A stretch of DNA of 63,811 nucleotides, counting the filler, from Chrysochromulina tobinii (Eukaryota): assembly GCA_001275005.1 (NCBI GenBank). It is 6 parts of 6 records of this genome, joined end to end, with 100 filler letters (N's around TTAATTAATTAA, not from the genome) between each part and the next. Parts side by side here need not be neighbours in the genome. Positions count along the whole stretch, not along the records: positions 1 to 7,400 come from JWZX01001291.1; 5 more parts are not named here. One strand, given 5' to 3'. Shown here piece by piece: positions 1 through 63,811 of this stretch. The first letter of the stretch is position 1, and each line of letters begins with the position of its first letter. The position numbers were made by a program, and so were the translations under genes. The notes below the pieces were generated by a model, which made no database searches, was not told the DNA's origin, and worked only from the letters and a program-made list of their open reading frames with translations.

Positions 1-543
1 AGCCAGCGGCGCCAAGCTGTAGAGACCGGCCTGGCCCCGCACGGGCGTGGCGAATGACCGGATCGTGGTAGAGCGAATCCACAAAGTAGCGGCGCCACCC
101 ACTGCGCCAGCAGTCACTTCTGTCGGGAACATATCGGCGGCGGACACCAGGTAGCCGCCGGCCAGGGCGGCATAGTCGAGACCAGCCAGGACCGAATCCC
201 GCTCGTATCGGAACCGCTTGCTTGTGAGGGAGGCAGCATCGTCCAGCCCATCGGCAAGAAGCTGAAGCCAGGCAACGCGCATCTTCAGAGGGCTGATGAC
301 GGCCAGGATTGTGGCGGTGTCGAGCACAGCAGGGTCGCTCGTGAACAGCGCGCCCACGAGTTCGCCCGCCACGTTCGAGTAAGCCGCCTCCATCTGCCCA
401 GCCGCCCCAGGTATCACGCAGAGCGTGGCACCCAACGTCGTGTTGAAGGAATCACCCGTCGCAAAGGAGAGTGATGGGTCCGCGCCGCGAAGAGCCAGCG
501 CGGCCACGGGAGCTGTGCCCGCAGGAACTGCGATGAAATCCAT
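1..543 (-). CDS. Unlisted ORF (MDFIAVPAGTAPVAAL...), >181 aa, runs off window; possible gag-like ORF1 of the retroelement
   Basis: My own translation from ATG at 543 has no stop to position 1. It is on the same strand as the polyprotein. No recognisable motif. Confidence 0.5.
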   Translation of the reverse strand, partial: MDFIAVPAGTAPVAALALRGADPSLSFATGDSFNTTLGATLCVIPGAAGQMEAAYSNVAGELVGALFTSDPAVLDTATILAVISPLKMRVAWLQLLADGLDDAASLTSKRFRYERDSVLAGLDYAALAGGYLVSAADMFPTEVTAGAVGGAATLWIRSTTIRSFATPVRGQAGLYSLAPLA

Positions 544-1484
544 AGGTAGGGACACCACAACAACAGCACGACAAAGCGCACGAGACGCGAGGGCGGATTC
601 TCGAAGCTTTCTCGAAGCACTCAGTGCGGAACGCACTCAGCGTTCATTACGCTGCCCGATATGGTAGTATGGGCGGTATATGCATGCATGCTCGGCCGGA
701 CCGGGAGGTCGGCTCGCCTGCGGGGAGCCCCTATTCACACCTACTGAACACAACCACACCTGCGGTGAGCTTGAGCTCAGCTTCACAGTTCGTTGGGCTC
801 GGTTGGGATGTATAGTGTTAACGAACACGACGTCCCCCCAATGCCTCAGAAACCCCATTGTAGTCAGCTTCCGCGCCACCGAGCGCGGCCATAGGTCATG
901 GAAGTCCCCCTGAGCTGTAGCGAGTCCTCTCAAGTGCGGTGAGCGGACGAGCGCGAGGGCATCGAAGATGGGCATATGGTATGGGGTGGCCAGTGGCCAG
1001 TGAGTTCACGTGGCGGCCGTGTGGCATCATGCATTTAGAATCCATTCCAATCGTATCAGAGTCAGTGGTTGCGGCGCCTCTCGCAAGAGGGTGTTAAGAA
1101 CACGAGCACCGCAACCGGTTGTTGTCGCCGCCGCGATGCGGCGCATCGGGGGTACATCTTGCCCTGAGGCAGTCCCTGAGTCACTGAAGAGTCTACACTC
1201 CGCAGTGCCTGTTATCTCAGACGGCGTCCGAGGCCCGGTTGCCCGGTTACAGGAGGGGCTAGACTGTGGTAGCTCGACCAGAAGAGGTCGGCCGCCGGAA
1301 TACACGCCTGGCACTCTGTGTGTCGAGTGATAAGCAGCGCGGGCTACTCACACGCGCAAGGGGCAGCCTTGTGAGACTGCTCGCATGCTGTACGTGGCCG
1401 TTGAGATTATCGCGCCTGGTACTCAGTAGGATCGAGTGATAGACAGCGCTGTCGGATCCGGCGAGGTGACGCCGGGTTGCCCGC

Positions 1485-4400
1485 TTAGGCGGACGCCGCG
1501 AGGGCGTCGACCAGTGAGAGACCGAGGAGCTGCCGAATGGCGAGCTCGCTCGATAGTGGCGGTAATGATGCCACTGAGACTGAATGCACGTCTGCGCTCG
1601 CAGCGCGAATGAGCAGCTTGTCGTAGCTGCTAGGGTTAAGGCGGGCATATACCCGGAGCGAGTCTTCCGTCTGCCAGCGGCACAGGGCCTGGATCTGGGC
1701 ATGGGAGGCGCCAGCCGCTAGGAGCGAGCACGCCAGATAGATTCGCGCTGAGTGCCAGCTGTACTTGCTGGCGTTCGCCTTGCCCACCACGCGGCCGAGG
1801 ACGAGCTGGAGCATACGGTCGAGCTGACCAGCGGCCAGCGGCCGCTTGTTGTCGGCTGAGATGAGCGGCACCATGTGTCGCTGCTGGCCGACTGCTGGCA
1901 CAGTGAGCTCGAGGGTGGCGAGGTGGTTGAAGGCGGCGTCCGGCTCGGATGGCGCGTAGTGCAGGTAGATGGGCAGCGCTCCCCAGACTTCGCCGTACGG
2001 GTCCGCTTTACTCGGAGGAGGTACTAGGATCGCATAGTCACCCACCTTAGGGTGGCGAAGGAGGTCAGGTGGCGGGTCGGCGTAGATGATCCCACGGAGG
2101 CACCACTGGAGGTTAGCGCGCGTGGCGAGCGCGCGCGTGAAGGTCACTCCGGCGCCGAGGGCGAGTTCGCTTTTCCGCATGCCCGTCTGACGCAGCGTTG
2201 CGACAAACGCACGAAAGGCCGCCGCGACGGCCGGCACCGTGAGGTCGAGCGCGCCCTTGTCCGTAGAGATCAAGAGCGCGTGGAGAATCTCCTTGGTGAA
2301 GGGCTGCTTGCGCTTCACTACGAGCGACAGGGCGCCGAAGTCCGCCGCGTGCCTTGCGTTGAGCCGCTTGCACATCTGCCAGACCAGCTTCGTGCCGGGC
2401 AGCTCGACAGTCCGCTTGCTGTGCGCCTTGCGCACGCCTAGGTAGGCCTTGTACGCGCTTGCCGGCTTCGCTTGCGCGCAGCCTCGTCGTCCGCGCATGA
2501 CCGTCAGGGCATACGGGAGGAAGTTGGCGGCGAGGATGGCCTCGCGCTCCCTCTCATGCGGCGTGAGGCCTGCCTCGCCCGGACGCCAGCAGGGCGTGTT
2601 GAGGCCGTCGCAGTACTTACGCCAGAGCTTCATGTTGCTGTCGAGCTTGGCCTTGGAGCCGGCGTTGTCCCACGTTGCGTCGTGCACTGCGCCGCACATG
2701 TGGGCGAGCCTCGAGGCGGAGGCCGGTTTGAGCGCATACTGCGAGCTGTCGTTGAGGAGCCGCTTGAGCGCGGTGCGCTCGGGCAGCAGAAGGTCGAGCG
2801 CGTTCGCCTCGCTTTCGACAGTGGCGCTGCGGTGCGTCACGGTGTACTCGAGGACCGTCTCGAGCTCCATGGTCGTCGCGCAGCGCTCCGGAAGGACGAC
2901 ACTGGTCACAGGGAGCCGATCGACGACTGTGCCAGGCGCCGAGGAGGGCACGTAGCGCTCAGTCTTGGGCCGCGTGTACGGCGTCAGGCGATCGTGCCGA
3001 ACAGGCCCAGGCGCTTGCTGCGCGTCGCGGCGCAGGGGCCCCGGCGCCGGTGTAGGGCCCGAGGCAGCGGGCGCCTCCACGAACGCGGGGACCCTAACAG
3101 TGAGAGCTGCGGCGCCGTCCTTGGCTGTATTGTCCCGACGGGTCCCTCCCAGGCCTTGCTCGGCGGCGGTGAGATAGGGCCTCGGGTTACCCATTGGGTC
3201 GGTGACGTGGTCGTCGTTTGAGCCACGGGCCGCCGCCGGCCGCCTGTCGAGCTCGAGCTGCACGAGCTCGTCGAGCAACGCGTCGAGCGCACTTGGGTGC
3301 GGCTCGACCGTCATGTGTGCACCTGCGTGTTCTGCAATCGAGATGAGCTCGGCGAGGCGGCCGCGGCTTGGCAGGTCGGCCGTCACGTTGACTTCGCTAC
3401 TTATGTGGCCGATGGTCATGTGTTCGCGCAGCCGGGGCATGAACTCGAGCGCGTTGACCGCGGCGAGCACGTGCTGCATTAGCGGAGACGCCGAGGCCTC
3501 ACGTGTCAGCACAAACGCCGGCACAAGCGCGTCAACCTCCGAGACGATGAGCTCGTCAACCGCCGCGTCAGCGCCCCACTTGCAGCAGTTCCCGTAGAAC
3601 CCCGCGAACTCTGTCACGGGCACAGGCAACAGGAGCTCGTCACCGATGAGGCGCCGCACCCATACGCGTGGGCTGTCGAGGCTCGTACAGACCCCGGCGA
3701 TCCCTGGGTGATCGGTTCCTTCCTTGCATGCGTCGCTGCGCCAGAAGCGGCGAGCCGAGACTGGACCCGTCTGCGCGACTCTTGCGAGCGACGTCACCGC
3801 GCTCGCAAAGGGTGCGCCCGCCGAGCGAGAGAGGCGCTCCGACCACTCGTTTGCCCTTGCCTTGATGACCGGCGTCAGGTGCCTGCCGGCAACGAGCGTG
3901 TCCGGCCCCTGCGCCAGCGCCCCTCCGTCCATCATGGGCGTGAAGAGCCCATGTGTCGCGGATGGACGCATGCCAGCCAAGAAGGAGAGGTGGAGCAGGA
4001 GGCCGACCAGAGAACGGTAGACGCTTACGGCGAGCTCGCCCAGAAGGAGGCAAAGAAGCTGATCGAGCGCTCGCTTCCGCTTCTCCTCACCGATGAACGC
4101 GATCCCGAGAGAGTAGTTGAAGCACGTGCCGAGCGATATGTCATGAACGCCGAGCATTCGTTTAGACGCGTCTGCCATGATGGTCCTGAATCCCTTGGTG
4201 ACAAAACACCAGGCCTTGGCCCCGCGGCGAGCGCGCTCAGGCCCAACGAACCGAAACTTGGTGTCGTCGGTGTAGCCGCCCCTGGAGTGGAGCCGGCTGA
4301 GTAGGCCCGCAGCCTCGCGTCTCGCGAACCAGCCGTCGAGCCCAGGCGAGTCGCGCCGCTGCGCGGCCGTGTGGGCTCCGTCGAGGACATTGAACACGAC

Positions 4401-7400
4401 GTCCCACATGTGCAGCACGAGCTCGCACAGGCGCTGACCCCAGTTGGAGCCCGGGACCGTGCCCTGTCCGAGTACCTTCTCGACGACGAAGCGCAGCTCG
4501 GGAGCCTGCTCCGCGAGCTTCTCGAGCTCGAGGAGGATGTATCCAACCATCCAGTAGCATCCCGCCATCAGCTTGAGCTGGTAGAACCAGTCGGCGAAGT
4601 CATCGGCCAGCGTCACCACGAATGTGTCGATGATGAGCGCGACGTGTTTGAGGATCGCGTCGTCGTTCATGTACTCGGAGATGTACCACTTGAGCTCCGG
4701 CGGCCGCTTGGGACCGTCGTCGCTGAGGCTGAGCACGCCCACGCACGGGTTGAGCGCCAGCCCCACGACCCACCTCGAGTTCCTCTGCGCGCGGTCGACC
4801 CAGTCTGCCGCCGTGGCCGCGATGAGCGCGGTGAGCCTGCTCGGGTACGACGTGAACTCGCGAGCGTGGGGGCTACGGCAGCCGCACCACAGGTCAGCCA
4901 GGGCGTCCAGTCGCGCGAGGCCGGCCGAGTACAGTATCTTCGTTGTCATCCGGCACCCACCGCCTAGGCGGCACATGTTGAAGCGAACCTCCCTCGACTC
5001 CGTCAACTTCTCGAGGTCGATCACCGCCCGCACGGACCAGCAGGGGGAAGCGTGGCGCGTCGCCGGCGCTGCGCCCTCAAAGCCGGCGTCACGCAGGCGA
5101 CGGCGCAGCAGCTGCGCGATGCCGTCTGCGTGGCAGCGCTTAGGGAAACACCAGCACATCAGGCGCAGCGACTCGCCAGCTCGTAGGCGCGCTTCGGCCT
5201 CGCCGAGCGCGTCAAGGAGTTGAGAACGCGCCGTCGGATCGCTGAAGCGTTCGTCGACGCACAGCTGGTACTTGGCGGCAATCGCGCCCAGATCGGCACC
5301 GATGGGGTCCTCGAGGAGCTCCTCGCACGCGTCGCATACAGCGTCACGTAGGCGCTCATCCGCACCCATCGGGAACGGGTTCCCAAAAGCCGTCATGCGG
5401 TCCACGCGCAGGTCGAGTGTGCCAGGCGGCGGCAGTGCCGCCCGCCCCTTCGTCTTCAGATTGCCCACAGATATGGCCAGCCGAGGCGTCGAGGCTGCCC
5501 CACTGAGTGGCAACTCCGCTGCGTCCAGCACCCTGCCCTCGAGGATGTACGCCGCTCCACGGCGGCACGCCGCCACGATGATCGCGACCGCTCGCCGCGT
5601 AACCTCGTCGCTGGCTTGGGAGAATGCATCTACGATTGAGCACGAGGTGGTCGCCACGACCACCGAGTACACCCCCGCGCTGGCCTCTGCCATGATGCGC
5701 TGGTACGTCACGTCGTCCCGGAGCTCATCGCCTCTGCGCACACCCGCGTTGGTGCAGCAGACGCCGAGGCGCCGGCATTCTTCCGCCAGAGCATCCGTGG
5801 CAGCGAAGAGATGCAGCACCTGCTTTGCGGCCGTGCCAACCGCCGCGAGCGACACGCGCTGCGCGCCGTGGAGCAGGCGCGCCCTCGCCTCGACTCGGCC
5901 CGCCACCGAGTCCAGGTGACTTCTGCCCGGCGGACCGCGCGCGGCGAGCTGCAGGCTGCGCCCGCGCGCAACGCCAGCGGCCAGCACCGACTCGAGGGAG
6001 GCACGAGCACGCGCCGAGACCTTTGCCTGCGACGCATTGCACTTGACCCCATACTCGGCCGCGATGGTGAACGCGGAGCGGTTCGGGTTAGCCTGGAGCA
6101 CGTCGTAGGCATCACAGGCCGCGCCCTGCTGATCTGGACCAGCGGCGTGGAAGGGCGTGCCGAGCAGCGACCCCGCCCCTCCATGCACGCTCCAGGGGTG
6201 CGTGGCCTCCGCGCGCTCGACGCGTATCTTGCCGAGCCGAGGCGCGAACGCAGCGGCCGCCGATGGCGACACAGCATCAGAGGCGTGCGGCGGCGGCGAG
6301 CGCGCGGTGACGCGTACCATGGCGAGCATACGGCACATGCGCTTGCCATCGGAGCCGCGCACGGCGTCGTAGCTGCGCTTAGAGAGCGAGTTGAGCGAGT
6401 GCGTTCTGACTCCATAGTCGTCCGCCAGCTCGCTGTGCGGGAATGAGGCGTTCACAATCACCCGGTACTTGCCGTTCGGCTTGGGCCTCGAGCCCATCTG
6501 CTGTGGCCTCCACGGGTTGAACGGCATGCGATCAAAAACCTCGTACCACCCCCGCCCTGCTCTCCCCGCAATGTCAGACTGCACCTTGGAGAGGCCGCCC
6601 GCCAGCGAGAGCAGGTGCGGCGGTAGCACCACCTGCATCTCCAGGTTGTCCGCGTCGAAGTCCACGCCAAACTCGAGCGTGCTGAAGAGCTCCCTGTCGG
6701 GGTAGTCGCCCGAGAACTGGGTCGCGAACGGCAGGTTGAGATGAGTGGTGGCAGGCGCCGACGTGTCGGTCAGGACGTACTCGTCGCGCGCGGTGCTGTA
6801 CTCGTACAGCCGCCCACGAAACTCGGGCAGCCTCTCGTGGTCGGAGAAGAGGAGCGCCTTCGGCGGCTTGACCGTGCACGCCTCGCCGTGCTCGAGCGCG
6901 TCGAGCAGGTACGCGTGCTGAGCGAGCAACCAGGGGTCAGCCTTCGACCTGAAATGGCCCGGCGGGTAAAAGCCCTCGTAGCTCCGCGGGCCAGGCGGCC
7001 CGGATCGCTGACCGGCAGGGGGCGGCCGCCCGGTAGTCACCGGCGGCCGGCACCTAGACGCAAACGGCGCCATCGCCAGCGCATCGTCCGTGAACGACGC
7101 AAGCGCACCCGCCTCGCGCAGCGCCAGCGGAATCTGGTCGGGATCAGCCTCGGCCACCCGAGCGTGCCACGCAGGGCAGTCAGCCGCCCAGATCGCGTCG
7201 AAGACTGCCGCGAGCTCGCGCGGCGCACAGGGCAGTTCCGATGCCCCCGAGGCATCGCCGAACCCCGTGGCGAGAGGCCCTGCAAGACGGTCAGCCTCGG
7301 TCGCGGTGAGGGTGGGCCCTGGCGTCGAGAACACCTCCCTCAGCTCAGCCACCTCTGACCGATGTACGGCCCACATCTCCTCGAAGCTGCGCGGCTCTCT
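1485..7400 (-). CDS. Polyprotein: RT (split by DUF4326-like and DNMT-like insert), RNase H, tyrosine recombinase; 5' truncated
   Basis: RT: GSRPKPNGKYRVIVNAS (~6445-6497), LADDFADWFYQL (~4572-4610), VLGQG, GGYTDD (~4263-4280). RNase H: WRSDACKEG (~3732), TEF, EVDA, HISSEVNVTADLPSRG (~3361-3410). YR: TGMRKSE (R 2175-2177), SKADPYG, HSARIY (~1740-1754), CRW, LRVYAR (Y 1647-1649). The frame stays open to the contig end at 7400. Confidence 0.88.
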   Translation of the reverse strand, partial: REPRSFEEMWAVHRSEVAELREVFSTPGPTLTATEADRLAGPLATGFGDASGASELPCAPRELAAVFDAIWAADCPAWHARVAEADPDQIPLALREAGALASFTDDALAMAPFASRCRPPVTTGRPPPAGQRSGPPGPRSYEGFYPPGHFRSKADPWLLAQHAYLLDALEHGEACTVKPPKALLFSDHERLPEFRGRLYEYSTARDEYVLTDTSAPATTHLNLPFATQFSGDYPDRELFSTLEFGVDFDADNLEMQVVLPPHLLSLAGGLSKVQSDIAGRAGRGWYEVFDRMPFNPWRPQQMGSRPKPNGKYRVIVNASFPHSELADDYGVRTHSLNSLSKRSYDAVRGSDGKRMCRMLAMVRVTARSPPPHASDAVSPSAAAAFAPRLGKIRVERAEATHPWSVHGGAGSLLGTPFHAAGPDQQGAACDAYDVLQANPNRSAFTIAAEYGVKCNASQAKVSARARASLESVLAAGVARGRSLQLAARGPPGRSHLDSVAGRVEARARLLHGAQRVSLAAVGTAAKQVLHLFAATDALAEECRRLGVCCTNAGVRRGDELRDDVTYQRIMAEASAGVYSVVVATTSCSIVDAFSQASDEVTRRAVAIIVAACRRGAAYILEGRVLDAAELPLSGAASTPRLAISVGNLKTKGRAALPPPGTLDLRVDRMTAFGNPFPMGADERLRDAVCDACEELLEDPIGADLGAIAAKYQLCVDERFSDPTARSQLLDALGEAEARLRAGESLRLMCWCFPKRCHADGIAQLLRRRLRDAGFEGAAPATRHASPCWSVRAVIDLEKLTESREVRFNMCRLGGGCRMTTKILYSAGLARLDALADLWCGCRSPHAREFTSYPSRLTALIAATAADWVDRAQRNSRWVVGLALNPCVGVLSLSDDGPKRPPELKWYISEYMNDDAILKHVALIIDTFVVTLADDFADWFYQLKLMAGCYWMVGYILLELEKLAEQAPELRFVVEKVLGQGTVPGSNWGQRLCELVLHMWDVVFNVLDGAHTAAQRRDSPGLDGWFARREAAGLLSRLHSRGGYTDDTKFRFVGPERARRGAKAWCFVTKGFRTIMADASKRMLGVHDISLGTCFNYSLGIAFIGEEKRKRALDQLLCLLLGELAVSVYRSLVGLLLHLSFLAGMRPSATHGLFTPMMDGGALAQGPDTLVAGRHLTPVIKARANEWSERLSRSAGAPFASAVTSLARVAQTGPVSARRFWRSDACKEGTDHPGIAGVCTSLDSPRVWVRRLIGDELLLPVPVTEFAGFYGNCCKWGADAAVDELIVSEVDALVPAFVLTREASASPLMQHVLAAVNALEFMPRLREHMTIGHISSEVNVTADLPSRGRLAELISIAEHAGAHMTVEPHPSALDALLDELVQLELDRRPAAARGSNDDHVTDPMGNPRPYLTAAEQGLGGTRRDNTAKDGAAALTVRVPAFVEAPAASGPTPAPGPLRRDAQQAPGPVRHDRLTPYTRPKTERYVPSSAPGTVVDRLPVTSVVLPERCATTMELETVLEYTVTHRSATVESEANALDLLLPERTALKRLLNDSSQYALKPASASRLAHMCGAVHDATWDNAGSKAKLDSNMKLWRKYCDGLNTPCWRPGEAGLTPHEREREAILAANFLPYALTVMRGRRGCAQAKPASAYKAYLGVRKAHSKRTVELPGTKLVWQMCKRLNARHAADFGALSLVVKRKQPFTKEILHALLISTDKGALDLTVPAVAAAFRAFVATLRQTGMRKSELALGAGVTFTRALATRANLQWCLRGIIYADPPPDLLRHPKVGDYAILVPPPSKADPYGEVWGALPIYLHYAPSEPDAAFNHLATLELTVPAVGQQRHMVPLISADNKRPLAAGQLDRMLQLVLGRVVGKANASKYSWHSARIYLACSLLAAGASHAQIQALCRWQTEDSLRVYARLNPSSYDKLLIRAASADVHSVSVASLPPLSSELAIRQLLGLSLVDALAASA

Positions 7401-7500
7401 NNNNNNNNNNNNNNNNNNNNNNNNNNNNNNNNNNNNNNNNNNNNTTAATTAATTAANNNNNNNNNNNNNNNNNNNNNNNNNNNNNNNNNNNNNNNNNNNN
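7401..7500. other. Artificial contig spacer
   Basis: N44-TTAATTAATTAA-N44, which places stops in all six frames. Confidence 0.97.
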
Positions 7501-9958
7501 CGTCGCCACGTCGCCTCCGCCTCCGTGCCCGCCGCCCTCGCCCTCGCCGCCCTCGCCCTTGCCGCCCTCGCCCTCGCCCCCGCCGCCCTCGCCACCGCCA
7601 CCTCCGCCCTCGCCCTTGCCACCGCCCCCGCCTCTCCCGCCGTCCACCACGCCCTCGCCCTCGCCCCTCGCGCCGCCCCCTTCGGTGCCGGGAGCGGCCA
7701 CGGTGACGACTTACCAGGTTGTGATCGGCTTCGTTGCTGCGGAGCCAATCGAGGCCTTCACGCCTGCCCGGCTGGACAACATCTCGACCTCGGTCGCCGC
7801 CGAGTCGGGCGTGGACCCCAGCGCGGTCACCACGGTTGCCTATGCCGCGTCCACTCGGGTGGAGATCACCATTGTCTCCTCTACTTTGTCCGCGTGTGCC
7901 GCCATCGAGGAGTCCCTGAGCACCTCTATCTTCGAAGACGCGAACGCGGCGAGCGAGTTCTTCGGTCTTCAGGTGACGAGCGCCCCCACCATCACCGTGG
8001 AGACGGTCACCCGCCTCGTCGCTCCTCTCGGGGTGTCCGCACCGACCGACGTATCGAGCAAGAACCTCATTATCATCGTCGCTGCTGTAGTCGGTGGAGG
8101 CCTTGGCATTTGTGCGATTGGATGCTGCTGCTTCTTCCGCTACCGTGGCAAGGGCAAGTCCCGCAGCCCGGCTCGCGGCCGTGCGCAGATTGGCTTCGGT
8201 GGAGCCTCTGCTGGCAGCTCGTCCCCGCGCGGCCCCTCCGCTGAGATGGAGGACTTCAGCACTCGCAAGGGCGACAAGCCCTCTGCCGCCTCCGAGGGCA
8301 CCATCGACATCGACAAGAGCACGGCGTCGGCGAAGAAGAACAACCTGGTCGCGTCGTCGATCGCCATAACTACTCCGCGCGGGGCTGCCAAGATCGCGGC
8401 GCTCAACAAAATGGTCGAGCAGTCGAGCAACGCGAGCAAGCTCATCGCCTGGAACGATCTCGAGATGATCGAGAAGCTGGGCGAGGGCACCTTTGGCACC
8501 GTATACGCGTGCTTGTTCAAGGCGACGCCTTGCGCGGTCAAGCAGCTGCGTGAAGACAAGGAGTCTTCGGTGCAGCTGCTGGCCGACATGCTCCGCGAGC
8601 ACGACGCGATGATGGGCCTGCGCCACCCGAACGTTGTGCTCATGCTCGGCATCGCCACCGACCACGTGCGGCGCGTGGGCATCGTGCTCGAGCTGCTCGA
8701 GATCTCGCTGCTCGAGTTGCTGCACGGAGGCGCCGAGTACAAGGAGTACCTCACGTGGCGCGCCTCGCTCCTCTCGATCGCGAGCGACGTGGCCAAGGGC
8801 TTGGCGTACCTGCACTTCAACAACGTGATCCACCGCGACCTCAAGCCAGGCAACGTGCTGCTCTCGGACTCGTGGGTGGCGAAGGTTGCTGACTTCGGCT
8901 CGTCCGCCAACAGCAAGACCTCGGCCACCGCCTCCGACGGCAACGAGGCGCTCCACGGCACGGCGGCGTACATATCGCCCGAGGTGGCGCGTGGCGAGAA
9001 GAACCATACGGCCGCGCTCGACGTGTGGTCGTTTGGCTGCCTCCTCGTGCACATGGGGACGCTGCGCCCGCCGTACTTCGTGCTCAATTGCAAGCGTGCG
9101 ATGGACATCGTGCGCGTGGTGCAGCGCGGCGACGTCTCCCCTGTGCAGGTGCTCCTCGACGACTCCGAGCGTCGCGAGTACCACTGCCCCGCCAGCATTG
9201 ACGCCCTCGCTAAGCAGTGCTGCCACCGTGAGCCGACGCAGCGGCCTGACATGCCGGCGATCGCGGGCGCGCTCGCGTCGCCCGCTGTCCAAACCGGCAT
9301 CCTCAAGGGCGCCAAGGACGCGCGACCACTGGTGCGTCTGCAGCGCTCTCGAGCGTCTTTCAAGAGCGAAGGCACGTTCGCCAATGCCACCTTCGACGCC
9401 TCCGTGGCCGGATCCTATCGAAGCAAGTTTCGGATCCTATCGAAGCACGCTCCAGCTGGCGCTTCCTCAACGCGAGGCGAGCCCTCGCCCCATGCCGTGC
9501 CCTCGGTTGGCTCGGCCTTCGAGAGCTCCTTCGATGGCAAGGCCGAGGCCATCAGTTCGATCGATCGAAACGCCCGCCTCGCACGCGCGTCGATGGCCAA
9601 CCTGGACGCTACCTGGACGCTGCCAGTGAGTCGCAGCCCAGCAAGGGGTCGCAGCGCTGGAGGCTCCTCCGCGCGTGGCCAGCCCTCAAACCTCTCGCCC
9701 TCGAAGGTTGATGACTTCACAGGCACCTCCGCCTCCGCGGCGGCACCGTCGAGCGCCGCGCCCAAATCCGCCGCGGCGCCGCTTGTCTCCCCGACCGCTG
9801 TGGGCACGATGGCGCAAAAGGTGGCTCGCGTCAAGGAGGAGCTCTCACTCGACCCTTCGCTGCCGGTGGCGAAGGCAGTCGCCGAGGCGAATGCGGCCAT
9901 GGGCATCGAGGGCCAAGGCACGCTCGCGCAGCAAGTTGATGTTGGACGTATTCTGTGA
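7501..9958 (+). CDS. Single-pass receptor-like protein kinase (TKL-like) with Ser/Pro-rich ectodomain; 5' truncated
   Basis: PPSPPP repeats, then TM helix IIIVAAVVGGGLGICAIGCCCFF. Kinase motifs: LGEGTFG, AVK, HRDLKPGN, DFG, YISPE, DVWSFG. Confidence 0.9.
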
Positions 9959-10408
9959 ACTTACTGCGTGAAATGGTGTCGAATTAACTGGGAGAAACGT
10001 ACAGCTGGGAGGAACTGTGCATGTACTGAACTAACATGCACTTGTGTGTATCGTTAATGTCATCTCATATGTATCGTCATACCACATATACGAGATGTGT
10101 GTGACTGTGTCTCCGTGTGGTCGAGTATTAGGTTCGCTTTCAGGAAAAAGGAAAACTCTCTTCTGCATCGCGCTCTTCTCTCTCTGCTCTCTCAAGACGC
10201 CCTTCCGCTTACATGTAAAAGCTGTAAATGGACGCCCCCGTCTCGCCACTACGAAGCCACTACGGGTTCTGGCGATCAAAGCTGTATCAAAGCTTCAGGG
10301 GCACTCTAGCTAGAGCCACCGATACTGGGGTTTTTAGATAAGTCTAAGTCTATACATAAACAACAGACAACCATACTGTACGGAAGCCTATCGAATGTGC
10401 TCCGGAAG

Positions 10409-10458
10409 CTTGACTTGACTTGACTTGACTTGACTTGACTTGACTTGACTTGACTTGA
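10409..10458 (+). repeat. (CTTGA)10 microsatellite
   Basis: Perfect pentamer array ending ~45 bp before the ATG at 10504. Confidence 0.95.
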
Positions 10459-10503
10459 CAGTTCGTTCACAAAGCGCGCGAAATCCACATGCGGATCGCT
10501 CTC

Positions 10504-12364
10504 ATGGCCGACGAAATGGCGGAACCTCATGGCCAGTACAACAGCACCGTCACTTTCGTCATCAACGGCGAGCAGTTCTCGCTCTCGATGTCAGCGCTGA
10601 GTATGCTCGGTAGCGCTTGTATGCTGAATCAAATGATCAACCCGTCGCTCTTTTGCCCTGATAGTGGAGTGGGCGAGCACAGGGCGCATCCCGAAGGGCA
10701 TCCCTAGCCGCGACATGGCCGATGTGTTTCGCGCCGCTGACGCACTTTGCATCACCGATCTTGCTAGTCGCTGCCTCGCACTTGGCCCTCCACCATCCTC
10801 GTTCGACACGGACAACGGCTCCTTGCTTGAGATAGAGGCTCCATACTTTGTCCACGTGGATGCCAACACATTTATTGCACGCAGTGAGGCGGTGAATCGC
10901 TCGCTCGCAATCGGTGATTCCCCGCTCCTGTTCCGTCGGCAGCTGCACGAGGACCGCGCACATGAGCCGCTCTTTCGCACGCCTGGTGCACTCGCCGAGC
11001 TGCTGGAACAGAAGCTGCCGCCGGAGGCACGACTCTGCCTGGCGCAAGGCATGTGCCTCGCGGGAGGCTTTGCCGCCCGCCTCGCCGCCTCACTTGCGGG
11101 CCTGTGTAAGCTGCCGCAACACGAGGCATCCATGAGCAGCTCTTCGAGCCACGCGGCGCGGCCTGACATCGACTTCTTCTTGACCACGGCCGACTCGGCT
11201 GAGGGGCTGCGCGTGGTGCGCGCGACGCTCATTGCGCTTGCCCGGTACTGCGAGGAGCATCAGATCGGCATGTGCGTCGTGCGCTCGCCATACGCCATCA
11301 CCGTCGCGATGGATGACTGCGACTATGACCTACAGATCGTGCTTTGCGCCTTCGACTCCATGGAAGATGTGCTGAGCAACTTCGACATCGACGCGTGCCG
11401 CATAGCGTACGACGGAACGCGGCTGCTGGTCTCGGAGACCTTCCTCCGCGCCCTCGTCTCGGGCATCGTCATCGCGCGCCCGCAGAACGAGTCCGCAAAC
11501 CACGCTAAGAGGCTGCACAAGTATGCCACGGAGCTGGGGTACTCTATCGCTATCTCCGATCACGACCCGGCCAAGCCTGGCAAGACGTTTAAGCAATTGA
11601 AAGCGCTCGAAGATGCTGGCGTGGTCCCCCATGCACATCCGCCACCGCCCCAGCCTCAGATTCAGATTGTGCGCGAATGGGAGGCGTCTTTCGTGACGAC
11701 ACCTCAAGACATTCAAAATGTCAGTCAGTTAGGGCGTGCGCCACTCTCTATGTTGCCAAGGAAAGCGCTTAGTGTGGAAGTGGAAGTGGAACAGGGGCCC
11801 TCATGGACTATCGGTACGCAGGAGAGGACGTACGTGGCCCCTCCGGTCAACCGGCCGTCTCTCCTGCGCGAGCAGCTTGGCCAGTTCGACTATGAAAGCG
11901 GCAGCTCTCGGGAGATCGTCGAGGTCTGGAGGGGGCAGCGCCGGCGGGGTCCATTTGGGACACGAGGAGACCTTGAGACGATCGACTTTTGGCGATATGA
12001 GCAAGCGGCGAGGCTCGCCTTCGAGCTGAGCGCCGGACCGGTAGCCTGGAATCCGTCACACCCCGACATCGACGAGAGTGAACCGCACGACGCCAATTTT
12101 TACTGTTTCAAAGGCGTGGTCTTCCAACAGCTGGACATGCACCCGGTGCGTGGCGCGTGGAACGGGAAGCAGAAGGCCTTTCTGGCGGACGCGACGAGCA
12201 GCATGCCGCTCGTCTTCCTCGACTTCATTGAAGACGCCGCCCTCGTCGTACCCAAGGGCTTCCGCGAAAAGCTCCCGCGCCGCCTGCATGTGCCCATGCG
12301 TGATGAGGCGGGTTCCGTCATGTTCAGTCGCCCTCCCGCGGGAGACGCACACTGGGCTGCTTGA
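10504..12364 (+). CDS. BTB/POZ + pol-beta-superfamily nucleotidyltransferase-like protein; one frameshift at TTTT 10651-10654
   Basis: BTB-like VTFVINGEQF...NPSLF|ALIVEWASTGRIP...VFRAADALCI, joined by removing one T. NTase-like LAGG...DIDFF...QIVL...VLSNFDIDACRIAYDG...RLHKY. Confidence 0.72.
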
Positions 12365-12697
12365 GGACGCTGGTTTGGTCGCTGTGCGCGTGCAGGGTGT
12401 AGCAGGGTGCTGAGGCGCTGCCACTGAGGTAGGTGGCTTGGCCTTGGGCACCCCCTCGCCCCTCGGCCCCGTTCCCCGCCGTGTAAGAGTAAGTGTCGCA
12501 TATCTGCCCCGTATGGCCACGGTGCACTGGGTAACGACATGATTTCCGTCGCGCTTACGACATGAGAATGTGTGCGGTGTGAAGCCGTGCGATTTATTTC
12601 ATTATTTGGCCAAAGGCCTCACGATGCTTCAGGCGCGCCCCGCGTGCTCTGGCCACTGCGTTGAACGCTGTGGCGGAGGGTTCCCTCGCTCGCTGCA

Positions 12698-13015
12698 TCA
12701 TCCCGCTCCCGGCATGTTGCCTGGCAATCCTCGTTCGATGACGGTGAGCAGCATCTTCCCGAACACACCGACGTACGCTCCATAGTAGAGGAGCTTTGTG
12801 AGGGTGGCGAAGGGCTCGGGCAACCCCGCCTTCTCTGGCTTCGGATCCACCTTCAGGAGCACCTTCGGATTGATGCGAGCGGATGCAGCGGGCAGCGTTT
12901 CCATCGCCGACACGGCGGCACTCGACGCCACCGATTGTCGTTGCTGCAGAAGCGAGCGAAACGCGCTTGTGTGAGCGCAGCAGCAGAAGCACAGCATCGC
13001 CATGATGCCGCGCAT
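12698..13015 (-). CDS. Small putative plastid-targeted membrane protein
   Basis: Signal-like MAMLCFCCCAHTSAF (SAF resembles the bipartite plastid cleavage motif), an Ala/Ser-rich transit region and a C-terminal hydrophobic helix. Confidence 0.55.
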   Translation of the reverse strand: MRGIMAMLCFCCCAHTSAFRSLLQQRQSVASSAAVSAMETLPAASARINPKVLLKVDPKPEKAGLPEPFATLTKLLYYGAYVGVFGKMLLTVIERGLPGNMPGAG

Positions 13016-13185
13016 TCGAGGCCTATATGCGGACTTCGCGCGGACTGTTCCACGTAGGAATCCAGAACTCGACGAAACTTCGGGCAATAGAGAGGCGAGT
13101 TTTGGCGTGCGTGTTTCCCCCCGGTGTCTTTTTACCGATCTTTTTGACGAAATGCGCCTCTTGCGTGGACGGCGACGTGTCCCTC

Positions 13186-16124
13186 ATGCCGAAAGCCGCT
13201 GTTGAGAGGACGCCGGAAGAGCCACCCATCTTCATCCCCGCCAAGGCCTTTGCGGGCGTCAAGGTCGGCTACGCGTTTCGCGCGGGCGACGACGGTGTCG
13301 GCTACTACGCGGACCCGAAGCAGAAGCCGCCGAAGCCACCAAAGCAAGCGACGAAGGCAGAGGCGCAGGCGCGCGCAAAGAAACGCACGCGCAACGACGA
13401 GGCAGCAGCACCGCCGCCGGCACCACTCGCCGCCGCCACCACTGAGCCCGTATCCGCCTATCAAAAGCTGCTCAATCACCTGAATCGGTTCCCGCCGCCC
13501 GCCGTGGCCATGGCACGCCTGCGCGGAGCCGCGGCCATGGCACCCGACCGGAATGAGGAGGACGAGGGCGATGCGACGAGCATCCCGATCGGCGAGGATG
13601 TTGCCAAGGCCGCCGCGCTCGAAGATGTTCGCGCCGACGCCGACGCCGACGCCGACGACGGCGGCGACGACGACGACGCCGACGACATCAAGCTGTACGG
13701 CTCGAAGGCCTACGACTCTCATTTTGGGAAGGAATGGCCGCGGGCAGAGCTCGACGAGGCACGCGCGAGCTGGCAGGAGCACCATTGGCAGCTGCCGGGG
13801 CTCGGCGACGCGCGCGTCCTCGTACCGCCCACCGCGACGCCACCCTCGGCCAAGCTGCAAGCGGCCAAGTCCGCGGAGACGCAGCTCAAGGGGTTGGGCA
13901 TCATCGCAGCGCTTCGTACGACGTGGCGAGCGGCGCACGGCGACGGGCCGCTGAGCGCGCCACAGCTGTCGCTGCTCGGTGTGCTCACGGGCTACGTCGA
14001 CGTCCTCGCTGCGGGCACCCCACTCACCGCGTACCCCGCTTTGATACCGGTACGCGCCCCGGCCCCCATTCCGAACATGCTGTGCATGAGAATATTGTCT
14101 GATGAGCCTTGATGATGATGACGGTGCTCATCACACGCTGCCAATGAGAATACCAATCAACCATTCAATTATTGTCTGAAGAGGTGCACCTCGTCTTGAG
14201 GTCACCCCATGAGGTCAAGCATGAATCTCACGAATTCTGAGGCAGCCTCATCCGCCCTTCTCCTTCTCTCCCCCGACGGCGCCGTACTCGCATTGCGTGC
14301 AAGGACCTCTGAGGACCTCTGAGTACCACTGAGTACCACTGAGTACCACTGAGTACCACTGAGTACCACTGAGTACCTCTGAGTACCTCTCGAATCGCGC
14401 TCCTGATTGCATCTTGATTGCATCTTGATTGGCCATCTCGAATCGCGCTCCTGATAGCATCTGATTGCATCTTGATTGAATCTTGATTGCATCTTGATTG
14501 GCCATCACGAATCGCGCTCCTGATTGCATATGATTGCATCTTGATTGCATCTTGATTGCATCTTGATTGGCCATCTCGAATCGCGCTCCTGGCCGGCAGG
14601 TACTTGCACTGCATGCGGCGCAGCATTTGGTGGTGACGCGCAAGATGCTGCTTCGTCACCAGAAGCTGCATGCGACGCCTCAAGACCAGGGCTTCACGCG
14701 CCCGACGGTGCTGGTGCTGCTCCCGTTCCGTTCACACGCGCTCGCATTCATCCAGGCGCTGCTGGCGCTCCTGCCGCCCTGCTACGAGCAGGTCGAGAAC
14801 AAGGCGCGCTTCGTCAAAGAGTACGACGAGGACGAGGGGAGCACGCCGATGCCGCTGAGTAAGCCCCCGAGGACTCCCGCGAGCCCTCTCGAGGGCAAGC
14901 ATGCAAGTGCTCACCACGGCGCCCACGCTTCCCCACAGGTAAGCCCGAGGACTACCGCGAGCTCTTCGAGGGCAACAACGACGACTGCTTCCGGTGCTCG
15001 CCGCGGCATGCAAGCGCCCAATACGGCGCCCACTCGATCGGCGGCCAGCCGTGCTCACCACGGCGCCCTCGCTTCCCCCCAGGTGCGCGCTACGCCTGAC
15101 GAAGAAGGCGGCCAAGCTCTACTCCTCCTTCTACTCGGCCGACCTGATCCTCGCCTCGCCACTGGGGCTGCGCTCCCTCCTTGACGGAGGCGGCGCCAAA
15201 GGCAAGGACTCGAAGAGGACGCGTGGCGCCCAGGACGGCGCGGATGCGGATTGGCTCTCGTCGATTGAGTTGACCCTCTTGCCATATGCGGACGTGATGC
15301 TCATGCAGGTGAGTGCCACTGAGTGCCACTGAGTGCCACTGAGTGCCTGGAGGGCTACTGAGTACCAGCCATCGCCATTCGTTGCCTACATGCCTACATG
15401 CCTGCATGCCTCGCCCACCCTCGCTGCCGGCCCGGCCTGGCTGCTAGCTGCCGCGGGGATGTCGAGGACGAGCAACCCAATCCATGTCCAACACCGAGCG
15501 CGTCTGTGAGGACCGCTATTGTACCATCAAATGCTGAGGCGTCCTACGCAGGCCCTAACCCTAACCCTCTTGACCTGGCTCGGATTGCCTTGGATTGCGA
15601 CTGATCACACCATCTCCCTCTTCACACCGGACTGCCATCGATTGCGACTGATCACACCAAATTCCTTCCCTCTTCTTTCCTGCAGAACTGGTCGCACGTG
15701 TCCGACTTGTTTGAACTCCTCAACCGACTGCCGACGCAGCAGCGCGACACCGACTTTTCCCGGGTCCGCCCGTGGTACGCGCGGACGGCACTGATGAGCC
15801 ATGAGTGCCTCCTGATGACCTCTGATGAGACCGAATTGCCTCATCAGGGGCGTCTCGAGGCCACTCATGAGCCATGATTGCCTCTTGATGGCCCCTATTG
15901 ACATCTAATTGCCCCTAATGGCCTCTCTCCTCAGGTACCTGGAAGGCGATGCCCGCCGGCTTCGTCACACCGCCGTGCTCTCCGCCCACGCGGCCCCCGA
16001 ACTCTCCGCCCTGATGCTACGCGGCTGTGCCAATATCAGCGGGCGCGTCATCACCACCCCCTCGTATGAAGGCATCCTCGGGCATGCACCGGTCGGGCTA
16101 CGTCAACTCTTCATGCGCTTCGAG
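13186..16124 (+). CDS. UTP25: U3 snoRNA-associated protein 25 (UTP25/DEF), multi-exon, 3' truncated
   Basis: Exons 13186-14049, 14600-14858, 14939-14993, 15083-15308, 15686-15774 and 15935-16124 (GT-AG, phases consistent). They give DQGFTRPTVLVLLPFR, PEDYRELFEGNNDDCFR, KLYSSFYSADLILASPLGLR, LSSIE, MQNWSHV and DTDFSRVRPWYL. Confidence 0.92.
14303..14590 (+). repeat. Intronic satellites (GAGTACCACT)n and (GATTGCATCTT)n with higher-order unit
   Basis: 10-mer array at 14303-14390, then 11-mer arrays interspersed with GGCCATCTCGAATCGCGCTCCT up to the acceptor of UTP25 intron 1. Confidence 0.92.
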
Positions 16125-16318
16125 GTGGGTGCCTCTCTTGATGACCCCTGATTGCCTCTCCTGATGACCCCACCCTCACGCACCCCCTCCACACGAGCAA
16201 TGACGATGACCTAGAGGCTGTTGCCGACCTCAGCTGAGAGATAACCTCTGTCGTTCACCGCGACATGACCGAGCTTGCGCCCTCCCCCATCCCTCCACCC
16301 CATCCCCCACCCCATCCC

Positions 16319-16418
16319 NNNNNNNNNNNNNNNNNNNNNNNNNNNNNNNNNNNNNNNNNNNNTTAATTAATTAANNNNNNNNNNNNNNNNNNNNNNNNNN
16401 NNNNNNNNNNNNNNNNNN
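16319..16418. other. Artificial contig spacer
   Basis: N44-TTAATTAATTAA-N44. Confidence 0.97.
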
Positions 16419-16655
16419 CGTTTGGGACCGGTCAAACGAGTATTGTACCGACCTCGTACATGCTTGGGCCGGAGGTACACGCATCAGTAACGTGTGTAGG
16501 CTTTACCAACGACCCGCATTCACTCATTTGTCGGAAAGCGACGCGCTTGGTTTCACCCCGGCATGCAACACGTCTACGACTTTCGCGACGGGTTGCAACT
16601 ATTTTCCGTGTCAAGACGTACCCCAGTTCAACCCCGACAATACAAATCGGCTGCG

Positions 16656-17336
16656 TCATCGGCGATAGCCAGCTGAAGGATCATTGGCGTAGTAAAGCTT
16701 CAAAGTACGTCGAGATGCGGACGGTAGGGATGAGCGAGCGTTTTGTGGGAGCGTCCAATCTTTGGCCGTTCCGAGAGCACGGTTGAATGTGGCGTTGATT
16801 GCATCTCCAGTCAACCCCGCGGCCAGCAGCTGGCGAGGTGAGAAGCCAGCTATCACCAGCAGCTCTATGCTGTAACCTGCTGCCTCCATCTCAGCAGCAT
16901 CGGCTCCAGCTATTCGCAACTCGGCAGCTCCGAACCCAGCGTCCCGCAGCGATCGCGCATCGAAACCCGCAGCCTTGAGCTGCGTCGCCTTGAAATGTGC
17001 AGCAGCCAGTTCAGAAGCCGTGAACCCGGCGGTCTGCAACGCGGCCACCTTGAACCCGGTAGCCTTAAGCTTGCGTGCATCAAAGCCGGCAGCTCGAAGT
17101 GAAAATGCATCGAAACCGGCCTTCTTCAATTTGGGTGCCTTATAACCCGCAGACGCCAGCTCCGAAGCTGAGAATCCCACCTGCTTCATAGTTTGAGCTC
17201 CAAATCCTGCAGCCTTCAGTTGGCGAGCGTCATCACCAGTCGCTCGCTGCGCTGCTGCAGCGGCAGCAACGGCGTGTGACGATCGCAGCCTGCGATTGAG
17301 TAGTGATGAGTAGATGCGGTCCAGCATGGCCAGCAT
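16656..17336 (-). CDS. Protein with 10-aa xxxLKAAGFx tandem repeats
   Basis: About 14 decapeptide repeats (ARQLKAAGFG, ASELASAGYK, ATQLKAAGFD...). The repeats are degenerate at DNA level, which indicates coding constraint. Confidence 0.75.
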   Translation of the reverse strand: MLAMLDRIYSSLLNRRLRSSHAVAAAAAAQRATGDDARQLKAAGFGAQTMKQVGFSASELASAGYKAPKLKKAGFDAFSLRAAGFDARKLKATGFKVAALQTAGFTASELAAAHFKATQLKAAGFDARSLRDAGFGAAELRIAGADAAEMEAAGYSIELLVIAGFSPRQLLAAGLTGDAINATFNRALGTAKDWTLPQNARSSLPSASRRTLKLYYANDPSAGYRR

Positions 17337-17509
17337 GTTTCTGCTGAAGGCGACCAGGAAAGTTGACAGGTGTGAACGTGCATTCGCGTTTCTCACACTG
17401 AAAGAGAAGAAACAAAAAAATTCCGCGTCGTGTTGAACATTCACGTGTGCGACGTGTGAAAACAATGGTGGAGGCTCGTTGCTCAGCTCAGACACACGTG
17501 CCCCGGTGA

Positions 17510-20500
17510 ATGCTACCCGCATCATTGCAGGCCCTCTCGGCACTACTTACGCACGCACGTTCAGGAACGATCACAGCACCGGCCCGAACTGTCGCCGTCA
17601 AGGCTACTTCCGCCGCCGCATCGCCGCCGCCGCTGGCGCCGAGTGCACCCAACGGCGCTACGCCGCCTCCTAAGCGTGAGGACGTGATCGAGTGCTCCTC
17701 TGCCTCATTGTCATCCGCTGCAGAGCTGTGCAGCAAGGTGACGGTCATATTGGTAACCTCGTTCACCCCAGCTTGCCCGGCGACTGCACTCATCGAGGCC
17801 ACGCTGGCGTCCTTCGCCTTTGTGCCCGGCTTGGAGCTCTGCTCGACGGTGATCGTGTGCGACGGGTACGTTGCTTCCAGCAAGCGCCGAACCAAGGCGG
17901 GGCGGCTGATCAGCGAGGACGAGGCGCCGTACCGTGCGTACATCGACGCCCTGCGCAAGCTCGTCGACACTGCACGCTCGTCGACGCCCGCCGGCGCCTC
18001 GCTGCCGCCGGCGCTGGCGCGCGCGTCCGTGCTGGCGCTCGAGAGCCACCACGGGTTCGGGTGGGCGGTCAAGGCCGCTCTCGAGTCGGGCCTGGTCCGG
18101 ACGCACTACATTCTCGTCGTCCAGCACGACCGCGCCTTTATGCGCCCGTTCGATATGGCGCGCGCGATCGGCTGCATGCAAGCCGACGAGGATGTCCGTT
18201 ACCTGCTGCTGCCCACCCGCTCGACGCGTCATCATGAGCAGACGATGCTGTGTAACCACCGTGTGAGGATGCCGCGGCGTACCATTCACGGCGCGCGTCT
18301 CCTCACACTCGCATTCTGGTGGGACTCGACACACCTTGCCACCGCTGCGCACTATCGCGACTTTGTGTTTCGGGAGCGGTGCGCTCAGCACGGCGCCTTG
18401 CCCGAGGAGACGAGCCTGAGTGCGTCTGATTGCCCACGATTGCCCCCCTCATCAGGTGCGTCCGGCGCGGCACTTTCCCTGAGGATACGCTGGGGAAGCA
18501 GCTGCTGACTGAGGTGAAGGAAAGAGGAGCGTGCGCAGCAGCGCGCTACCACGCCTTCCTGTGGGAGAACGCGAACCAGTGCACCGAGACTGATAATGCC
18601 GACGGCAGTGTGGTGGGCCACCTCAATGGGCAACACTGGCGCGCCTGGGTGACCGAGTCGGACGAGGTGATCGGCACGCCGGCGGACGGGTCGATGCCGC
18701 TGCCGCCGCCGCGAACGACTGCTGGTGCCCAGTTTGCACTTCAGAACAGTCGGCTGCACCATTTCCGTCGGGAGATGGCCACGCTGAGGCGCGGCGAGGC
18801 AGACGAGGCGGAGGAGGCGGAGGTGGAAGAGGAGGCGGAGGAGGAGGCGGAGGGGAGGTCGAACGAGCAGCCACTGCCCTTGACGCCGCCGCCCTCATCG
18901 CCGCCGCCCTCATCACCGCCGCCCTCATCGCCGCCGCCCTCACCGCCGCCGCCCTCACCGCCACCGCCCTCACCGCCGCCCTCGCCGCCGCCGCCGCGGC
19001 CGCCGCCACCGCCGCCGCCGCTGCCAACGCGGGTCAGGCTGAGCTCACCGCCCTCGATGAATCGGGACGCCATGCGCGATGCAACAGGCAGCCCGCCGCG
19101 CGCCGTCGTGGGCGCATCGTCGGTTCACTGCGTGGACGTGAGTTTGCGCCTCATATCGCGTGACGCACCCGCCGCCGACGCACTGCACCTCTCGGTACGT
19201 GTGTGCCCCTCGGCCTCGCAGCTGGAAGCGTCGACGCGACCGCTAGTGACGGTGGTGCTTCCGATCTTCAACGGTGAGGGTTGGCTGGATGAATGCTTGG
19301 GAGCCTTGCTTCGACAGACGTGGGTAAGTCGCCATGGGTTGCACAGACCAGCCGCCGCGCCCAGCACCGACGGCGCGGGCGACGACTGCAGCGTCGGCGG
19401 GGTGTATGAGAACGGTCACGACTGCGCACCGCCACACACCGCCTCCGCCTCCCTCGCCAATGCGGGCTTGATCGAGCTCTCCGCCTTCGATGACGGCTCG
19501 ACTGACGAAACCTGGGCTCGATTGACGAAGCACTGGGCGCCGTACCTGCGGGCATGCGGCTGGCGCGTGGTGCTGGGGCGTGGCGCGCGCCCACCCGGCG
19601 GGTATGCCCGTTGCCAAGGGCGTCTGATGGCTCTCGATTGCGTCTGTTGGCACGCGGTGGCCTCCCTCATCAGGGGTGATGACCTCTGATGACCTCTGAT
19701 TGCCTCCCTCATCAGGTGCGGCTTCGCCAAGAACCGCGCGGTTCGTCAATCGTCGGGCGTGTGGCTCCTCTTCCAGGTGGGCACTGATTGCCTCTGATCA
19801 CCTCTGATGACCGCCTCTGATGACCACCTCTGATGACCGTCTCTGATGAGCCATCTCATTTGGCCCCTTATCGCTGCAGGACGTGGATGACGTGTCACTG
19901 CCCGAGCGGCTCGACCGACAGCTCGAGGCAGCCGCACGCCAGCCCGAGGCGCTCATCGGAACGCGCGTGCGGCGCGAGCCGGACGGGTCGACCGCCCGCT
20001 ACGTGAGCTGGGCGAACGAGATGCCATCTGAGCAGCTCGTGCTCCACAGGTTTCGTGAATGCACGCTGCTCATGCCCACGTGGTTCGTGTCGCGCGCGGC
20101 CTTTGACGAAACCGGCGGCTTCGCCGAGGTCAAATGTGAGGACCTGCTCTTCTTACACGCGCACGTGCGCCGTGGCGCGCCGCTCTATCGCGTGGACGGT
20201 CCTCCATTGGTCGTGTACCGGTATCACGCTGCGGCCGCGACGCATGCAATCCCCCGCCAGACGATCCTGGGCCATCGCGTCGCCGCCTTCGAGCGCGACC
20301 AGCTCGGCGCTCAGCACGGCGCGTGGTCGCGCTTCACCATCTGGGGCGCCGGGCGCGACGGGCGCGACTTTTTTAAGCGGCTGAGCTCCGAAGCGAGATC
20401 GCGCGTGCTCGCCTTTTGCGACGTAGACGCGAAGAAGGTGGGCACCACCTACCAGTACTACGAGCACTTTGTGCCGGTCGTGCACTACACGCAGGCGCAG

Positions 20501-20608
20501 CCGCCCTTTGTCCTCTGCGTCTGCCTCGACCGCACCAACGGCGCCTTCGAGGCCAATCTCGCCTCGCTCGGGCTGCGTGAGGGTGCGGACTACTTGCACG
20601 TGGGCTAG
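17510..20608 (+). CDS. Tandem glycosyltransferase: GT-A-like N domain + Pro-rich linker + B3GNTL1/QTGAL-like (queuosine-tRNA galactosyltransferase) GT2 domain
   Basis: Exons 17510-18378, 18456-19601, 19716-19776 and 19880-20608 (phases consistent). C domain: VVLPIFNGEGWLDECL, FDDGSTD, GCGFAKNRAV, FQDVDD, TLLMPTWF, EDLLF, YRYH, FTIWGAGRDG, AFCDVD, GAFEANL. N domain: VTS..P.CPAT.LIE, IVCDG, GFGWAV, LVVQHD, WDSTHLA, FPED. Confidence 0.85.
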
Positions 20609-20731
20609 AGGAGATTTGCACGCATTTTTCTAACGAACTCTTCACACTTCCTTTTTCCGCGCAAGCTCTCGAGCACCACTTTGCCTTTTTTGGTTGAAGG
20701 AAACCAAAGACCCTAAAAGGGGACGTAAACC

Positions 20732-23410
20732 ATGTGGCTCTCGGTGCTGCTCCTTGGCGTGCCGCTGAGGGACACGGCGGATCTAGCGCTAAATTTAGAC
20801 GCTCACGCGAAGCATACCGCGGGTACTGAGGACCTCGCGGGCGACCTGCTCCAAATGGCCCGTGGCGAAGCTGAGCCTGCTCACGGGCCCGACTTTGCGG
20901 AGAATCTGGCTCTGTGGCAAGCACAGGATTTCGATGACCTCCGCAGAGCCAGGGCTCGAGCAACAAGCGATTTCGAAGACACTAAGAGCGCACATGACCT
21001 TGAGCACATGACCACTGCGCCTACGGGCACGCATTTTGTGCACACGCGTGGGGATCTTGTGCACGCTCGTGAGGCGATGAAGCATGGCCGTGAGGCGATG
21101 AAACGCGCGCACACGACCGCACGCGACATCGAGCTCACGACCTCTGGGCCAAAGGACGCACATCTTATGCACGCTCGTGCAGAGATGAAGCATGGCCGTG
21201 AGGCGATGAAGCACGGCCGTGAGGCGCTTCGTGAAACACGTTTCATGACCGCGCAAGCGCGGCAGCCGCATCACGCAAAAGAGCAGATGCCAGTGCCGCC
21301 GACCGATTTCGCGGAGGAGTTGGCCAAGGAAAAGTCTGAGAACCTCTACCGCGAGCTCGGCCCGTCCCGTGCGTCGCCCGAGTTTGCGGCCGAGCTGGCC
21401 AAGTGGCAGGAGGAGAAGGATATCGAGACGGAGCGCCAAAGGAATAACCTGACCCAGGCAAACGCGAACTCAAACCCGAAGCTGAGCCCGAACGCAAAGG
21501 AGGCCGAGCGCCTGTGGACGGTCGACAAGGATAAGGCCTTCGAGATGCAGAAGCGCAAGGCCAAGGACGCGGCACTCCTGTGGAAGGGCGCTGCGGAGGA
21601 GGCGGCGGAGGCGTATAAGCTCAAGGATAAGGCCTTCCAAGAGGAGAAGCGCAAGGCGCTCGAAGCGTCCCTCTTGTACAAGGGCGCTGCCGAGGAGGCT
21701 GCCGCAGCTGAGCGCAAGGAGCGTGAGGCTCGCTTCGGGGCTCTGCATGCGCCGGCGGTGGCTGGTACCAAGCCCGCGCTCGGGGCCGCCCCCAAAGCCG
21801 CACCGGCGCCAGCGACGGCCCCCGGGACCGCAGCGGCCCCGAAGCCCACGTGGCGCGACCCGGCGGCCGCTCCCACCAAGCCGGCCGTGGCTCCCAAGCC
21901 CGCGCCGGCCGTCGTGCCGGCACCGGCTCAGGTGGCAGCAGCTCCCAAGCCCCACCCGTGGACACCCAAACCGGAGCCCGTCGCCGAAGCGCCCGCAGCG
22001 GCGCCGGAGCGCGAGGTGGCGGCCGCGCCCAAGCTGGTCAAGGCGCCACCCGCGTTGGCGGCCAAGCCCGCGGCGGCGCCAAAGGAGCCGCTGTACAAGG
22101 GGCATCCGCAGGTGCTCGTCATCGTCTCTGACCACGGGAGCGGCACGTCGGATTTGGGAGTGGCCCTCAATACGCACCCGTGCATGCATGACCTGATGGA
22201 GCCGTTTGGCGAAGCTTTCGCGCTCTGGTCCTCGAGCAAGCTCCCCGAATGCGACGAGATGCGAACCGTCAAGAACGCCCTCTTCGACGCCGACACGCAC
22301 ACCCTCGTCAACGCGGTCAACGCGAAGCTTTCGGGCACGATCGATCGCGTACTCTCCCATGTCAACCACTCCCCCTTCACAACGGACTACTCGGTGCTCT
22401 ACAAGGACCTCGACTACAACCTCGCCGAGTACTTTGTGCGCGTGCGTGACCTCGTGTGCTCGAACGACGTCAGCGGCAAGTGTCCACCGGAGGACTGCGC
22501 GATCGTGCTCAAGCTGTTCCCAGCGTACGTGGACGTGAGCACGGACGGGCAGAAGGTTCGAACGGATCTGCCTGATAAGTGCGCCGCCGCCAAGAACGCG
22601 AGGAACGCGGTCGCGTGGTCGGATGCGCTCCTTTCGCTGCAGACGAACCCCAAGGTGGCGACGCTCCAGTACAACCGCAATGAGCTCGACAGGCAATTCT
22701 CCAACTTCCACCGGTTCAGCCAGGCCGGGACCAAGTTCGACTGCACGCTCCCCCGCTCACCCACAGCGTTTGCGGTCGTCGCGAAAGACTTTACGGACAC
22801 CCAGCTCGAGGCGGAGGACTGCTGGAAGGGTACCGAGGGTGCCGACCTGTGCCTTGGCGAGGCCCTGAAGCTCGTCGGCCTGAATGCGACCGCCATGATG
22901 GGCAAAGGCACGAACGTGATGGTGGGTGAGCTGTACATGCGCGCCTCGACCGGTAAGCTCGCCTCAGCAAGCTGCTCCAGCAACCCGAGCGCCTCGTTTA
23001 CGCGGATTGCGACCGGCGTCCAAATGATTGCACCCGAGCAGCAGCCAGGAGGCGTGCCGCCGCAGCAGGCCTACCCGCCGCAGCAGCAGGCGTACCCGCC
23101 GCAGCAGGGAGGCATGCCACCGCAGGGCTACCCGCCTCAGCAGGGCTTCCCGCCGCAGCAGCAAGCTTACCCACCGCAGCAGGGCTTCCCACCGCAGGGC
23201 TACCCGCCGCAGCAGGGAGGCATGCCGCCGCCGCAGGGCTACCCGCCGCAGCAGGGCTACCCGCCGCAGCAGGGAGGCATGCCGCCGCAGGGCTACCCGC
23301 CCGGTCAGTATGCGTGGAGCCCCGGGAACAAGTGGCAGCACGAGAAGGGGACACGTCGCAAGGGGCATGTGGTGGCCTGGCAGCACACTAGCCACACGGC
23401 TGGCGAGTGA
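20732..23410 (+). CDS. Secreted sulfotransferase-like protein with Ala/Pro-rich stalk and PPQQGY C-terminal repeats
   Basis: N-terminal signal peptide. PAPS-binding-like VIVSDHGSGTS...LNTHP...EPF (~22112), KLFP and RNELDRQFS. Tandem PPQQ(G/A)Y repeats at ~23035-23310. Confidence 0.68.
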   Translation: MWLSVLLLGVPLRDTADLALNLDAHAKHTAGTEDLAGDLLQMARGEAEPAHGPDFAENLALWQAQDFDDLRRARARATSDFEDTKSAHDLEHMTTAPTGTHFVHTRGDLVHAREAMKHGREAMKRAHTTARDIELTTSGPKDAHLMHARAEMKHGREAMKHGREALRETRFMTAQARQPHHAKEQMPVPPTDFAEELAKEKSENLYRELGPSRASPEFAAELAKWQEEKDIETERQRNNLTQANANSNPKLSPNAKEAERLWTVDKDKAFEMQKRKAKDAALLWKGAAEEAAEAYKLKDKAFQEEKRKALEASLLYKGAAEEAAAAERKEREARFGALHAPAVAGTKPALGAAPKAAPAPATAPGTAAAPKPTWRDPAAAPTKPAVAPKPAPAVVPAPAQVAAAPKPHPWTPKPEPVAEAPAAAPEREVAAAPKLVKAPPALAAKPAAAPKEPLYKGHPQVLVIVSDHGSGTSDLGVALNTHPCMHDLMEPFGEAFALWSSSKLPECDEMRTVKNALFDADTHTLVNAVNAKLSGTIDRVLSHVNHSPFTTDYSVLYKDLDYNLAEYFVRVRDLVCSNDVSGKCPPEDCAIVLKLFPAYVDVSTDGQKVRTDLPDKCAAAKNARNAVAWSDALLSLQTNPKVATLQYNRNELDRQFSNFHRFSQAGTKFDCTLPRSPTAFAVVAKDFTDTQLEAEDCWKGTEGADLCLGEALKLVGLNATAMMGKGTNVMVGELYMRASTGKLASASCSSNPSASFTRIATGVQMIAPEQQPGGVPPQQAYPPQQQAYPPQQGGMPPQGYPPQQGFPPQQQAYPPQQGFPPQGYPPQQGGMPPPQGYPPQQGYPPQQGGMPPQGYPPGQYAWSPGNKWQHEKGTRRKGHVVAWQHTSHTAGE

Positions 23411-23794
23411 AGACGCGCAAGGTGGCAGCATGCAAGTGATAGAAGGCACGCAAAGTGGCAGCACGGGATTGGTATGCGGCCGGAAGCTTCCAGGAATCTC
23501 GGGACGTTGCATGCGAGCGCACGCCGACCGAGGACGGTGGCGCTGTGACGGGCTGTGTGTGAAGAGGTCGCGCTCCAGGCAAACGGGCGGGCCTACCAAA
23601 TATGGCAAGTGACCTGCCCGTCGCTGATCGGGTTGGCTCCGGGAGGGGGGATTCCCTGTGTACACGTGGGCCGTAACAGAGCGTCTTCTGTGCAGAGTGC
23701 ATGTCGGCAAAGATGCTTGCTTGTGAGAAGCTTGATTGTGAACGTGTGAGTTGGTTGCGTACATGTCCCGACCCCGGTAACTGAAATACCTTGC

Positions 23795-23964
23795 TTCTCA
23801 TTGTGAATGGGGGCTCCCACGCCGAGCGTGGAGCGTGGTGGAGGGACTCGCGCCGGGCTGACCTCCCCTGTGGGGTAAATGGAGCAGATTCGAGTTCGAC
23901 GCGGGGAGCACTCCTCCCCGTTTTCCCCACAGGGGAGTCGTGGGAGCCCCATTCACAGTGAGAA
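23795..23964. repeat. Nested inverted-repeat (MITE-like) element, ~170 bp
   Basis: TTCTCATTGTGAATGGGGGCTCCCACG (23795-23821) pairs with CGTGGGAGCCCCATTCACAGTGAGAA (23939-23964) with 1 mismatch and 1 indel. Inner arms CTCCCCTGTGGGG / CCCCACAGGGGAG. Confidence 0.7.
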
Positions 23965-23996
23965 AGGAGGGGCTGCGGGGAGGGGCACGATCGGCG

Positions 23997-26533
23997 ATGC
24001 GGCGATTCTCCACATCCGTCGGGCCGCGTGTGCTCGCCACCCTGTCCAAATCGGTTGAAATCGGCACGCCACCACGCACCCTCATCTCTGGTCTCAGCCT
24101 GACGCTGCGCCAGGGCGAGCGCTGGGCACTCGTCGGTCCCAACGGCAGCGGCAAGTCGACGTTGTCCCAGCTGCTCGCTGACACGGTCTCCGCGGACGCC
24201 AGCGCGTCGGCGGCAGAGTACGTCTCATTTGACAGCCACCGCCAGCTCCGCCGCGACGAGGCACGCACCTTTCGCGAGAGCCGCTTCGGCGTCGAGCATA
24301 AGCGAGCTACACCCGCATCCTTTCTCTTCCCAAACCTCCACCCTCCCGACACAGACACCGAGCGGGCGGCTCTCAAGGGCTTCCAAGCGCCGCGCACGCG
24401 CCTCTCGCCGCTCCCCGTGCCGTACGATGCCACAGGCGACCATCCGCTCCTCTCGGAGCTCGAGCGCGCAGCGACCACAGGGGAGGCGGGCCGTTTGCTC
24501 GATCGGTTCAGGCGAGTGCCACTGCGTGCCACTACGTGCCACTGACTGCCTCCACTGAGTGCCACCAAGTGCCCCTGAGTGCCCCTGAGTTCCACCGAGT
24601 GCCACTGTGGAGTGCCCCAAAGCACCACTCGTTCGCACCCAATGCCACTGAGTGCGTCCGATTGCTACCTGCTCGATCGGTCCAATGCCACTGAGTGCGT
24701 CCGGTTGCTACCTGCTCGATCGGTACAGCCTGCTCGAGGCACGCCATCGGCCACTGTACGTCCTCTCCACTGGCCAGCTGCGCAAGGTCCAGCTCGCGGC
24801 TTGCCTGCTCTCGCCTCCGAGGCTACTGCTGCTGGACGAGGCTCTCGACGGCCTCGACGCAGCCTCGCGCAGAGAGGCGATCGAGGCGATTGCGCGCACG
24901 AACCACGAGCACAAGGCGACGCTCGTGATGGTGGCGCATCGTCGGGAGGACCTGCCGCACACACCGACGCACGCGCTCCTGCTCGGTCAGGGCTCGGGGG
25001 CTGGCGGCTCGGCGGCTGGCGGCTCGGGGGCTGGCGGCTCGGCGGCTGGCGGCTCGGGGGCTGGGGGCACGAGGGGGCCCACGGGCACAGGATGGCGAGC
25101 AGGCGAGTGGAAAGTGATGGAGGCAGAGGTCACCGCTCTGCTCGAAAGCGCAGACTCCGGGGATGGCGGCGGCTTCGCACAACATGAGGTTGGGGCCCCA
25201 CCCATCACGCCGCCGCCGCCGCCGCCGCCTCCACCACCCGCAAGCAAGGCGGCGGCGGTGCCGACGACGACGGCGACAAGTGACGAGCCGCGGCCGGTGG
25301 TCGAGTTTGACAAGGTGCAAATCCGGTACGACTGCGGCGCGCGCTGCTTTGTACCGCCCCTCAGTTGGACAGTGTGCGAGGGCGAGAACTGGGCCGTGGT
25401 GGGTGGGAATGGAGCTGGGAAGACAACCCTCGTCGACCTCATCTCAGGCGAGTGTGATTGCGAGTGTGATTGCGATCTGATTGCGATCTGATTGCGATCT
25501 GATTGCGATCTGATTGCGATCTGATTGCGATCTGATTGCGAGTGTGATTGCGAGTGTGATTGCGATCTGATTGCGATCTGATTGCGATCTGATTGCGATC
25601 TGATTGCGATCTGATTGCGATCCGATGACCTCGTTATGATGGCAAGACGACCCTCGCGCTCGGCTACCCGAACCCCAAGCCCAACCCCAAGCCTCGCCCT
25701 CGTCGACCCGAGCTCAGGCGAGAATGTGCTCGGCTACCAGCAGTCCATCAAGCTCTTCGGCCGGCCAAAGGGCAGTGGGGAGTCTGTGTGGGAGATCAGG
25801 CGGCAGCTCGGCGTGATCTCGACGGCGACGCACATGGAATACGTGGACCACGCGGAGGCGGTCATGCTCGGCGAGCGGCGCGCGGGAAGCAAGCAGGTGA
25901 GATGCGCTTGAATGGCTGGATTGGCTTGATGGTCTGGATTGGCTCCTTCATTGATTTACATGATGGATGGATTGAGACTTTGGAATGCTCGGTTGGCAGG
26001 TGAGCACGTGGGAGGTCGTGTGCTCAGGCTTCTTCGACTCCATCGGACTGTACGCCGAGCCGAATGCCGCACAGGTCGAGGTGGCGAAGCGCTGGATCGA
26101 GTGCTTTCGATTGACCGATCTGGTGATCCCTCCAAAGCAGCAGCCTCCCGTGTCGTCTCGTGGGGGGGCGGGGGGGTACGCCGCCGCGGCAGCCAAGGCG
26201 AAGGCCCTCCTTGCGGGCGGGAACAGCGGCGGCGGCGGCGATGGGAGCGCCGCCGGGGAGGCGCGCAACTTTTGCCACCTCTCGTTCGGACAGCAGAAGC
26301 TGATCTTACTCTGTCGGGCCGTTGTGAAACGGCCGCGGCTGCTGCTGCTGGACGAGCCCACGCATGGTCTCTCGTCTGAGAATCGTGCGCGGCTGCTCGG
26401 GATGCTTGGTACCCTCGCGGCCGATCCGAGCGTGGCCATCGTCCTCGTGACCCACCGCAAGGACGAGATCGAAGCGCTCGGTTTTGAGCACTTTCTGAGG
26501 CTCGATGGGGGTGAGCGGACGGCCGAGGCCTGA
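23997..26533 (+). CDS. ModF-like soluble ABC ATPase with two nucleotide-binding domains
   Basis: Exons 23997-24511, 24729-25447, 25718-25896 and 26000-26533 (two GC-AG introns, one GT-AG). NBD1: GPNGSGKS, LSTGQ, LLLLDEALDGLD, VAH. NBD2: GGNGAGKT, GSGESVWEIRR, SGFFDSIGLY, LSFGQ, LLLLDEPTHGL, VTH. Confidence 0.88.
25448..25625 (+). repeat. Intronic satellite (GATTGCGATCT)n/(GATTGCGAGTGT)n
   Basis: Tandem 11-12-mers starting at the GC donor of ABC intron 2. Confidence 0.92.
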
Positions 26534-26988
26534 GCGTGTCGAGGCGCCCAACCTACGCCAGCACGGCGCTCGACGTGAGCTGAGCTACCTTTCCAAATAC
26601 GGTACACGTACAGTACGAGAGGGCGGTCACAGTTCCATGTCACAGTTCGTCAAAGAATTCTTACCGATGTCCGACTAATCCGATATGTACATACACATCT
26701 TCCCTTCACACCTGTCTGGGGTCGCGTTGTGCTCGCGGCGCAACATTTCCAGGTACCCAATTCCACGGCTGCCCACCCGCGAGCCACCTGCGAGGCGCAT
26801 TCACCGCGCGTCCGGACCCCGACCGAGTCTACATTAGAACAACTCGCTCGCGAAACGTAAAATCGGGATTCAAGTGTTTCCGTTTCACAAGTATCACAAC
26901 ACATCCGAAAGTTGTCGCGCTCGCAAAGAGGACAGGGTCAAGCTCGCGAAGTCGCGCTCGGAAGCGGTTCGGGACACGCCGGACCACG

Positions 26989-29859
26989 ATGCCGATAATG
27001 TTCAAAGCGCACGAAGCAGCGAAGGAGCAAGGCCAGCACATGTCATGGGCCTGTTCGACGTGCACGTTGAATAACGTCGCCAGCGCACGCCATTGCAAGG
27101 CGTGTGACGCGCCACGGCCGGGCGGCGGTCCGGTCCCCGAAGCCGTCACATCGCCGGAGGAAGATGGCATGTGGCCTAGGGCGCCAGGAGCTGCCGAGCC
27201 ATTTCCATCGTACGCTGGCGGCCATGGACGCGGCGCAGTTCGAAGCGCTCCAGATGGCGGCCGCCGACCCGGCGCTCCAACTCAATCTCCACCCATCTGG
27301 GGCTCCTTCGAGCGCAACACGGGCACGTGGACGCCCTACTCGGCCACCGAGACCGCCGCCATCGAGGATGCGTTCGCTCGGGGCCACCCATCCATCTACC
27401 TGCCAACGTGCTTCAACGCGACGGTCCACTTCAACCGATTCGGCGGCCACCACCACCAGACGACGCCGGCCGTAGGCAGCAAGCCTGAAGGCTACCGCAG
27501 CGTGCTTCGGGGCACGGCCGGCATGAAGGCGACGCTGCACTGGGATGGCTCGATGTGGCGGCTCGAATTACCAAACTTCCACACGGGGTACGAGCAGCAG
27601 GTGGAAATCTACGCTGCACCGATGATAACTGAACATCAGGCTTTGCTCTTGTACAAGGCTCTCGAGGAAGCAAAGAAGCGGGAAGAATCGGCCAAGATCC
27701 GCGAGGCACAACTAGTCGAAGAATTGAATGTGGCGAAAGCAAAAGCGATACACGACTTCCAGTCCAAGCAGGCTGAGCAGGCCTTACAGGATGAGCGCCG
27801 TTTCGGACGCGTCGTTGCCATGGCTCCTGTCAGTCAGTACACAGCTGACGAAGGGAAGTCCGCCTGCACTACGATCGCCTGCTTTGGAGCGCTCGAAATG
27901 CTTCAGAGGCTTCGCACGTTTGGCTTGGGCCTAGTTGCGCAGCCTGGCGGCTTTGCTTTGAGCCCTCCACACCTCAACTCAGCTGAGCTTGCAGATGCGC
28001 TTGTTCGGGTGGTCAAACAGGGAGTGGACGCTCACGTTCGGGCGCTCAGCCATAATCCAGCATCTCAGCACCGCTCTTCAAGCGAAGTCATGGATGAGTT
28101 ACCTGCGACTCACGAGCTGCGAGAGAAACTATTCCGCGGCACTTGCACCGAATACTTGCTGTCGGGCAGCGAAGATGAGCGGGCAGCGTGCTTCATGCAA
28201 GCGCTTCAGCCGCCGGCTGCACCGCACACGGCAGCCAGCTACGTGCTTACGAAGCCGCCGGAGACGGTGCTTTGCGTCATCGGAGCAGACGCCAGTACAC
28301 CGTGCTTTCTGTTGGACTCGCACCCGAACTCATCGCGCAGGCTGGCTGGTGCCCACGCCTTGCGCTTCGACTGCGTGCAATCCTTGTGCACCGCGCTCTG
28401 TCACCGCTTTCCGGTGGTGCACCTCCCTGATGTGGATCCGGGGGACTGGCAGCTGGCATACATGCGCCAGTTCAGCGCAATGCCGCTGATGCTGACAGTA
28501 CCGCTGACCGACAACGAGCGCAACTCGATGCAGTGCCCAATCATGCTCGAGCTGATGGTCGATCCAGTTGTTGCTATGGATGGGCATACTTACGAGCGTG
28601 AAAACATCTTGCGGCACTTTGAAGCCGAGCGCGAGCGCATTGCTGCTACGCATCAGCCTGCTCATGGTGATGACGCGTGTTGCGGCCACGTCCAAGTTCG
28701 TCACACCATCAACTCACCGCAAGGAGGCCAAATACTTGTTGAGCTGCTCGTTCCCAACCGGTTCGCTCTGACCGCGATTCAACAGGCCGTCGAAGGCGGG
28801 CGCCTTGGTGATGGCGAAGTGTGCGATTGGCGTGAGCGCCGTGAAGCGGTGGTGCGTCAAGGTGGTCAAGGTGGTCAAGGTGAGGCCATCCTGGAGCGAC
28901 TGGCTCCGCCACCCGAGCGGCCCCAGTCACACCTCAAGGAGGGCTTCTTGATCATCTGCAACCGCCGCACGGATGCTCCGCGGTGGTACATGGTGCTGTT
29001 CAAGGATCGGATCAGCTGGTACAGGGATGACTCGAAGAACGAGCCGCTCGGTCAGTTTCGCTTCCGTCCGCACACAGAGGTGCTGCTGACTCGAGACCAG
29101 TTGACCCTGACGACTCCCAGTTCAGACCAAGGGGATGGGAGCCTCGCCGCTGAAAAAGCTGAAAAAGTCGTGCTCCGTACTGATGCGCACAACGCATCAG
29201 TCGAATTGCAAGAGTGGCAAGATGCGATTCGGGAGCAGTTGCGGCGATGTGCTGCCATGAGCTACGCACCCAGAGCTGAACACGCGCGCATTCTGGAGAA
29301 CGGACTCGCCATCGGCCTGTGCACCGAAGCTGAGCTCAAGGTCGGACAAGACACAGCCATCCGAACCCATTGTGAATGCTGCGGACAGACGGCGCCGCCA
29401 CCCTTTGCTCCTCGGCAGTGCAAGCGCTGTGCGCGTGTTCTCTGTGTGGCGTGCGTGCCGCATACAGCATTCTCGTTCGAGGAGGCCGTGATCGACAACG
29501 AGAGTGTCACTGAGCCTCAATGCAATCATCCTATCTGTATGGAGTGCTTCGAGGACGCCGCCAATAGATTGCGCCGCACTGTGGTGGACGAGAGTGAGCG
29601 CCATTACTTGCAACTACTGAATGAGAAGCTGCAGCCCTGGGAGCAACAGCAGACGACTCTTGCTAAGGCCCAGGTCAAACAGAGACTCGAAGCAGAGCAC
29701 ACTCTTCTTGAGGAGCAACTTGATGCTACACATGCTGCTGACATGGCCGCTCTTCGCACGAAGATCGCCAAAGCGGAAGAAGAGACTCGGGCGCGTCAGT
29801 TGGATGTGGAACGAGCGCAGGTTGCGGCCCAGGCTGCAGAGGGGGGGGCACCGCCGCCG
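26989..29859 (+). CDS. Multidomain ubiquitin-system protein: RanBP2 ZnF, WWE, papain-like peptidase-like, U-box, PH, FYVE-like Zn finger, coiled coil; 3' truncated
   Basis: WACSTCTLNN..ARHCKACDAPRP; WTPYSATETAAIEDAF; SQY...SAC...FLLDSHP; CPIMLELMVDPVVAMDGHTYER...LVPNR; KEGFL...WYMVL...WQDAI; CECC...CKRC..VLCVAC...CMEC. Confidence 0.85.
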
Positions 29860-29959
29860 NNNNNNNNNNNNNNNNNNNNNNNNNNNNNNNNNNNNNNNNN
29901 NNNTTAATTAATTAANNNNNNNNNNNNNNNNNNNNNNNNNNNNNNNNNNNNNNNNNNNN
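29860..29959. other. Artificial contig spacer
   Basis: N44-TTAATTAATTAA-N44. Confidence 0.97.
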
Positions 29960-31764
29960 CAGACCCTGTGCTGGTGAGAGGTACGCGATGGTGACGGCCG
30001 CGGTCGTATCTGACCGTGCCGTAGTGACTCGCTCTCGACCGCGAGCAACCTGCGCCTGGAAGCGGTCCGAGAGTCTCTGCTTCACCTCACGCGCCGTGTC
30101 TGCCTGCGCGAGTACGGGGTGAGGGTGTCCGGTGAGGGCACGTGGTGCGCCGCACGGAGCATGAGGGACGGAGCGCCCACGGCGCATGGCCGCATACAAG
30201 CTCACCTGGGCGAGCGGTATGGCGCGCACCGCTCGATCCTGTCGCTTCCAGCTCCATGCTCGGTTTCCTGGTCTGCAGGATCTCCTTCGCGTGGGAGCCT
30301 CTGCGGGCGTGGAGGGGCGACAGTGAGCTTCGGGCAATTGTGGCATGGCCGACAGGATGCGGACATCGGCAAGGGTTGGGGCAAAAAGCGTACGCACTGA
30401 GGGTGCCGCGCGCGCGTGGAAGATGATCGGCCGAAGGAGGGTCACTGCTTGGTTGATGCGGAATGACGATCGTGCCCACTTTGACGAGTTTTTCCCACAC
30501 ATTGACGTTTTTCCCGAAGTGGTTCGTTAAATGCGGGGCGCTCGTCGAGTTTTGGGCTCATCAGCCGTGACGCCTGTAATGAACTATTTCGGCAACACAG
30601 ATTCGAAAAGATTGGGGAATCGTTCGCGATCGCGTCGGTCTCGAGCCGTTTCGCGTTTGAACGCGCACTGGAAATACTGAGAAGAGGCCGAACACACAGG
30701 GGATGATTGGTTTTCAGTGTGACGACGGGCGTGTTCACAAGTAAGAAGAGCGATCTACTCTAACGGTACTAGGACAGTAGGTCAGCCCTCACAGTACCTC
30801 AGTTATACTCACGGTTTGGTGCTAAAAACCAGCTACCGCAGCGAGACGTGCGTGGCTCGGATGCTCGCGCAGCCACGGGCGAGCTCGGCTGCATGTTTCG
30901 CCCGGCCTTCGCCGCTCAACAATTGGAGCGTCCACCAACTCAATGAGCGTCCAGCGGCTGCAGCACCTGTCACAGGCTCACAGCTTGCCAGAAGCCTCAT
31001 GAACACGGCCCGATGCGCCGTCCGCAGAACCGCGGCGATTCCAGGGAGAGCCAGCGCACGCCGATGTTAGGGAGCCGCTCCTTCCGGCTCGAATGCCCCG
31101 CTCGCCGTCATCTGGACGTCTTGACACCAGATCACGTGGAAACGAGCGTCGCGTCAGCCGTCATGGGGACGGGCGTGGGGAAGGCGACGCTCGGCGCCGG
31201 GGTCGAGCGCGTCGAGTCACTCGTCGACGGTGGGCACGGACGTCGCACCGCACCGGTCGCCCTAGCGCGTTGCCGTGCCCCAGTAGTCAACTGCTCGTCC
31301 TCTGCACCAAATTCGTTGTGCGCGCCCCAGGCACATGACGCCGCGTCGCGCGCTCGTCGTTCAAAGTAGAAGACCCCTCAAGGTGCCGATGGGCCACACG
31401 TCGGGCGCGCTGCCGCCGCGCAATTCCGTCGGATGCGTCCGACGCCGCCTATATGCCATTTTTCTCTTCACTTGTGGCATCGGTGGGAGTGATCCGACAC
31501 CGGTGGGGTGTCTCAAACCTGTTTCACGCCATCACCCAGTCGGGGGGCACCCGTGAAGAGGGCAGGGCGCGGTGAGAAAGACCGCAGCGTGTAAGACCGC
31601 GACGGTAGTTATAAACCGTAATCCTTTAAGCGATCTTTCGGCTCAAAATTTGTACAACGGCGCGTGTCTGCGCACACGACTCCAGTCGTCGTCAGCGGTG
31701 AAGAGCCAAGAGGAGCATTCGCTCATGTGTTCGTACAAGGGGCGTCTAGGCGGCGGTGCCTACC

Positions 31765-32475
31765 TTACTCCTCTGCGACAGCAACGGGGGTGGCCTCAAG
31801 GGGAGGCAGCACTGGCGCCGGCTCCGCCCCACTGGCCACCTTCTCCTTGTACTCAAGGGCGGGCTTGTCGGGGTAGCCGCATGCCTCGGGGACCGCCTCG
31901 TCGACCTGGCTCATGATGTACGCCAGGTTGCGGTCAAACTGAGACACCGAGCGCATCTCGAGCTTCGAGCCGTCCTTGAGCGTAAAGACCATGTCGCCGG
32001 CAGCGCCCCCGTACCTCCGCAGCCATTTCACGTCGTACACCTCGCGCCAGAGGATCTGCACCACATCCTTGCCCTGGAACCCTGAGGCCACCTCGATGCG
32101 CCGGTTGGTGATCTTGTACCGCGTCCACGCCTGGCGCGCGAGTGATGCCGTGAACGGGATCACGCCGACCACGGTGAAGAGCGAAAGGCCGGGGATGAGA
32201 GTCTCGGTCATCGACGGCGGCCCCTCGAAGAAGGTCTGCTCGGGAGCGATCAGGGTCGATGTAGCCGGGCCTTTGACCTTCTCCTTGGGCTCCTTCGACT
32301 TTTTCGGGCGCGCCTTGGCCATCGGGTCCGGGTTGTATGCGGCACGGATCGCGGCTGGCGCCACGCGGGCCGGCATGGCCGCGAGGGCTGCCGAGCGCGG
32401 CGTCGTAGCCGCGCCCGAGAGAGCAAACGAGGCGGCGCCTGAGAGCGTGCACGTCGCGACGAGGAAGAGCTTCAT
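31765..32475 (-). CDS. Plastid-targeted bacterial-type PH (bPH_2, membrane-flanked) domain protein
   Basis: Signal peptide ending AASF. E..FFEGPP, two hydrophobic segments, then RYKITNRRIEVASG and GDMVFTLKDGSKLEMRSV, as I recall from cyanobacterial bPH_2 proteins. Confidence 0.8.
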   Translation of the reverse strand: MKLFLVATCTLSGAASFALSGAATTPRSAALAAMPARVAPAAIRAAYNPDPMAKARPKKSKEPKEKVKGPATSTLIAPEQTFFEGPPSMTETLIPGLSLFTVVGVIPFTASLARQAWTRYKITNRRIEVASGFQGKDVVQILWREVYDVKWLRRYGGAAGDMVFTLKDGSKLEMRSVSQFDRNLAYIMSQVDEAVPEACGYPDKPALEYKEKVASGAEPAPVLPPLEATPVAVAEE

Positions 32476-32724
32476 ATGGCAGATGGAGAAGATTTTTGTG
32501 CGACGAAGGACTCGGTCCACGGCGAGACGAGCGAGAGATGAGTCCGGAGGAATTGCGGGGGGATCTTTCCAAGAAATTTCTTTTGCAGACCCTCGGGCAC
32601 GGCATGCACGTGAGAGAAAAGTAGGCGAGCACACACGATGGAGACGCCCAATTCTGTGGCCGGTCCCGTCGTAAATCTCAATGTCAGATCCGCGAGGTCT
32701 CTATGGCGCAAACGTTCTCCGCTT

Positions 32725-33303
32725 CTAAGGACACAGCTCGGCAGCGCTTGGTCGCGGTGTGGGGCGCAAACGCCGACTATGGGCGAGTAGCGTCCGTCCC
32801 ACGGCCAGACCTCCGACGACCGCGGCACACACGCCAATGTTGAACGTCATTACCAGCAACATCAAGGCGAAGTTCAGGCTGATGGACAACGCATGCAGGC
32901 CGAAAGCGCGTACAGAACCAGTTAGCCACGGAGCGCTAGATGATCGCACGCTATCATAGAACGGCGTGTCGGAGGAAGCGTCCTCGTCGGCGTCCACTGC
33001 GCTGCCATGCGACCGGAGCAGCGGAGGCGCAGCGAGGGCGGCTCGCGCGGAAAGAACATCTGAAGCGGCCGCCAGCGTGAAGATGATCGCGAGTGAAATC
33101 GCGTAGGTCGCCGGCGTCGACGGGTGCCACCACGAGAACAATAGGAGGCCGGGATCCCACGAGAATTGCAAGCCGCCACCGCGGCTGGCATGATCGAATC
33201 TGCTGGATCCACCCAACGCCGCATGGCTGTGGTGGTGGAGTGACTGCACATTGTCGGCCACTGCGTGCTGGAGCTCAAGCGTTCTCGTCTGCTCCGTCAA
33301 CAT
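32725..33303 (-). CDS. Ctr-family copper transporter
   Basis: His-rich N-terminus, LLFSWW, TM1, MLLVMTFN (MxxxM) and GLAVG (GxxxG). Confidence 0.87.
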   Translation of the reverse strand: MLTEQTRTLELQHAVADNVQSLHHHSHAALGGSSRFDHASRGGGLQFSWDPGLLLFSWWHPSTPATYAISLAIIFTLAAASDVLSARAALAAPPLLRSHGSAVDADEDASSDTPFYDSVRSSSAPWLTGSVRAFGLHALSISLNFALMLLVMTFNIGVCAAVVGGLAVGRTLLAHSRRLRPTPRPSAAELCP

Positions 33304-33529
33304 CTGCGCTCGTGTCTTAGACTATTCGTGCGCACAGGGTCGGTGGCGGAGGCACCTCCGCATATTACAAGTTCGCGATCCGTCCGACTCGCGCGAAAAG
33401 GTCGCTTTGCAAAATTGGAGGGACCCCTTATGGGAAAGACTTGAAGCGGAACGGGCTCCCTTGCGAGCGACGTGGAATGGTTCGTCATTCACATTCCAAT
33501 GAACGAGATGCTATCTCCGATTCGCGAAA

Positions 33530-35563
33530 ATGATGAACCTCTGTCTGCTCCGAGGAGTGGTCCTTCTGTCAGCGCTCCTGCTGTCCGAGTCGGCCGATGC
33601 CAGCAAGGCTGCGGTGCCGGTGGCGGCGGTGCCGTCGATGTCACACCGACGAGAGGCGGTGCTGCAGTCCTCTTCGCTGCAGTCCTCGCCGCTGTTGCGC
33701 CTTTCCGGCGGCAGCGTTAGCGGAGCCTCAGCCTTGCAGCAGCGGACAGCTGTACTCGCGCCGCGCGTCGTGCCTACGGAGCCGCACGAGGGCCAAAAGC
33801 CGGGAACTTCGGGTCTTCGCAAGAAGACGAAAGTCTTCCAGCGGCCAAACTACCTCGAAAACTTTGTGCAGTCCATCTTCGACTCGCTGCCTGAGGGTCA
33901 GCTAAACGGCGCGACGCTCGTCGTCTCTGGCGACGGTCGGTACCACAACGCGGCGGCCATCCAGACCATCTGCCAGATGGCTGCGGCCAATGGCGTGGCG
34001 CGCGTCTGGGTCGGCGTCGGTGGTCTGCTCTCGACTCCCGCCGTCTCCGCCGTCATCCGCGAGCGCGAGGGTGGCGTGGCTGTCGGCGGCATCGTGCTCA
34101 CGGCGTCGCATAACCCCGGCGGGCCGGACGAGGATTTCGGGATCAAGTACAACGTGCAGAATGGCGGACCCGCACTCGAAGCCTTCACCGACGCCGTGCA
34201 CAAGCGCACCAACACGCTCTCTGAATACCGCATCAGTGACCAGTTGCCCGAGGTGGACTTGAGCATAGCCGCCCGCCACGTGTTCACAGAGGTGACCGGC
34301 GAGGGCGCCGCCGCCGCCAAGCGCACCTTCGAGGTCGAGGTCATCGAGCCGACCGAGGACTACGTCGCGCTGCTCCGCCGCTGCTTTGACATGGACGCGA
34401 TCCGAACCTTACTGCGTCGTGAGGACATGTCCGTCGTCTTCGACGGCATGCATGGCGTCGCGGGCCCGTACGCGAAGGCGGTGCTCTGCGGCGAGCTCGG
34501 GCTGCCATCGAGCTGCCTGCACCACTGCGAACCCTCCGAGACCTTCAATGGCGGCCACCCGGACCCGAACCTCGTCTACGCTCATGAGCTCGTAGCCACG
34601 ATGGGCGTCACCGCTGCGGGCGGCGCGGCGCCGTCGGCATCCTCGGCACCCGTCTTCGGCGCGGCCGCCGACGGTGACGCGGACCGGAACATGATCCTCG
34701 GGCGCGGCTTCTTCGTCACGCCGTCCGATTCGCTCGCACTCATTGCCGCGCATGCGCACTTGATCCCGTGGTTCGCGAATGCGGGCGGGCTCAAGGCGGT
34801 CGCGCGCTCGATGCCTACGAGCGGTGCAGTCGACCGCGTCGCTGCCGCGCAGGGTCTCCCGTTCTTCGAGACACCGACCGGCTGGAAGTTTTTTGGCAAC
34901 CTCATGGATTCCCGCCTGCTCGGCGGCGCGACGCTCGACCCTCTCCTATGCGGGGAGGAGTCGTTTGGCACCGGCTCGAGCCACGTGCGTGAGAAGGATG
35001 GCCTTTGGGCCGTCCTCGCTTGGCTCACTATCCTCGCCGAGCACAACAGACAGACGCCGATCGGGGCGCTCGTCGGCGTCGGCGACATCGTGCGCCAGCA
35101 CTGGGCGCACTTCGGGCGCAACTATTACGCGCGGTACGACTACGAGGGAGTCGACGCGAACGGAGCTGCTCGTGTGCTCGAGCGACTACGGGGGGTGAGC
35201 GCCATGTTCACACTCGCCGGCCATGGGCCCGATCGGCCGCAGCCTCTCGGCACCTCGGGCTGCGCGCTCGCGACGGCGGATGAGTTCGAGTACCACGACC
35301 CCGTCGACAAGAGCGTGAGCAAGCGCCAGGGCGTGCGGCTGCTTTTTGCCGACGGCAGCCGCATCATCTTCCGCCTCTCTGGCACAGGATCGGTCGGGGC
35401 GACGATTCGAATCTACCTTGAGCGTTATATGCCCGCGACGGCGCCGGCCGAGCAACTCGCGCTCGAGACGGCGGATGCGCTCGCGCCGCTCATCAACCTC
35501 GCCCTCGAGCTCTCGCAGGTGCACGAGCTCACAGGACGCGACGCGCCCACCGTCATCACCTAA
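33530..35563 (+). CDS. PGM: Phosphoglucomutase with N-terminal signal/transit extension
   Basis: GQKPGTSGLRKK, TASHNPGG, DGDADR, ETPTGWKFF, CGEESFGTGS, RLSGTGS, PTVIT end. Confidence 0.96.
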   Translation: MMNLCLLRGVVLLSALLLSESADASKAAVPVAAVPSMSHRREAVLQSSSLQSSPLLRLSGGSVSGASALQQRTAVLAPRVVPTEPHEGQKPGTSGLRKKTKVFQRPNYLENFVQSIFDSLPEGQLNGATLVVSGDGRYHNAAAIQTICQMAAANGVARVWVGVGGLLSTPAVSAVIREREGGVAVGGIVLTASHNPGGPDEDFGIKYNVQNGGPALEAFTDAVHKRTNTLSEYRISDQLPEVDLSIAARHVFTEVTGEGAAAAKRTFEVEVIEPTEDYVALLRRCFDMDAIRTLLRREDMSVVFDGMHGVAGPYAKAVLCGELGLPSSCLHHCEPSETFNGGHPDPNLVYAHELVATMGVTAAGGAAPSASSAPVFGAAADGDADRNMILGRGFFVTPSDSLALIAAHAHLIPWFANAGGLKAVARSMPTSGAVDRVAAAQGLPFFETPTGWKFFGNLMDSRLLGGATLDPLLCGEESFGTGSSHVREKDGLWAVLAWLTILAEHNRQTPIGALVGVGDIVRQHWAHFGRNYYARYDYEGVDANGAARVLERLRGVSAMFTLAGHGPDRPQPLGTSGCALATADEFEYHDPVDKSVSKRQGVRLLFADGSRIIFRLSGTGSVGATIRIYLERYMPATAPAEQLALETADALAPLINLALELSQVHELTGRDAPTVIT

Positions 35564-36253
35564 GGAGCTCACCACGGCGCTCAACCTGTACGCGCGCGAG
35601 AGAGCGAGCGAGCGACGGTGCGCTACTGGCCACGTGGCCGGTGCGTGGTTTCAGACGCATGCTGACAGTAGGTACGGGGTGGGTGAGCGCATGACTCACA
35701 GGAGGCGTTGGATGACGAGCGGATCGGGCATGATCGCGGATGAGCGAGATCAACGCGCCCAGATCTCGCTCTCCGCAGCTCGGAGTGAGCTAGGCGGGTC
35801 GATGTCGGGCTCGTTGTCGGTGGGTCGCACCGCTCGCCCAGAATGTTTCCGATGGCCAGTTCATGTCACATGTGGCACATGCCGGGCGTGTAGCGGCGGG
35901 GGGCGGATCTCGGCTCGGTCTATTTGAGCTCCGCCGCGGGCCGATCCCGGCCGGATCTCGCGTCCGACACGAACAAGGATCCACGTATACCACGACGGAC
36001 ATTCAAATCATGAATAGCATCGTGCCCGCGCGGCCCGGGTTCAAAAATAATCAGCATGCAACTTGCAAGTCATATCTCCACACTTACTACATACTGTGTG
36101 GTGTGGCTGTCGGGCGCGCCCAACATCAAAGCTCAAAGGCGCTTCCTGTAGCGCGCGCTAAGGCACTCTGGCACTTGGGTCCTCGTGTGCACGGCATGGC
36201 GCACGCGCCATGCTCAGAGAATGGTCGCGGGCGGCGGACGGGTGGAGGAGCGC

Positions 36254-37018
36254 CTAGAAGGTGATGCCGTGCGAGAAGTCGAACTCAAAGGGCGCCATCA
36301 CATCGTACGACATGGGCGGGATGATGCCCTTCAAGAACGGCACGGAGCCCGGCACTTTGCCCTCCGAGAGGAAGCCAAACAGGCCGATCTGGGCGAGGCG
36401 GCCGTTGTTGAGCTCGACGAGCAGCCCGCGCTCCTTCTGCGCCGGCGTCTTGTTCATGGACCACTTGAGCGGGTCGTACAGGTTGAGGCCAATCCAGTGC
36501 GGCAGCTGGTCGGGCGTCGCGTCAAAGGGGGGCACGTAGCCGGGCTTGCCGCCCTTCATGTAGTGCTTGTCGCCTGGAATCAAGCGCAACTCGGACCACC
36601 ACTCGAGGAAGCCGATGCCCAGCACGATCTGAAGCTTCGCCGCATCAGGAAGGTTGTGCCACAGCTCAGGTGCGGAGACCTTGCCGCACAGCTCGTCGCC
36701 TGGGGTGTGCCACGGGAAGTGGATGCCGTTCGCGTGCACGATGTAACCGACGAAGCCGGCCATGGCGACGCGGCCGTGCTTGATCTCGGCGTGGCGGAGC
36801 CAGCCGATCGACGCCTCGTTGGAGTAGTCCCACAGGGTTGCATCGGAGAGTTTCATCGGGTCCCAGAAGCCGACAGCGGGGTTGAGCTTGTTCGCGAGCG
36901 TCGCGAGGTCGCCCTTGGTCTCCATCACGACCGCGGACGCGCGCGCGGCTGGAGCCACATGCGCGAGCGGGGCGGCCGGTGCGAAGGAAGCAGAGGCAGC
37001 GAAGAGGGCCAGCGCCAT
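36254..37018 (-). CDS. Fucoxanthin-chlorophyll a/c light-harvesting protein (LHC family)
   Basis: ASFAP presequence; GFWDP, WLRHAEIKHGRVAM, ELNNGRLAQIG. Confidence 0.95.
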   Translation of the reverse strand: MALALFAASASFAPAAPLAHVAPAARASAVVMETKGDLATLANKLNPAVGFWDPMKLSDATLWDYSNEASIGWLRHAEIKHGRVAMAGFVGYIVHANGIHFPWHTPGDELCGKVSAPELWHNLPDAAKLQIVLGIGFLEWWSELRLIPGDKHYMKGGKPGYVPPFDATPDQLPHWIGLNLYDPLKWSMNKTPAQKERGLLVELNNGRLAQIGLFGFLSEGKVPGSVPFLKGIIPPMSYDVMAPFEFDFSHGITF

Positions 37019-37218
37019 AATGAACGATCTCGCTGGGGAAATTAACAAAACAATTTGTGGTTACGCCCTGAGTCGCCCGGCTGTGGGGAAGTCACACTCC
37101 TCGACAGCCAATAGGACAGCATCGACAGCTCGGCTTGGCGAGGCATGGCTTGTACATTGTACCTTGGCTTGACCAGCTTTTGAACTCGCGTGAAACATGA
37201 ATTCCCAGACAAACTGGC

Positions 37219-40200
37219 ATGAAACACATCATGAAGCACGCCCTCGTGACGGCATTTCCGAACGCAACGGCGGACGCCGACGCCTCTCCGCCCAGCCTGT
37301 CTCCGGAGCTAGTTGCGTCGGTGACCGTCGTCGCCATCATCGAGGAGCTGCACTCGACCGAGGAAGCGTTTGTCGGTGACCTGTTCACGATGGTCAATAC
37401 ATACCTCGGACCACTACGTGAGAGGCACGTGTGCGATGAGGTCGAGCTCCGCAACCTCTTTAGCAACGGCGAGTCGCTGCTGCAGACGCACCAGGCGCTC
37501 TTGCAGCAGCTGCCGACTGTGCGCCGGCTCTCGAGCGTCGGCCGCAACGCAGAGACCAGAGAGCGCGAGCGCAATGAGCTGACAAGGTGTCTCAAGGGTA
37601 CGGTGGGCGCGTTCATCGCGCTCGAGCCGTTTCTGCTTAACCATGCCGAGTTTGCCAGCAACTACGAGCATGTGGCGCTCGAGACGCACCGCGTGCTCGC
37701 GCAGCAGCCGGGCTTTGCACGCTTCTGCCATGAGGCGGAGCAGGCGGGCGCGCTCTCGCTGCAGGCGCTGCTCGTCCGTCCGATCGAGCGGCTTTGCACG
37801 TACCCGCGCCTCTTCGAGCGCCTCAAGAAGGCCGCTGTAGCCGCCCAGTTGGGCGGTCTCAGCCAGAACGACGAGACGCTCGACGAGCTCCGAGTCGATC
37901 CGATTTCGTCAGAGGAGAGCTCGCTCGAGGAGGCGGACACCCTAATCAAGAGATTAGCCACGCGCGTGCGGGCGGCGGCGCCGACGGCAACGACGCGAAC
38001 GGGCGGCGGCGGCGGCGACGCGCTGATCGAACAGATGAGCCGCGCTGATGAGGCTGATCGAACTCGTCTGTGGGCCCCCGACGAGCGTGCTCCCCACATC
38101 GGTACCTCATCAATCGGATCGGACTTGCAATCGGTGGTCGACATGCGCGTCGCCGCTGCCGTGGCGCGCGCGCGTGAGGGCAACAAGCGGCGCACAAGCG
38201 GCGAACCGCCCAGCCCCGCCGCCGCCCCCGGCTCCGCCCCCAAGCGTCGCCTCTCGACGCCTGCATCGCTAGCCGCGGCGGCGCTGGCTTTGCGTCCCCG
38301 AAAAGTGGTGTGGAAGATGCAATCTCCGCTCAATCTTCTCAGCCGCCGGAGCTCGCGCGGCGCGCCCTCCAGTGTGCCCACCACCCCGCCTCGGCGCGCC
38401 CTCGACCCCGGCTCGCCTACTTCGTCACACGTTGCCGATGAGACGTCCGTGGGTGCCGAACGTGACAAGCTCGAGCGCCTGCAGCTCGATCTCACGCGAT
38501 CTCCACCGGCCACCGACACGCTCGCTCACGCCTTCGCCACGCCGCCGCCGCCGAAACCGCTCGACCCGACGGCGAAGCTGTTGCTCTCGGCAGCGCGCCG
38601 GCTGACCGCACAGATGGAGGCCGCCGCGCCAGAGGGGGGTGACGAAGCCACTGCAACGGCTGCCGAGTCGCCGCCGCGCCGCGCGGGGATCCGAGCGACC
38701 TCGCGAGCGGCCTCCCGAGGAGGAGCTACACTGCCAGAGTCGATGGGCGCGGCCGCGGCGCGCGGTGACGTGGCTGCAGTGATGGCATGGCTCGATGATG
38801 GTGGCGACGTGGACGCGACGATGGACGAGGCGGGTGGCGCACTGCGCGACGCGTCGATGCTGCTGCGTGCGAGTGCATGCGGCCACGTGGCGCTCGTCGC
38901 GGCGCTACTGCAGCGCGCCGCTGACGTCGAGCTCTCGAATAGCCGCGGCGGCACTCCACTCATGCTCGCGTCCCTCCACGGCCATCTGCCCGTTGTGGAG
39001 GTCCTACTGAGCCACGGGGCCCTCGTCGACCGTTTAGACGCAAAGGGCTACGCGGCAGCCCACTTTGCAGAGCTTGGCGGGCATGCAGAGGTCGCGCGAC
39101 GGCTGCGGTGCGCAGGGCCGCCGCCGACTGAGTCACCGCTACGGCGCCTCGAGGCTGTCTATGCGAGGCGGACCGGTAAGGCCGACGCCGCCGTGCCGGG
39201 CGCCCCCTCAGCCTCCCCCTCACCCCCCTCCCCCAGCTCGGCCTCCCCCAGCTCGGCCAAGAGGATACCGGCAGCCAAGGTGATTGCCTTGCCGGCCGCC
39301 CATCCTGTCGGCGACGGCAAGCGCGCGCCCCGCGTCATCGAGGTGGTCAGTGTCTCGCCTGCCCGGCTCGCTCCCGTGCCCGCGCCGGCCGCCACCCCTG
39401 TCGGCGACGGCAAGCGCGCGCCCCGCGTCATCGAGGTGGTCAGTGTCTCGCCGGCCAAGCCGCCGGCGCCGGCGCCAGCACCGCCACCCAAAAGGGCCCC
39501 GGCGGCCGATCCGCTGACGGCGATGTTAGAGGCGGAGATGGCGTCGGCGACGGAGGTGGTGGTGAGGGCGGTGCCCACAGCGACGGAGGGGGAGGAGGAG
39601 GTGGTGAGGGCAATGCCCATGATACTAACGGCTGCTGCGATTGAGAGCGACTCCGACTCCGATGACGACAACGACGATGACGATCAGCTCGTCCAGGCGG
39701 CGCAGGCGGCGCTGCTGAGCGCATGGTCGTCCTGCGGCCCGCGCGAGCGCAAGTTACCGCAGCCAGTCGAGATATTGGACCCCGCGGCGATCGCGCGCGA
39801 GGCGATTTTGTTTGATCAAATCGCCGAGCCGCCGATGAGTCCGAAACTCGTCCCGTCGCTGAAACCGATCCTCGAGAGCGATGACAATTATGAAGAGGAA
39901 CCGCATATGAGACTGACGAAGGTGTCTGCCACGGCCGCCGCTCGGCCCGCCTTGAGGGTCCCAGTGCCGGCACCGGCATCTTCGCCGGCCGCCTCCCCTG
40001 TCGGCGACGGCAAGCGCGCGCCCCGCGTCATCGAGGTGGTCAGTGTCTCGCCTGCCCGGCTCGCTCCCGTGCCCACGCCGGCCGCCTCCCCAGTCGGCGA
40101 CGGCAAGCGCGCGCCCCGCGTCATCGAGGTGGTCAGTGTCTCGCCTGCCCGGCTCGCTCCCGTACCCGCGCCGGCCGCCTCCCCAGTCGGCGACGGCAAG

Positions 40201-42649
40201 CGCGCGCCCCGCGTCATCGAGGTGGTCAGTGTCTCGCCAGCCAAGCCGCCGCCGACCACGCCGCCGGCGCCGTCCGCCGCCGACGCTGACTGGGAGTACT
40301 ATTCGCACGTCTCTCGCCCAGTCGAGCTCTCGGACCCTATCGCGGTCGCGCGAGAGGCGCTCGCTTTTGATGAGGTCGAGCCGCCGCAGAGCCCGAAATT
40401 GGTGCCGTCGCTCAGACCAATCCTTGAGGATGAAGAGGAGCCGCTCACGCGACCGATGAGCCCCATTGCCGAGTCATCTGCGGACTTTTGGGATCAGTCC
40501 ACTACGGACGGCGGCAGGGAGCAGGGCTCGAAGGAGCCTCTCACGCCCACTCACACCGACCCCGCGCCGCCGCCCAGCACACCCCCCCTCACGCCCCCTC
40601 ACACCGACCCGGCGCCGCCGCCCAGCACACCCCCCCTCACGCCCCCTCACACCGACCCGGCGCCGCCGCCGAGCACTCCCCCGCTGTCGCTACGCACACT
40701 CAACCTGCCGAGCACCCGGGATCAAGAGCCGCCACCGACGGATCCCCGCATGAACCCGAGCGCTTGCTTCGCTCTCTCGCCTGCACCGCCTCCACCTCCT
40801 CGACACAAGCATGATGTGGCCGAGCAGCTCATGGTGCTGGCACAGGCGCCGGCGCAGGAGCCGGCACAGGCCCTGGCACCGGCACTTGTGATCGAGGAGA
40901 CAGGGGCGCCCGCCGCCCGTGCGGCGCCGCCGCTGTCGGCGTTACAGGTGGTCGATGATGAGGCACAGATGCCCACGAAGCTGTCGCCCGCGCCCGAGCC
41001 CATGCTTGATACGGCGCCCGAGCCCGACACGGCGCCCGAGCCCATGCTTGATACGGCGCCTTTGCCCGACACGGCGCCTGTGCCCATGCTTGAAACGGCA
41101 TCTGCGCCCGACACGGCGCCCGAGCCCATGCTTGATACGGCGCCCGAGCCCGACGCCATGGCCGCCGCGGCCGCCGATCTCGAGGCAGCCAAGAAGGAGG
41201 CGGCGGCCAAGAGGGAGAAGGCGGAAGCCATGGCCTTCGCCGCAGCAGCCGAGCTTGAGGCGGCGAAAGCGGAGGCGTCTGCCAAGGCTGCCGCGGCTCT
41301 CGCGGTGGCGAAAGCCGAGGCGGCGGCCAAGGCTGAAGCCTTAACGGCCGCTCGTGCTGCGCTTGAACCTGCGCTCGGTACGGCGCTTGAACCTGCGCTC
41401 GGTACGGCGCTTGAACCCGCGCTCGGTACGGCGCACGCGCTGGCTCGAGAAGGTCCGCCGAGCGCAGGTTCAAGCGCGTCGTGGTCCAAGCGCGTCGTGA
41501 TGATGCCGGCCAGCCCGAGCGTCTTTGCTGGTGTGCCGCCGAGTCCGGATGGACGCGGCGGCTTCCGACCGAGCGACGGATTCCGTGTCGCCGTACGCCG
41601 CGACTTTGCGCGGGCGGCGTTCGTTCCAGCGGAGGGCCTCGCGGCTTCGACAGCCGCCACGCTAGGTGCGGCCTCGGCGGCCGAGCCTGCGGCGGCGACG
41701 CTCGCGGCGCAGGACGAGGCGCCCGCCACGGCGCCCGCCGCGGCTCCTCCACCCGCACGGAGAGCTTCCAGCGTGCTGCTGGAGGCGCCGGCTGTGGCGC
41801 GAGCCGCTGACGTGGCCGCGCAGCAACCGATAGGGAGCCGTCGGGGGAGCTTCCCGCCCCCGCCCCGGCCCGTCTCTCCGCAGCGCCCGCCACGGCGCCT
41901 CGCCTTCGGCATGCTATCCTCCTCGCCGCCGCCTCCGGGGGGAGATGGAGGGGCAGATGGAGGGGGGGGCCAAGGCCGAGATGGCGCACGCCAACGGCCA
42001 CTTGCCAACCCTCGCTTATAGCTTCCCGTCGCCACCCTCGGCTCCCCCCTCGGCACAGCCCGCCAGGGAATCGCCGAACAAGATGGCGCTCCCCAGCCCC
42101 GCCGGCGCCGTCCCGAGCGCCGACCCGAGCGCCGTCGCGAGCGCCAAGAGCCCCCTCGAGTCCTTCCTCGAGCATTATAAGCTCGATCGCATGGTCCTGT
42201 GCCTCGGTCCTGGCCAGCAAGAGGCGCTCATTCGCCAGCCCACGTTTGGGCAGAGTGCGCTGCCGGATGAGCAGCGCGACGGTGCGGCCGATGGTGCGGC
42301 GAACGGCGCGACGAAGACCGACGAATGGCTCGGCGGCCAGAGCGACTGGCTGGGACACAAGAGGATGGCGACGCTCCCCTCATCTCTCTCGGCGGCCGCC
42401 CGTAACCAATCCCCGACGAACCCGACGAACCCGACGAACCCGACGAACCCGACAAGCAGCCATCGCTTGCGCAGTGGCTCGGTCAACCCGGTCAGCCCAA
42501 TACGCGCCGCCTCGCTCATACTGCAGCGCGAGTCCACAATGCAGCGCGAGTCCACGGCCCTCCGGGGCTCGGACCTGTACGGGACGGTGCGTCAACGGCT
42601 CCGGCGCGTCGAGAGTTTCCCGGCGCCGCTCAAGACCAGTAGTGAGTAG
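37219..42649 (+). CDS. RhoGEF (DH) + ankyrin-repeat protein with long repetitive Pro/Ala-rich tail; probable frameshift at G6 41937-41942
   Basis: DH: IIEELHSTEEAFVGDL...LFSN...LLVRPIERLCTYPRLF. Ankyrin: GGTPLMLASLHGHLPVVEVLL. The main ORF stops at 42021; removing one G joins it to ORF 41945-42649. Confidence 0.8.
39304..40245 (+). repeat. Coding 93-bp minisatellite (PVGDGKRAPRVIEVVSVSPA) x5 in two blocks
   Basis: Near-identical copies start at 39304, 39397, 39997, 40090 and 40183. Confidence 0.92.
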
Positions 42650-43377
42650 TCCGGGGGCCAGAGACCAGAGACAGAGCCCCCCGGGGGGCAGCAGAGACCA
42701 GAGCCCACAGCCCCCGGGGCCAGAGACCAGAGACCAGAGCCCACAGGCCCCGCCACAGGGAGTCGCCACTTGCCTTAGTACAGTAGGCGAAAAGCCCCGC
42801 GGGCGCCCGATGACGGGAGCTCCCTCATGTGCGCCACGTCATGTGGCGAGACCGGTGGCGCGGAGGCGCGGAATTAGCATGGGAATTAGATTTAGCCACG
42901 TTCAACGGGTAGACGAGAGGCCGTGGCCGAGGCCGTATTTGCGGCCTGGAACGCTGGTGCGCACGCCGCACCCCGCTTGACGCGCTCGCCGCTCGCGCGG
43001 TGTTCGAAATTCGACGTGCCGCGCCGGTGTAACGTGAGTGCGCGACTGAGTGCCCGGCCCGGGAGTGGCCGCGCGTCCGCAGAGTCCGCAGCGCACAACC
43101 ACAAGTCTTACCACAAGTCACTATGGCTTGCATGGTATCGCATGACCATAATGCGCGATGCCCTACTTCACTCTAAGCATAAATAACAATGGTACAATGC
43201 CTGGGTCGCCAGGCAGCCCCCACCGGAGTGCAAATGTACAAGAGAGAGGGCGTCTCTTCCCCCCGCCCATCGACCAACGCTAGACTGCGTTCTTGGCGGG
43301 CTACAGTGGACCACCCTCGCGTCCACCGCTCCACCCTCTTGCCCTGCTGCCGAGCGTTTTCAAATGAGGCGACTGCT

Positions 43378-44907
43378 CTACAGGTGCAGCGACGGGCCGA
43401 CCAGCTCTGCAGGATCTACATCGAGCACACTGCGCGCGCCACGCGAACGCGGAGTGAGCGCGCCACCGCTTCTCGAGCTTCCACTGTGGTCTGAGAGCGG
43501 GCTGGAAGCGTTGCCCAGCCGCCAGCCAGCTTGCTCTTTGGCGCCTTGAATGCCCGTAAGCGATGCGAGGTGAAAGATGACCAGTGTGACGCAGAGCAAG
43601 GCGGCGATCGCCATGTCCGACGCGCTCAGGCTTAGCGGCGGGGCCAACCAAGAAAATGGCAGAGGCACGGGCCGCACGAAGGCGAGAAGGGTGGTGGGTA
43701 GCAGCAGCGCACTCCCGACGGCCAACCACGTCTTGCCCCCTGCACAGAGGAGAGCAAAGGAGGCGGCGCTCCAAAACGTGGATGCGATGAAGAAGGTGAG
43801 CAGTGCCGGAGTGCCGTACGCATCCGAGGCGTCGGTACAGATGACGGCATTGAAGCCGCTCATGCAGCAGCGCAGGCCGCGCGCGAGCTGAAGGAGGGAC
43901 TCATGAATGGGTTGCTGACGAAGCAACATCAGCATAGGCGGTCCAATGAAGAGACCAATCAACAGCTGCAGGGCTGCGATGCAGGTGTTGAGCAAGAGCT
44001 GATCCGCTGGCTGGCGCATCAGGCAGCGGCGCTTGTGCACATTGGCAAACGCGGCGATGACAGCGGCGAGCACGAAGACTAGTCGGCCGGTCGGCGCGGG
44101 CAGCCGCTCGTCCTTGCTGAGGAGGCTGATGCTGCTGTCTGCCCTCGCAGACACCGTGTGCGCCGCTGCAGGGGGGGTGCGCGTGCCAAATCCTTCCAAA
44201 GGCGAGGCTTGCGATGAGGGCGTGTCTATCCATTCGATGAACACGCCGTCGGGCGCTGCTGGATCCCACGCAGATTGCAAGGCGGCAAAGACAGTGCCCG
44301 CGATAAGCGTGGCGCTGAGTATTCGGTAAGTCACGTGTGAAGTGACCACGTGAGCGATACACTCCGAGGGCGTGAGCTGGTTGACCATGTAAGAGATGCC
44401 ATGGCGCAAGAAGGGCAAGAAGCCCCCTTCACTCTCTTTAGACCCGGCCGGCAAGCCTGATGCGACCGATGCTGGAAGCAGCATCGCTAGGATGGCTGTC
44501 GCCGGGATGGTGGCCTGCAGAAGTAGCGCTTGCTGTATCCCGGAGATTGCGGTGGCCCCTTCGAGGGCCAACAACGAGTGCATCGTGTCCAGCGCGGCCA
44601 TGCTGAGCAGGTCACAGGCGTTGGGCCGCTGCAGCACTTCGCTTTCGGGCAACGACCCGTTACCTGCGCCCTGGTTTCGTGCGAGCAAGAGCAAGATGAA
44701 TAGTGCGAGGTTCATGAGCGCAAGCTGCGTGTGCATGAGGAGCACGCCCGTGGGCATACGGAGCACCATCTGCGCGTATGTCAGACGCTCAAGTACCCCG
44801 AGCAGCATGTAGCCAACGAGACCTGCTACGCTTACACACCAGCCCCAATGCCGAGTAGATCGAGGGGCCTCCTCTCGATCGGGCAGCAAAGGTGAGGACA
44901 ACGACAT
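43378..44907 (-). CDS. CRT-like (chloroquine-resistance transporter-like, DMT superfamily) membrane transporter
   Basis: About 10 hydrophobic helices, LLQATIP, and a GLRC...C loop between late TMs. Confidence 0.65.
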   Translation of the reverse strand: MSLSSPLLPDREEAPRSTRHWGWCVSVAGLVGYMLLGVLERLTYAQMVLRMPTGVLLMHTQLALMNLALFILLLLARNQGAGNGSLPESEVLQRPNACDLLSMAALDTMHSLLALEGATAISGIQQALLLQATIPATAILAMLLPASVASGLPAGSKESEGGFLPFLRHGISYMVNQLTPSECIAHVVTSHVTYRILSATLIAGTVFAALQSAWDPAAPDGVFIEWIDTPSSQASPLEGFGTRTPPAAAHTVSARADSSISLLSKDERLPAPTGRLVFVLAAVIAAFANVHKRRCLMRQPADQLLLNTCIAALQLLIGLFIGPPMLMLLRQQPIHESLLQLARGLRCCMSGFNAVICTDASDAYGTPALLTFFIASTFWSAASFALLCAGGKTWLAVGSALLLPTTLLAFVRPVPLPFSWLAPPLSLSASDMAIAALLCVTLVIFHLASLTGIQGAKEQAGWRLGNASSPLSDHSGSSRSGGALTPRSRGARSVLDVDPAELVGPSLHL

Positions 44908-45462
44908 GAACACGTCGAGCCGGATCTGCGCGCGCCCACCGAGGGCTCGCCCTTAATGTTCAGCCTCTTGGCGTCGCGAGTCGGACCGCGGGCCCGCCAG
45001 CCGCGCGGATTCAGGGACGAAAGGCAGAGAAGAGAATCGCGCCGATTACACAGAGAATCACGCAAACTTGTTCAACTGCAGAGTATGTTCACAGTCAATG
45101 GTTACACCCGTGGTTCGGTGAGACGGTATACCGTAGCACACATATCAGATTCAGAAAGTTGCATCGGACTTAATGGAGAGATTGAGGGAGGATACCGAAG
45201 GTACCCGCGGGTACGTCACGCCGACCCTTTAGAGAGGATGAAAGATGTAAGATCGAAAGTCGATCCCTAGGAACCTTCGTTCCGTTTTTTACATAAACTG
45301 ATGCGCTAAAACCGACACCAAAAACGGTCCGCCAAAACGTCCCTCCGCCGCTACAACTGCCCCAAATCAGTAGACGGTTGTGTGACATTACAGGGGGGGA
45401 AATGTAATTTCAACCTTCGGACTCTCGGAATCCTAAACATCTTGGCCTTGGGGGCCTTGGGG

Positions 45463-45562
45463 NNNNNNNNNNNNNNNNNNNNNNNNNNNNNNNNNNNNNN
45501 NNNNNNTTAATTAATTAANNNNNNNNNNNNNNNNNNNNNNNNNNNNNNNNNNNNNNNNNNNN
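45463..45562. other. Artificial contig spacer
   Basis: N44-TTAATTAATTAA-N44. Confidence 0.97.
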
Positions 45563-45770
45563 AGCGCCGCCAGCCCCGCCGCCGCCAGCCCCGCCGCCGC
45601 CAGCCCCGCCGCCGCCAGCTCCTCCCCCGCCGCCGCCGCCAGCGCCGCTGCCGCCGCCTCCTGTGGTGGTAGCGGCGCCTCCGTCCGGCGCGGTCGTACT
45701 GGATGTGGTGGACAACTCGCCCAGTTCTCTACCCGCGACGAAGCCGAGGGGGCTCTCACTGTATGACTGA
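45563..45770 (+). CDS. 3' end of a Pro-rich protein (...PPPPVVVAAPPSGAVVLDVVDNSPSSLPATKPRGLSLYD*)
   Basis: Open frame from the contig start to TGA at 45768-45770. Confidence 0.5.
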
Positions 45771-46107
45771 CGTGGCAGCCTCACAGTCCGGACCGCGATG
45801 TGCAGAAGCCACGGAAGAGGAGCATCATGGGGCACTTTAGCCTTTCGATTCGAGACTCACCGTGCCTATATACACACAGCCAATGAGGGGTCGAGTTGCA
45901 TGCGCTCGCCCGGCCCCGCGACGCGGCGTCCGGCGAGGCGCGGGGTCGTTCGCGTCCAAGCCGCATGCGCAAGCGATGTGTATCAAGGATACACACACCG
46001 TAGTGCGTAGACCGTAGACGGGGCTCCACGGTCACGTCATATAGTTCCGCTCATAAGAGGTGTGTTTATTTCACGGCGCCGAGAACTTAGTATACCGTCG
46101 TCGACGC

Positions 46108-48207
46108 CTAGCTCGGCCGCCGCACCTCAATATAGAAGCGGCGCTGCTTGGCACGGCTCGCCCAGAGCCGATCAAAGTATGAGGCGCCTCCGTCGCCAAA
46201 CCCGGCGGGCCACCCTTCGTTGACCAGCTGGCAGCCCGCCGGGCCGATCCTAGCCTTGATCGCCTGCGCGCCGCTCGCGGTGCCCGAGGCGGCACGGAAG
46301 GCGCTCGCGCCCGCGGCGCTGTGTTGGCGCATATCGAGGAGGGTGTGCGCGACACGGTCGAGCAACTCGAGGTTGTCCGAGATGATGAGCAGCCGCCCGT
46401 CGGCCACGAGCGCCAGCAGCGCGTCCCGCAAAAATGGCGCCCCGAGCAGATAGCCGGTGCCGTCGTCGTGGTCGGCCGGCGGCTCTGGAAAAGTGACCCA
46501 AATGCTTGAAAAGGAGCGAGGGCGTACATGGTGGCGTAACGCGAGTGCGGCATCACCCCCGAGCACGGCGAGATTGGGGAGAGACTCAGTTCGAAGCCTA
46601 TCGAAGATTTGGTGGATGCGGTCGCCCCGGAGCTCGCTGGCGACCCAATTGACATGTGGCGCCGTGCGCGCCTGCGCTGCCACCCATTCGCCGCTGCCCG
46701 AGCCGATTTCGAGATGGATGGGCCTTGCCGCGCCGCCTCCGCCTGCGCCGCCGCCAAAGATATCGGTCGCCCAGCGCACCTGGCATTTGGAATTGACTGC
46801 CCGCTTTGCCCGCTTGAGCACTCGCCGCTCGCTCTTGGCGACGGCGCCGTCGTCCGCGCGCGCACACAGCGCCTGCAGAGTGCCCAAGCCGAGCCGGTCG
46901 AGGCGTGTGGTGAGCAAGGCGGCGAGGCGCCACCGGCGCAGCGCCTTAGGTGTCTGGCCATAGGCGGGTGGCTGCTCGGCGAGCGGCGTGGCAGCTAGCT
47001 TCGCAGTACTTTGACTCACAAGTACGACGCGTGCGTACAGTGCCTCAGTCTGCCGCAGGTGGCGGCGCAGCTCAGCCGTGCTCGGCTTGTCGCCGTCGCC
47101 GCCGCTGCTGCTGACGGCGGCGGTCGAAGCCGCCTCACCGTCCGAAGCGGCGCCACGCTTGCGCCGCTTCGTCGGCCGCACCTCATCCTCATCGCCGTCC
47201 GCCACAGCACGCGCTGTCGCCGGCGCTGTCGCCGGCGCGTCGGCGGGCCCGCGGCCAGGCGGCGCGTCGAGCGAGTACCCGCCTGCCGCGAGCAGCTGTG
47301 TGAGGCGCTCGAGCTCACGTCTCGACTCCGCCTCCCGATGCTGCAGGAAGGCTTGCTGTTGCCACCCCTCGGTGGACTGCTCATCGCGGTCTTCATAGAG
47401 TGCCGTCTCGGCGCCCTCCTCGAGACGCGCCGACGCGCTGCGCAGCCGTGCGGCAGCGCGGGACCACTCGAGCCGTGCGGCATGTGCCGTGGCGAAGGCG
47501 AGGTGCAGCGCGACCGATGGCGTGAGCTGTGGCTGGCGCGCCAGCAGCGCCTCCGCCGCCTCGACGCGTAGGCCCATGCACAGGCACCGGCCCGCGTAGT
47601 CGGCGCTCGCCGCGTCGAGGGGCACGCTCCACTCGGATAGCATCCGATCGACGAACGGCTCCACCCGCTCAACGTCGCCCCACACCAGGCACGCGCGCAG
47701 ATACGCTTTGCAGCTGCGCAAGTCCGGCACTGTGTGCAGCTGCTCGACGGCGCTCACAAGCGTCGCCTCGGCGGCCTGCAGCTCTCCGGTGAGGCACAGC
47801 CCGTTGACCACTGCAGCGTACGTCGTGGCGGTGGGCATTAAGCTGCGGCTGCGCATGTCGGCAAGAAGCGTGGCAGCGCGGCCGTTGTCACCGCACTTGG
47901 CCGCGACACCAATCAGCACGTTGAATGTCACCGCGGTAGGCTTCAGCCCTTCGGCAAGCAGCTCCTCGAAGCACGTGAATGCTGCGCCAAGCTTGCGCTC
48001 ACGGCCGAGAGCGTGGATGCGCTTGTTGAATTCGACGACCCGGGAGTGCGCGGATGGTCCGCCACCTTTGCGATTGGCGCCGACGGCCTCGGCGGCTGCG
48101 GCCGGCGGCACAGAGCGCGCTGTGGCAAGCGGCGGCAGCGCGGAGCCCTCAGTGGCAGTGGCAGTGGCAGTGGCCCTCAGGGCCAGTCGACGCTCCTTCC
48201 TGTTCAT
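46108..48207 (-). CDS. PPR-repeat + TrmB-like tRNA (guanine-N7) methyltransferase (PPR-TGM type)
   Basis: PPR motifs: GLKPTAVTFNVLIGVAAKCGD, PTATTYAAVVNGLCLTGE. MTase: LEIGSGSGEW, NWVASELR, NLAVLGGDA, FPEPP, SDN. Confidence 0.88.
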   Translation of the reverse strand: MNRKERRLALRATATATATEGSALPPLATARSVPPAAAAEAVGANRKGGGPSAHSRVVEFNKRIHALGRERKLGAAFTCFEELLAEGLKPTAVTFNVLIGVAAKCGDNGRAATLLADMRSRSLMPTATTYAAVVNGLCLTGELQAAEATLVSAVEQLHTVPDLRSCKAYLRACLVWGDVERVEPFVDRMLSEWSVPLDAASADYAGRCLCMGLRVEAAEALLARQPQLTPSVALHLAFATAHAARLEWSRAAARLRSASARLEEGAETALYEDRDEQSTEGWQQQAFLQHREAESRRELERLTQLLAAGGYSLDAPPGRGPADAPATAPATARAVADGDEDEVRPTKRRKRGAASDGEAASTAAVSSSGGDGDKPSTAELRRHLRQTEALYARVVLVSQSTAKLAATPLAEQPPAYGQTPKALRRWRLAALLTTRLDRLGLGTLQALCARADDGAVAKSERRVLKRAKRAVNSKCQVRWATDIFGGGAGGGGAARPIHLEIGSGSGEWVAAQARTAPHVNWVASELRGDRIHQIFDRLRTESLPNLAVLGGDAALALRHHVRPRSFSSIWVTFPEPPADHDDGTGYLLGAPFLRDALLALVADGRLLIISDNLELLDRVAHTLLDMRQHSAAGASAFRAASGTASGAQAIKARIGPAGCQLVNEGWPAGFGDGGASYFDRLWASRAKQRRFYIEVRRPS

Positions 48208-48269
48208 CTGGCCTCTCGTGAACGATCTCGTGAACCCTTTTTTTTCTTACGAACAGCCGACGCACATCG

Positions 48270-48410
48270 TAAAAACACCGGTTCAAAAACACCGGGGAGC
48301 CGGGACAGACCCGGTAAAAAGACACCGGGGGGAGCCCCGGACACACACGGGACACACACGGGACACACACCGTCACCGATTCAGAGTCCGTCACCGATTC
48401 AGAGTCCGCG
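48270..48410. repeat. Cluster of short tandem duplications upstream of PPR-TrmB
   Basis: AAAAACACCGG x2-3, GGACACACAC x3, CGTCACCGATTCAGAGTC x2. Confidence 0.7.
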
Positions 48411-48737
48411 GCACATCCCGGGTCAACGGTGTGGTGGAGGGAACATGGCAACATCACATATACCGTCGTCCTGAAAAGAATTCAGTCTATGAAACGGGAA
48501 AGCAGCACCAGGCTCACCAGCAGCAGGATGAGGGATCAAGGGTAACACTTCCACCGACGGTCGCAACTCGCAAGCGTCCAACTGCGACACACGCAGGTAA
48601 TTACCCTATGGTGTTTCAACATAGTGGGGCGCGACTATATAATACGGAGCTATATTTTCATCTTTGTGGATCCCATTGCTTCTGCTTATCCTACTGTTCA
48701 GCTGGACGGCGTAAAACGAAACCAAGCCAGAACTATC

Positions 48738-49223
48738 TCACTTTCGCTGCCTATCTTGCAACCGGCGATCCCAGTCGTCCAACGGCGTAACCTGAGTCTC
48801 GCTCTGCAACACTTCGGCTTCGGCATCCTCGCCAATAGCCAACAGCCCAGCGGAGCAGATAAGGCTGATGGCGACAGTCTCGAGCAGCGGCTGAATGCCA
48901 GCCGCATTTCCATCGCTGAGCGTTGCGCACGCCGCGTACAGTAATGTCGCCGAAGCCAGTGCGGCCGCCGGAGGCGCCTCCGCCGCACGGCCCAGCACAG
49001 CGAGTGGCACATACAGTAGCGCAAACAGCGGCGTGCCAACAGCCAGCGCAGCGGCCACGGGGGTGCCTTGGAGTGCGAGACGCAGCACCGCCGGTGCGCG
49101 ATCGTCCTCAGCCGCTGCGGGGATGGAAAGCCTTGTGGAGTGCGTGTACGCGCGTTGCATCTGCAACGGTGGGCTTGGGAGCAGCGCCATGATGGAGGTG
49201 GTCGGCAGGAGCAGGTTGAGCAT
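48738..49223 (-). CDS. Small putative plastid-targeted membrane protein
   Basis: Hydrophobic N-terminus, transit-like region, three hydrophobic helices and a DDWDRRL tail. Confidence 0.55.
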   Translation of the reverse strand: MLNLLLPTTSIMALLPSPPLQMQRAYTHSTRLSIPAAAEDDRAPAVLRLALQGTPVAAALAVGTPLFALLYVPLAVLGRAAEAPPAAALASATLLYAACATLSDGNAAGIQPLLETVAISLICSAGLLAIGEDAEAEVLQSETQVTPLDDWDRRLQDRQRK

Positions 49224-49600
49224 GTTTTCTCTCAATCACAGAGACTTCACACCACACGTAAACTGGACTCTCGAAATGAGACACATAATCACAGTCACAC
49301 CACCGAAGCAAATATAAGAACGGAACGAAATCAATTTCAAGATTGGCCCCCTCTCGAACACACGACAGAAACCGAGCGCGAAGTAACTGAGCGTTTGGAT
49401 TCATGCCAGACCGCCCAACGTCCCGATAACGACTCGAGTCCAGCCACATGCGCCATGCCAGTATAACGAGTAAGCATGCGCGAGAGAGGAAGGCCCCCGT
49501 CCCGCACCGTATTACAAAGGAGTCGCGCCCTCTGCCGACGCGATTGGCGCTCTCCGATTCCAGCTCAGGGCATCCAAAGAAGACCACGGGGCTGTGCACG

Positions 49601-52600
49601 TCAGAGGTTGACGCTGACCTCCTCCTCATCGGCCTGGAAGAAATGCGCATAGCGCAGCGAGAGCAGGCGCAGGAAGGGCACGTTCTCGAGGAACATGACG
49701 TGGACGGCGCGCCCGATCGCATCAACACCGGTCTGCTGATGGAACGTAACGGCGATGCGCCGCAGCGATGCACCGCTGAGTGAGCTCAGGGCGTTCTCGG
49801 CCATGCGCGCAATGGCCTGCCGGCGCGGATCGCTCTCCGGCAGGTGGCCCGGCGGCTGCATATGGCTCGAGTAGAGCGGCACAAAGAGGTCCTGCGTGGA
49901 GCCAATGAGCAGCACGTGCTTGAAGCGCGGGAAGCGCCCCTTGGCATTCAAGCGGAGCAGCGCGTGGTTGCCCGAGGCTTGCCCGTCCACCATCGAGATC
50001 TCCTTCAGAGTCACGTCGCCCGCCACGTTGGCCATGAACCAGAGGCCCGAGGCGACCATGTACGAGTCGCTCGGCACGAGTAAGCCAAGGAGAGGGCACG
50101 AGATCGCGCAGAGCGTGTGCAGAAAGGGGAGGTACTTGCGCATGTGCGGCAGGTTGAGCGCCGCACTGAGCACGCATCCCCCGATCGAGAAGGCGATGAA
50201 AGAGATGTGCTGGAGCTCGAGCTTCTCGCGCGCGCTGCTGATAAAGTCGTCCACCTCCATCGCCAGCCGCTCCGCAAACGTCTCAATCGGCGTGTTGGTC
50301 CCTTTCGAGTTCGCCTGGGAGATCAAAAAGGCCACGCGCGGCAGTTGCAGCTGCAGGTAGGAGCACAGGAGGCGCATATCGAAGGCAGAGCCCGCGTAGC
50401 CGTGAATGAGCACGATCAGGTTGTTACACTTGCGCCGCCGCGGCCGCGCCGACGGCCGGCGCTGCGGCGCTTGGGACGGGGCCGCGCTGCTAGCTTCGGT
50501 TGAGGAAGGAACCCGCTTGAGCTTGGCGGCCTCGGCCACCGAGGCAGCGAGCTCCATTCCTTTCCAACTCGAGGAGCCGTAGAAGGGGGTGGGTAGCTCT
50601 ACCGTATCTGCGGCGGTCGCGGCGCCCGTGATGGCGCCCGCGACGGCGCCCGCGAGCGTGCTGGTGCTGCGGTCGTTGTCCGGGTCGATGTTGGTACCAC
50701 GCGTCGCCCGCGGCGGCGGCTGAGAAGCCGCCGGCGCGGCGCCGCCCTCGCGGTGCAACTGCTCATGCGTGAGCGCCGTCCCGAGCAACTGCTCATGCCG
50801 CTCACGCAGCAAGCCCGCCGCGAGTCGCAGCTGCTCGGGACGGCGCTCGGGCTGCGTGGTATGGCTCTCGTCCCCTCCGTGCGGTCGTGGCTCGTACGCA
50901 TCCTCCACAAGTGTCGGCTGCGCCTCGTCGAGCACCGGCGGCGCGACGGCCTGCCATCGCTCGGGCCGCTTCTTGCCGAGCACGCCCGCTATGGCTCCTG
51001 GGGAGAGGGGCTCGTCGTCAGGGAAACCCTCCAGAGCGACCGCGAGCGCCTGCGGCTCGAGCGGCGGCGGCGTGAGCATCGGCGCGTCACGGTGCTCAAA
51101 CATGAAGCGACGGGAGAGCAGATGCCGGCCCGTGTGCGCCATGTCGATGCGGTGTTGGCCCTTAGCGAACCACTCGGCAAGGGTGCAGATTGGGACGGAG
51201 CACATCGCCACGACGATCACCGCCCACGCGCTCGAGGCATCCGCGCCAGCCGCCCAGAGCTCTCGCAGCCGATTCTCGTACAAGTTCGCCTCGACCAGCC
51301 CGCTCTCGATGACCACACGCGACCCCCCCGGCGGGTACTCCGGGGCGGCGCCCGGGACGACGCGTCGAGAGGACGGTGGGATCGGCAGCCTCTCCGTCCA
51401 AGGGAGATCTCGAGCACGATCTCGAGCACGATCTCCCTTGGGCGGAGAGGACGGCGGCGGCGGCGAGAGCGCCCCGATGCGCGGCGGCGGCGGCGGCGGC
51501 CCAATGCTCGCCGCCGCCGCTGCCACGAGCGCACTCAACTCCAAATGCGGTGCCTCGGGGTTGATAGTCCGGACCGACTCGCGAAGGTCGTGAGCGCATG
51601 CACGCAGCGGTGCCAGCAGCGCGCCGTGCAGCTGCGGGGCTCGATCGAGCGCCAACTCCAAGGACGCCGCGCCCTCCCACAGTGCCGGTGCGGGCGGCAG
51701 AACCTTGGCACCCGCCACAGGGGCCCGCGCCGTAGTCGAGCGTTCTCCAGGAGCGTTCTCGAGGCTTGTCCTCATCTCGAGGCTCCCCGGCCCGTCAACT
51801 TCAAAGCCGCCTTGTGGAGCACCGGCAATGCGGGCGCGGGCGTACGCGGAGGAGTGAGGAGTCAAGGGACTTTGCTGCCTGGAGAGGACGACGCTGCCGT
51901 TGCCCGTGAGCGCGAGCGGACTGGGCGCCTCCTCCGCGGACGACTGCCTGGAGAGGCTGAGGCTCGCCGTCGAGTGGCGTATGTGGTAACCCACTCCGCT
52001 CGTGTGCACGCACAGCTCCAGGGCGGAGAGGCCGTCGTGCTTGTCCTGCAACACGCACTGCACGAAGACATGCGAGGGGCGCCGCGCCGTGATCCGGTGG
52101 CGCGCCTGCGAGATGGTGCGCTTTGGGATCGCCTCCGACGGCGCAATCGACGCCGCGAGCGTGTCATCGTCCAAGTCTGCCACCCCCCGCCCATCGCCAA
52201 TCGGCATAAAGTCGGCCGACTGACAGCGCCGGCGCAGCTCAAAGACAGCGCTTGCGGCCTCGGGGTCCTCGACGCCCTCACACACGACGCGTACCACGAT
52301 CGGCGGCACCGACGGCAACTGCACCCAACGTGCAGCACTGTCAGCGGGGAGGGCGACTTCCTCGAGAGCGACGCGAAAGAGGAGGGCCTCGTTGAGCACC
52401 TCGGCCGATGCCATGGGCGCGGCGATCCAGCGGCTCACATACTCGTTCGGCCCTCGGCTCGGACCGTCGTTATCGGCGGTGTGCGCACGGCCAGTGCCGC
52501 GGCGGTAGCGTGCGACGAGCTGCGCCCGCGGAGCCGTGCTTGAGGTCCCCACATGCACCGAGACTCGCAGCCGAAACCAGCCGACGAAGGCAAAGTCCAC

Positions 52601-52843
52601 GTCTATGAACCTCGCCAGCTGCACGAGCACATCCACATGCCCAGAGAGGACACCTTGCACTATGGATATGGGCGATTCGCTGCGTGCACTCGTTGACCTG
52701 CTCTCGGCCGGAGAGGTAACCCCGCCTGCCAGCTGAGGAGTAGTGATGGGCACCAGCAGCGGCCGAAGCAGCCAGTGTATTGCGTTCAACACAGTGGCGG
52801 GGTTTAAGGGCGGCGGGCTCTCTCGACTCGCACTACCCCGCAT
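49601..52843 (-). CDS. FAM135-like protein with C-terminal DUF676 alpha/beta-hydrolase
   Basis: LIVLIHGYAGSAFDMR, FLISQAN, ERLAMEV, ISFIAFSIGG, SCPLLG, QDLFVP, IGRAVH. N-terminal VQLARFIDVDF..GWFRLR resembles the FAM135 N-terminus. Confidence 0.82.
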   Translation of the reverse strand: MRGSASRESPPPLNPATVLNAIHWLLRPLLVPITTPQLAGGVTSPAESRSTSARSESPISIVQGVLSGHVDVLVQLARFIDVDFAFVGWFRLRVSVHVGTSSTAPRAQLVARYRRGTGRAHTADNDGPSRGPNEYVSRWIAAPMASAEVLNEALLFRVALEEVALPADSAARWVQLPSVPPIVVRVVCEGVEDPEAASAVFELRRRCQSADFMPIGDGRGVADLDDDTLAASIAPSEAIPKRTISQARHRITARRPSHVFVQCVLQDKHDGLSALELCVHTSGVGYHIRHSTASLSLSRQSSAEEAPSPLALTGNGSVVLSRQQSPLTPHSSAYARARIAGAPQGGFEVDGPGSLEMRTSLENAPGERSTTARAPVAGAKVLPPAPALWEGAASLELALDRAPQLHGALLAPLRACAHDLRESVRTINPEAPHLELSALVAAAAASIGPPPPPPRIGALSPPPPSSPPKGDRARDRARDLPWTERLPIPPSSRRVVPGAAPEYPPGGSRVVIESGLVEANLYENRLRELWAAGADASSAWAVIVVAMCSVPICTLAEWFAKGQHRIDMAHTGRHLLSRRFMFEHRDAPMLTPPPLEPQALAVALEGFPDDEPLSPGAIAGVLGKKRPERWQAVAPPVLDEAQPTLVEDAYEPRPHGGDESHTTQPERRPEQLRLAAGLLRERHEQLLGTALTHEQLHREGGAAPAASQPPPRATRGTNIDPDNDRSTSTLAGAVAGAITGAATAADTVELPTPFYGSSSWKGMELAASVAEAAKLKRVPSSTEASSAAPSQAPQRRPSARPRRRKCNNLIVLIHGYAGSAFDMRLLCSYLQLQLPRVAFLISQANSKGTNTPIETFAERLAMEVDDFISSAREKLELQHISFIAFSIGGCVLSAALNLPHMRKYLPFLHTLCAISCPLLGLLVPSDSYMVASGLWFMANVAGDVTLKEISMVDGQASGNHALLRLNAKGRFPRFKHVLLIGSTQDLFVPLYSSHMQPPGHLPESDPRRQAIARMAENALSSLSGASLRRIAVTFHQQTGVDAIGRAVHVMFLENVPFLRLLSLRYAHFFQADEEEVSVNL

Positions 52844-53028
52844 CTGTGGCGCTCAGGGCACACGTGTGATGCTTTTGCATGCCGAGGACTTTTTCTATGG
52901 CTGCTTTCCATTTTCGGATTGTTTTTTTATTGACGGAGATGCAGTGCTCTTTAATCGTACAACCAACAAAGTTTCTCACCCCGTTTGTCTCCCGCGTGCC
53001 ACGACCCCGAGCGACCTCCTCTTCCTCC

Positions 53029-55065
53029 CTAAGAGAGGATCTTTGGCGCTCTTCCTCTCCGCCGCCGGCGCGCGTCAGCCCCCTCCTCCATGCACTCGAG
53101 CAGCCGGCCCAGGCGGCGTCGGTACGGCCCCTCTATCCTGGGGTCATCGCAGAGCTCCCTCGCCGCCTGCGTGCGCAACCCCATGCTCAGCAGCATCGGG
53201 AGCAGCATCTGACGGAAGGGCCCCGCCTTCTTGGCCTCGGCGGGCAGCGTGCTGAGGAAGGTATTGAGCGCTGCCGCGAGCACAAAGGAGCGCGGCGAGA
53301 GGAGTGGAGTGTACTTGGAATTGAGGAGGATGCGGCACTGCCGCCCCTCCACCGCTGAGGCCACGTGATCGAGGAAGATCTCGAGCTCCCGTGCAAGCAC
53401 CGCCACATGCGACAACCTCGACGCCTCGTGCGACCAGCGCGGAGTCGGGTCCGAGGGGCCCGCTGTACTGAAGAGCTCGCTGATGGCAGTGACGTGTAGG
53501 AGAGGGCGCTCTCCCGCCGTCCAAAGGGAGTCAAACAGCGAGTCGCACTCGAGAGGTAGCATGGTACCTAGGGCAGGAAATTCCTGCTTCTCAGCCTGCT
53601 TGTCGGCGTCGGCCGCGCTGGCGGCGCTGCCGCTGCAGCCATCGACGGCGCCACCCGCGGTGGAGTCATACGAGACGGCCTCGTTACCACCTCGCGCGGT
53701 AGGGTCGGCAGTATTCCCTTCGTCGGACGAGGCCGCTCCAAGGGCACTACGCACCGTCTCGACGATCCGGCACCAGTTCTCGTCGCGCATCGAGAAGCCG
53801 ACGAAGAGGACGTGCTGCGTCATCAGCAGCGCCTGCAGCACGGCCTCGCTCGCCGCCTGTTCCTTCGAGAAGCGTGCGTAGTCGTGGCGCGTGAGCACGA
53901 TGGATTCGGGCCGCGAGCAGGTGCCGTGCAGCTTGAGGCACCATAGGTCGCGCACGGAGCCGGCGCCGGCGGGCAACATCGTCATATCGTGGCCGGCGAC
54001 CTTCACAGCCGTCTCGAAGAGCTCATCATAGTTGGTCGTGACGCAGCCGCGGAAGGGCAGCCCGGCGAGGAGCGCGTGCTGGAGCGAGTAGCGCTTGGCC
54101 GACGCGAGGATCCGGGCGCAGCGCGCCTTGAGCGGCCCGTCGCCTCCCGCACGCGACGAGCAGACCGAAGCAGCCTCGAGAGGATTGAGCTGCGACAACG
54201 CCTCGCGTTCCGTTGCGAGAAAGCCCAGCTCCGCACCGAGGCGGTCGAGCAGCTGCTTCCACGAGGGCAGGCCCGCGTTGATCGAGACGCCCGCGCCGAG
54301 GAAGAGCGACACCTGCCCGTCCAGGAAGCGATCGGCCAGCCGCTCCACCTCGCTGTGGAACCGGGCGGGGTCCGTAATGTCGGCCGGGGGTTTGAGGCGC
54401 CAAAGCATGCTGAACATGTTGAGATGGTTCTCGGAGAGCTTGTCTCCGAGAAGCTGCCGCCGCGCGAGGTGAGCCGCGCCGAAGGCCGCCTGGTCGACCG
54501 TGCACAGGGCTACGTCAATCGCATGCGTCTTCGTGAATGCATCCAGCTCACTCAACATCATCAGCATGATGGAGCCGGTGTTATCGTCGCCCGTGAGCGC
54601 GTCCTCCAGCTTCGGCACCATGAAGCCTGCGCCAAAGACGGGTAACGCCACAAGCGGAAGTGCCCTACCGAAGCGCGACGGAACAGCCTCCAGGTCTTGC
54701 GCGACCTGCGCGAGGAAGGATCGCAACGTTGTCGCCAGCTGATCCAACGGCAAGCCTCCAAGTGCGAGCGCCAGGTACGGCTGCGGATGCTCGTAGCCTC
54801 GCGAAGACTCGCGCACCTGCTCCATCTTGGGACGGCATCGAATGCAGCGATGCTCATCAAGGCCCCAGCCGGACGGCCGCGGCGGGATTTCACGACTCGA
54901 TATTTGCCAGAGGGGATTGACCACCATGGACTCGTCCACAGGGCAGAGCCACGCATCGCATGCGATGTAGCGCACGTCGCTGTTGAGCACGAAGATGTGC
55001 CCACGCTTCGGAGCAGCAGAGGAAAGAGCTGCCACCACCACCGCGATAACTGGGACAAGCAGCAT
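53029..55065 (-). CDS. Macro-like domain + SIR2-like (SIR2_2) NAD-binding domain protein
   Basis: Macro-like: GHIFVLNSDVRYIACDAWLCPVD and LPLVALPVFGAG. SIR2_2: LFLGAGVSINAGLPSW, TTNYD, KLHG, IVLTRHDY, LFVGFSMRDEN. Hydrophobic N-terminus; intronless. Confidence 0.87.
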   Translation of the reverse strand: MLLVPVIAVVVAALSSAAPKRGHIFVLNSDVRYIACDAWLCPVDESMVVNPLWQISSREIPPRPSGWGLDEHRCIRCRPKMEQVRESSRGYEHPQPYLALALGGLPLDQLATTLRSFLAQVAQDLEAVPSRFGRALPLVALPVFGAGFMVPKLEDALTGDDNTGSIMLMMLSELDAFTKTHAIDVALCTVDQAAFGAAHLARRQLLGDKLSENHLNMFSMLWRLKPPADITDPARFHSEVERLADRFLDGQVSLFLGAGVSINAGLPSWKQLLDRLGAELGFLATEREALSQLNPLEAASVCSSRAGGDGPLKARCARILASAKRYSLQHALLAGLPFRGCVTTNYDELFETAVKVAGHDMTMLPAGAGSVRDLWCLKLHGTCSRPESIVLTRHDYARFSKEQAASEAVLQALLMTQHVLFVGFSMRDENWCRIVETVRSALGAASSDEGNTADPTARGGNEAVSYDSTAGGAVDGCSGSAASAADADKQAEKQEFPALGTMLPLECDSLFDSLWTAGERPLLHVTAISELFSTAGPSDPTPRWSHEASRLSHVAVLARELEIFLDHVASAVEGRQCRILLNSKYTPLLSPRSFVLAAALNTFLSTLPAEAKKAGPFRQMLLPMLLSMGLRTQAARELCDDPRIEGPYRRRLGRLLECMEEGADARRRRRGRAPKILS

Positions 55066-55422
55066 AACCCACTCAGTGCCCGCACAGAGGTGAGGAGCCG
55101 AAACCGAGCGCATGTTCTTGAAATCTCGCCGCGAAATCTCGCACCACGTCCTTACGATCGCCGCTTCAAGCGGCGCCGCGTCAACGCTGCACTGGAGCAA
55201 ACTCCGACTAAACTCCGACCGCGACCGAGGCTTTCAAAGGGCCGTGGAGCACTCATGTATACTCACCACGCGCCCTACACCCGGCTGTTCTTTATCTCTC
55301 TCTCCCGTCTGCTCGATCGAGTCGTCGAGTCCGTATCGATTCTGTCTGTCTGCGCTCGCTGCCCCAAGGCCCACAAGGCCAAGGGCACGTCGCCAGCTCA
55401 GTGTGACGCTCAGCTCTCATCC

Positions 55423-57828
55423 TCACGTCTCAATGACCGCGCCGAGGGGCTTTGGCTCCTTGGGCTCGGGGTTGGCTGCTTTCCAAGCCGCGAGGCTCGT
55501 GTAGAAGCGCTTAGGCTCAATCCCATTGGCCAAGAGATCCGCAGGGTCGCCGCATTGCAGGTAGACCGTCTTCACGAGGCCGTTGATGATGGTCGATCCG
55601 TCTGACCCTTCGACAGTCCGACCCAGGCGAACATGTTCGCTCGTGCTCGAGAGTTGCTTGTACGAGTTGGCACCGAAGATGTTCCATTCCGCTGCGCCCT
55701 CAACGGTCGGCGTGCCCCAGGAGGAGGCAATCATGCCGCCGGCGGCCCCCCACCGCCCATTGTTGGTCAGCTTGCAACCGCGTGGCAGCACACTCTGCAG
55801 CTGTCGCAGGTAGGCTGCGTGCGAGCCCCATGGAGGTTCCTCGAAGGTCGAGGCATCCATGAAGGTCAGATTGCCCTCCGTGCCGTCCCCGAAGTCGTGA
55901 TCGTCGACGCTCACCCGCTCCTCCAGATGCTCCTCCTCAGTCTCAGGGTCCTTATAAACCGAGGTGGCTTTGACGAAGCCCCAGTCGCCAATGAAGGTGG
56001 ACATGATCTGGAAGGGCGGGAGGCGGAGCGTCTTGAGCCCCTTCATGCCGCGCACCGCGGCAATGAGCGCTTGCTCGTCCTTGCTCTGTGACGAGCGGTC
56101 GGCGCCTAGCGACTTGGGCCACTTGCCGCCGCAGTTGAGGTCCAGGTACGTCAGATTCGTGCAATGCTTGCCGACCTCCGTGATCGTGAGCGCGTTTACG
56201 TTTCCCTCCCCACGCAAAGAGAGCGAGGCTAGCCGCGCGCCGACAAGCTTGATCGAGGCCTTGATGGCCGTGAGCGGCGTGTAGCCACTCGTGAAAGAGA
56301 GGTGACGCACCACGTTCTGCTTCGCCTGAAGCAGAATGGCAAAGTGTGATGCCGGGCAGAAGATCACGTCGGTGCTAGACCGCTTTGCTGTCGCGCACGC
56401 GAGCTGCGCCGTGAGCTTGATGCTGTCAAAGTGGTGCAGCCGTAGCGTCGAGAAGAGCTCGGGCTCGAAGCGCATCATGCGGAACGACTTGTTGGTGAAC
56501 TCGGTAAGCACGAGGCGCGAGTGGAGCGGGCAATGCTCGAGAACTTTGAGAAGGACCTCGACGCCGAGCTCGTGGAAGAGGCCACAGTCGCCACCCCATC
56601 CGGTGGCGTGCGCCGAGCCGCCGGCCTCGACGTCGGCGAGCTTAGCCATCTTGAAGGTGTGCTTGCGCTGCGCCTGCTCATCGCGCGGTGCGAAGGCGCA
56701 GATTGCCTGTAGGAGCTGCAGTGTTGCCGGGCTTGTTGTCGGCTTATCGCTGATTGCCTTCTTCTTGCTCGCCGCCTTGCTGCCGGCTGTCGAGCCGGCC
56801 GCGCCCGCGGCGCAACCGTCACTCGCGGTCGCGTCGGAAGCAGCAGGAGCGGCGCCAGTTGCGGCGGCGGCAACGGGCATCGCGAGCGGCTCCCAGTTGA
56901 GGAGAGCGACGCCGCTGCCAATGCTCACGGCAGGATTCTTCTGGCCCTCACTACCAAAGGAGCCGGTTGGCGGGTTCTTGAGCATGCTTGCATGCACGAG
57001 CAGCTGGCGGCGAAGCGCGGCCGCGTCGTCCAGCGGCACGAGGCCCGCCTTGGCCTCAGCCGCTCCGATGAGAAGTGTCATGAGCTGCTGGTCGTCGAGG
57101 TGAGGCAGAGACGGCTTACCGGGCACGCTGACCGAGCGCAACAGCCGTCGGAGGCTCTGCATACCGGCGCTGGTGCGCTCGGCGAAGCGCTCAATGATGG
57201 CACCACTGGGGTAAATCTGCATCATGAGCATTGTCACCGCCTGCGGCTTCTTCTTCTCGTTGATCACGTACAGATGAGCGCTGAAGCGAGAAAGTAAGGG
57301 AGAAGCCCAAGCGAGCGCTGAAGCGGAACTCGCGTAAACTTTGTTCTCAACGAAGCAGCAGAAGGCGCGTTCGCCGCTCGGCCAGCGCAGTGCGACGAGC
57401 GTGGCCGTTGCCGTCTCCGAGGCGGCCCCATAGTGCCAGCGAAACAGTCTCTTGTCGTCCTCGGTCTGCTGAGTGCAGCAGCAGAGCACCTCGAAGTGCG
57501 TGTGCTCGAGAAGGGTCGCGGCGGCGGCGCGGGCGTGGTCGTCCGGCCGGTCGACCCACAGTCCCGACTTGTCCGTGAGCACCGGCGCGCCGCAGCTGAG
57601 CGCCTTGATGACCTGAACGGCCGTGTCGTTGTCGAGCGGTACCGCAGCAGAGAGCACCAAAGAGAGAGCGGTGGATGAAGAACCTGGAGCAACAGATGAC
57701 AGTGAAGCGACATCGACTGCAGGCAAAGCTTCCGCCGTGAGCGCTACGTCGATCATAGCAACTTCGGTGTGCGATTCGTCCGCCATACCAGCCGGGAAGC
57801 AGCGTACCAGTGGCAGCGAAGAGGCCAT
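55423..57828 (-). CDS. F-box/LRR-like protein with uncharacterised N-terminal domain
   Basis: F-box-like LFHELGVEVLLKVLEHCPLHSRL..TNKSFR. LRR-like LASLSL, HCTNLTYLDL, GLKTLRL. Confidence 0.62.
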   Translation of the reverse strand: MASSLPLVRCFPAGMADESHTEVAMIDVALTAEALPAVDVASLSSVAPGSSSTALSLVLSAAVPLDNDTAVQVIKALSCGAPVLTDKSGLWVDRPDDHARAAAATLLEHTHFEVLCCCTQQTEDDKRLFRWHYGAASETATATLVALRWPSGERAFCCFVENKVYASSASALAWASPLLSRFSAHLYVINEKKKPQAVTMLMMQIYPSGAIIERFAERTSAGMQSLRRLLRSVSVPGKPSLPHLDDQQLMTLLIGAAEAKAGLVPLDDAAALRRQLLVHASMLKNPPTGSFGSEGQKNPAVSIGSGVALLNWEPLAMPVAAAATGAAPAASDATASDGCAAGAAGSTAGSKAASKKKAISDKPTTSPATLQLLQAICAFAPRDEQAQRKHTFKMAKLADVEAGGSAHATGWGGDCGLFHELGVEVLLKVLEHCPLHSRLVLTEFTNKSFRMMRFEPELFSTLRLHHFDSIKLTAQLACATAKRSSTDVIFCPASHFAILLQAKQNVVRHLSFTSGYTPLTAIKASIKLVGARLASLSLRGEGNVNALTITEVGKHCTNLTYLDLNCGGKWPKSLGADRSSQSKDEQALIAAVRGMKGLKTLRLPPFQIMSTFIGDWGFVKATSVYKDPETEEEHLEERVSVDDHDFGDGTEGNLTFMDASTFEEPPWGSHAAYLRQLQSVLPRGCKLTNNGRWGAAGGMIASSWGTPTVEGAAEWNIFGANSYKQLSSTSEHVRLGRTVEGSDGSTIINGLVKTVYLQCGDPADLLANGIEPKRFYTSLAAWKAANPEPKEPKPLGAVIET

Positions 57829-57995
57829 TCGTGAGTGTGAGAGAGACTTGAGGTCAAGAGGACGTCTTCTCTGCGTTGAATGCATGCAAGGGCACTGTTC
57901 GAGCCTTACTAGTACAAGCAAGATCATGTACCCCCTCCTCCTACGTAGTTAATTCGCTCCGGGTACGCTCCGGAAATACACTCTGTCCCCTGAAA

Positions 57996-59465
57996 TCAAA
58001 CCCGCATCGCCCTCGCTCGCTTCGCCGCGCGACCGAAGCTTCCCTCGACGTCATCGAAACGATCATGAACGGCTCTGGCGCAGGCGGCGGCGGCATGCAA
58101 CCGCGCTCGCATGAGCGCAGGAGAAACCGCCGTTACTGTTGGTGCGCCCACGACGCGCCCGTCGTCGACGTCGTCAAGTGGCGTTCGATGCAGCCTCGGT
58201 GCGCACCTGGTGGTGCCTCCTCCATCTGCGGCTTCGGTTATGGCTCCCGCTATCGCTGCTTCCAACTCCTCTTCGTTGCTGCCACTCGCGCGTTCCACTA
58301 TCATTACAGCTCCCCCTGGCGGCGGCGAGAACACCTTCGGATAGAGCACCTTCGGGGAGAGCACCTTCGGCAGCGACTTCTGAAAGAGGCGAAGCTCTGC
58401 GATGCGGTCTCTGTAGCGCTTGCAGTACTTGTGGAGCACAGCGGTTTCCACCGCACGATCTTCACGCTGTTCAGGCATCTGAAGCAAGATATTGATCAGT
58501 TGGAGCGAGTGCAGGTAGAGTCGGATCGCCTCGTCGAGGTCACTCGCCTCATCTCTCTTTACCGCCTGCTGCGCGATCTGGACGGCCAGCTCCAGCACTT
58601 CACGAACCGTGCTCGTGCTCATACTCATGCTCACGTTCGAGCTCGCCGCTGCCATCGACGTGTGCGAGCCGGCGATGAGCGCATCGCTGATGATCTCGAG
58701 GTCCTCTTCGAGCCCGTGCGAGTACGCGCTCGGCGCAGCGCTCGGCGCAGGTGCATCGGAGTAGATCTCTTCGGGGGAGCCGCGTGAGATCGCAGGCGAG
58801 ATCGTGTGGTGACCCTCGCCGTCGCCCGCGCTTGTCTTGGCAGCCCGTTGTACAGTGATCATGAGTTGGAGCACGATCGGGTCGCGGCGGTGCGCGTTGC
58901 GGTCGAGCAGCAGGGTGAGTGGCTGCGGTTGCTGCTCAGATGCCGAAAACGTGGAAAGGTTGATCTCGCACGACGCCAACTCCTTGAAGGACGCCATCGC
59001 CGTCCCGAACGTGGGCTTGACCGCGAGCAAGGCCAGCTTATACCGCTTATCAGAGAACCCACTCGCCTTGCCCGACTTGCTTGCAAAGCTGCGAGGATGT
59101 AGCGAGGACGAGAATCAAGCATTTGTGGGCGCCTTCAGGGGTCAGTCGGTCAGAGCTCACTGTCACGGTGGGCGCTCCCGCTTGGGGCACACAGTCGAGA
59201 AGAATCGCTTCGCGCACAGTGTGGCAGAGAAGGACAACTTCTGCGTGCCGAAGGAGACGCCACCGGCCGCGGCCTTCATCGCCGGCGTTAGTTCGACCGT
59301 CGTGGTGGAAGCTACTTTTGGTCCACGGCGGCACTGCACGATGAGGCCAGTTGCCGAGAGGTTGGAACATGGCATTCTCTCGATGTTCAGGCTAGAGATC
59401 TCGAAGGAGTAGCGCGTTGTCGATCGGCCCACGTGCGTCGCCCGTGAAAAGGGCATCAATGGCAT
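57996..59465 (-). CDS. NT-type C2 domain + MIT domain protein (2 exons)
   Basis: Exons 59465-59218 and 59088-57996, GT-AG intron 59217-59089. The join reads QCRRGPK...LSFSATL|FASK...KRYKL...ELASCEINLS (NT-C2). MIT: LELAVQIAQQAVKRD...EAIRLY...YRDRIAEL. Confidence 0.78.
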
Positions 59466-59644
59466 GCTAGACGCCAGGCCCGAATGAATGCCCGACGAAC
59501 AGGACGAACAGGCGAGCGCCTCGTGCCCAAATTGTGATGTGTGCTTCGTGCGCGCATGCATGCGTATGTGTTGAAGGGCGGGCGCCTCGACTCGCTCACG
59601 CACGAGTGAGGCACCATGACAGCAGTGCATTCGTGCGGCGCGCT

Positions 59645-59684
59645 CTTGACTTGACTTGACTTGACTTGACTTGACTTGACTTGA
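59645..59684 (+). repeat. (CTTGA)8 microsatellite
   Basis: Perfect pentamer array in a divergent intergenic region. Confidence 0.95.
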
Positions 59685-59796
59685 CTCGCTTTTTTCACTT
59701 TTGGACGAGCACACAGGCGCAAGCGAGGGCGGCGCGCCGGCCGGACTTCCGTCCCTCCGCCCGCTTGCGTGGCTTCGGAGAGGAAGCGTGGACAAC

Positions 59797-60981
59797 ATGG
59801 TGAGGGAGGCATCACCTCGACGAGAGAACCTGCTGCGCTCACGCAGCGTGTTGGATTTTGGGCCTGACCTCACGCTGCCTTCGCCGTTGCCGCCGCTTCG
59901 CGACGGTGTGACCGAGGTGCATTTCAGCCGCTGGGTGGTGGAGGAGAGCAACAAAGAAATTGGCGATGTGGCGCGCGAGGAGGCAGCAGCAAAAAAGGCA
60001 CAGAAGAAATCATTCGATGAGGGCTTCTTGGCCGTGCAGCACCGCAAGGTGGAGGACATCCATCATCAGATGACGTCGGCCTCCGCGGCAGTTGAGAGTA
60101 TCCGCATCAAGAATTTGGAGGTGGGACAGGAGATGCGGCTGAAAATCCTCGAGCTAAAGCAGTCGATCAGCCTTGAGAAGCAGGTGCACAGCGCCAAGGG
60201 CCGCGAGCTCGTCGAGCATGCGAAGCACGTGCAGAGCGCAAAGGTGCTTGAGCGGCAGCTGTCGGCTCGTGGCCGCCGTCAGGAGCGCGGCGGGGCGACG
60301 AAAAAGGAGCGGCAGAAGCTTGCGGAGGCGCGCGAGGCGGCGCAGCATGCCGAGGAGGAGAAGAAGAAGCAGATTGCGGATAGGGTGAAGCTGGAGACGG
60401 CCAAGGAGACGATCCAGAAATCCTTATCTGTCATCGAGCAGGAGCGTGCCGCGAAGGGCGCTGCCTGCCGTGTGATCGAGGAGCGCAATGTGCTTGCGCG
60501 CCAGCAAGCTCGCGAGCAGTTCATGTCGATGTCCGCGCGCACGAGAAAGGAGGCGGAGGCGGCGCACGCTGGCGCCAAGAGCGCGCGCGAAGGGCTCACG
60601 GCGCACCGAAGGATGCAGGCGGACATGTTGCGGCAAGCGAAGACCGCCGAACTCGAGCGCAAGAAGGCATTGGCCGAGGAGAAGCTGCAGCACAATAAGG
60701 CGATTCATGACCTCATGTACGCGTCCAAGTTTGCCCCGCGCGAGCGCGCGCGAAAGGTGCACCTGCCCGGCCGAATCGGCAAGAGCGCCTTCAACGCGTT
60801 CGACGCCGATGCTGCCGCCGCCGAGGCCGCCGCCGCCGCGCCGCCGGGTCAGATGGGCGATTTCGGGATGGGTGGCTTTGGAGCTGCGCAGATGGGCGCC
60901 GGCTTTGGAGGTCGCCAGATGGGAGGTCGCCAATCCAAGGAACTGCCCAACGTGGGAAGCGATTCATGGGGGGAGAGCTGA
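59797..60981 (+). CDS. Coiled-coil protein, function unknown
   Basis: Long E/K/R/A-rich heptad-like helical region. Confidence 0.7.
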   Translation: MVREASPRRENLLRSRSVLDFGPDLTLPSPLPPLRDGVTEVHFSRWVVEESNKEIGDVAREEAAAKKAQKKSFDEGFLAVQHRKVEDIHHQMTSASAAVESIRIKNLEVGQEMRLKILELKQSISLEKQVHSAKGRELVEHAKHVQSAKVLERQLSARGRRQERGGATKKERQKLAEAREAAQHAEEEKKKQIADRVKLETAKETIQKSLSVIEQERAAKGAACRVIEERNVLARQQAREQFMSMSARTRKEAEAAHAGAKSAREGLTAHRRMQADMLRQAKTAELERKKALAEEKLQHNKAIHDLMYASKFAPRERARKVHLPGRIGKSAFNAFDADAAAAEAAAAAPPGQMGDFGMGGFGAAQMGAGFGGRQMGGRQSKELPNVGSDSWGES

Positions 60982-61311
60982 GCCATGCATGATGGATCTC
61001 GCTGGGGGCGGCTGTGACACAATGACACATTTAATGTAAAACAGGGGCTGGCAAGAGCGTAGTGTGGAGGGGCGGCAGTCGACGAGCGGCGGCACGCGAA
61101 CTTGGCGGTGCTCGGATGTCGGCTGGGCACAGAACATTGGCAACCCGTTACCCCGCGTTAGTATGTAGCACGTAACAGTCTCATCATATGCTGAGTTCAT
61201 AGCACGTAACAGTCTCAGCATGACAGCGGTCCTGGCCGGAGCGCGCAGAAGGAACAGGGTCGCCACATACGACGAGACCAGCCACAGGACGGGACCGCGC
61301 AAGCAAAAGAT

Positions 61312-61411
61312 NNNNNNNNNNNNNNNNNNNNNNNNNNNNNNNNNNNNNNNNNNNNTTAATTAATTAANNNNNNNNNNNNNNNNNNNNNNNNNNNNNNNNN
61401 NNNNNNNNNNN
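61312..61411. other. Artificial contig spacer
   Basis: N44-TTAATTAATTAA-N44. Confidence 0.97.
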
Positions 61412-63811
61412 GGCGAGGGTGGGGGCGAGGGCGGGGGCGGCAGTAGCGAGGGCGGCGGCGGCGGTGGCGAGTCCGAGGGCGGCGGCGGCGGCGAGGGTGT
61501 GGGCGGTGGCCGCGAGGGTGTAGGCGCGGAGGCGGCGAGGGCGTGGGCGGTGATGGTGAAAAGGGTGGTGGCGGTGAGATATCTGCGACGATGGGGGCGT
61601 CATGAGAAACACTCAGAGAGAGACACTCAGAGAGGCACTCTGTGAGAGGTACTCAGAGAGAGACACTCAGAGAGGCAATCAGAAAGAGGCGCTCAGAGAG
61701 AGGCACTCCGAAAGAGGCGCTCGGAGAGAGGCAGTCTGAGAGAGACACTCAGAGGAGGCACTCGGAGAGAGACACTCAGAGAGGCACTCTGTGAGAGGTA
61801 CTCAAGAGAGAGACACTCAGAGAGGCACTCAAAAAGTAACACTCAGAGAGAGGCACTCAGAGAGAGGCGCTCGGAGAGAGGCGCTCGGAGAGAAGCGCTC
61901 GGAGAGAGGCACTCCAAGAGAGGCACTCAGAGAGAGGCACTCGGAGGTAACTCGGAGGGAGGCAGTCTGAGAGATACTCACAGAGAGAGGCACTCAGAGA
62001 GAGGCACTCCGAGAGAGGCACTCCAAGAGAGGCGCTCGGAGAGAGGCACTCGGAGAGAGGCAGTCTGAGAGAGACACTGAGAGGAGGCAATCACAGAGAC
62101 ACACTCAGATAGCAATCAGAAGGAAGCCATCAGAGGGAGACACTCTGAGTGAGGCACTCGGAGAGAGGCAGTCCGAGAGAGACACTCTGAGAAAGGCAGT
62201 CTGAGAGAGGCAAATAGAGAGAGGCAAGCACGTCAGCCATTTCCCCATCAGGGCAATTGGAACTTTGAGCGTGAGCGCGCACATAGCTAACTTTCCCTCT
62301 GATGGTGCACGATGAGAAGGTCACCGTGCAATCCTCGACAAAGACACCGCTGCCCTGCAAGCAACGAGCAAACGTGAGTCTCACATGAGGGAGATGGGAA
62401 CTTTTGAAGATATGAGCACGCACTTGGTCGATGTAGCCTCCTGTGATGTTGAGCGCGGTGGCGGTGAGGGTGAGGGCGGAGGCGGCGAGGGTGGAGGCGG
62501 TGAGCTTCAGGGAGGAGACGGTGCAGGTGGTGGCGAGGGCAGTGACGGCGAGGGCGGAGGCAGCGAGGGCGAGGGCGCGCACGCGGTGTGGGTGAGGGCG
62601 GCGGCGAGGCTGGTGGCCGTGAGGGTGTGGGCGGCGGCGGTGGCGAGGGCGATGGTGGCGAGGGCGGTGATGGCGGTGGCGGCGGTGGCGAGGGAGGCGG
62701 TGGCGAGGGAGGTGGTGGTGATGGCGTTGGTGGCGAGGGCGGCGGTGGTGGTGGCGGTGGTGGTGTCGGCGGCGGTGGCGAGGGCGGATGTTGCAAGGGC
62801 GGAGGCGGCGACGGCGATGGTGGCGGAGGCGACGGCGGTGGCGGCGTTGGCGGCGTTGGCGATGGTGGTGGCGACGGCGGTGGTGGTGAACATGGCGGAG
62901 GTGGCAGTGGCGGAGGTGGCAGAGGCGGTGGTGGCGGTGGCGTTGGTGGCAGAGGCGGTGGCGGCAGAGGCGGTGGCGGCGATGACGGTGGTGGCGATGG
63001 CAGTGGCGGCGATGCGGGTGGAGGCGGAGCTGGCGGCAGCGGCGGCGGCCCAGGCGGGCGTAAGAACCTGGGAGGGAAGGGTGGCGGCGATGGCGGTGGC
63101 GATGGCGGCTGCGGCCTTGGAGGCGATGGCGGTGGCGGCGATGGCGGCGGTGGCATGGGAGGCGGTTCAGCAATTTCCCATCGGGGCGATGGGAAATTAC
63201 ATGTCTCTGCGGCACGTACATACGAGTCAGGCTATAGTTGACCAGAGTGTCGGCCGCAGTTGTGCGAGCGAGAGTCGAGGCAAGCACGTCAGTAATTTTC
63301 CCAACGGGGCGATGGGAACTTTTGAGCGTGAGCGCGCGCGCACACATAGCTAGTTGTGTTCCCACTGATGGTGCACGATGAGAAGGTCTCCGTGGGGACC
63401 AAAGACAACGTCGCCCTGCAATTAACGAGCAACGTGAGTCGGCGGTGACGAGGGAGGCGGTGGCGAGGGCGGTGGTGGCGATTGCTGTGGTGGTGTCGGC
63501 GGCGGTGGCGAGGGCGGTGGTGGCGAGGGCGGTGGTGGCGAGGGCGGTGGTGGTGATGCCGGTGGTGGCGAGGGCGGTGGCAGTGATGGCGGTGGTGGCG
63601 AGGGCGATGGTGGTGATGGCGTTGGCGGAGGAGGCGATGGCTGTGGCGATGGCGATGGCGGCGGAGGCGACGGCGGCGGTTGCGAGGGCGGCGGTGGCGA
63701 GGGCGGCGGTGGCGAGGGAGGCGGTGGCGAGGGCGGTGGTGGCGCAGGCGACGGCGGTGGCGTCGTTTGCGGAGGAGGCGATGGCTGTGGCGACGGCGAT
63801 GGCGGCGGAGG
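61412..63811 (-). pseudogene. Fragmented/degenerate extracellular gene: PPPSPPP tracts plus beta-helix-like mini-exons separated by a repeated intron family
   Basis: Mini-exon 62354-62283 (GSGVFVEDCTVTFSSCTIRGKVSY) is bounded by CAG/GT. A second copy at 63415-63346 is frameshifted. Pro-rich tracts at 62450-63160 and 63440-63811. Confidence 0.5.
61608..62222 (-). repeat. (GAGTGCCTCTCT)-type satellite, probably intronic on minus strand
   Basis: Dozens of degenerate AGAGAGGCACTC units on +. The reverse complement resembles the GAGTGCCACT intronic satellites. Confidence 0.88.

What the first reader, a model, noticed from the sequence alone, without database searches (positions are those of the whole stretch)
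4720..6370. Reverse transcriptase split by a ~550-aa in-frame nested cargo (DUF4326-like + DNMT-like + DUF4326-like)
Seen: the RT N-terminal motifs (GSRPKPNGKYRVIVNASFP, ~6445-6497) are separated from LADDFADWFYQL and GGYTDD (~4610-4263) by about 1.65 kb with no stop. Inside are a degenerate DUF4326-like unit (GSLLGTPF...RSHLD, ~5890-6230) and a methyltransferase-like fold, which is itself interrupted by an intact DUF4326-like unit. Known: these RT motifs are normally close together, and DIRS cargo domains usually lie outside the RT. Inference: this is a retroelement family that carries accessory enzymes Russian-doll style inside a surface loop of the RT. The intact frame and the intact YxDD, RNase H and YR catalytic residues suggest it is recent or under selection. 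I do not know of a described element with this architecture.
Basis: partly seen in the sequence, partly recalled or inferred. Interest (0 to 1): 0.85.

Follow-up and report, generated by a model that had tools for sequence, protein, structure and literature searches.

The report
Enzymes nested inside a reverse transcriptase
A retrotransposon of a haptophyte alga has about 550 extra amino acids inside its reverse transcriptase, whose halves are predicted to refold around them, and its relatives use the same loop to carry different captured domains, such as likely DNA methyltransferases.

Summary
Window 1485-7400 (-) is one open frame of a tyrosine-recombinase (YR) retrotransposon of Chrysochromulina tobinii. 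RT motif 2 and motif A lie 620 aa apart, against an estimated 66-159 aa in 85 of 103 relatives. An AlphaFold model rejoins the halves onto MMLV RT fingers/palm (Z 16.7, rmsd 3.1, 237 residues). Independent DNA contigs tile the insert, and no contig skips it.

The loop holds a decayed DUF4326 and a catalytically dead C5-methyltransferase fold, split by an intact DUF4326 that is 70% identical to stand-alone, non-element proteins. Relatives carry other cargo in the same loop: DUF4326 alone, methyltransferase alone, both in either order, a second methyltransferase type, or a RapZ-C-like domain. The RT tree gives at least two separate occupations.

An intact methyltransferase in relatives is under purifying selection (dN/dS 0.12). 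The dead one here is relaxed (0.29-0.78) and is likely held in frame because the rest of the RT and the recombinase lie downstream.

Methyltransferase-bearing DIRS elements and small insertions at this RT site are published. I found no report of exchangeable enzyme-sized cargo there. No activity was tested.

The parts
1485..7400 (-). Single long ORF of the YR retrotransposon (1971 aa visible; 5' part lost in an assembly gap; the sibling in L002 has one 3043-aa ORF)
   Evidence: P0002 (Ctob_015819) matches at 99-100% but its gene model omits aa 1104-1257
6378..6953 (-). RT N-terminal half (fingers, through motif 2), aa 150-341
   Evidence: profile alignment to insert-free relatives; structural match to MMLV RT begins at model residue 69 = chain residue 40; dN/dS 0.15 vs L001
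4720..6377 (-). The insert: about 550 aa in the loop between RT motif 2 and motif 3(A)
6237..6377 (-). Linker whose pattern is visible in other members of the cargo-bearing clade; low confidence in the model
   Evidence: read by eye; pLDDT under 50 at model residues 193-235
5871..6236 (-). DUF4326 no. 1, conserved cysteines lost; intact in P0009, P0010, P0015, L006
5529..5825 (-). C5-methyltransferase fold, N-terminal part (motifs I-VI); catalytic PC motif lost and about 40 aa after it deleted
   Evidence: alignment to intact relatives; fold; dN/dS 0.29-0.52
5091..5480 (-). DUF4326 no. 2, intact, inserted just after methyltransferase motif VI; absent from siblings L001, L002, P0004-P0007
   Evidence: Pfam E 1e-10; 70% identical over 149 aa to stand-alone P0201; tree; dN/dS 0.20-0.26
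4794..5048 (-). C5-methyltransferase fold, C-terminal part (motifs VIII-X), degenerate
   Evidence: dN/dS 0.48-0.78
4080..4709 (-). RT C-terminal half: motifs A, B and C (YxDD), palm
   Evidence: dN/dS 0.08-0.14 in five of six close loci, 0.32 in the partly covered L010
3354..3752 (-). RNase H-like region (assigned from a recalled pattern of acidic residues and from position; not folded, no Pfam hit)
   Evidence: sequence; dN/dS 0.07-0.12
1632..2735 (-). Tyrosine recombinase
   Evidence: Pfam Phage_integrase E 0.0009, below cut-off; relatives P0021 and P0084 pass the cut-off; dN/dS 0.07-0.09
775..856 (-). Terminal repeat B1
   Evidence: matches the B repeats of L002 and L011
549..774 (-). Terminal repeat A (approximate ends)
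   Evidence: matches the 220-bp A repeat of L002
1..546 (-). Start of the same element's ORF (tandem copy, or assembly collapsed through repeat A)
   Evidence: 77% identical to aa 1-185 of the L002 ORF; L011 has B2 here instead

Best explanation
This is a tyrosine-recombinase retrotransposon whose reverse transcriptase carries a 550-aa in-frame insert between motifs 2 and 3(A); the halves are predicted to fold together around it, so the loop likely works as a tolerant cargo site. Shown: the open frame, the insertion point, the different cargo in relatives, the loss of catalytic residues here and the selection pattern. Inferred history: an ancestor of a clade (13 sampled members) gained cargo in this loop. 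The branch leading here carried DUF4326 plus an intact C5 methyltransferase. Both lost their catalytic residues, and the methyltransferase shrank by in-frame deletions, because stops or frameshifts would destroy the downstream RT half and recombinase. A fresh DUF4326 from a stand-alone gene family then entered the dead methyltransferase, probably by template switching during reverse transcription, and is kept by selection. Inferred and untested function: cargo tethered to the RT would act on the element's own cDNA or on ADP-ribose-linked host defences.
For: Spacing 66-159 aa in 85 of 103 relatives vs 620 here. One clean gap against the insert-free profile. Model residues 69-952 superpose on MMLV RT 40-278: 237 aligned, rmsd 3.1, Z 16.7. 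Residues 374-720 superpose on C5 methyltransferases at Z 8.1-9.4 across the second DUF4326. For intact relative P0015 the ten best rows are all C5 methyltransferases, Z 9.9-10.9. Cargo varies at the same site. The 13 main cargo rows form one branch (87/94), while P0067 sits in a starred group with five insert-free rows (99/98). dN/dS: RT, RNase H and YR mostly 0.07-0.15, dead methyltransferase 0.29-0.78, second DUF4326 0.20-0.26; intact methyltransferase in L005 vs L006 0.12, CI 0.06-0.22. DUF4326 no. 2 groups with stand-alone proteins, bootstrap 100 from no. 1. Contigs of run X1 tile 4401-6443 with 0-2 differences each.
Against: No enzymatic or transposition activity was measured. The model was built with insert-free relatives in its alignment, which favours rejoining; pTM is 0.53. 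Short-chain dehydrogenases score as high as the methyltransferases on the window's own model (Z 8.9), and Pfam finds neither RT nor methyltransferase in it. Support for the cargo clade is below the starred level (87/94) and was 0.67 on the C-half alone. The dead DUF4326 no. 1 has dN/dS 0.16 against L001 but 0.43-0.68 against closer loci, which pure decay does not explain. The element shows no CpG depletion (o/e 1.10-1.26). L007-L010 are probably one lineage and carry inversions, so they are not independent. The genomic context of the stand-alone DUF4326 proteins was not seen.
Confidence: 0.8

Rival explanations
1. The insert is removed before the RT works, as an intron or by protein splicing or cleavage, so the working RT is ordinary.
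For: GT and AG dinucleotides exist near both ends. Only assembled contigs, no raw RNA reads, were available, and these drop rare forms. Processing of the single polyprotein is unknown.
Against: The insert is stop-free and under coding constraint. RNA-run contigs cross the 5' junction unspliced (X17, X18, X19) and the 3' junction unspliced (X16, X17), and no listed joint links about 6377 to about 4720 in 7 runs laid; these may be DNA carry-over from related copies. The NCBI gene model keeps the insert. The ends show no intein-type terminus by eye (pattern recalled).
Confidence: 0.08
2. The insert crippled the RT; the element is moved in trans by insert-free relatives, or has been domesticated by the host.
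For: No activity was tested, and 550 aa next to the fingers could hinder template binding.
Against: Both RT halves are under purifying selection across lineages. Terminal repeats are 100% identical within L002 (A1=A2, B1=B2) and L011 (B1=B2). The cargo clade is old and diverse.
Confidence: 0.07
3. The loop is only a permissive landing site and the cargo never served the element: all of it is trapped, neutral sequence.
For: Two of three units are dead here. Cargo differs between lineages, and 85 of 103 relatives lack it. Any insert must stay in frame and fold tolerably, which alone lowers dN/dS.
Against: Intact methyltransferases keep their catalytic motifs across members whose RTs are far apart on the tree, with dN/dS 0.12, against 0.29-0.78 once dead. 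DUF4326 recurs in the loop in at least two, probably three, distinct forms.
Confidence: 0.2
4. The architecture is an assembly chimera or a recent nested insertion of another mobile element.
For: The contig is short (7400 bp) and its 3' end may be collapsed through repeat A. No listed contig spans the whole stretch.
Against: Overlapping near-identical contigs of a lake-water run tile the insert. The same layout is in P0003 (89% identical over 1156 aa) and, without DUF4326 no. 2, in L001, L002 and L006. No terminal repeats flank the insert or DUF4326 no. 2 beyond 7-8-bp chance matches.
Confidence: 0.02

Closest known systems
SymbioDIRS-Dnmt3 of Symbiodinium (de Mendoza et al. 2018, PMC5890265)
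   Same: YR retrotransposon with A-coding-B-A-B repeats and a C5 methyltransferase in the same ORF as the RT; methyltransferase under purifying selection.
   Different: The text read describes different domain orders within Pol and a separate recombinase ORF, not a methyltransferase inside the RT (Fig. 1e not held). Here everything is one ORF, the methyltransferase type escapes PF00145, it sits inside the RT, and this copy is dead.
Chlamys Penelope-like elements with PHD fingers between RT2a and RT3(A) (bioRxiv 10.1101/2021.04.23.441226)
   Same: A folded accessory domain inserted in frame at the same RT site.
   Different: A different retroelement class, and one small chromatin-reader domain in some of five Chlamydomonas families. 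Here the cargo is 150-550 aa of enzyme-like domains, nested and exchanged between lineages.
RVT genes with the 2a loop between RT motifs 2 and 3 (PMC5718144)
   Same: A large insertion tolerated at the same position.
   Different: RVT genes are non-mobile, and the passage names no captured enzyme in the loop.
[quoted passage not shown]
   Same: Split direct repeats A1...B1-A2-B2, RT and YR.
   Different: Usually three ORFs; here one ORF, as in two Bodo TATE copies. Which subgroup this belongs to was not tested.
DUF4326 (PF14216), proposed rhodanese-phosphatase clade acting on ADP-ribose products (PMC9503650)
   Same: Unit no. 2 passes the Pfam cut-off; its stand-alone kin are fused to NADAR, PARG and Tpt1/KptA domains, which fits that proposal.
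   Different: The function is a published proposal, not a test. None of the 9 papers listed for DUF4326 has a retrotransposon in its title or abstract start. NADAR cargo is known from Gypsy and Tx1 elements, outside the RT.

Membership tests
YR retrotransposon with split direct repeats (order DIRS) | Reverse transcriptase domain | tested here: met
   model superposes on MMLV, Ty3 and HIV RT at Z 14-16.7; no Pfam RVT hit
YR retrotransposon with split direct repeats (order DIRS) | Tyrosine recombinase | tested here: met
   Pfam E 0.0009, below cut-off; 2 of 24 relatives scanned pass the cut-off
YR retrotransposon with split direct repeats (order DIRS) | RNase H after the RT | tested here: inconclusive
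   conserved region with acidic residues in the expected order (pattern recalled); no Pfam hit; not folded
YR retrotransposon with split direct repeats (order DIRS) | Repeats A1 ... B1-A2-B2 | tested here: met
   complete in sibling L002 (220 and 86 bp, each 100%); B1-A-B2 in L011 (99% identical to the window); the window shows B1-A only
YR retrotransposon with split direct repeats (order DIRS) | Three separate ORFs (usual, not universal) | tested here: not met
   one 3043-aa ORF in L002; single-ORF TATE copies are described
Ngaro-like versus PAT-like versus VIPER-like | Position in an RT/RNase H tree with reference elements | not tested
   no named reference elements were among the sequences fetched
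SymbioDIRS-Dnmt3 | Methyltransferase belongs to the DNMT3 clade | tested here: inconclusive
   DNMT3A/B tie with prophage, DNMT2, MET1 and DIM2 structures within 1 Z; no phylogeny with reference DNMTs
SymbioDIRS-Dnmt3 | Recombinase in a separate ORF | tested here: not met
C5 cytosine methyltransferase | Fold | tested here: met
   window model 374-720; intact relative P0015
C5 cytosine methyltransferase | Catalytic PC motif IV and intact motifs I, VI, VIII | tested here: not met
   lost in the window copy and in P0003, P0004, P0007; present in P0009, P0010, P0012, P0015, P0016, P0020, P0023, L006 (motif numbering recalled)
DUF4326 (PF14216) | Pfam gathering score, unit no. 2 | tested here: met
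   42.4 bits vs 25
DUF4326 (PF14216) | Pfam gathering score and conserved cysteines, unit no. 1 | tested here: not met
   no hit; homologous to Pfam-positive units in P0009, P0010, P0015

The most novel reading that the evidence does not exclude
A clade of algal YR retrotransposons that Pfam largely misses uses the RT 2-3(A) loop as a swappable cargo bay. Enzymes tethered there act during reverse transcription: a methyltransferase marks the new cDNA, and a DUF4326 or RapZ-C-like phosphatase counters an ADP-ribose-based host defence against retroelements. The re-capture of a working DUF4326 after the first one died would mark that function as essential.
Probability: 0.3. Interest if true: 0.85.

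Novelty: new variant of a known kind. Interest (0 to 1): 0.63.

Why it matters
It shows a natural RT that is predicted to tolerate up to about 550 aa of folded domains in its fingers region, which points to an internal fusion site worth testing in RT tools. It adds haptophytes, and a methyltransferase type that PF00145 misses, to the retrotransposons that carry C5 methyltransferases; Pfam found an RT in only 1 of 24 relatives scanned, so Pfam-based surveys would likely overlook these elements. One family shows capture, selection, in-frame decay and re-capture side by side. Repeated DUF4326 capture makes a role for ADP-ribose chemistry in host-transposon conflict testable.

Tried and rejected
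No genome is held for the window, so copy number and insert-free copies in the host were not examined.

Sequence profiles of alignments A2 and A5 found nothing meaningful in the PDB. Pfam gave no RT, RNase H or methyltransferase hit on the window protein.

No fold match for either DUF4326 unit appeared. The units were not folded alone, so this is inconclusive and the rhodanese-phosphatase assignment rests on a paper.

Spacing is estimated by offset from profile ends. P0146 (224) was rejected as a loop insert because its extra sequence lies before motif 2. Exact column-based spacing was not obtained.

Duplication of unit no. 1 as the source of unit no. 2 was rejected. Flanking repeats or target duplications at the insert or unit no. 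2 were not found. CpG depletion was not found.

RNA runs hold only 6-16% of sampled words and exist only as contigs, so they say nothing about expression. An atlas search of the RT N-half did not complete. Three look-ups of earlier findings returned nothing. No AU test of the cargo clade was run.
Full report
What is in the sequence. The minus strand carries one open frame from the assembly gap at 7400 to the stop at 1485, 1971 aa. A database protein named Ctob_015819 of Chrysochromulina tobinii, on a 7400-bp contig, matches it at 99-100% apart from a segment its gene model omits downstream of the RT. The window is a series of contigs joined by N spacers, so genes beyond 7400 need not be neighbours. 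The motif-2 arginine is aa 313 and the motif-A aspartate aa 933. The insert has no stop in this frame and 4-17 in each of the other five.

The element. Locus L002 holds a complete sibling, 75-80% identical at DNA level: repeat A (220 bp), one 3043-aa ORF, then B (86 bp), A, B, each pair 100% identical. This is the split-direct-repeat layout of PAT-, Ngaro- and VIPER-like YR retrotransposons (PMC6681497, passages). The window shows B (775-856) and A (about 549-774), followed by the start of the same ORF. L011, 99% identical to the window, has the second B there instead. The window's 3' end is therefore a tandem copy or a collapse, which does not touch the insert. The recombinase scores E 0.0009 against Pfam Phage_integrase. 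The RNase H assignment rests on a recalled residue pattern.

Is the RT really split? A search of 1.84 billion representatives with aa 151-1350 gave 924 hits, of which the best 150 were returned. Of the 161 proteins then held, 103 matched profiles of both RT halves. The estimated spacing was 66-159 aa in 85 and 224-620 in 18. Those 18 include the window protein, its database copy and one artefact (P0146). The sample is biased towards the query. A profile of 29 insert-free relatives aligns to the window protein at 100% probability, with a single gap from about 6377 to about 4720. An AlphaFold2 model of 3951-6950 (51 sequences, pLDDT 79.5, pTM 0.53) superposes residues 69-952 on MMLV RT 40-278 (237 aligned, rmsd 3.1, Z 16.7). 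Ty3, HIV and caulimovirus RTs follow in the wide search. In the model of relative P0015 the C-half starts at MMLV residue 121, which places the loop just after motif 2. These are predictions, helped by insert-free rows in the alignment.

Is it real DNA, and is it spliced? Contigs of lake-water run X1 overlap from 4401 to 6443 with 0-2 differences each. Contigs from RNA runs cross the 5' junction (X17, X18, X19) and the 3' junction (X16, X17) without a skip. No listed joint removes the insert in the 7 of 21 runs laid. These are contigs of related copies and may be DNA carry-over, so splicing is made unlikely but not excluded.

The cargo. Unit 1 (5871-6236) is a DUF4326 that has lost its conserved cysteines; it is intact in P0009, P0010, P0015 and L006. 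The next unit (5529-5825 plus 4794-5048) is modelled as one domain across the intervening unit and matches C5 methyltransferases at Z 8.1-9.4, with short-chain dehydrogenases equally high. In P0015, where it is intact, the ten best structural rows are all C5 methyltransferases. The window copy lacks the catalytic PC motif, about 40 aa after it and part of the segment before motif X. Unit 3 (5091-5480) is an intact DUF4326 that is absent from L001, L002 and P0004-P0007. It is 70% identical over 149 aa to stand-alone P0201, whose cluster holds a Chrysochromulina parva gene model, but only 31-36% identical to intact unit-1 homologues. In a tree of 47 domains it lies among stand-alone proteins, separated from all unit-1 copies at bootstrap 100. 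It is therefore a separate, later capture. Some stand-alone kin are fused to NADAR, PARG or Tpt1/KptA.

The loop across the family. The same site holds DUF4326-like domains alone (P0052, P0025), the methyltransferase alone (P0016), methyltransferase then DUF4326 (P0020, P0023), DUF4326 then methyltransferase (P0009, P0010, P0015, L006), a RapZ-C-like domain (P0110, E 1e-5) and a second methyltransferase type (P0067) that many insert-free relatives carry upstream of the RT. In a tree built on RT columns only (44 rows: 15 cargo rows after six near-duplicates were dropped, plus 29 of the short-loop rows), 13 cargo rows form one branch at 87/94. P0067 sits with five insert-free rows at 99/98, P0110 is unresolved, and the cargo label needs 3 changes. 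FastTree on 103 rows gave 0.93 for the same group. The loop was occupied at least twice.

Selection. Nei-Gojobori estimates against six close loci gave RT, RNase H and YR 0.00-0.15 (one partial outlier at 0.32), unit 3 0.20-0.26, the dead methyltransferase 0.29-0.78 and unit 1 0.16-0.68. The distant L006 is near saturation. Between L005 and L006, where the methyltransferase is intact, it has 0.12 (CI 0.06-0.22, 166 codons) against 0.04 for the RT. L007-L010 are not independent, and high GC3 (0.75-0.88) can bias dS.

How it most likely works. Shown: the architecture, the turnover of cargo and the contrast in constraint. Inferred: the loop between fingers and palm is on the surface and tolerates folded inserts. 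Because the rest of the RT and the recombinase lie downstream in one frame, cargo cannot be lost by a stop, only eroded in frame, and a dead domain becomes a landing site for the next capture. The capture route (template switching onto a cellular RNA) is inference. The benefit of intact cargo is untested. Self-methylation of cDNA has been proposed for Symbiodinium elements (PMC5890265), and DUF4326 has been proposed to remove phosphates from ADP-ribose products (PMC9503650, one passage).

What is known. C5 methyltransferases in DIRS Pol proteins are published (PMC5890265: parts 1-2 of 7 and passages; figure and supplements not seen). So are elements with both adenine and cytosine methyltransferases (bioRxiv 10.64898/2026.05.21.726589: parts 1-2 of 5 and passages; supplements closed). 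The site has precedent in the RVT 2a loop (PMC5718144, passages) and in PHD fingers between RT2a and RT3(A) of Chlamys elements (bioRxiv 10.1101/2021.04.23.441226, passages and section 9). I also read passages of PMC12344493, PMC3266345, PMC12477816, PMC9998398 and PMC4738411, and part 1 of 4 of PMC6338049. Eight searches showed no report of a methyltransferase or DUF4326 inside an RT, or of this haptophyte family. The library lacks most subscription journals and Repbase.

Verdict. The feature is real and family-wide. It is a new variant of a known kind: a known class of element, a known kind of cargo and a known tolerant site, combined into enzyme-sized, nested, exchangeable cargo that I did not find described.

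Noticed in passing
P0021, P0043, P0044, P0045, P0057, P0068 and others: Many insert-free relatives carry a PF00145-type C5 methyltransferase upstream of the RT. P0068 and P0108 also carry NADAR, and P0108 a methyl-CpG-binding domain, so the wider family is rich in epigenetic and ADP-ribose cargo.
   Followed up: partly
P0221, P0222; atlas rows: The loop-type methyltransferase also occurs in proteins with no RT, and predicted structures like it occur in clusters with RVT_2 or integrase domains, suggesting Copia-type elements carry it too.
   Followed up: no
window 1-856: After repeats B and A the sequence restarts the element's own ORF: a tandem copy or a collapsed assembly. Near-identical L011 has repeat B2 there.
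   Followed up: partly
window about 3627-4091 (aa 1104-1257 of the ORF): The NCBI gene model P0002 omits this in-frame segment, which relatives retain and which includes the start of the RNase H-like region; probably a wrongly called intron.
   Followed up: partly
window 7445-7456, 16363-16374, 29904-29915, 45507-45518, 61356-61367: Five pairs of 44-N runs around 12-base spacers: the window is a concatenation of contigs, not one locus.
   Followed up: yes
window 53032-55233 (-): ORF with a SIR2-like domain (Pfam E 2e-22), a type often linked to NAD-based defence (recalled); on another contig.
   Followed up: no
window 46111-48246 (-): PPR repeats fused to a Methyltransf_4 domain.
   Followed up: no
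L002:13189-18726 (+): An 1846-codon open frame begins at the element's 3' end, with no Pfam hit and no match to the proteins held.
   Followed up: partly
L003, L004, L007-L010: Copies with internal inversions and rearrangements relative to the window; they may be library or assembly artefacts.
   Followed up: no

What the first reader, a model, noticed from the sequence alone, without database searches (positions are those of the whole stretch)
14050..25999. Intron signature across three genes: all 11 complete introns are bounded by direct repeats
Seen: in UTP25 (5), the glycosyltransferase (3) and the ABC gene (3), each intron either has its donor bases repeated at the start of the next exon (GTAC, GTAAG, GTGC, GTAC, GTGCG, GT, GCGAG, GTGAG) or follows an exon ending in CAG, or both. 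In four cases the repeat extends to 16-40 nt. Many neighbouring multi-kb genes have no introns at all. One ordinary intron (59089-59217) lacks the pattern. Known: short AG|GT proto-splice bias is general, and introner transposons co-opt target duplications. Inference: a duplication- or repair-driven intron-gain process distinct from classical introners, since these intron bodies are not copies of one element. The span crosses a contig spacer.
Basis: partly seen in the sequence, partly recalled or inferred. Interest (0 to 1): 0.78.

Follow-up and report, generated by a model that had tools for sequence, protein, structure and literature searches.

The report
Algal introns carrying their own footprints
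In this freshwater alga many spliced introns contain 16-47-base copies of the neighbouring coding sequence plus repeat blocks shared with other introns, and related algae lack introns at these positions, so new introns likely arise when a broken gene is patched with a piece copied from another intron.

Summary
The 11 introns are real: 10 are spliced in RNA contigs and one is fixed by homologues. "All 11 bounded by direct repeats" is overstated. Four (U2, G1, A1, A2) carry 16-40-nt degenerate copies of the flanking exon, beyond every cross-pair control; the other seven match no better than the control (p=0.35).

With longer assemblies, 10 of 17 introns of this haptophyte hold an exon copy, flush or internal (74-100% identical). 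So do 4 of 8 introns of other haptophytes, and 0 of 21 non-haptophyte UTP25 introns.

All seven UTP25 intron positions are missing in the four relatives that cover them. In one syntenic pair the empty site has one copy of the target and the filled site two, around telomere-like repeats.

Intron bodies are not unrelated: they share two end-block families, almost always in sense orientation, without terminal inverted repeats.

Best reading (inferred, 0.5): staggered-break repair filled from existing intron ends, one splice site coming from the duplication. Main rival: a retroposed non-autonomous element. It is a variant of Daphnia-type repair gain and of introners. The scan noted a similar footprint on another piece of this genome (e1-2577349).

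The parts
13186..16125 (+). UTP25 gene, exons 1-6; continues past the contig end, with 2 more introns (U6, U7) in L038
   Evidence: Pfam PF22916; spliced frame; RNA joints
14050..14599 (+). Intron U1, GT-AG, 550 nt; 5-nt exact junction repeat; 10-11-nt repeat arrays; weak internal exon-like stretch 14284-14300 (14/17, within null)
14859..14938 (+). Intron U2, 80 nt = degenerate copy of the next exon's first 37 nt (14859-14898 vs 14939-14975; supplies the donor) + 40-nt acceptor block of family F2 (14899-14938)
   Evidence: same copy in strains L039 and L043
14994..15082 (+). Intron U3, 89 nt; 7/8 match to next exon start (not above null); 3' block of family F2
15309..15685 (+). Intron U4, 377 nt; upstream exon ends in CAG; 5' array of 10-nt repeats shared with A1; short telomere-like stretch inside
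15775..15934 (+). Intron U5, 160 nt; 5-nt exact junction repeat; F1-type repeats
16319..16418 (.). Contig spacer (N44, 12 nt, N44); not biological
17510..20608 (+). Gene with an unannotated N-terminal part and a C-terminal GT2-family glycosyltransferase
   Evidence: homologues with PF00535, incl. Prymnesium parvum; spliced frame
18379..18455 (+). Intron G1, 77 nt = 34-nt degenerate copy of the next exon start (18379-18412 vs 18456-18489, 25/34) + 43-nt F1 acceptor block
19602..19715 (+). Intron G2, 114 nt; no significant junction copy; 3' block 19677-19715 is a high-copy repeat (family F1)
   Evidence: homologue test; pile-up of unrelated RNA contigs
19777..19879 (+). Intron G3, 103 nt; upstream exon ends in CAG; 13-nt repeat array; no significant junction copy
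23997..26534 (+). ABC ATPase gene with two nucleotide-binding domains
   Evidence: PF00005; spliced frame
24512..24728 (+). Intron A1, GC-AG, 217 nt; acceptor is a copy of the upstream exon end (24713-24728 vs 24496-24511, 15/16); second copy 24670-24684 inside a 43-nt tandem unit
25448..25717 (+). Intron A2, GC-AG, 270 nt; both splice sites lie in a 26-nt duplication (25697-25722 vs 25427-25452); further exon-like pieces 25640-25677; 11-nt repeat array
25897..25999 (+). Intron A3, 103 nt; 9-nt exact repeat across the junction (not above null); the only body not linked to the others

Best explanation
These are spliced introns at positions that relatives lack, many holding copies of the flanking exon, and they likely arose when a staggered break in coding DNA was repaired with filler copied from the end of an existing intron, which would duplicate 10-40 bases of the target. 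In this reading one splice site comes from the duplicated target (a GT/GC at its start, or an AG at its end) and the other from the filler, so splicing removes the filler plus one target copy and the protein is unchanged. The same process would then strike existing junctions again and leave internal exon copies. Shown: splicing, the duplications, lineage-specific positions, single-copy empty sites in relatives, shared end blocks, sense orientation. Inferred: the break, the template switch, the enzyme, the order of nested events, and that old short matches are decayed duplications.
For: Splicing of 10 of 11. Exon copies in 10 of 17 introns of this organism, 4 of 8 in other haptophytes, 0 of 21 in non-haptophyte UTP25 loci; upstream AG or donor dinucleotide repeated downstream in 17/17, 8/8 and 6/21. 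Copy lengths 15-47 nt and identities 74-100%, so not one length and not one age. All 7 UTP25 positions absent in L001, L003, L004 and L037. L003 and L066 are syntenic (84-93% nt in exons): of 4 complete L066 introns, all absent from L003, 3 show a duplicated target that is single in L003. U2, G1 and X4 consist of exon copy plus a 40-49-nt acceptor block and have no AG before the donor, so copy and filler are both needed at once. In X1 and X3 the filler repeats the adjacent intron's own 3' end and joins the exon copy at short shared words (sequence): local templating with no transposon ends. 3' ends are more alike within genes than between (p=0.023, 4 genes). No terminal inverted repeats in 5 of 5 fillers tested. 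Staggered-break gain with repeated later rounds is the reading given for Daphnia neointrons (PMC4202315, passages).
Against: 7 of 11 window introns show nothing above the null. No whole genome was held, so autonomous elements, copies outside genes and insertion-site consensus were not examined. Fixed, shared 3' termini (F1, F2, and the telomere-like end in L066) fit a mobile element equally well. The 5'-end within-gene test was negative (p=0.22). No presence/absence difference among strains of this organism (L039 over U1-U5, L043 over U1-U4). One position (P0004 residue 212) is shared by L066 and L072. Only one gene was compared across lineages, the tree is the quick version, and loss through cDNA in L001 and L003 is not excluded. 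Introns outside the window rest on protein homology, not RNA, and the L042 gene was first noticed because of its copies. Control introns are shorter (44-128 nt) and probably older.
Confidence: 0.5

Rival explanations
1. The fillers are short non-autonomous mobile elements (an introner-like family), most likely inserted by target-primed reverse transcription of a small RNA or of a released intron's 3' tail. Long variable duplications are their target-site duplications, and selection keeps only the orientation that splices.
For: Shared 3' blocks: U2, U3, U7 (scores 24-32) and G1, G2, X3, X4; both blocks are high-copy in RNA runs. Variable 5' ends with fixed 3' ends and long variable duplications are hallmarks of non-LTR insertion (established knowledge, recalled). 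Introner families are catalogued in Chrysochromulina, Emiliania and Phaeocystis assemblies, most of the Phaeocystis and Emiliania rows seen having '?' for TSD (PMC9860276 supplement rows). Non-LTR elements make 5% of classified introners and about 72% are unclassified (PMC12130899 passages).
Against: Bodies are mosaics of 72-550 nt with different repeat units, not end-to-end copies. X1, X3 and A1 are local tandem duplications of the adjacent intron end. In A1 the filler supplies the donor and the duplication the acceptor, the mirror image of U2. In L037 introns with duplications hold no tandem arrays. No Rfam family in 13900-26100.
Confidence: 0.27
2. Plain tandem duplication of an exon piece holding AG|GT made the intron (Rogers model), and repeat arrays invaded later.
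For: A2 and A3 have both splice sites in the duplication, as do L037c and L066a. Tandem duplication across junctions is clearly active (X1, X3, A1). Precedents in PMC4974935 (passages).
Against: 8 of 17 introns have no AG before the donor; in U2, G1 and X4 the acceptor lies in the shared filler, and the bare copies (23-40 nt) would carry no acceptor.
Confidence: 0.13
3. The introns are old. Their ends were overwritten by slippage from neighbouring exons, relatives lost them, and the short matches are ordinary proto-splice bias.
For: 7 of 11 are within the null. Internal copies in U6, U7, X1-X3 and L037c show that existing junctions are re-duplicated. L001 and L003 have no UTP25 intron at all, as gene-wide loss would give.
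Against: Intron-bearing relatives (L004, L037, L066, L072) use different positions: 14 introns at 13 positions, one coincidence. Flush copies that supply the only donor cannot be later additions unless an older intron was lost exactly. Controls show 0 of 21.
Confidence: 0.1

Closest known systems
Intron gain by staggered double-strand-break repair in Daphnia pulex (Li et al. 2014, PMC4202315; passages read)
   Same: [quoted passage not shown]
   Different: There 33 such repeats of 4-12 bp, AT-rich fillers of mostly unknown source, polymorphic in populations. Here 15-47 nt, fillers traceable to shared intron-end blocks and repeat arrays, fixed in the strains seen.
Introners, incl. Chrysochromulina sp. 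family with 4-bp TSD and no TIR (Gozashti et al. 2022, PMC9860276; passages and supplement rows) and Symbiodinium/Polarella classes (10.1101/2020.10.14.339549; passages)
   Same: One splice site carried, the other taken from the duplicated target, in either arrangement; GC donors; repeated sequence among introns; same phylum.
   Different: TSDs described there are 3-9 bp and the classes I read have a set length; families are defined by similar introns. Here duplication length varies several-fold, only end blocks are shared, and junctions are duplicated again later.
Intron gain by tandem duplication (Rogers model; potato RdRp case, PMC4974935; passages)
   Same: Duplication across an intron-exon border gives 3' signals from the old intron and a donor from exon sequence, as in X1 and X3.
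   Different: Reported as rare single cases; here it recurs in most introns of some genes, and U2, G1 and X4 have no upstream parent intron at the site.
Direct repeats near splice sites of introns in general (Rogers and Bendich 2025, PMC11782384; abstract only)
   Same: 4-30-bp repeats near borders, read as insertion footprints.
   Different: A survey of 213 mixed introns. By my stricter cross-pair test ordinary UTP25 introns show none (0 of 21), so the haptophyte signal is lineage-specific.
Short interstitial telomeric insertions at repaired breaks (recalled; also named in scan notes e1-7377310 and e1-7376772)
   Same: L066 fillers are CCCTAA-like arrays between duplicated targets; CCCTAA is the Phaeocystis globosa telomere motif (PMC11347835 passage).
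   Different: The window's organism uses mainly 10-13-nt units and a non-repetitive F2 block, which telomerase would not make.

Membership tests
Introner elements | Similar sequence in introns at unrelated sites | tested here: met
   For end blocks only: 16 of 17 bodies link; F1 and F2 3' blocks; high copy in RNA
Introner elements | End-to-end similarity and uniform length within a family | tested here: not met
   72-550 nt mosaics; F2 members 80, 89 and 264 nt share only 30-45 nt
Introner elements | Short TSD of set length (3-9 bp) where present | tested here: not met
   Flush copies 16, 23, 26, 34 and 37-40 nt
Introner elements | Terminal inverted repeats (DNA-transposon subclass) | tested here: not met
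   4-8 of 20 matches in 5 of 5 fillers; many introners also lack TIRs
Introner elements | Splice site co-opted from the target | tested here: met
   Donor in U2, G1, X4; acceptor in A1; both in A2
Introner elements | Recent, lineage-specific positions | tested here: met
   UTP25 only: 7 of 7 positions absent in the 4 relatives covering them
Introner elements | Autonomous partner or copies outside genes | not testable with these tools
   No whole genome held
Staggered-break (Daphnia-type) intron gain | Exon-terminal repeat at the opposite intron end, single at the empty site | tested here: met
   5 of 17 flush copies here; single-copy empty sites in L003 vs L066 and L001 vs window
Staggered-break (Daphnia-type) intron gain | Internal repeats from later rounds | tested here: met
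   U6, U7, X1, X2, X3, A1, A2, L037c
Staggered-break (Daphnia-type) intron gain | Presence/absence polymorphism within the species | tested here: inconclusive
   None in two strains over U1-U5 and U1-U4; small sample
Rogers tandem duplication | Both splice sites from a duplicated AG|GT | tested here: not met
   Met for A2 and A3 but not for U2, G1, X4; 8 of 17 lack an upstream AG
Non-LTR retroposition (TPRT) | Long variable TSD with one fixed and one variable end | tested here: met
   U2, G1, X4, L066a,b; the feature list is recalled
Non-LTR retroposition (TPRT) | Master element, reverse transcriptase and cleavage consensus | not testable with these tools
   No genome; contig-level RNA cannot show small RNA ends (header)

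The most novel reading that the evidence does not exclude
Haptophytes run a self-feeding, transposase-free intron factory: repair at staggered breaks copies the splice-ready end of an existing intron (from DNA or from a released intron RNA), so intron ends breed new introns. Each lineage amplifies its own branch-point-like repeat, telomere repeats in one lineage and 10-13-mers in this one, and this accounts for most intron positions in these genomes.
Probability: 0.3. Interest if true: 0.85.

Novelty: new variant of a known kind. Interest (0 to 1): 0.62.

Why it matters
The source of most newly gained introns is unknown, and repair-based gain rests on few cases with short repeats (PMC4974935, PMC4202315, passages). 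Here the footprint is long enough to read in over half of the introns sampled in one organism, recurs in other haptophytes with different fillers, spans ages from 100% to 74% identity, and comes with filled and empty orthologous sites. That makes repair versus retroposition testable genome-wide with existing haptophyte genomes. Introner pipelines that need whole-intron similarity or short fixed TSDs would likely miss or leave such introns unclassified (inference). The exon copies also mislead gene callers: two database proteins read straight through U2 and U3 (P0001, P0002).

Tried and rejected
No whole genome was held, so no genome-wide count. Motif scans for more introns of this organism failed: viral contigs gave 0, 5, 3 and 1 loci in four scans, none a haptophyte intron on inspection (L183 is noted separately); genome contigs gave 99 loci, of which the 6 flagged as repeat-rich were unrelated prokaryotic sequence. 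Hammerhead-ribozyme idea for the CTGATGA-like core: Rfam gave one chance hit, elsewhere. Assembly artefact: rejected, since U1-U5 recur in other assemblies and strains and X1-X4 are identical in L040 and L042, though those may be the same culture. A spliced-mRNA copy as source of the 47-nt junction copy in U7: disfavoured because its halves differ in age (19/19 upstream, 22/28 downstream). The first permutation kept self-pairs in the null and was replaced by derangements. Control set: 26 candidate gaps were tried, 5 gave no GT-AG solution and were dropped, 21 kept, a few with small score margins. A second candidate intron in L072 was dropped as not UTP25 exon sequence, one wrong L037 call was replaced, L050, L067 and L074 were left out as near-duplicates, L002 as possibly a transcript. 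The careful tree did not finish; the quick tree was used. A DOI guessed from memory returned an unrelated paper. PMC6759080, PMC8226300, PMC4580454 and PMC12480563 (passages) held nothing on this pattern; PMC11282704 (passages) reviews short TSDs only. Ten literature searches found no description of long variable exon copies in haptophyte introns; subscription papers are not covered, and a recalled report of 10-11-bp intronic repeats in Emiliania was not found. The bioRxiv supplement listing the dinoflagellate classes was not seen and may include longer TSDs.
Full report
Context. The window is six eukaryotic contigs joined by spacers, 57-72% GC. Best named homologues of the UTP25 and glycosyltransferase exons are haptophytes such as Prymnesium parvum, and the runs that hold the DNA are mixed-culture and freshwater samples. 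I infer a freshwater prymnesiophyte, probably Chrysochromulina-like. No whole genome was held.

The introns are real. RNA contigs skip U1-U5 and G1, G3, A1, A2, A3: 10 of 11, A1 and A2 in one run only. G2 is not among the listed joints but is the best of all splice pairs tested against 8 homologues. Removing the 11 gives three open frames. Boundaries therefore do not depend on the repeats.

How much is more than chance. Each intron's ends were scored against its own exons and against the exons of the other introns (match +1, mismatch -1, gap -3; 40 nt). U2, G1, A1 and A2 score 24, 17, 14 and 20; the 110 cross pairs reach 11 at most (set-wide p<=1e-5). Without these four, the other seven are at the null (40 against 38.2, p=0.35). 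So four introns carry long copies and seven carry only proto-splice-type matches. Still, all 11 have either an AG before the donor (U4, G3, A1, A2, A3) or a next exon that starts with GT (U1, U2, U3, U5, G1, G2, none of which has an upstream AG).

More introns. A metagenome scan with a UTP25 alignment gave 75 loci. L038, L040 and L042 are the same organism on longer contigs; L039 (99.4%) and L043 (97%) are strains. They add U6 and U7 and four introns, X1-X4, of a downstream gene, each the top-scoring splice pair against 7 homologues. All six hold an exon copy: X4 flush (21/23); U6, U7, X1, X2 and X3 internal (19/20, 41/47, 25/25 and 24/25, 30/39 and 25/30, 27/28). Overall 10 of 17 introns pass the cut-offs, as do 4 of 8 from other haptophytes and 0 of 21 from non-haptophyte UTP25 loci; 'upstream AG or donor dinucleotide repeated' holds for 17/17, 8/8 and 6/21. 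Caveats: these extra introns rest on homology, the X gene drew my eye because of its copies, and the control introns are shorter and probably older.

Age. The seven UTP25 positions are absent in L001 (genomic, intronless, the closest genomic locus on the quick tree), L003, L004 and L037; the 14 introns mapped fall at 13 positions, with one coincidence, L066/L072. L003 and L066 are syntenic, 84-93% identical in exons. L066 has four complete introns that L003 lacks; in three the target is doubled around CCCTAA-like arrays and single in L003, and the fourth shows no long copy. X2 lies in the second copy of a domain whose first copy has no intron. Gain is the simplest reading; gene-wide loss in L001 and L003 is not excluded. 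Strains differ in none of the introns seen, and a further strain's read-through protein shows a different version of the U2 copy (P0001), so U2 predates those splits. Copies of 96-100% identity (X1, X3, L037c) point to recent activity.

The fillers. Family F1 is made of 10-13-nt arrays, often ending in CTCATCAG (G1, G2, X2, X3, X4); family F2 is a 30-45-nt acceptor block (U2, U3, U7). Both attract many unrelated RNA contigs, so they are high-copy. The repeat core lies 94 times in sense and once in antisense inside introns, against 27 and 32 times in the rest of the window; many units contain a branch-point-like CTRAY (consensus recalled). No terminal inverted repeats in 5 fillers; 3' ends are somewhat more alike within genes (p=0.023), 5' ends are not (p=0.22).

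Mechanism. U2, G1 and X4 are the clearest: a 23-40-nt copy of the next exon start supplies the donor and a 40-49-nt shared block supplies the acceptor; with no AG upstream, both parts are needed at once. A1 is the mirror image; A2 takes both sites from the copy. X1 and X3 show the unit 'intron 3' end plus 24-26 nt of exon' repeated in tandem, joined at short shared words, and U7 shows two nested events of different age. I infer repair of staggered breaks with synthesis templated on nearby or other intron ends, selection keeping products that splice cleanly (0.5). A retroposed non-autonomous element explains fixed 3' ends and variable duplications as well, but less easily the local tandem and mirror cases (0.27). 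Plain tandem duplication fails where the acceptor is not in the copy (0.13). Old introns with rewritten ends fit the internal copies but not the positions (0.1). No enzyme, break or template was observed.

Comparison. It works like Daphnia staggered-break gain (repeats of 4-12 bp, repeated rounds; PMC4202315 passages) and like introners in co-opting a splice site (3-9-bp TSDs; a Chrysochromulina family with 4 bp; PMC9860276 passages and supplement rows; 10.1101/2020.10.14.339549 passages). It fails introner tests for end-to-end similarity, short set TSD and TIRs, so I do not file it there. Duplication across an intron-exon border is known from single cases (PMC4974935 passages). Ten searches found no account of long variable exon copies in haptophyte introns, within the library's limits; unseen supplements of the dinoflagellate preprint could bear on TSD length. 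Scan notes report a 15-bp case with many relatives in the same genome (e1-2577349) and telomere-repeat introns elsewhere; these are unchecked AI notes, not support.

Verdict. Observation partly confirmed, interpretation partly supported. A real, phylum-wide-looking footprint of intron gain and junction re-duplication; a new variant of known mechanisms; interest 0.62.

Noticed in passing
L042:13942-14397 and 15133-15295 (gene downstream of UTP25, outside the window): Introns X1 and X3 hold one or two extra acceptor-plus-exon-start units, giving internal AG|GT sites that could allow recursive or alternative splicing.
   Followed up: partly
L003:1866-1955: 90-nt GT-AG insert between two copies of a 12-nt target, made of TTAGGG-like repeats followed head-to-head by CCCTAA-like repeats, as if both ends of a break had been extended by telomerase. 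It is in frame and stop-free, so splicing is not shown.
   Followed up: partly
L066:287-413 and other L066/L067 introns: Telomere-like introns, 4 of 5 ending in CCC[TG]AACCAG; one appears to start with GA (non-canonical donor) by alignment to the empty orthologue.
   Followed up: partly
L183:1102-1155: A 2.3-kb viral contigs record with a Rep-like stretch (motif recalled) carries a 54-nt GT-AG insert of telomere-like repeats between near-identical 14-15-nt copies: the same anatomy in a small virus-like genome of unknown host.
   Followed up: no
   Followed up: no
   Followed up: partly
window 10409-10459 and 59645-59686: Perfect (CTTGA)n arrays upstream of genes; a short similar run lies upstream of the L042 gene.
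   Followed up: no
P0001, P0002: Database proteins that read through introns U2 and U3: gene-calling errors caused by the stop-poor exon copies.
   Followed up: yes
window 7501-9955 and 26584-29859: Very deep, divergent RNA contigs pile on the kinase gene and the U-box/WWE gene, suggesting multi-copy families.
   Followed up: no
window 17510-20608: The GT2 domain is fused behind a long unannotated N-terminal domain and a proline-rich linker; only near-length homologues of the last exon were searched.
   Followed up: no
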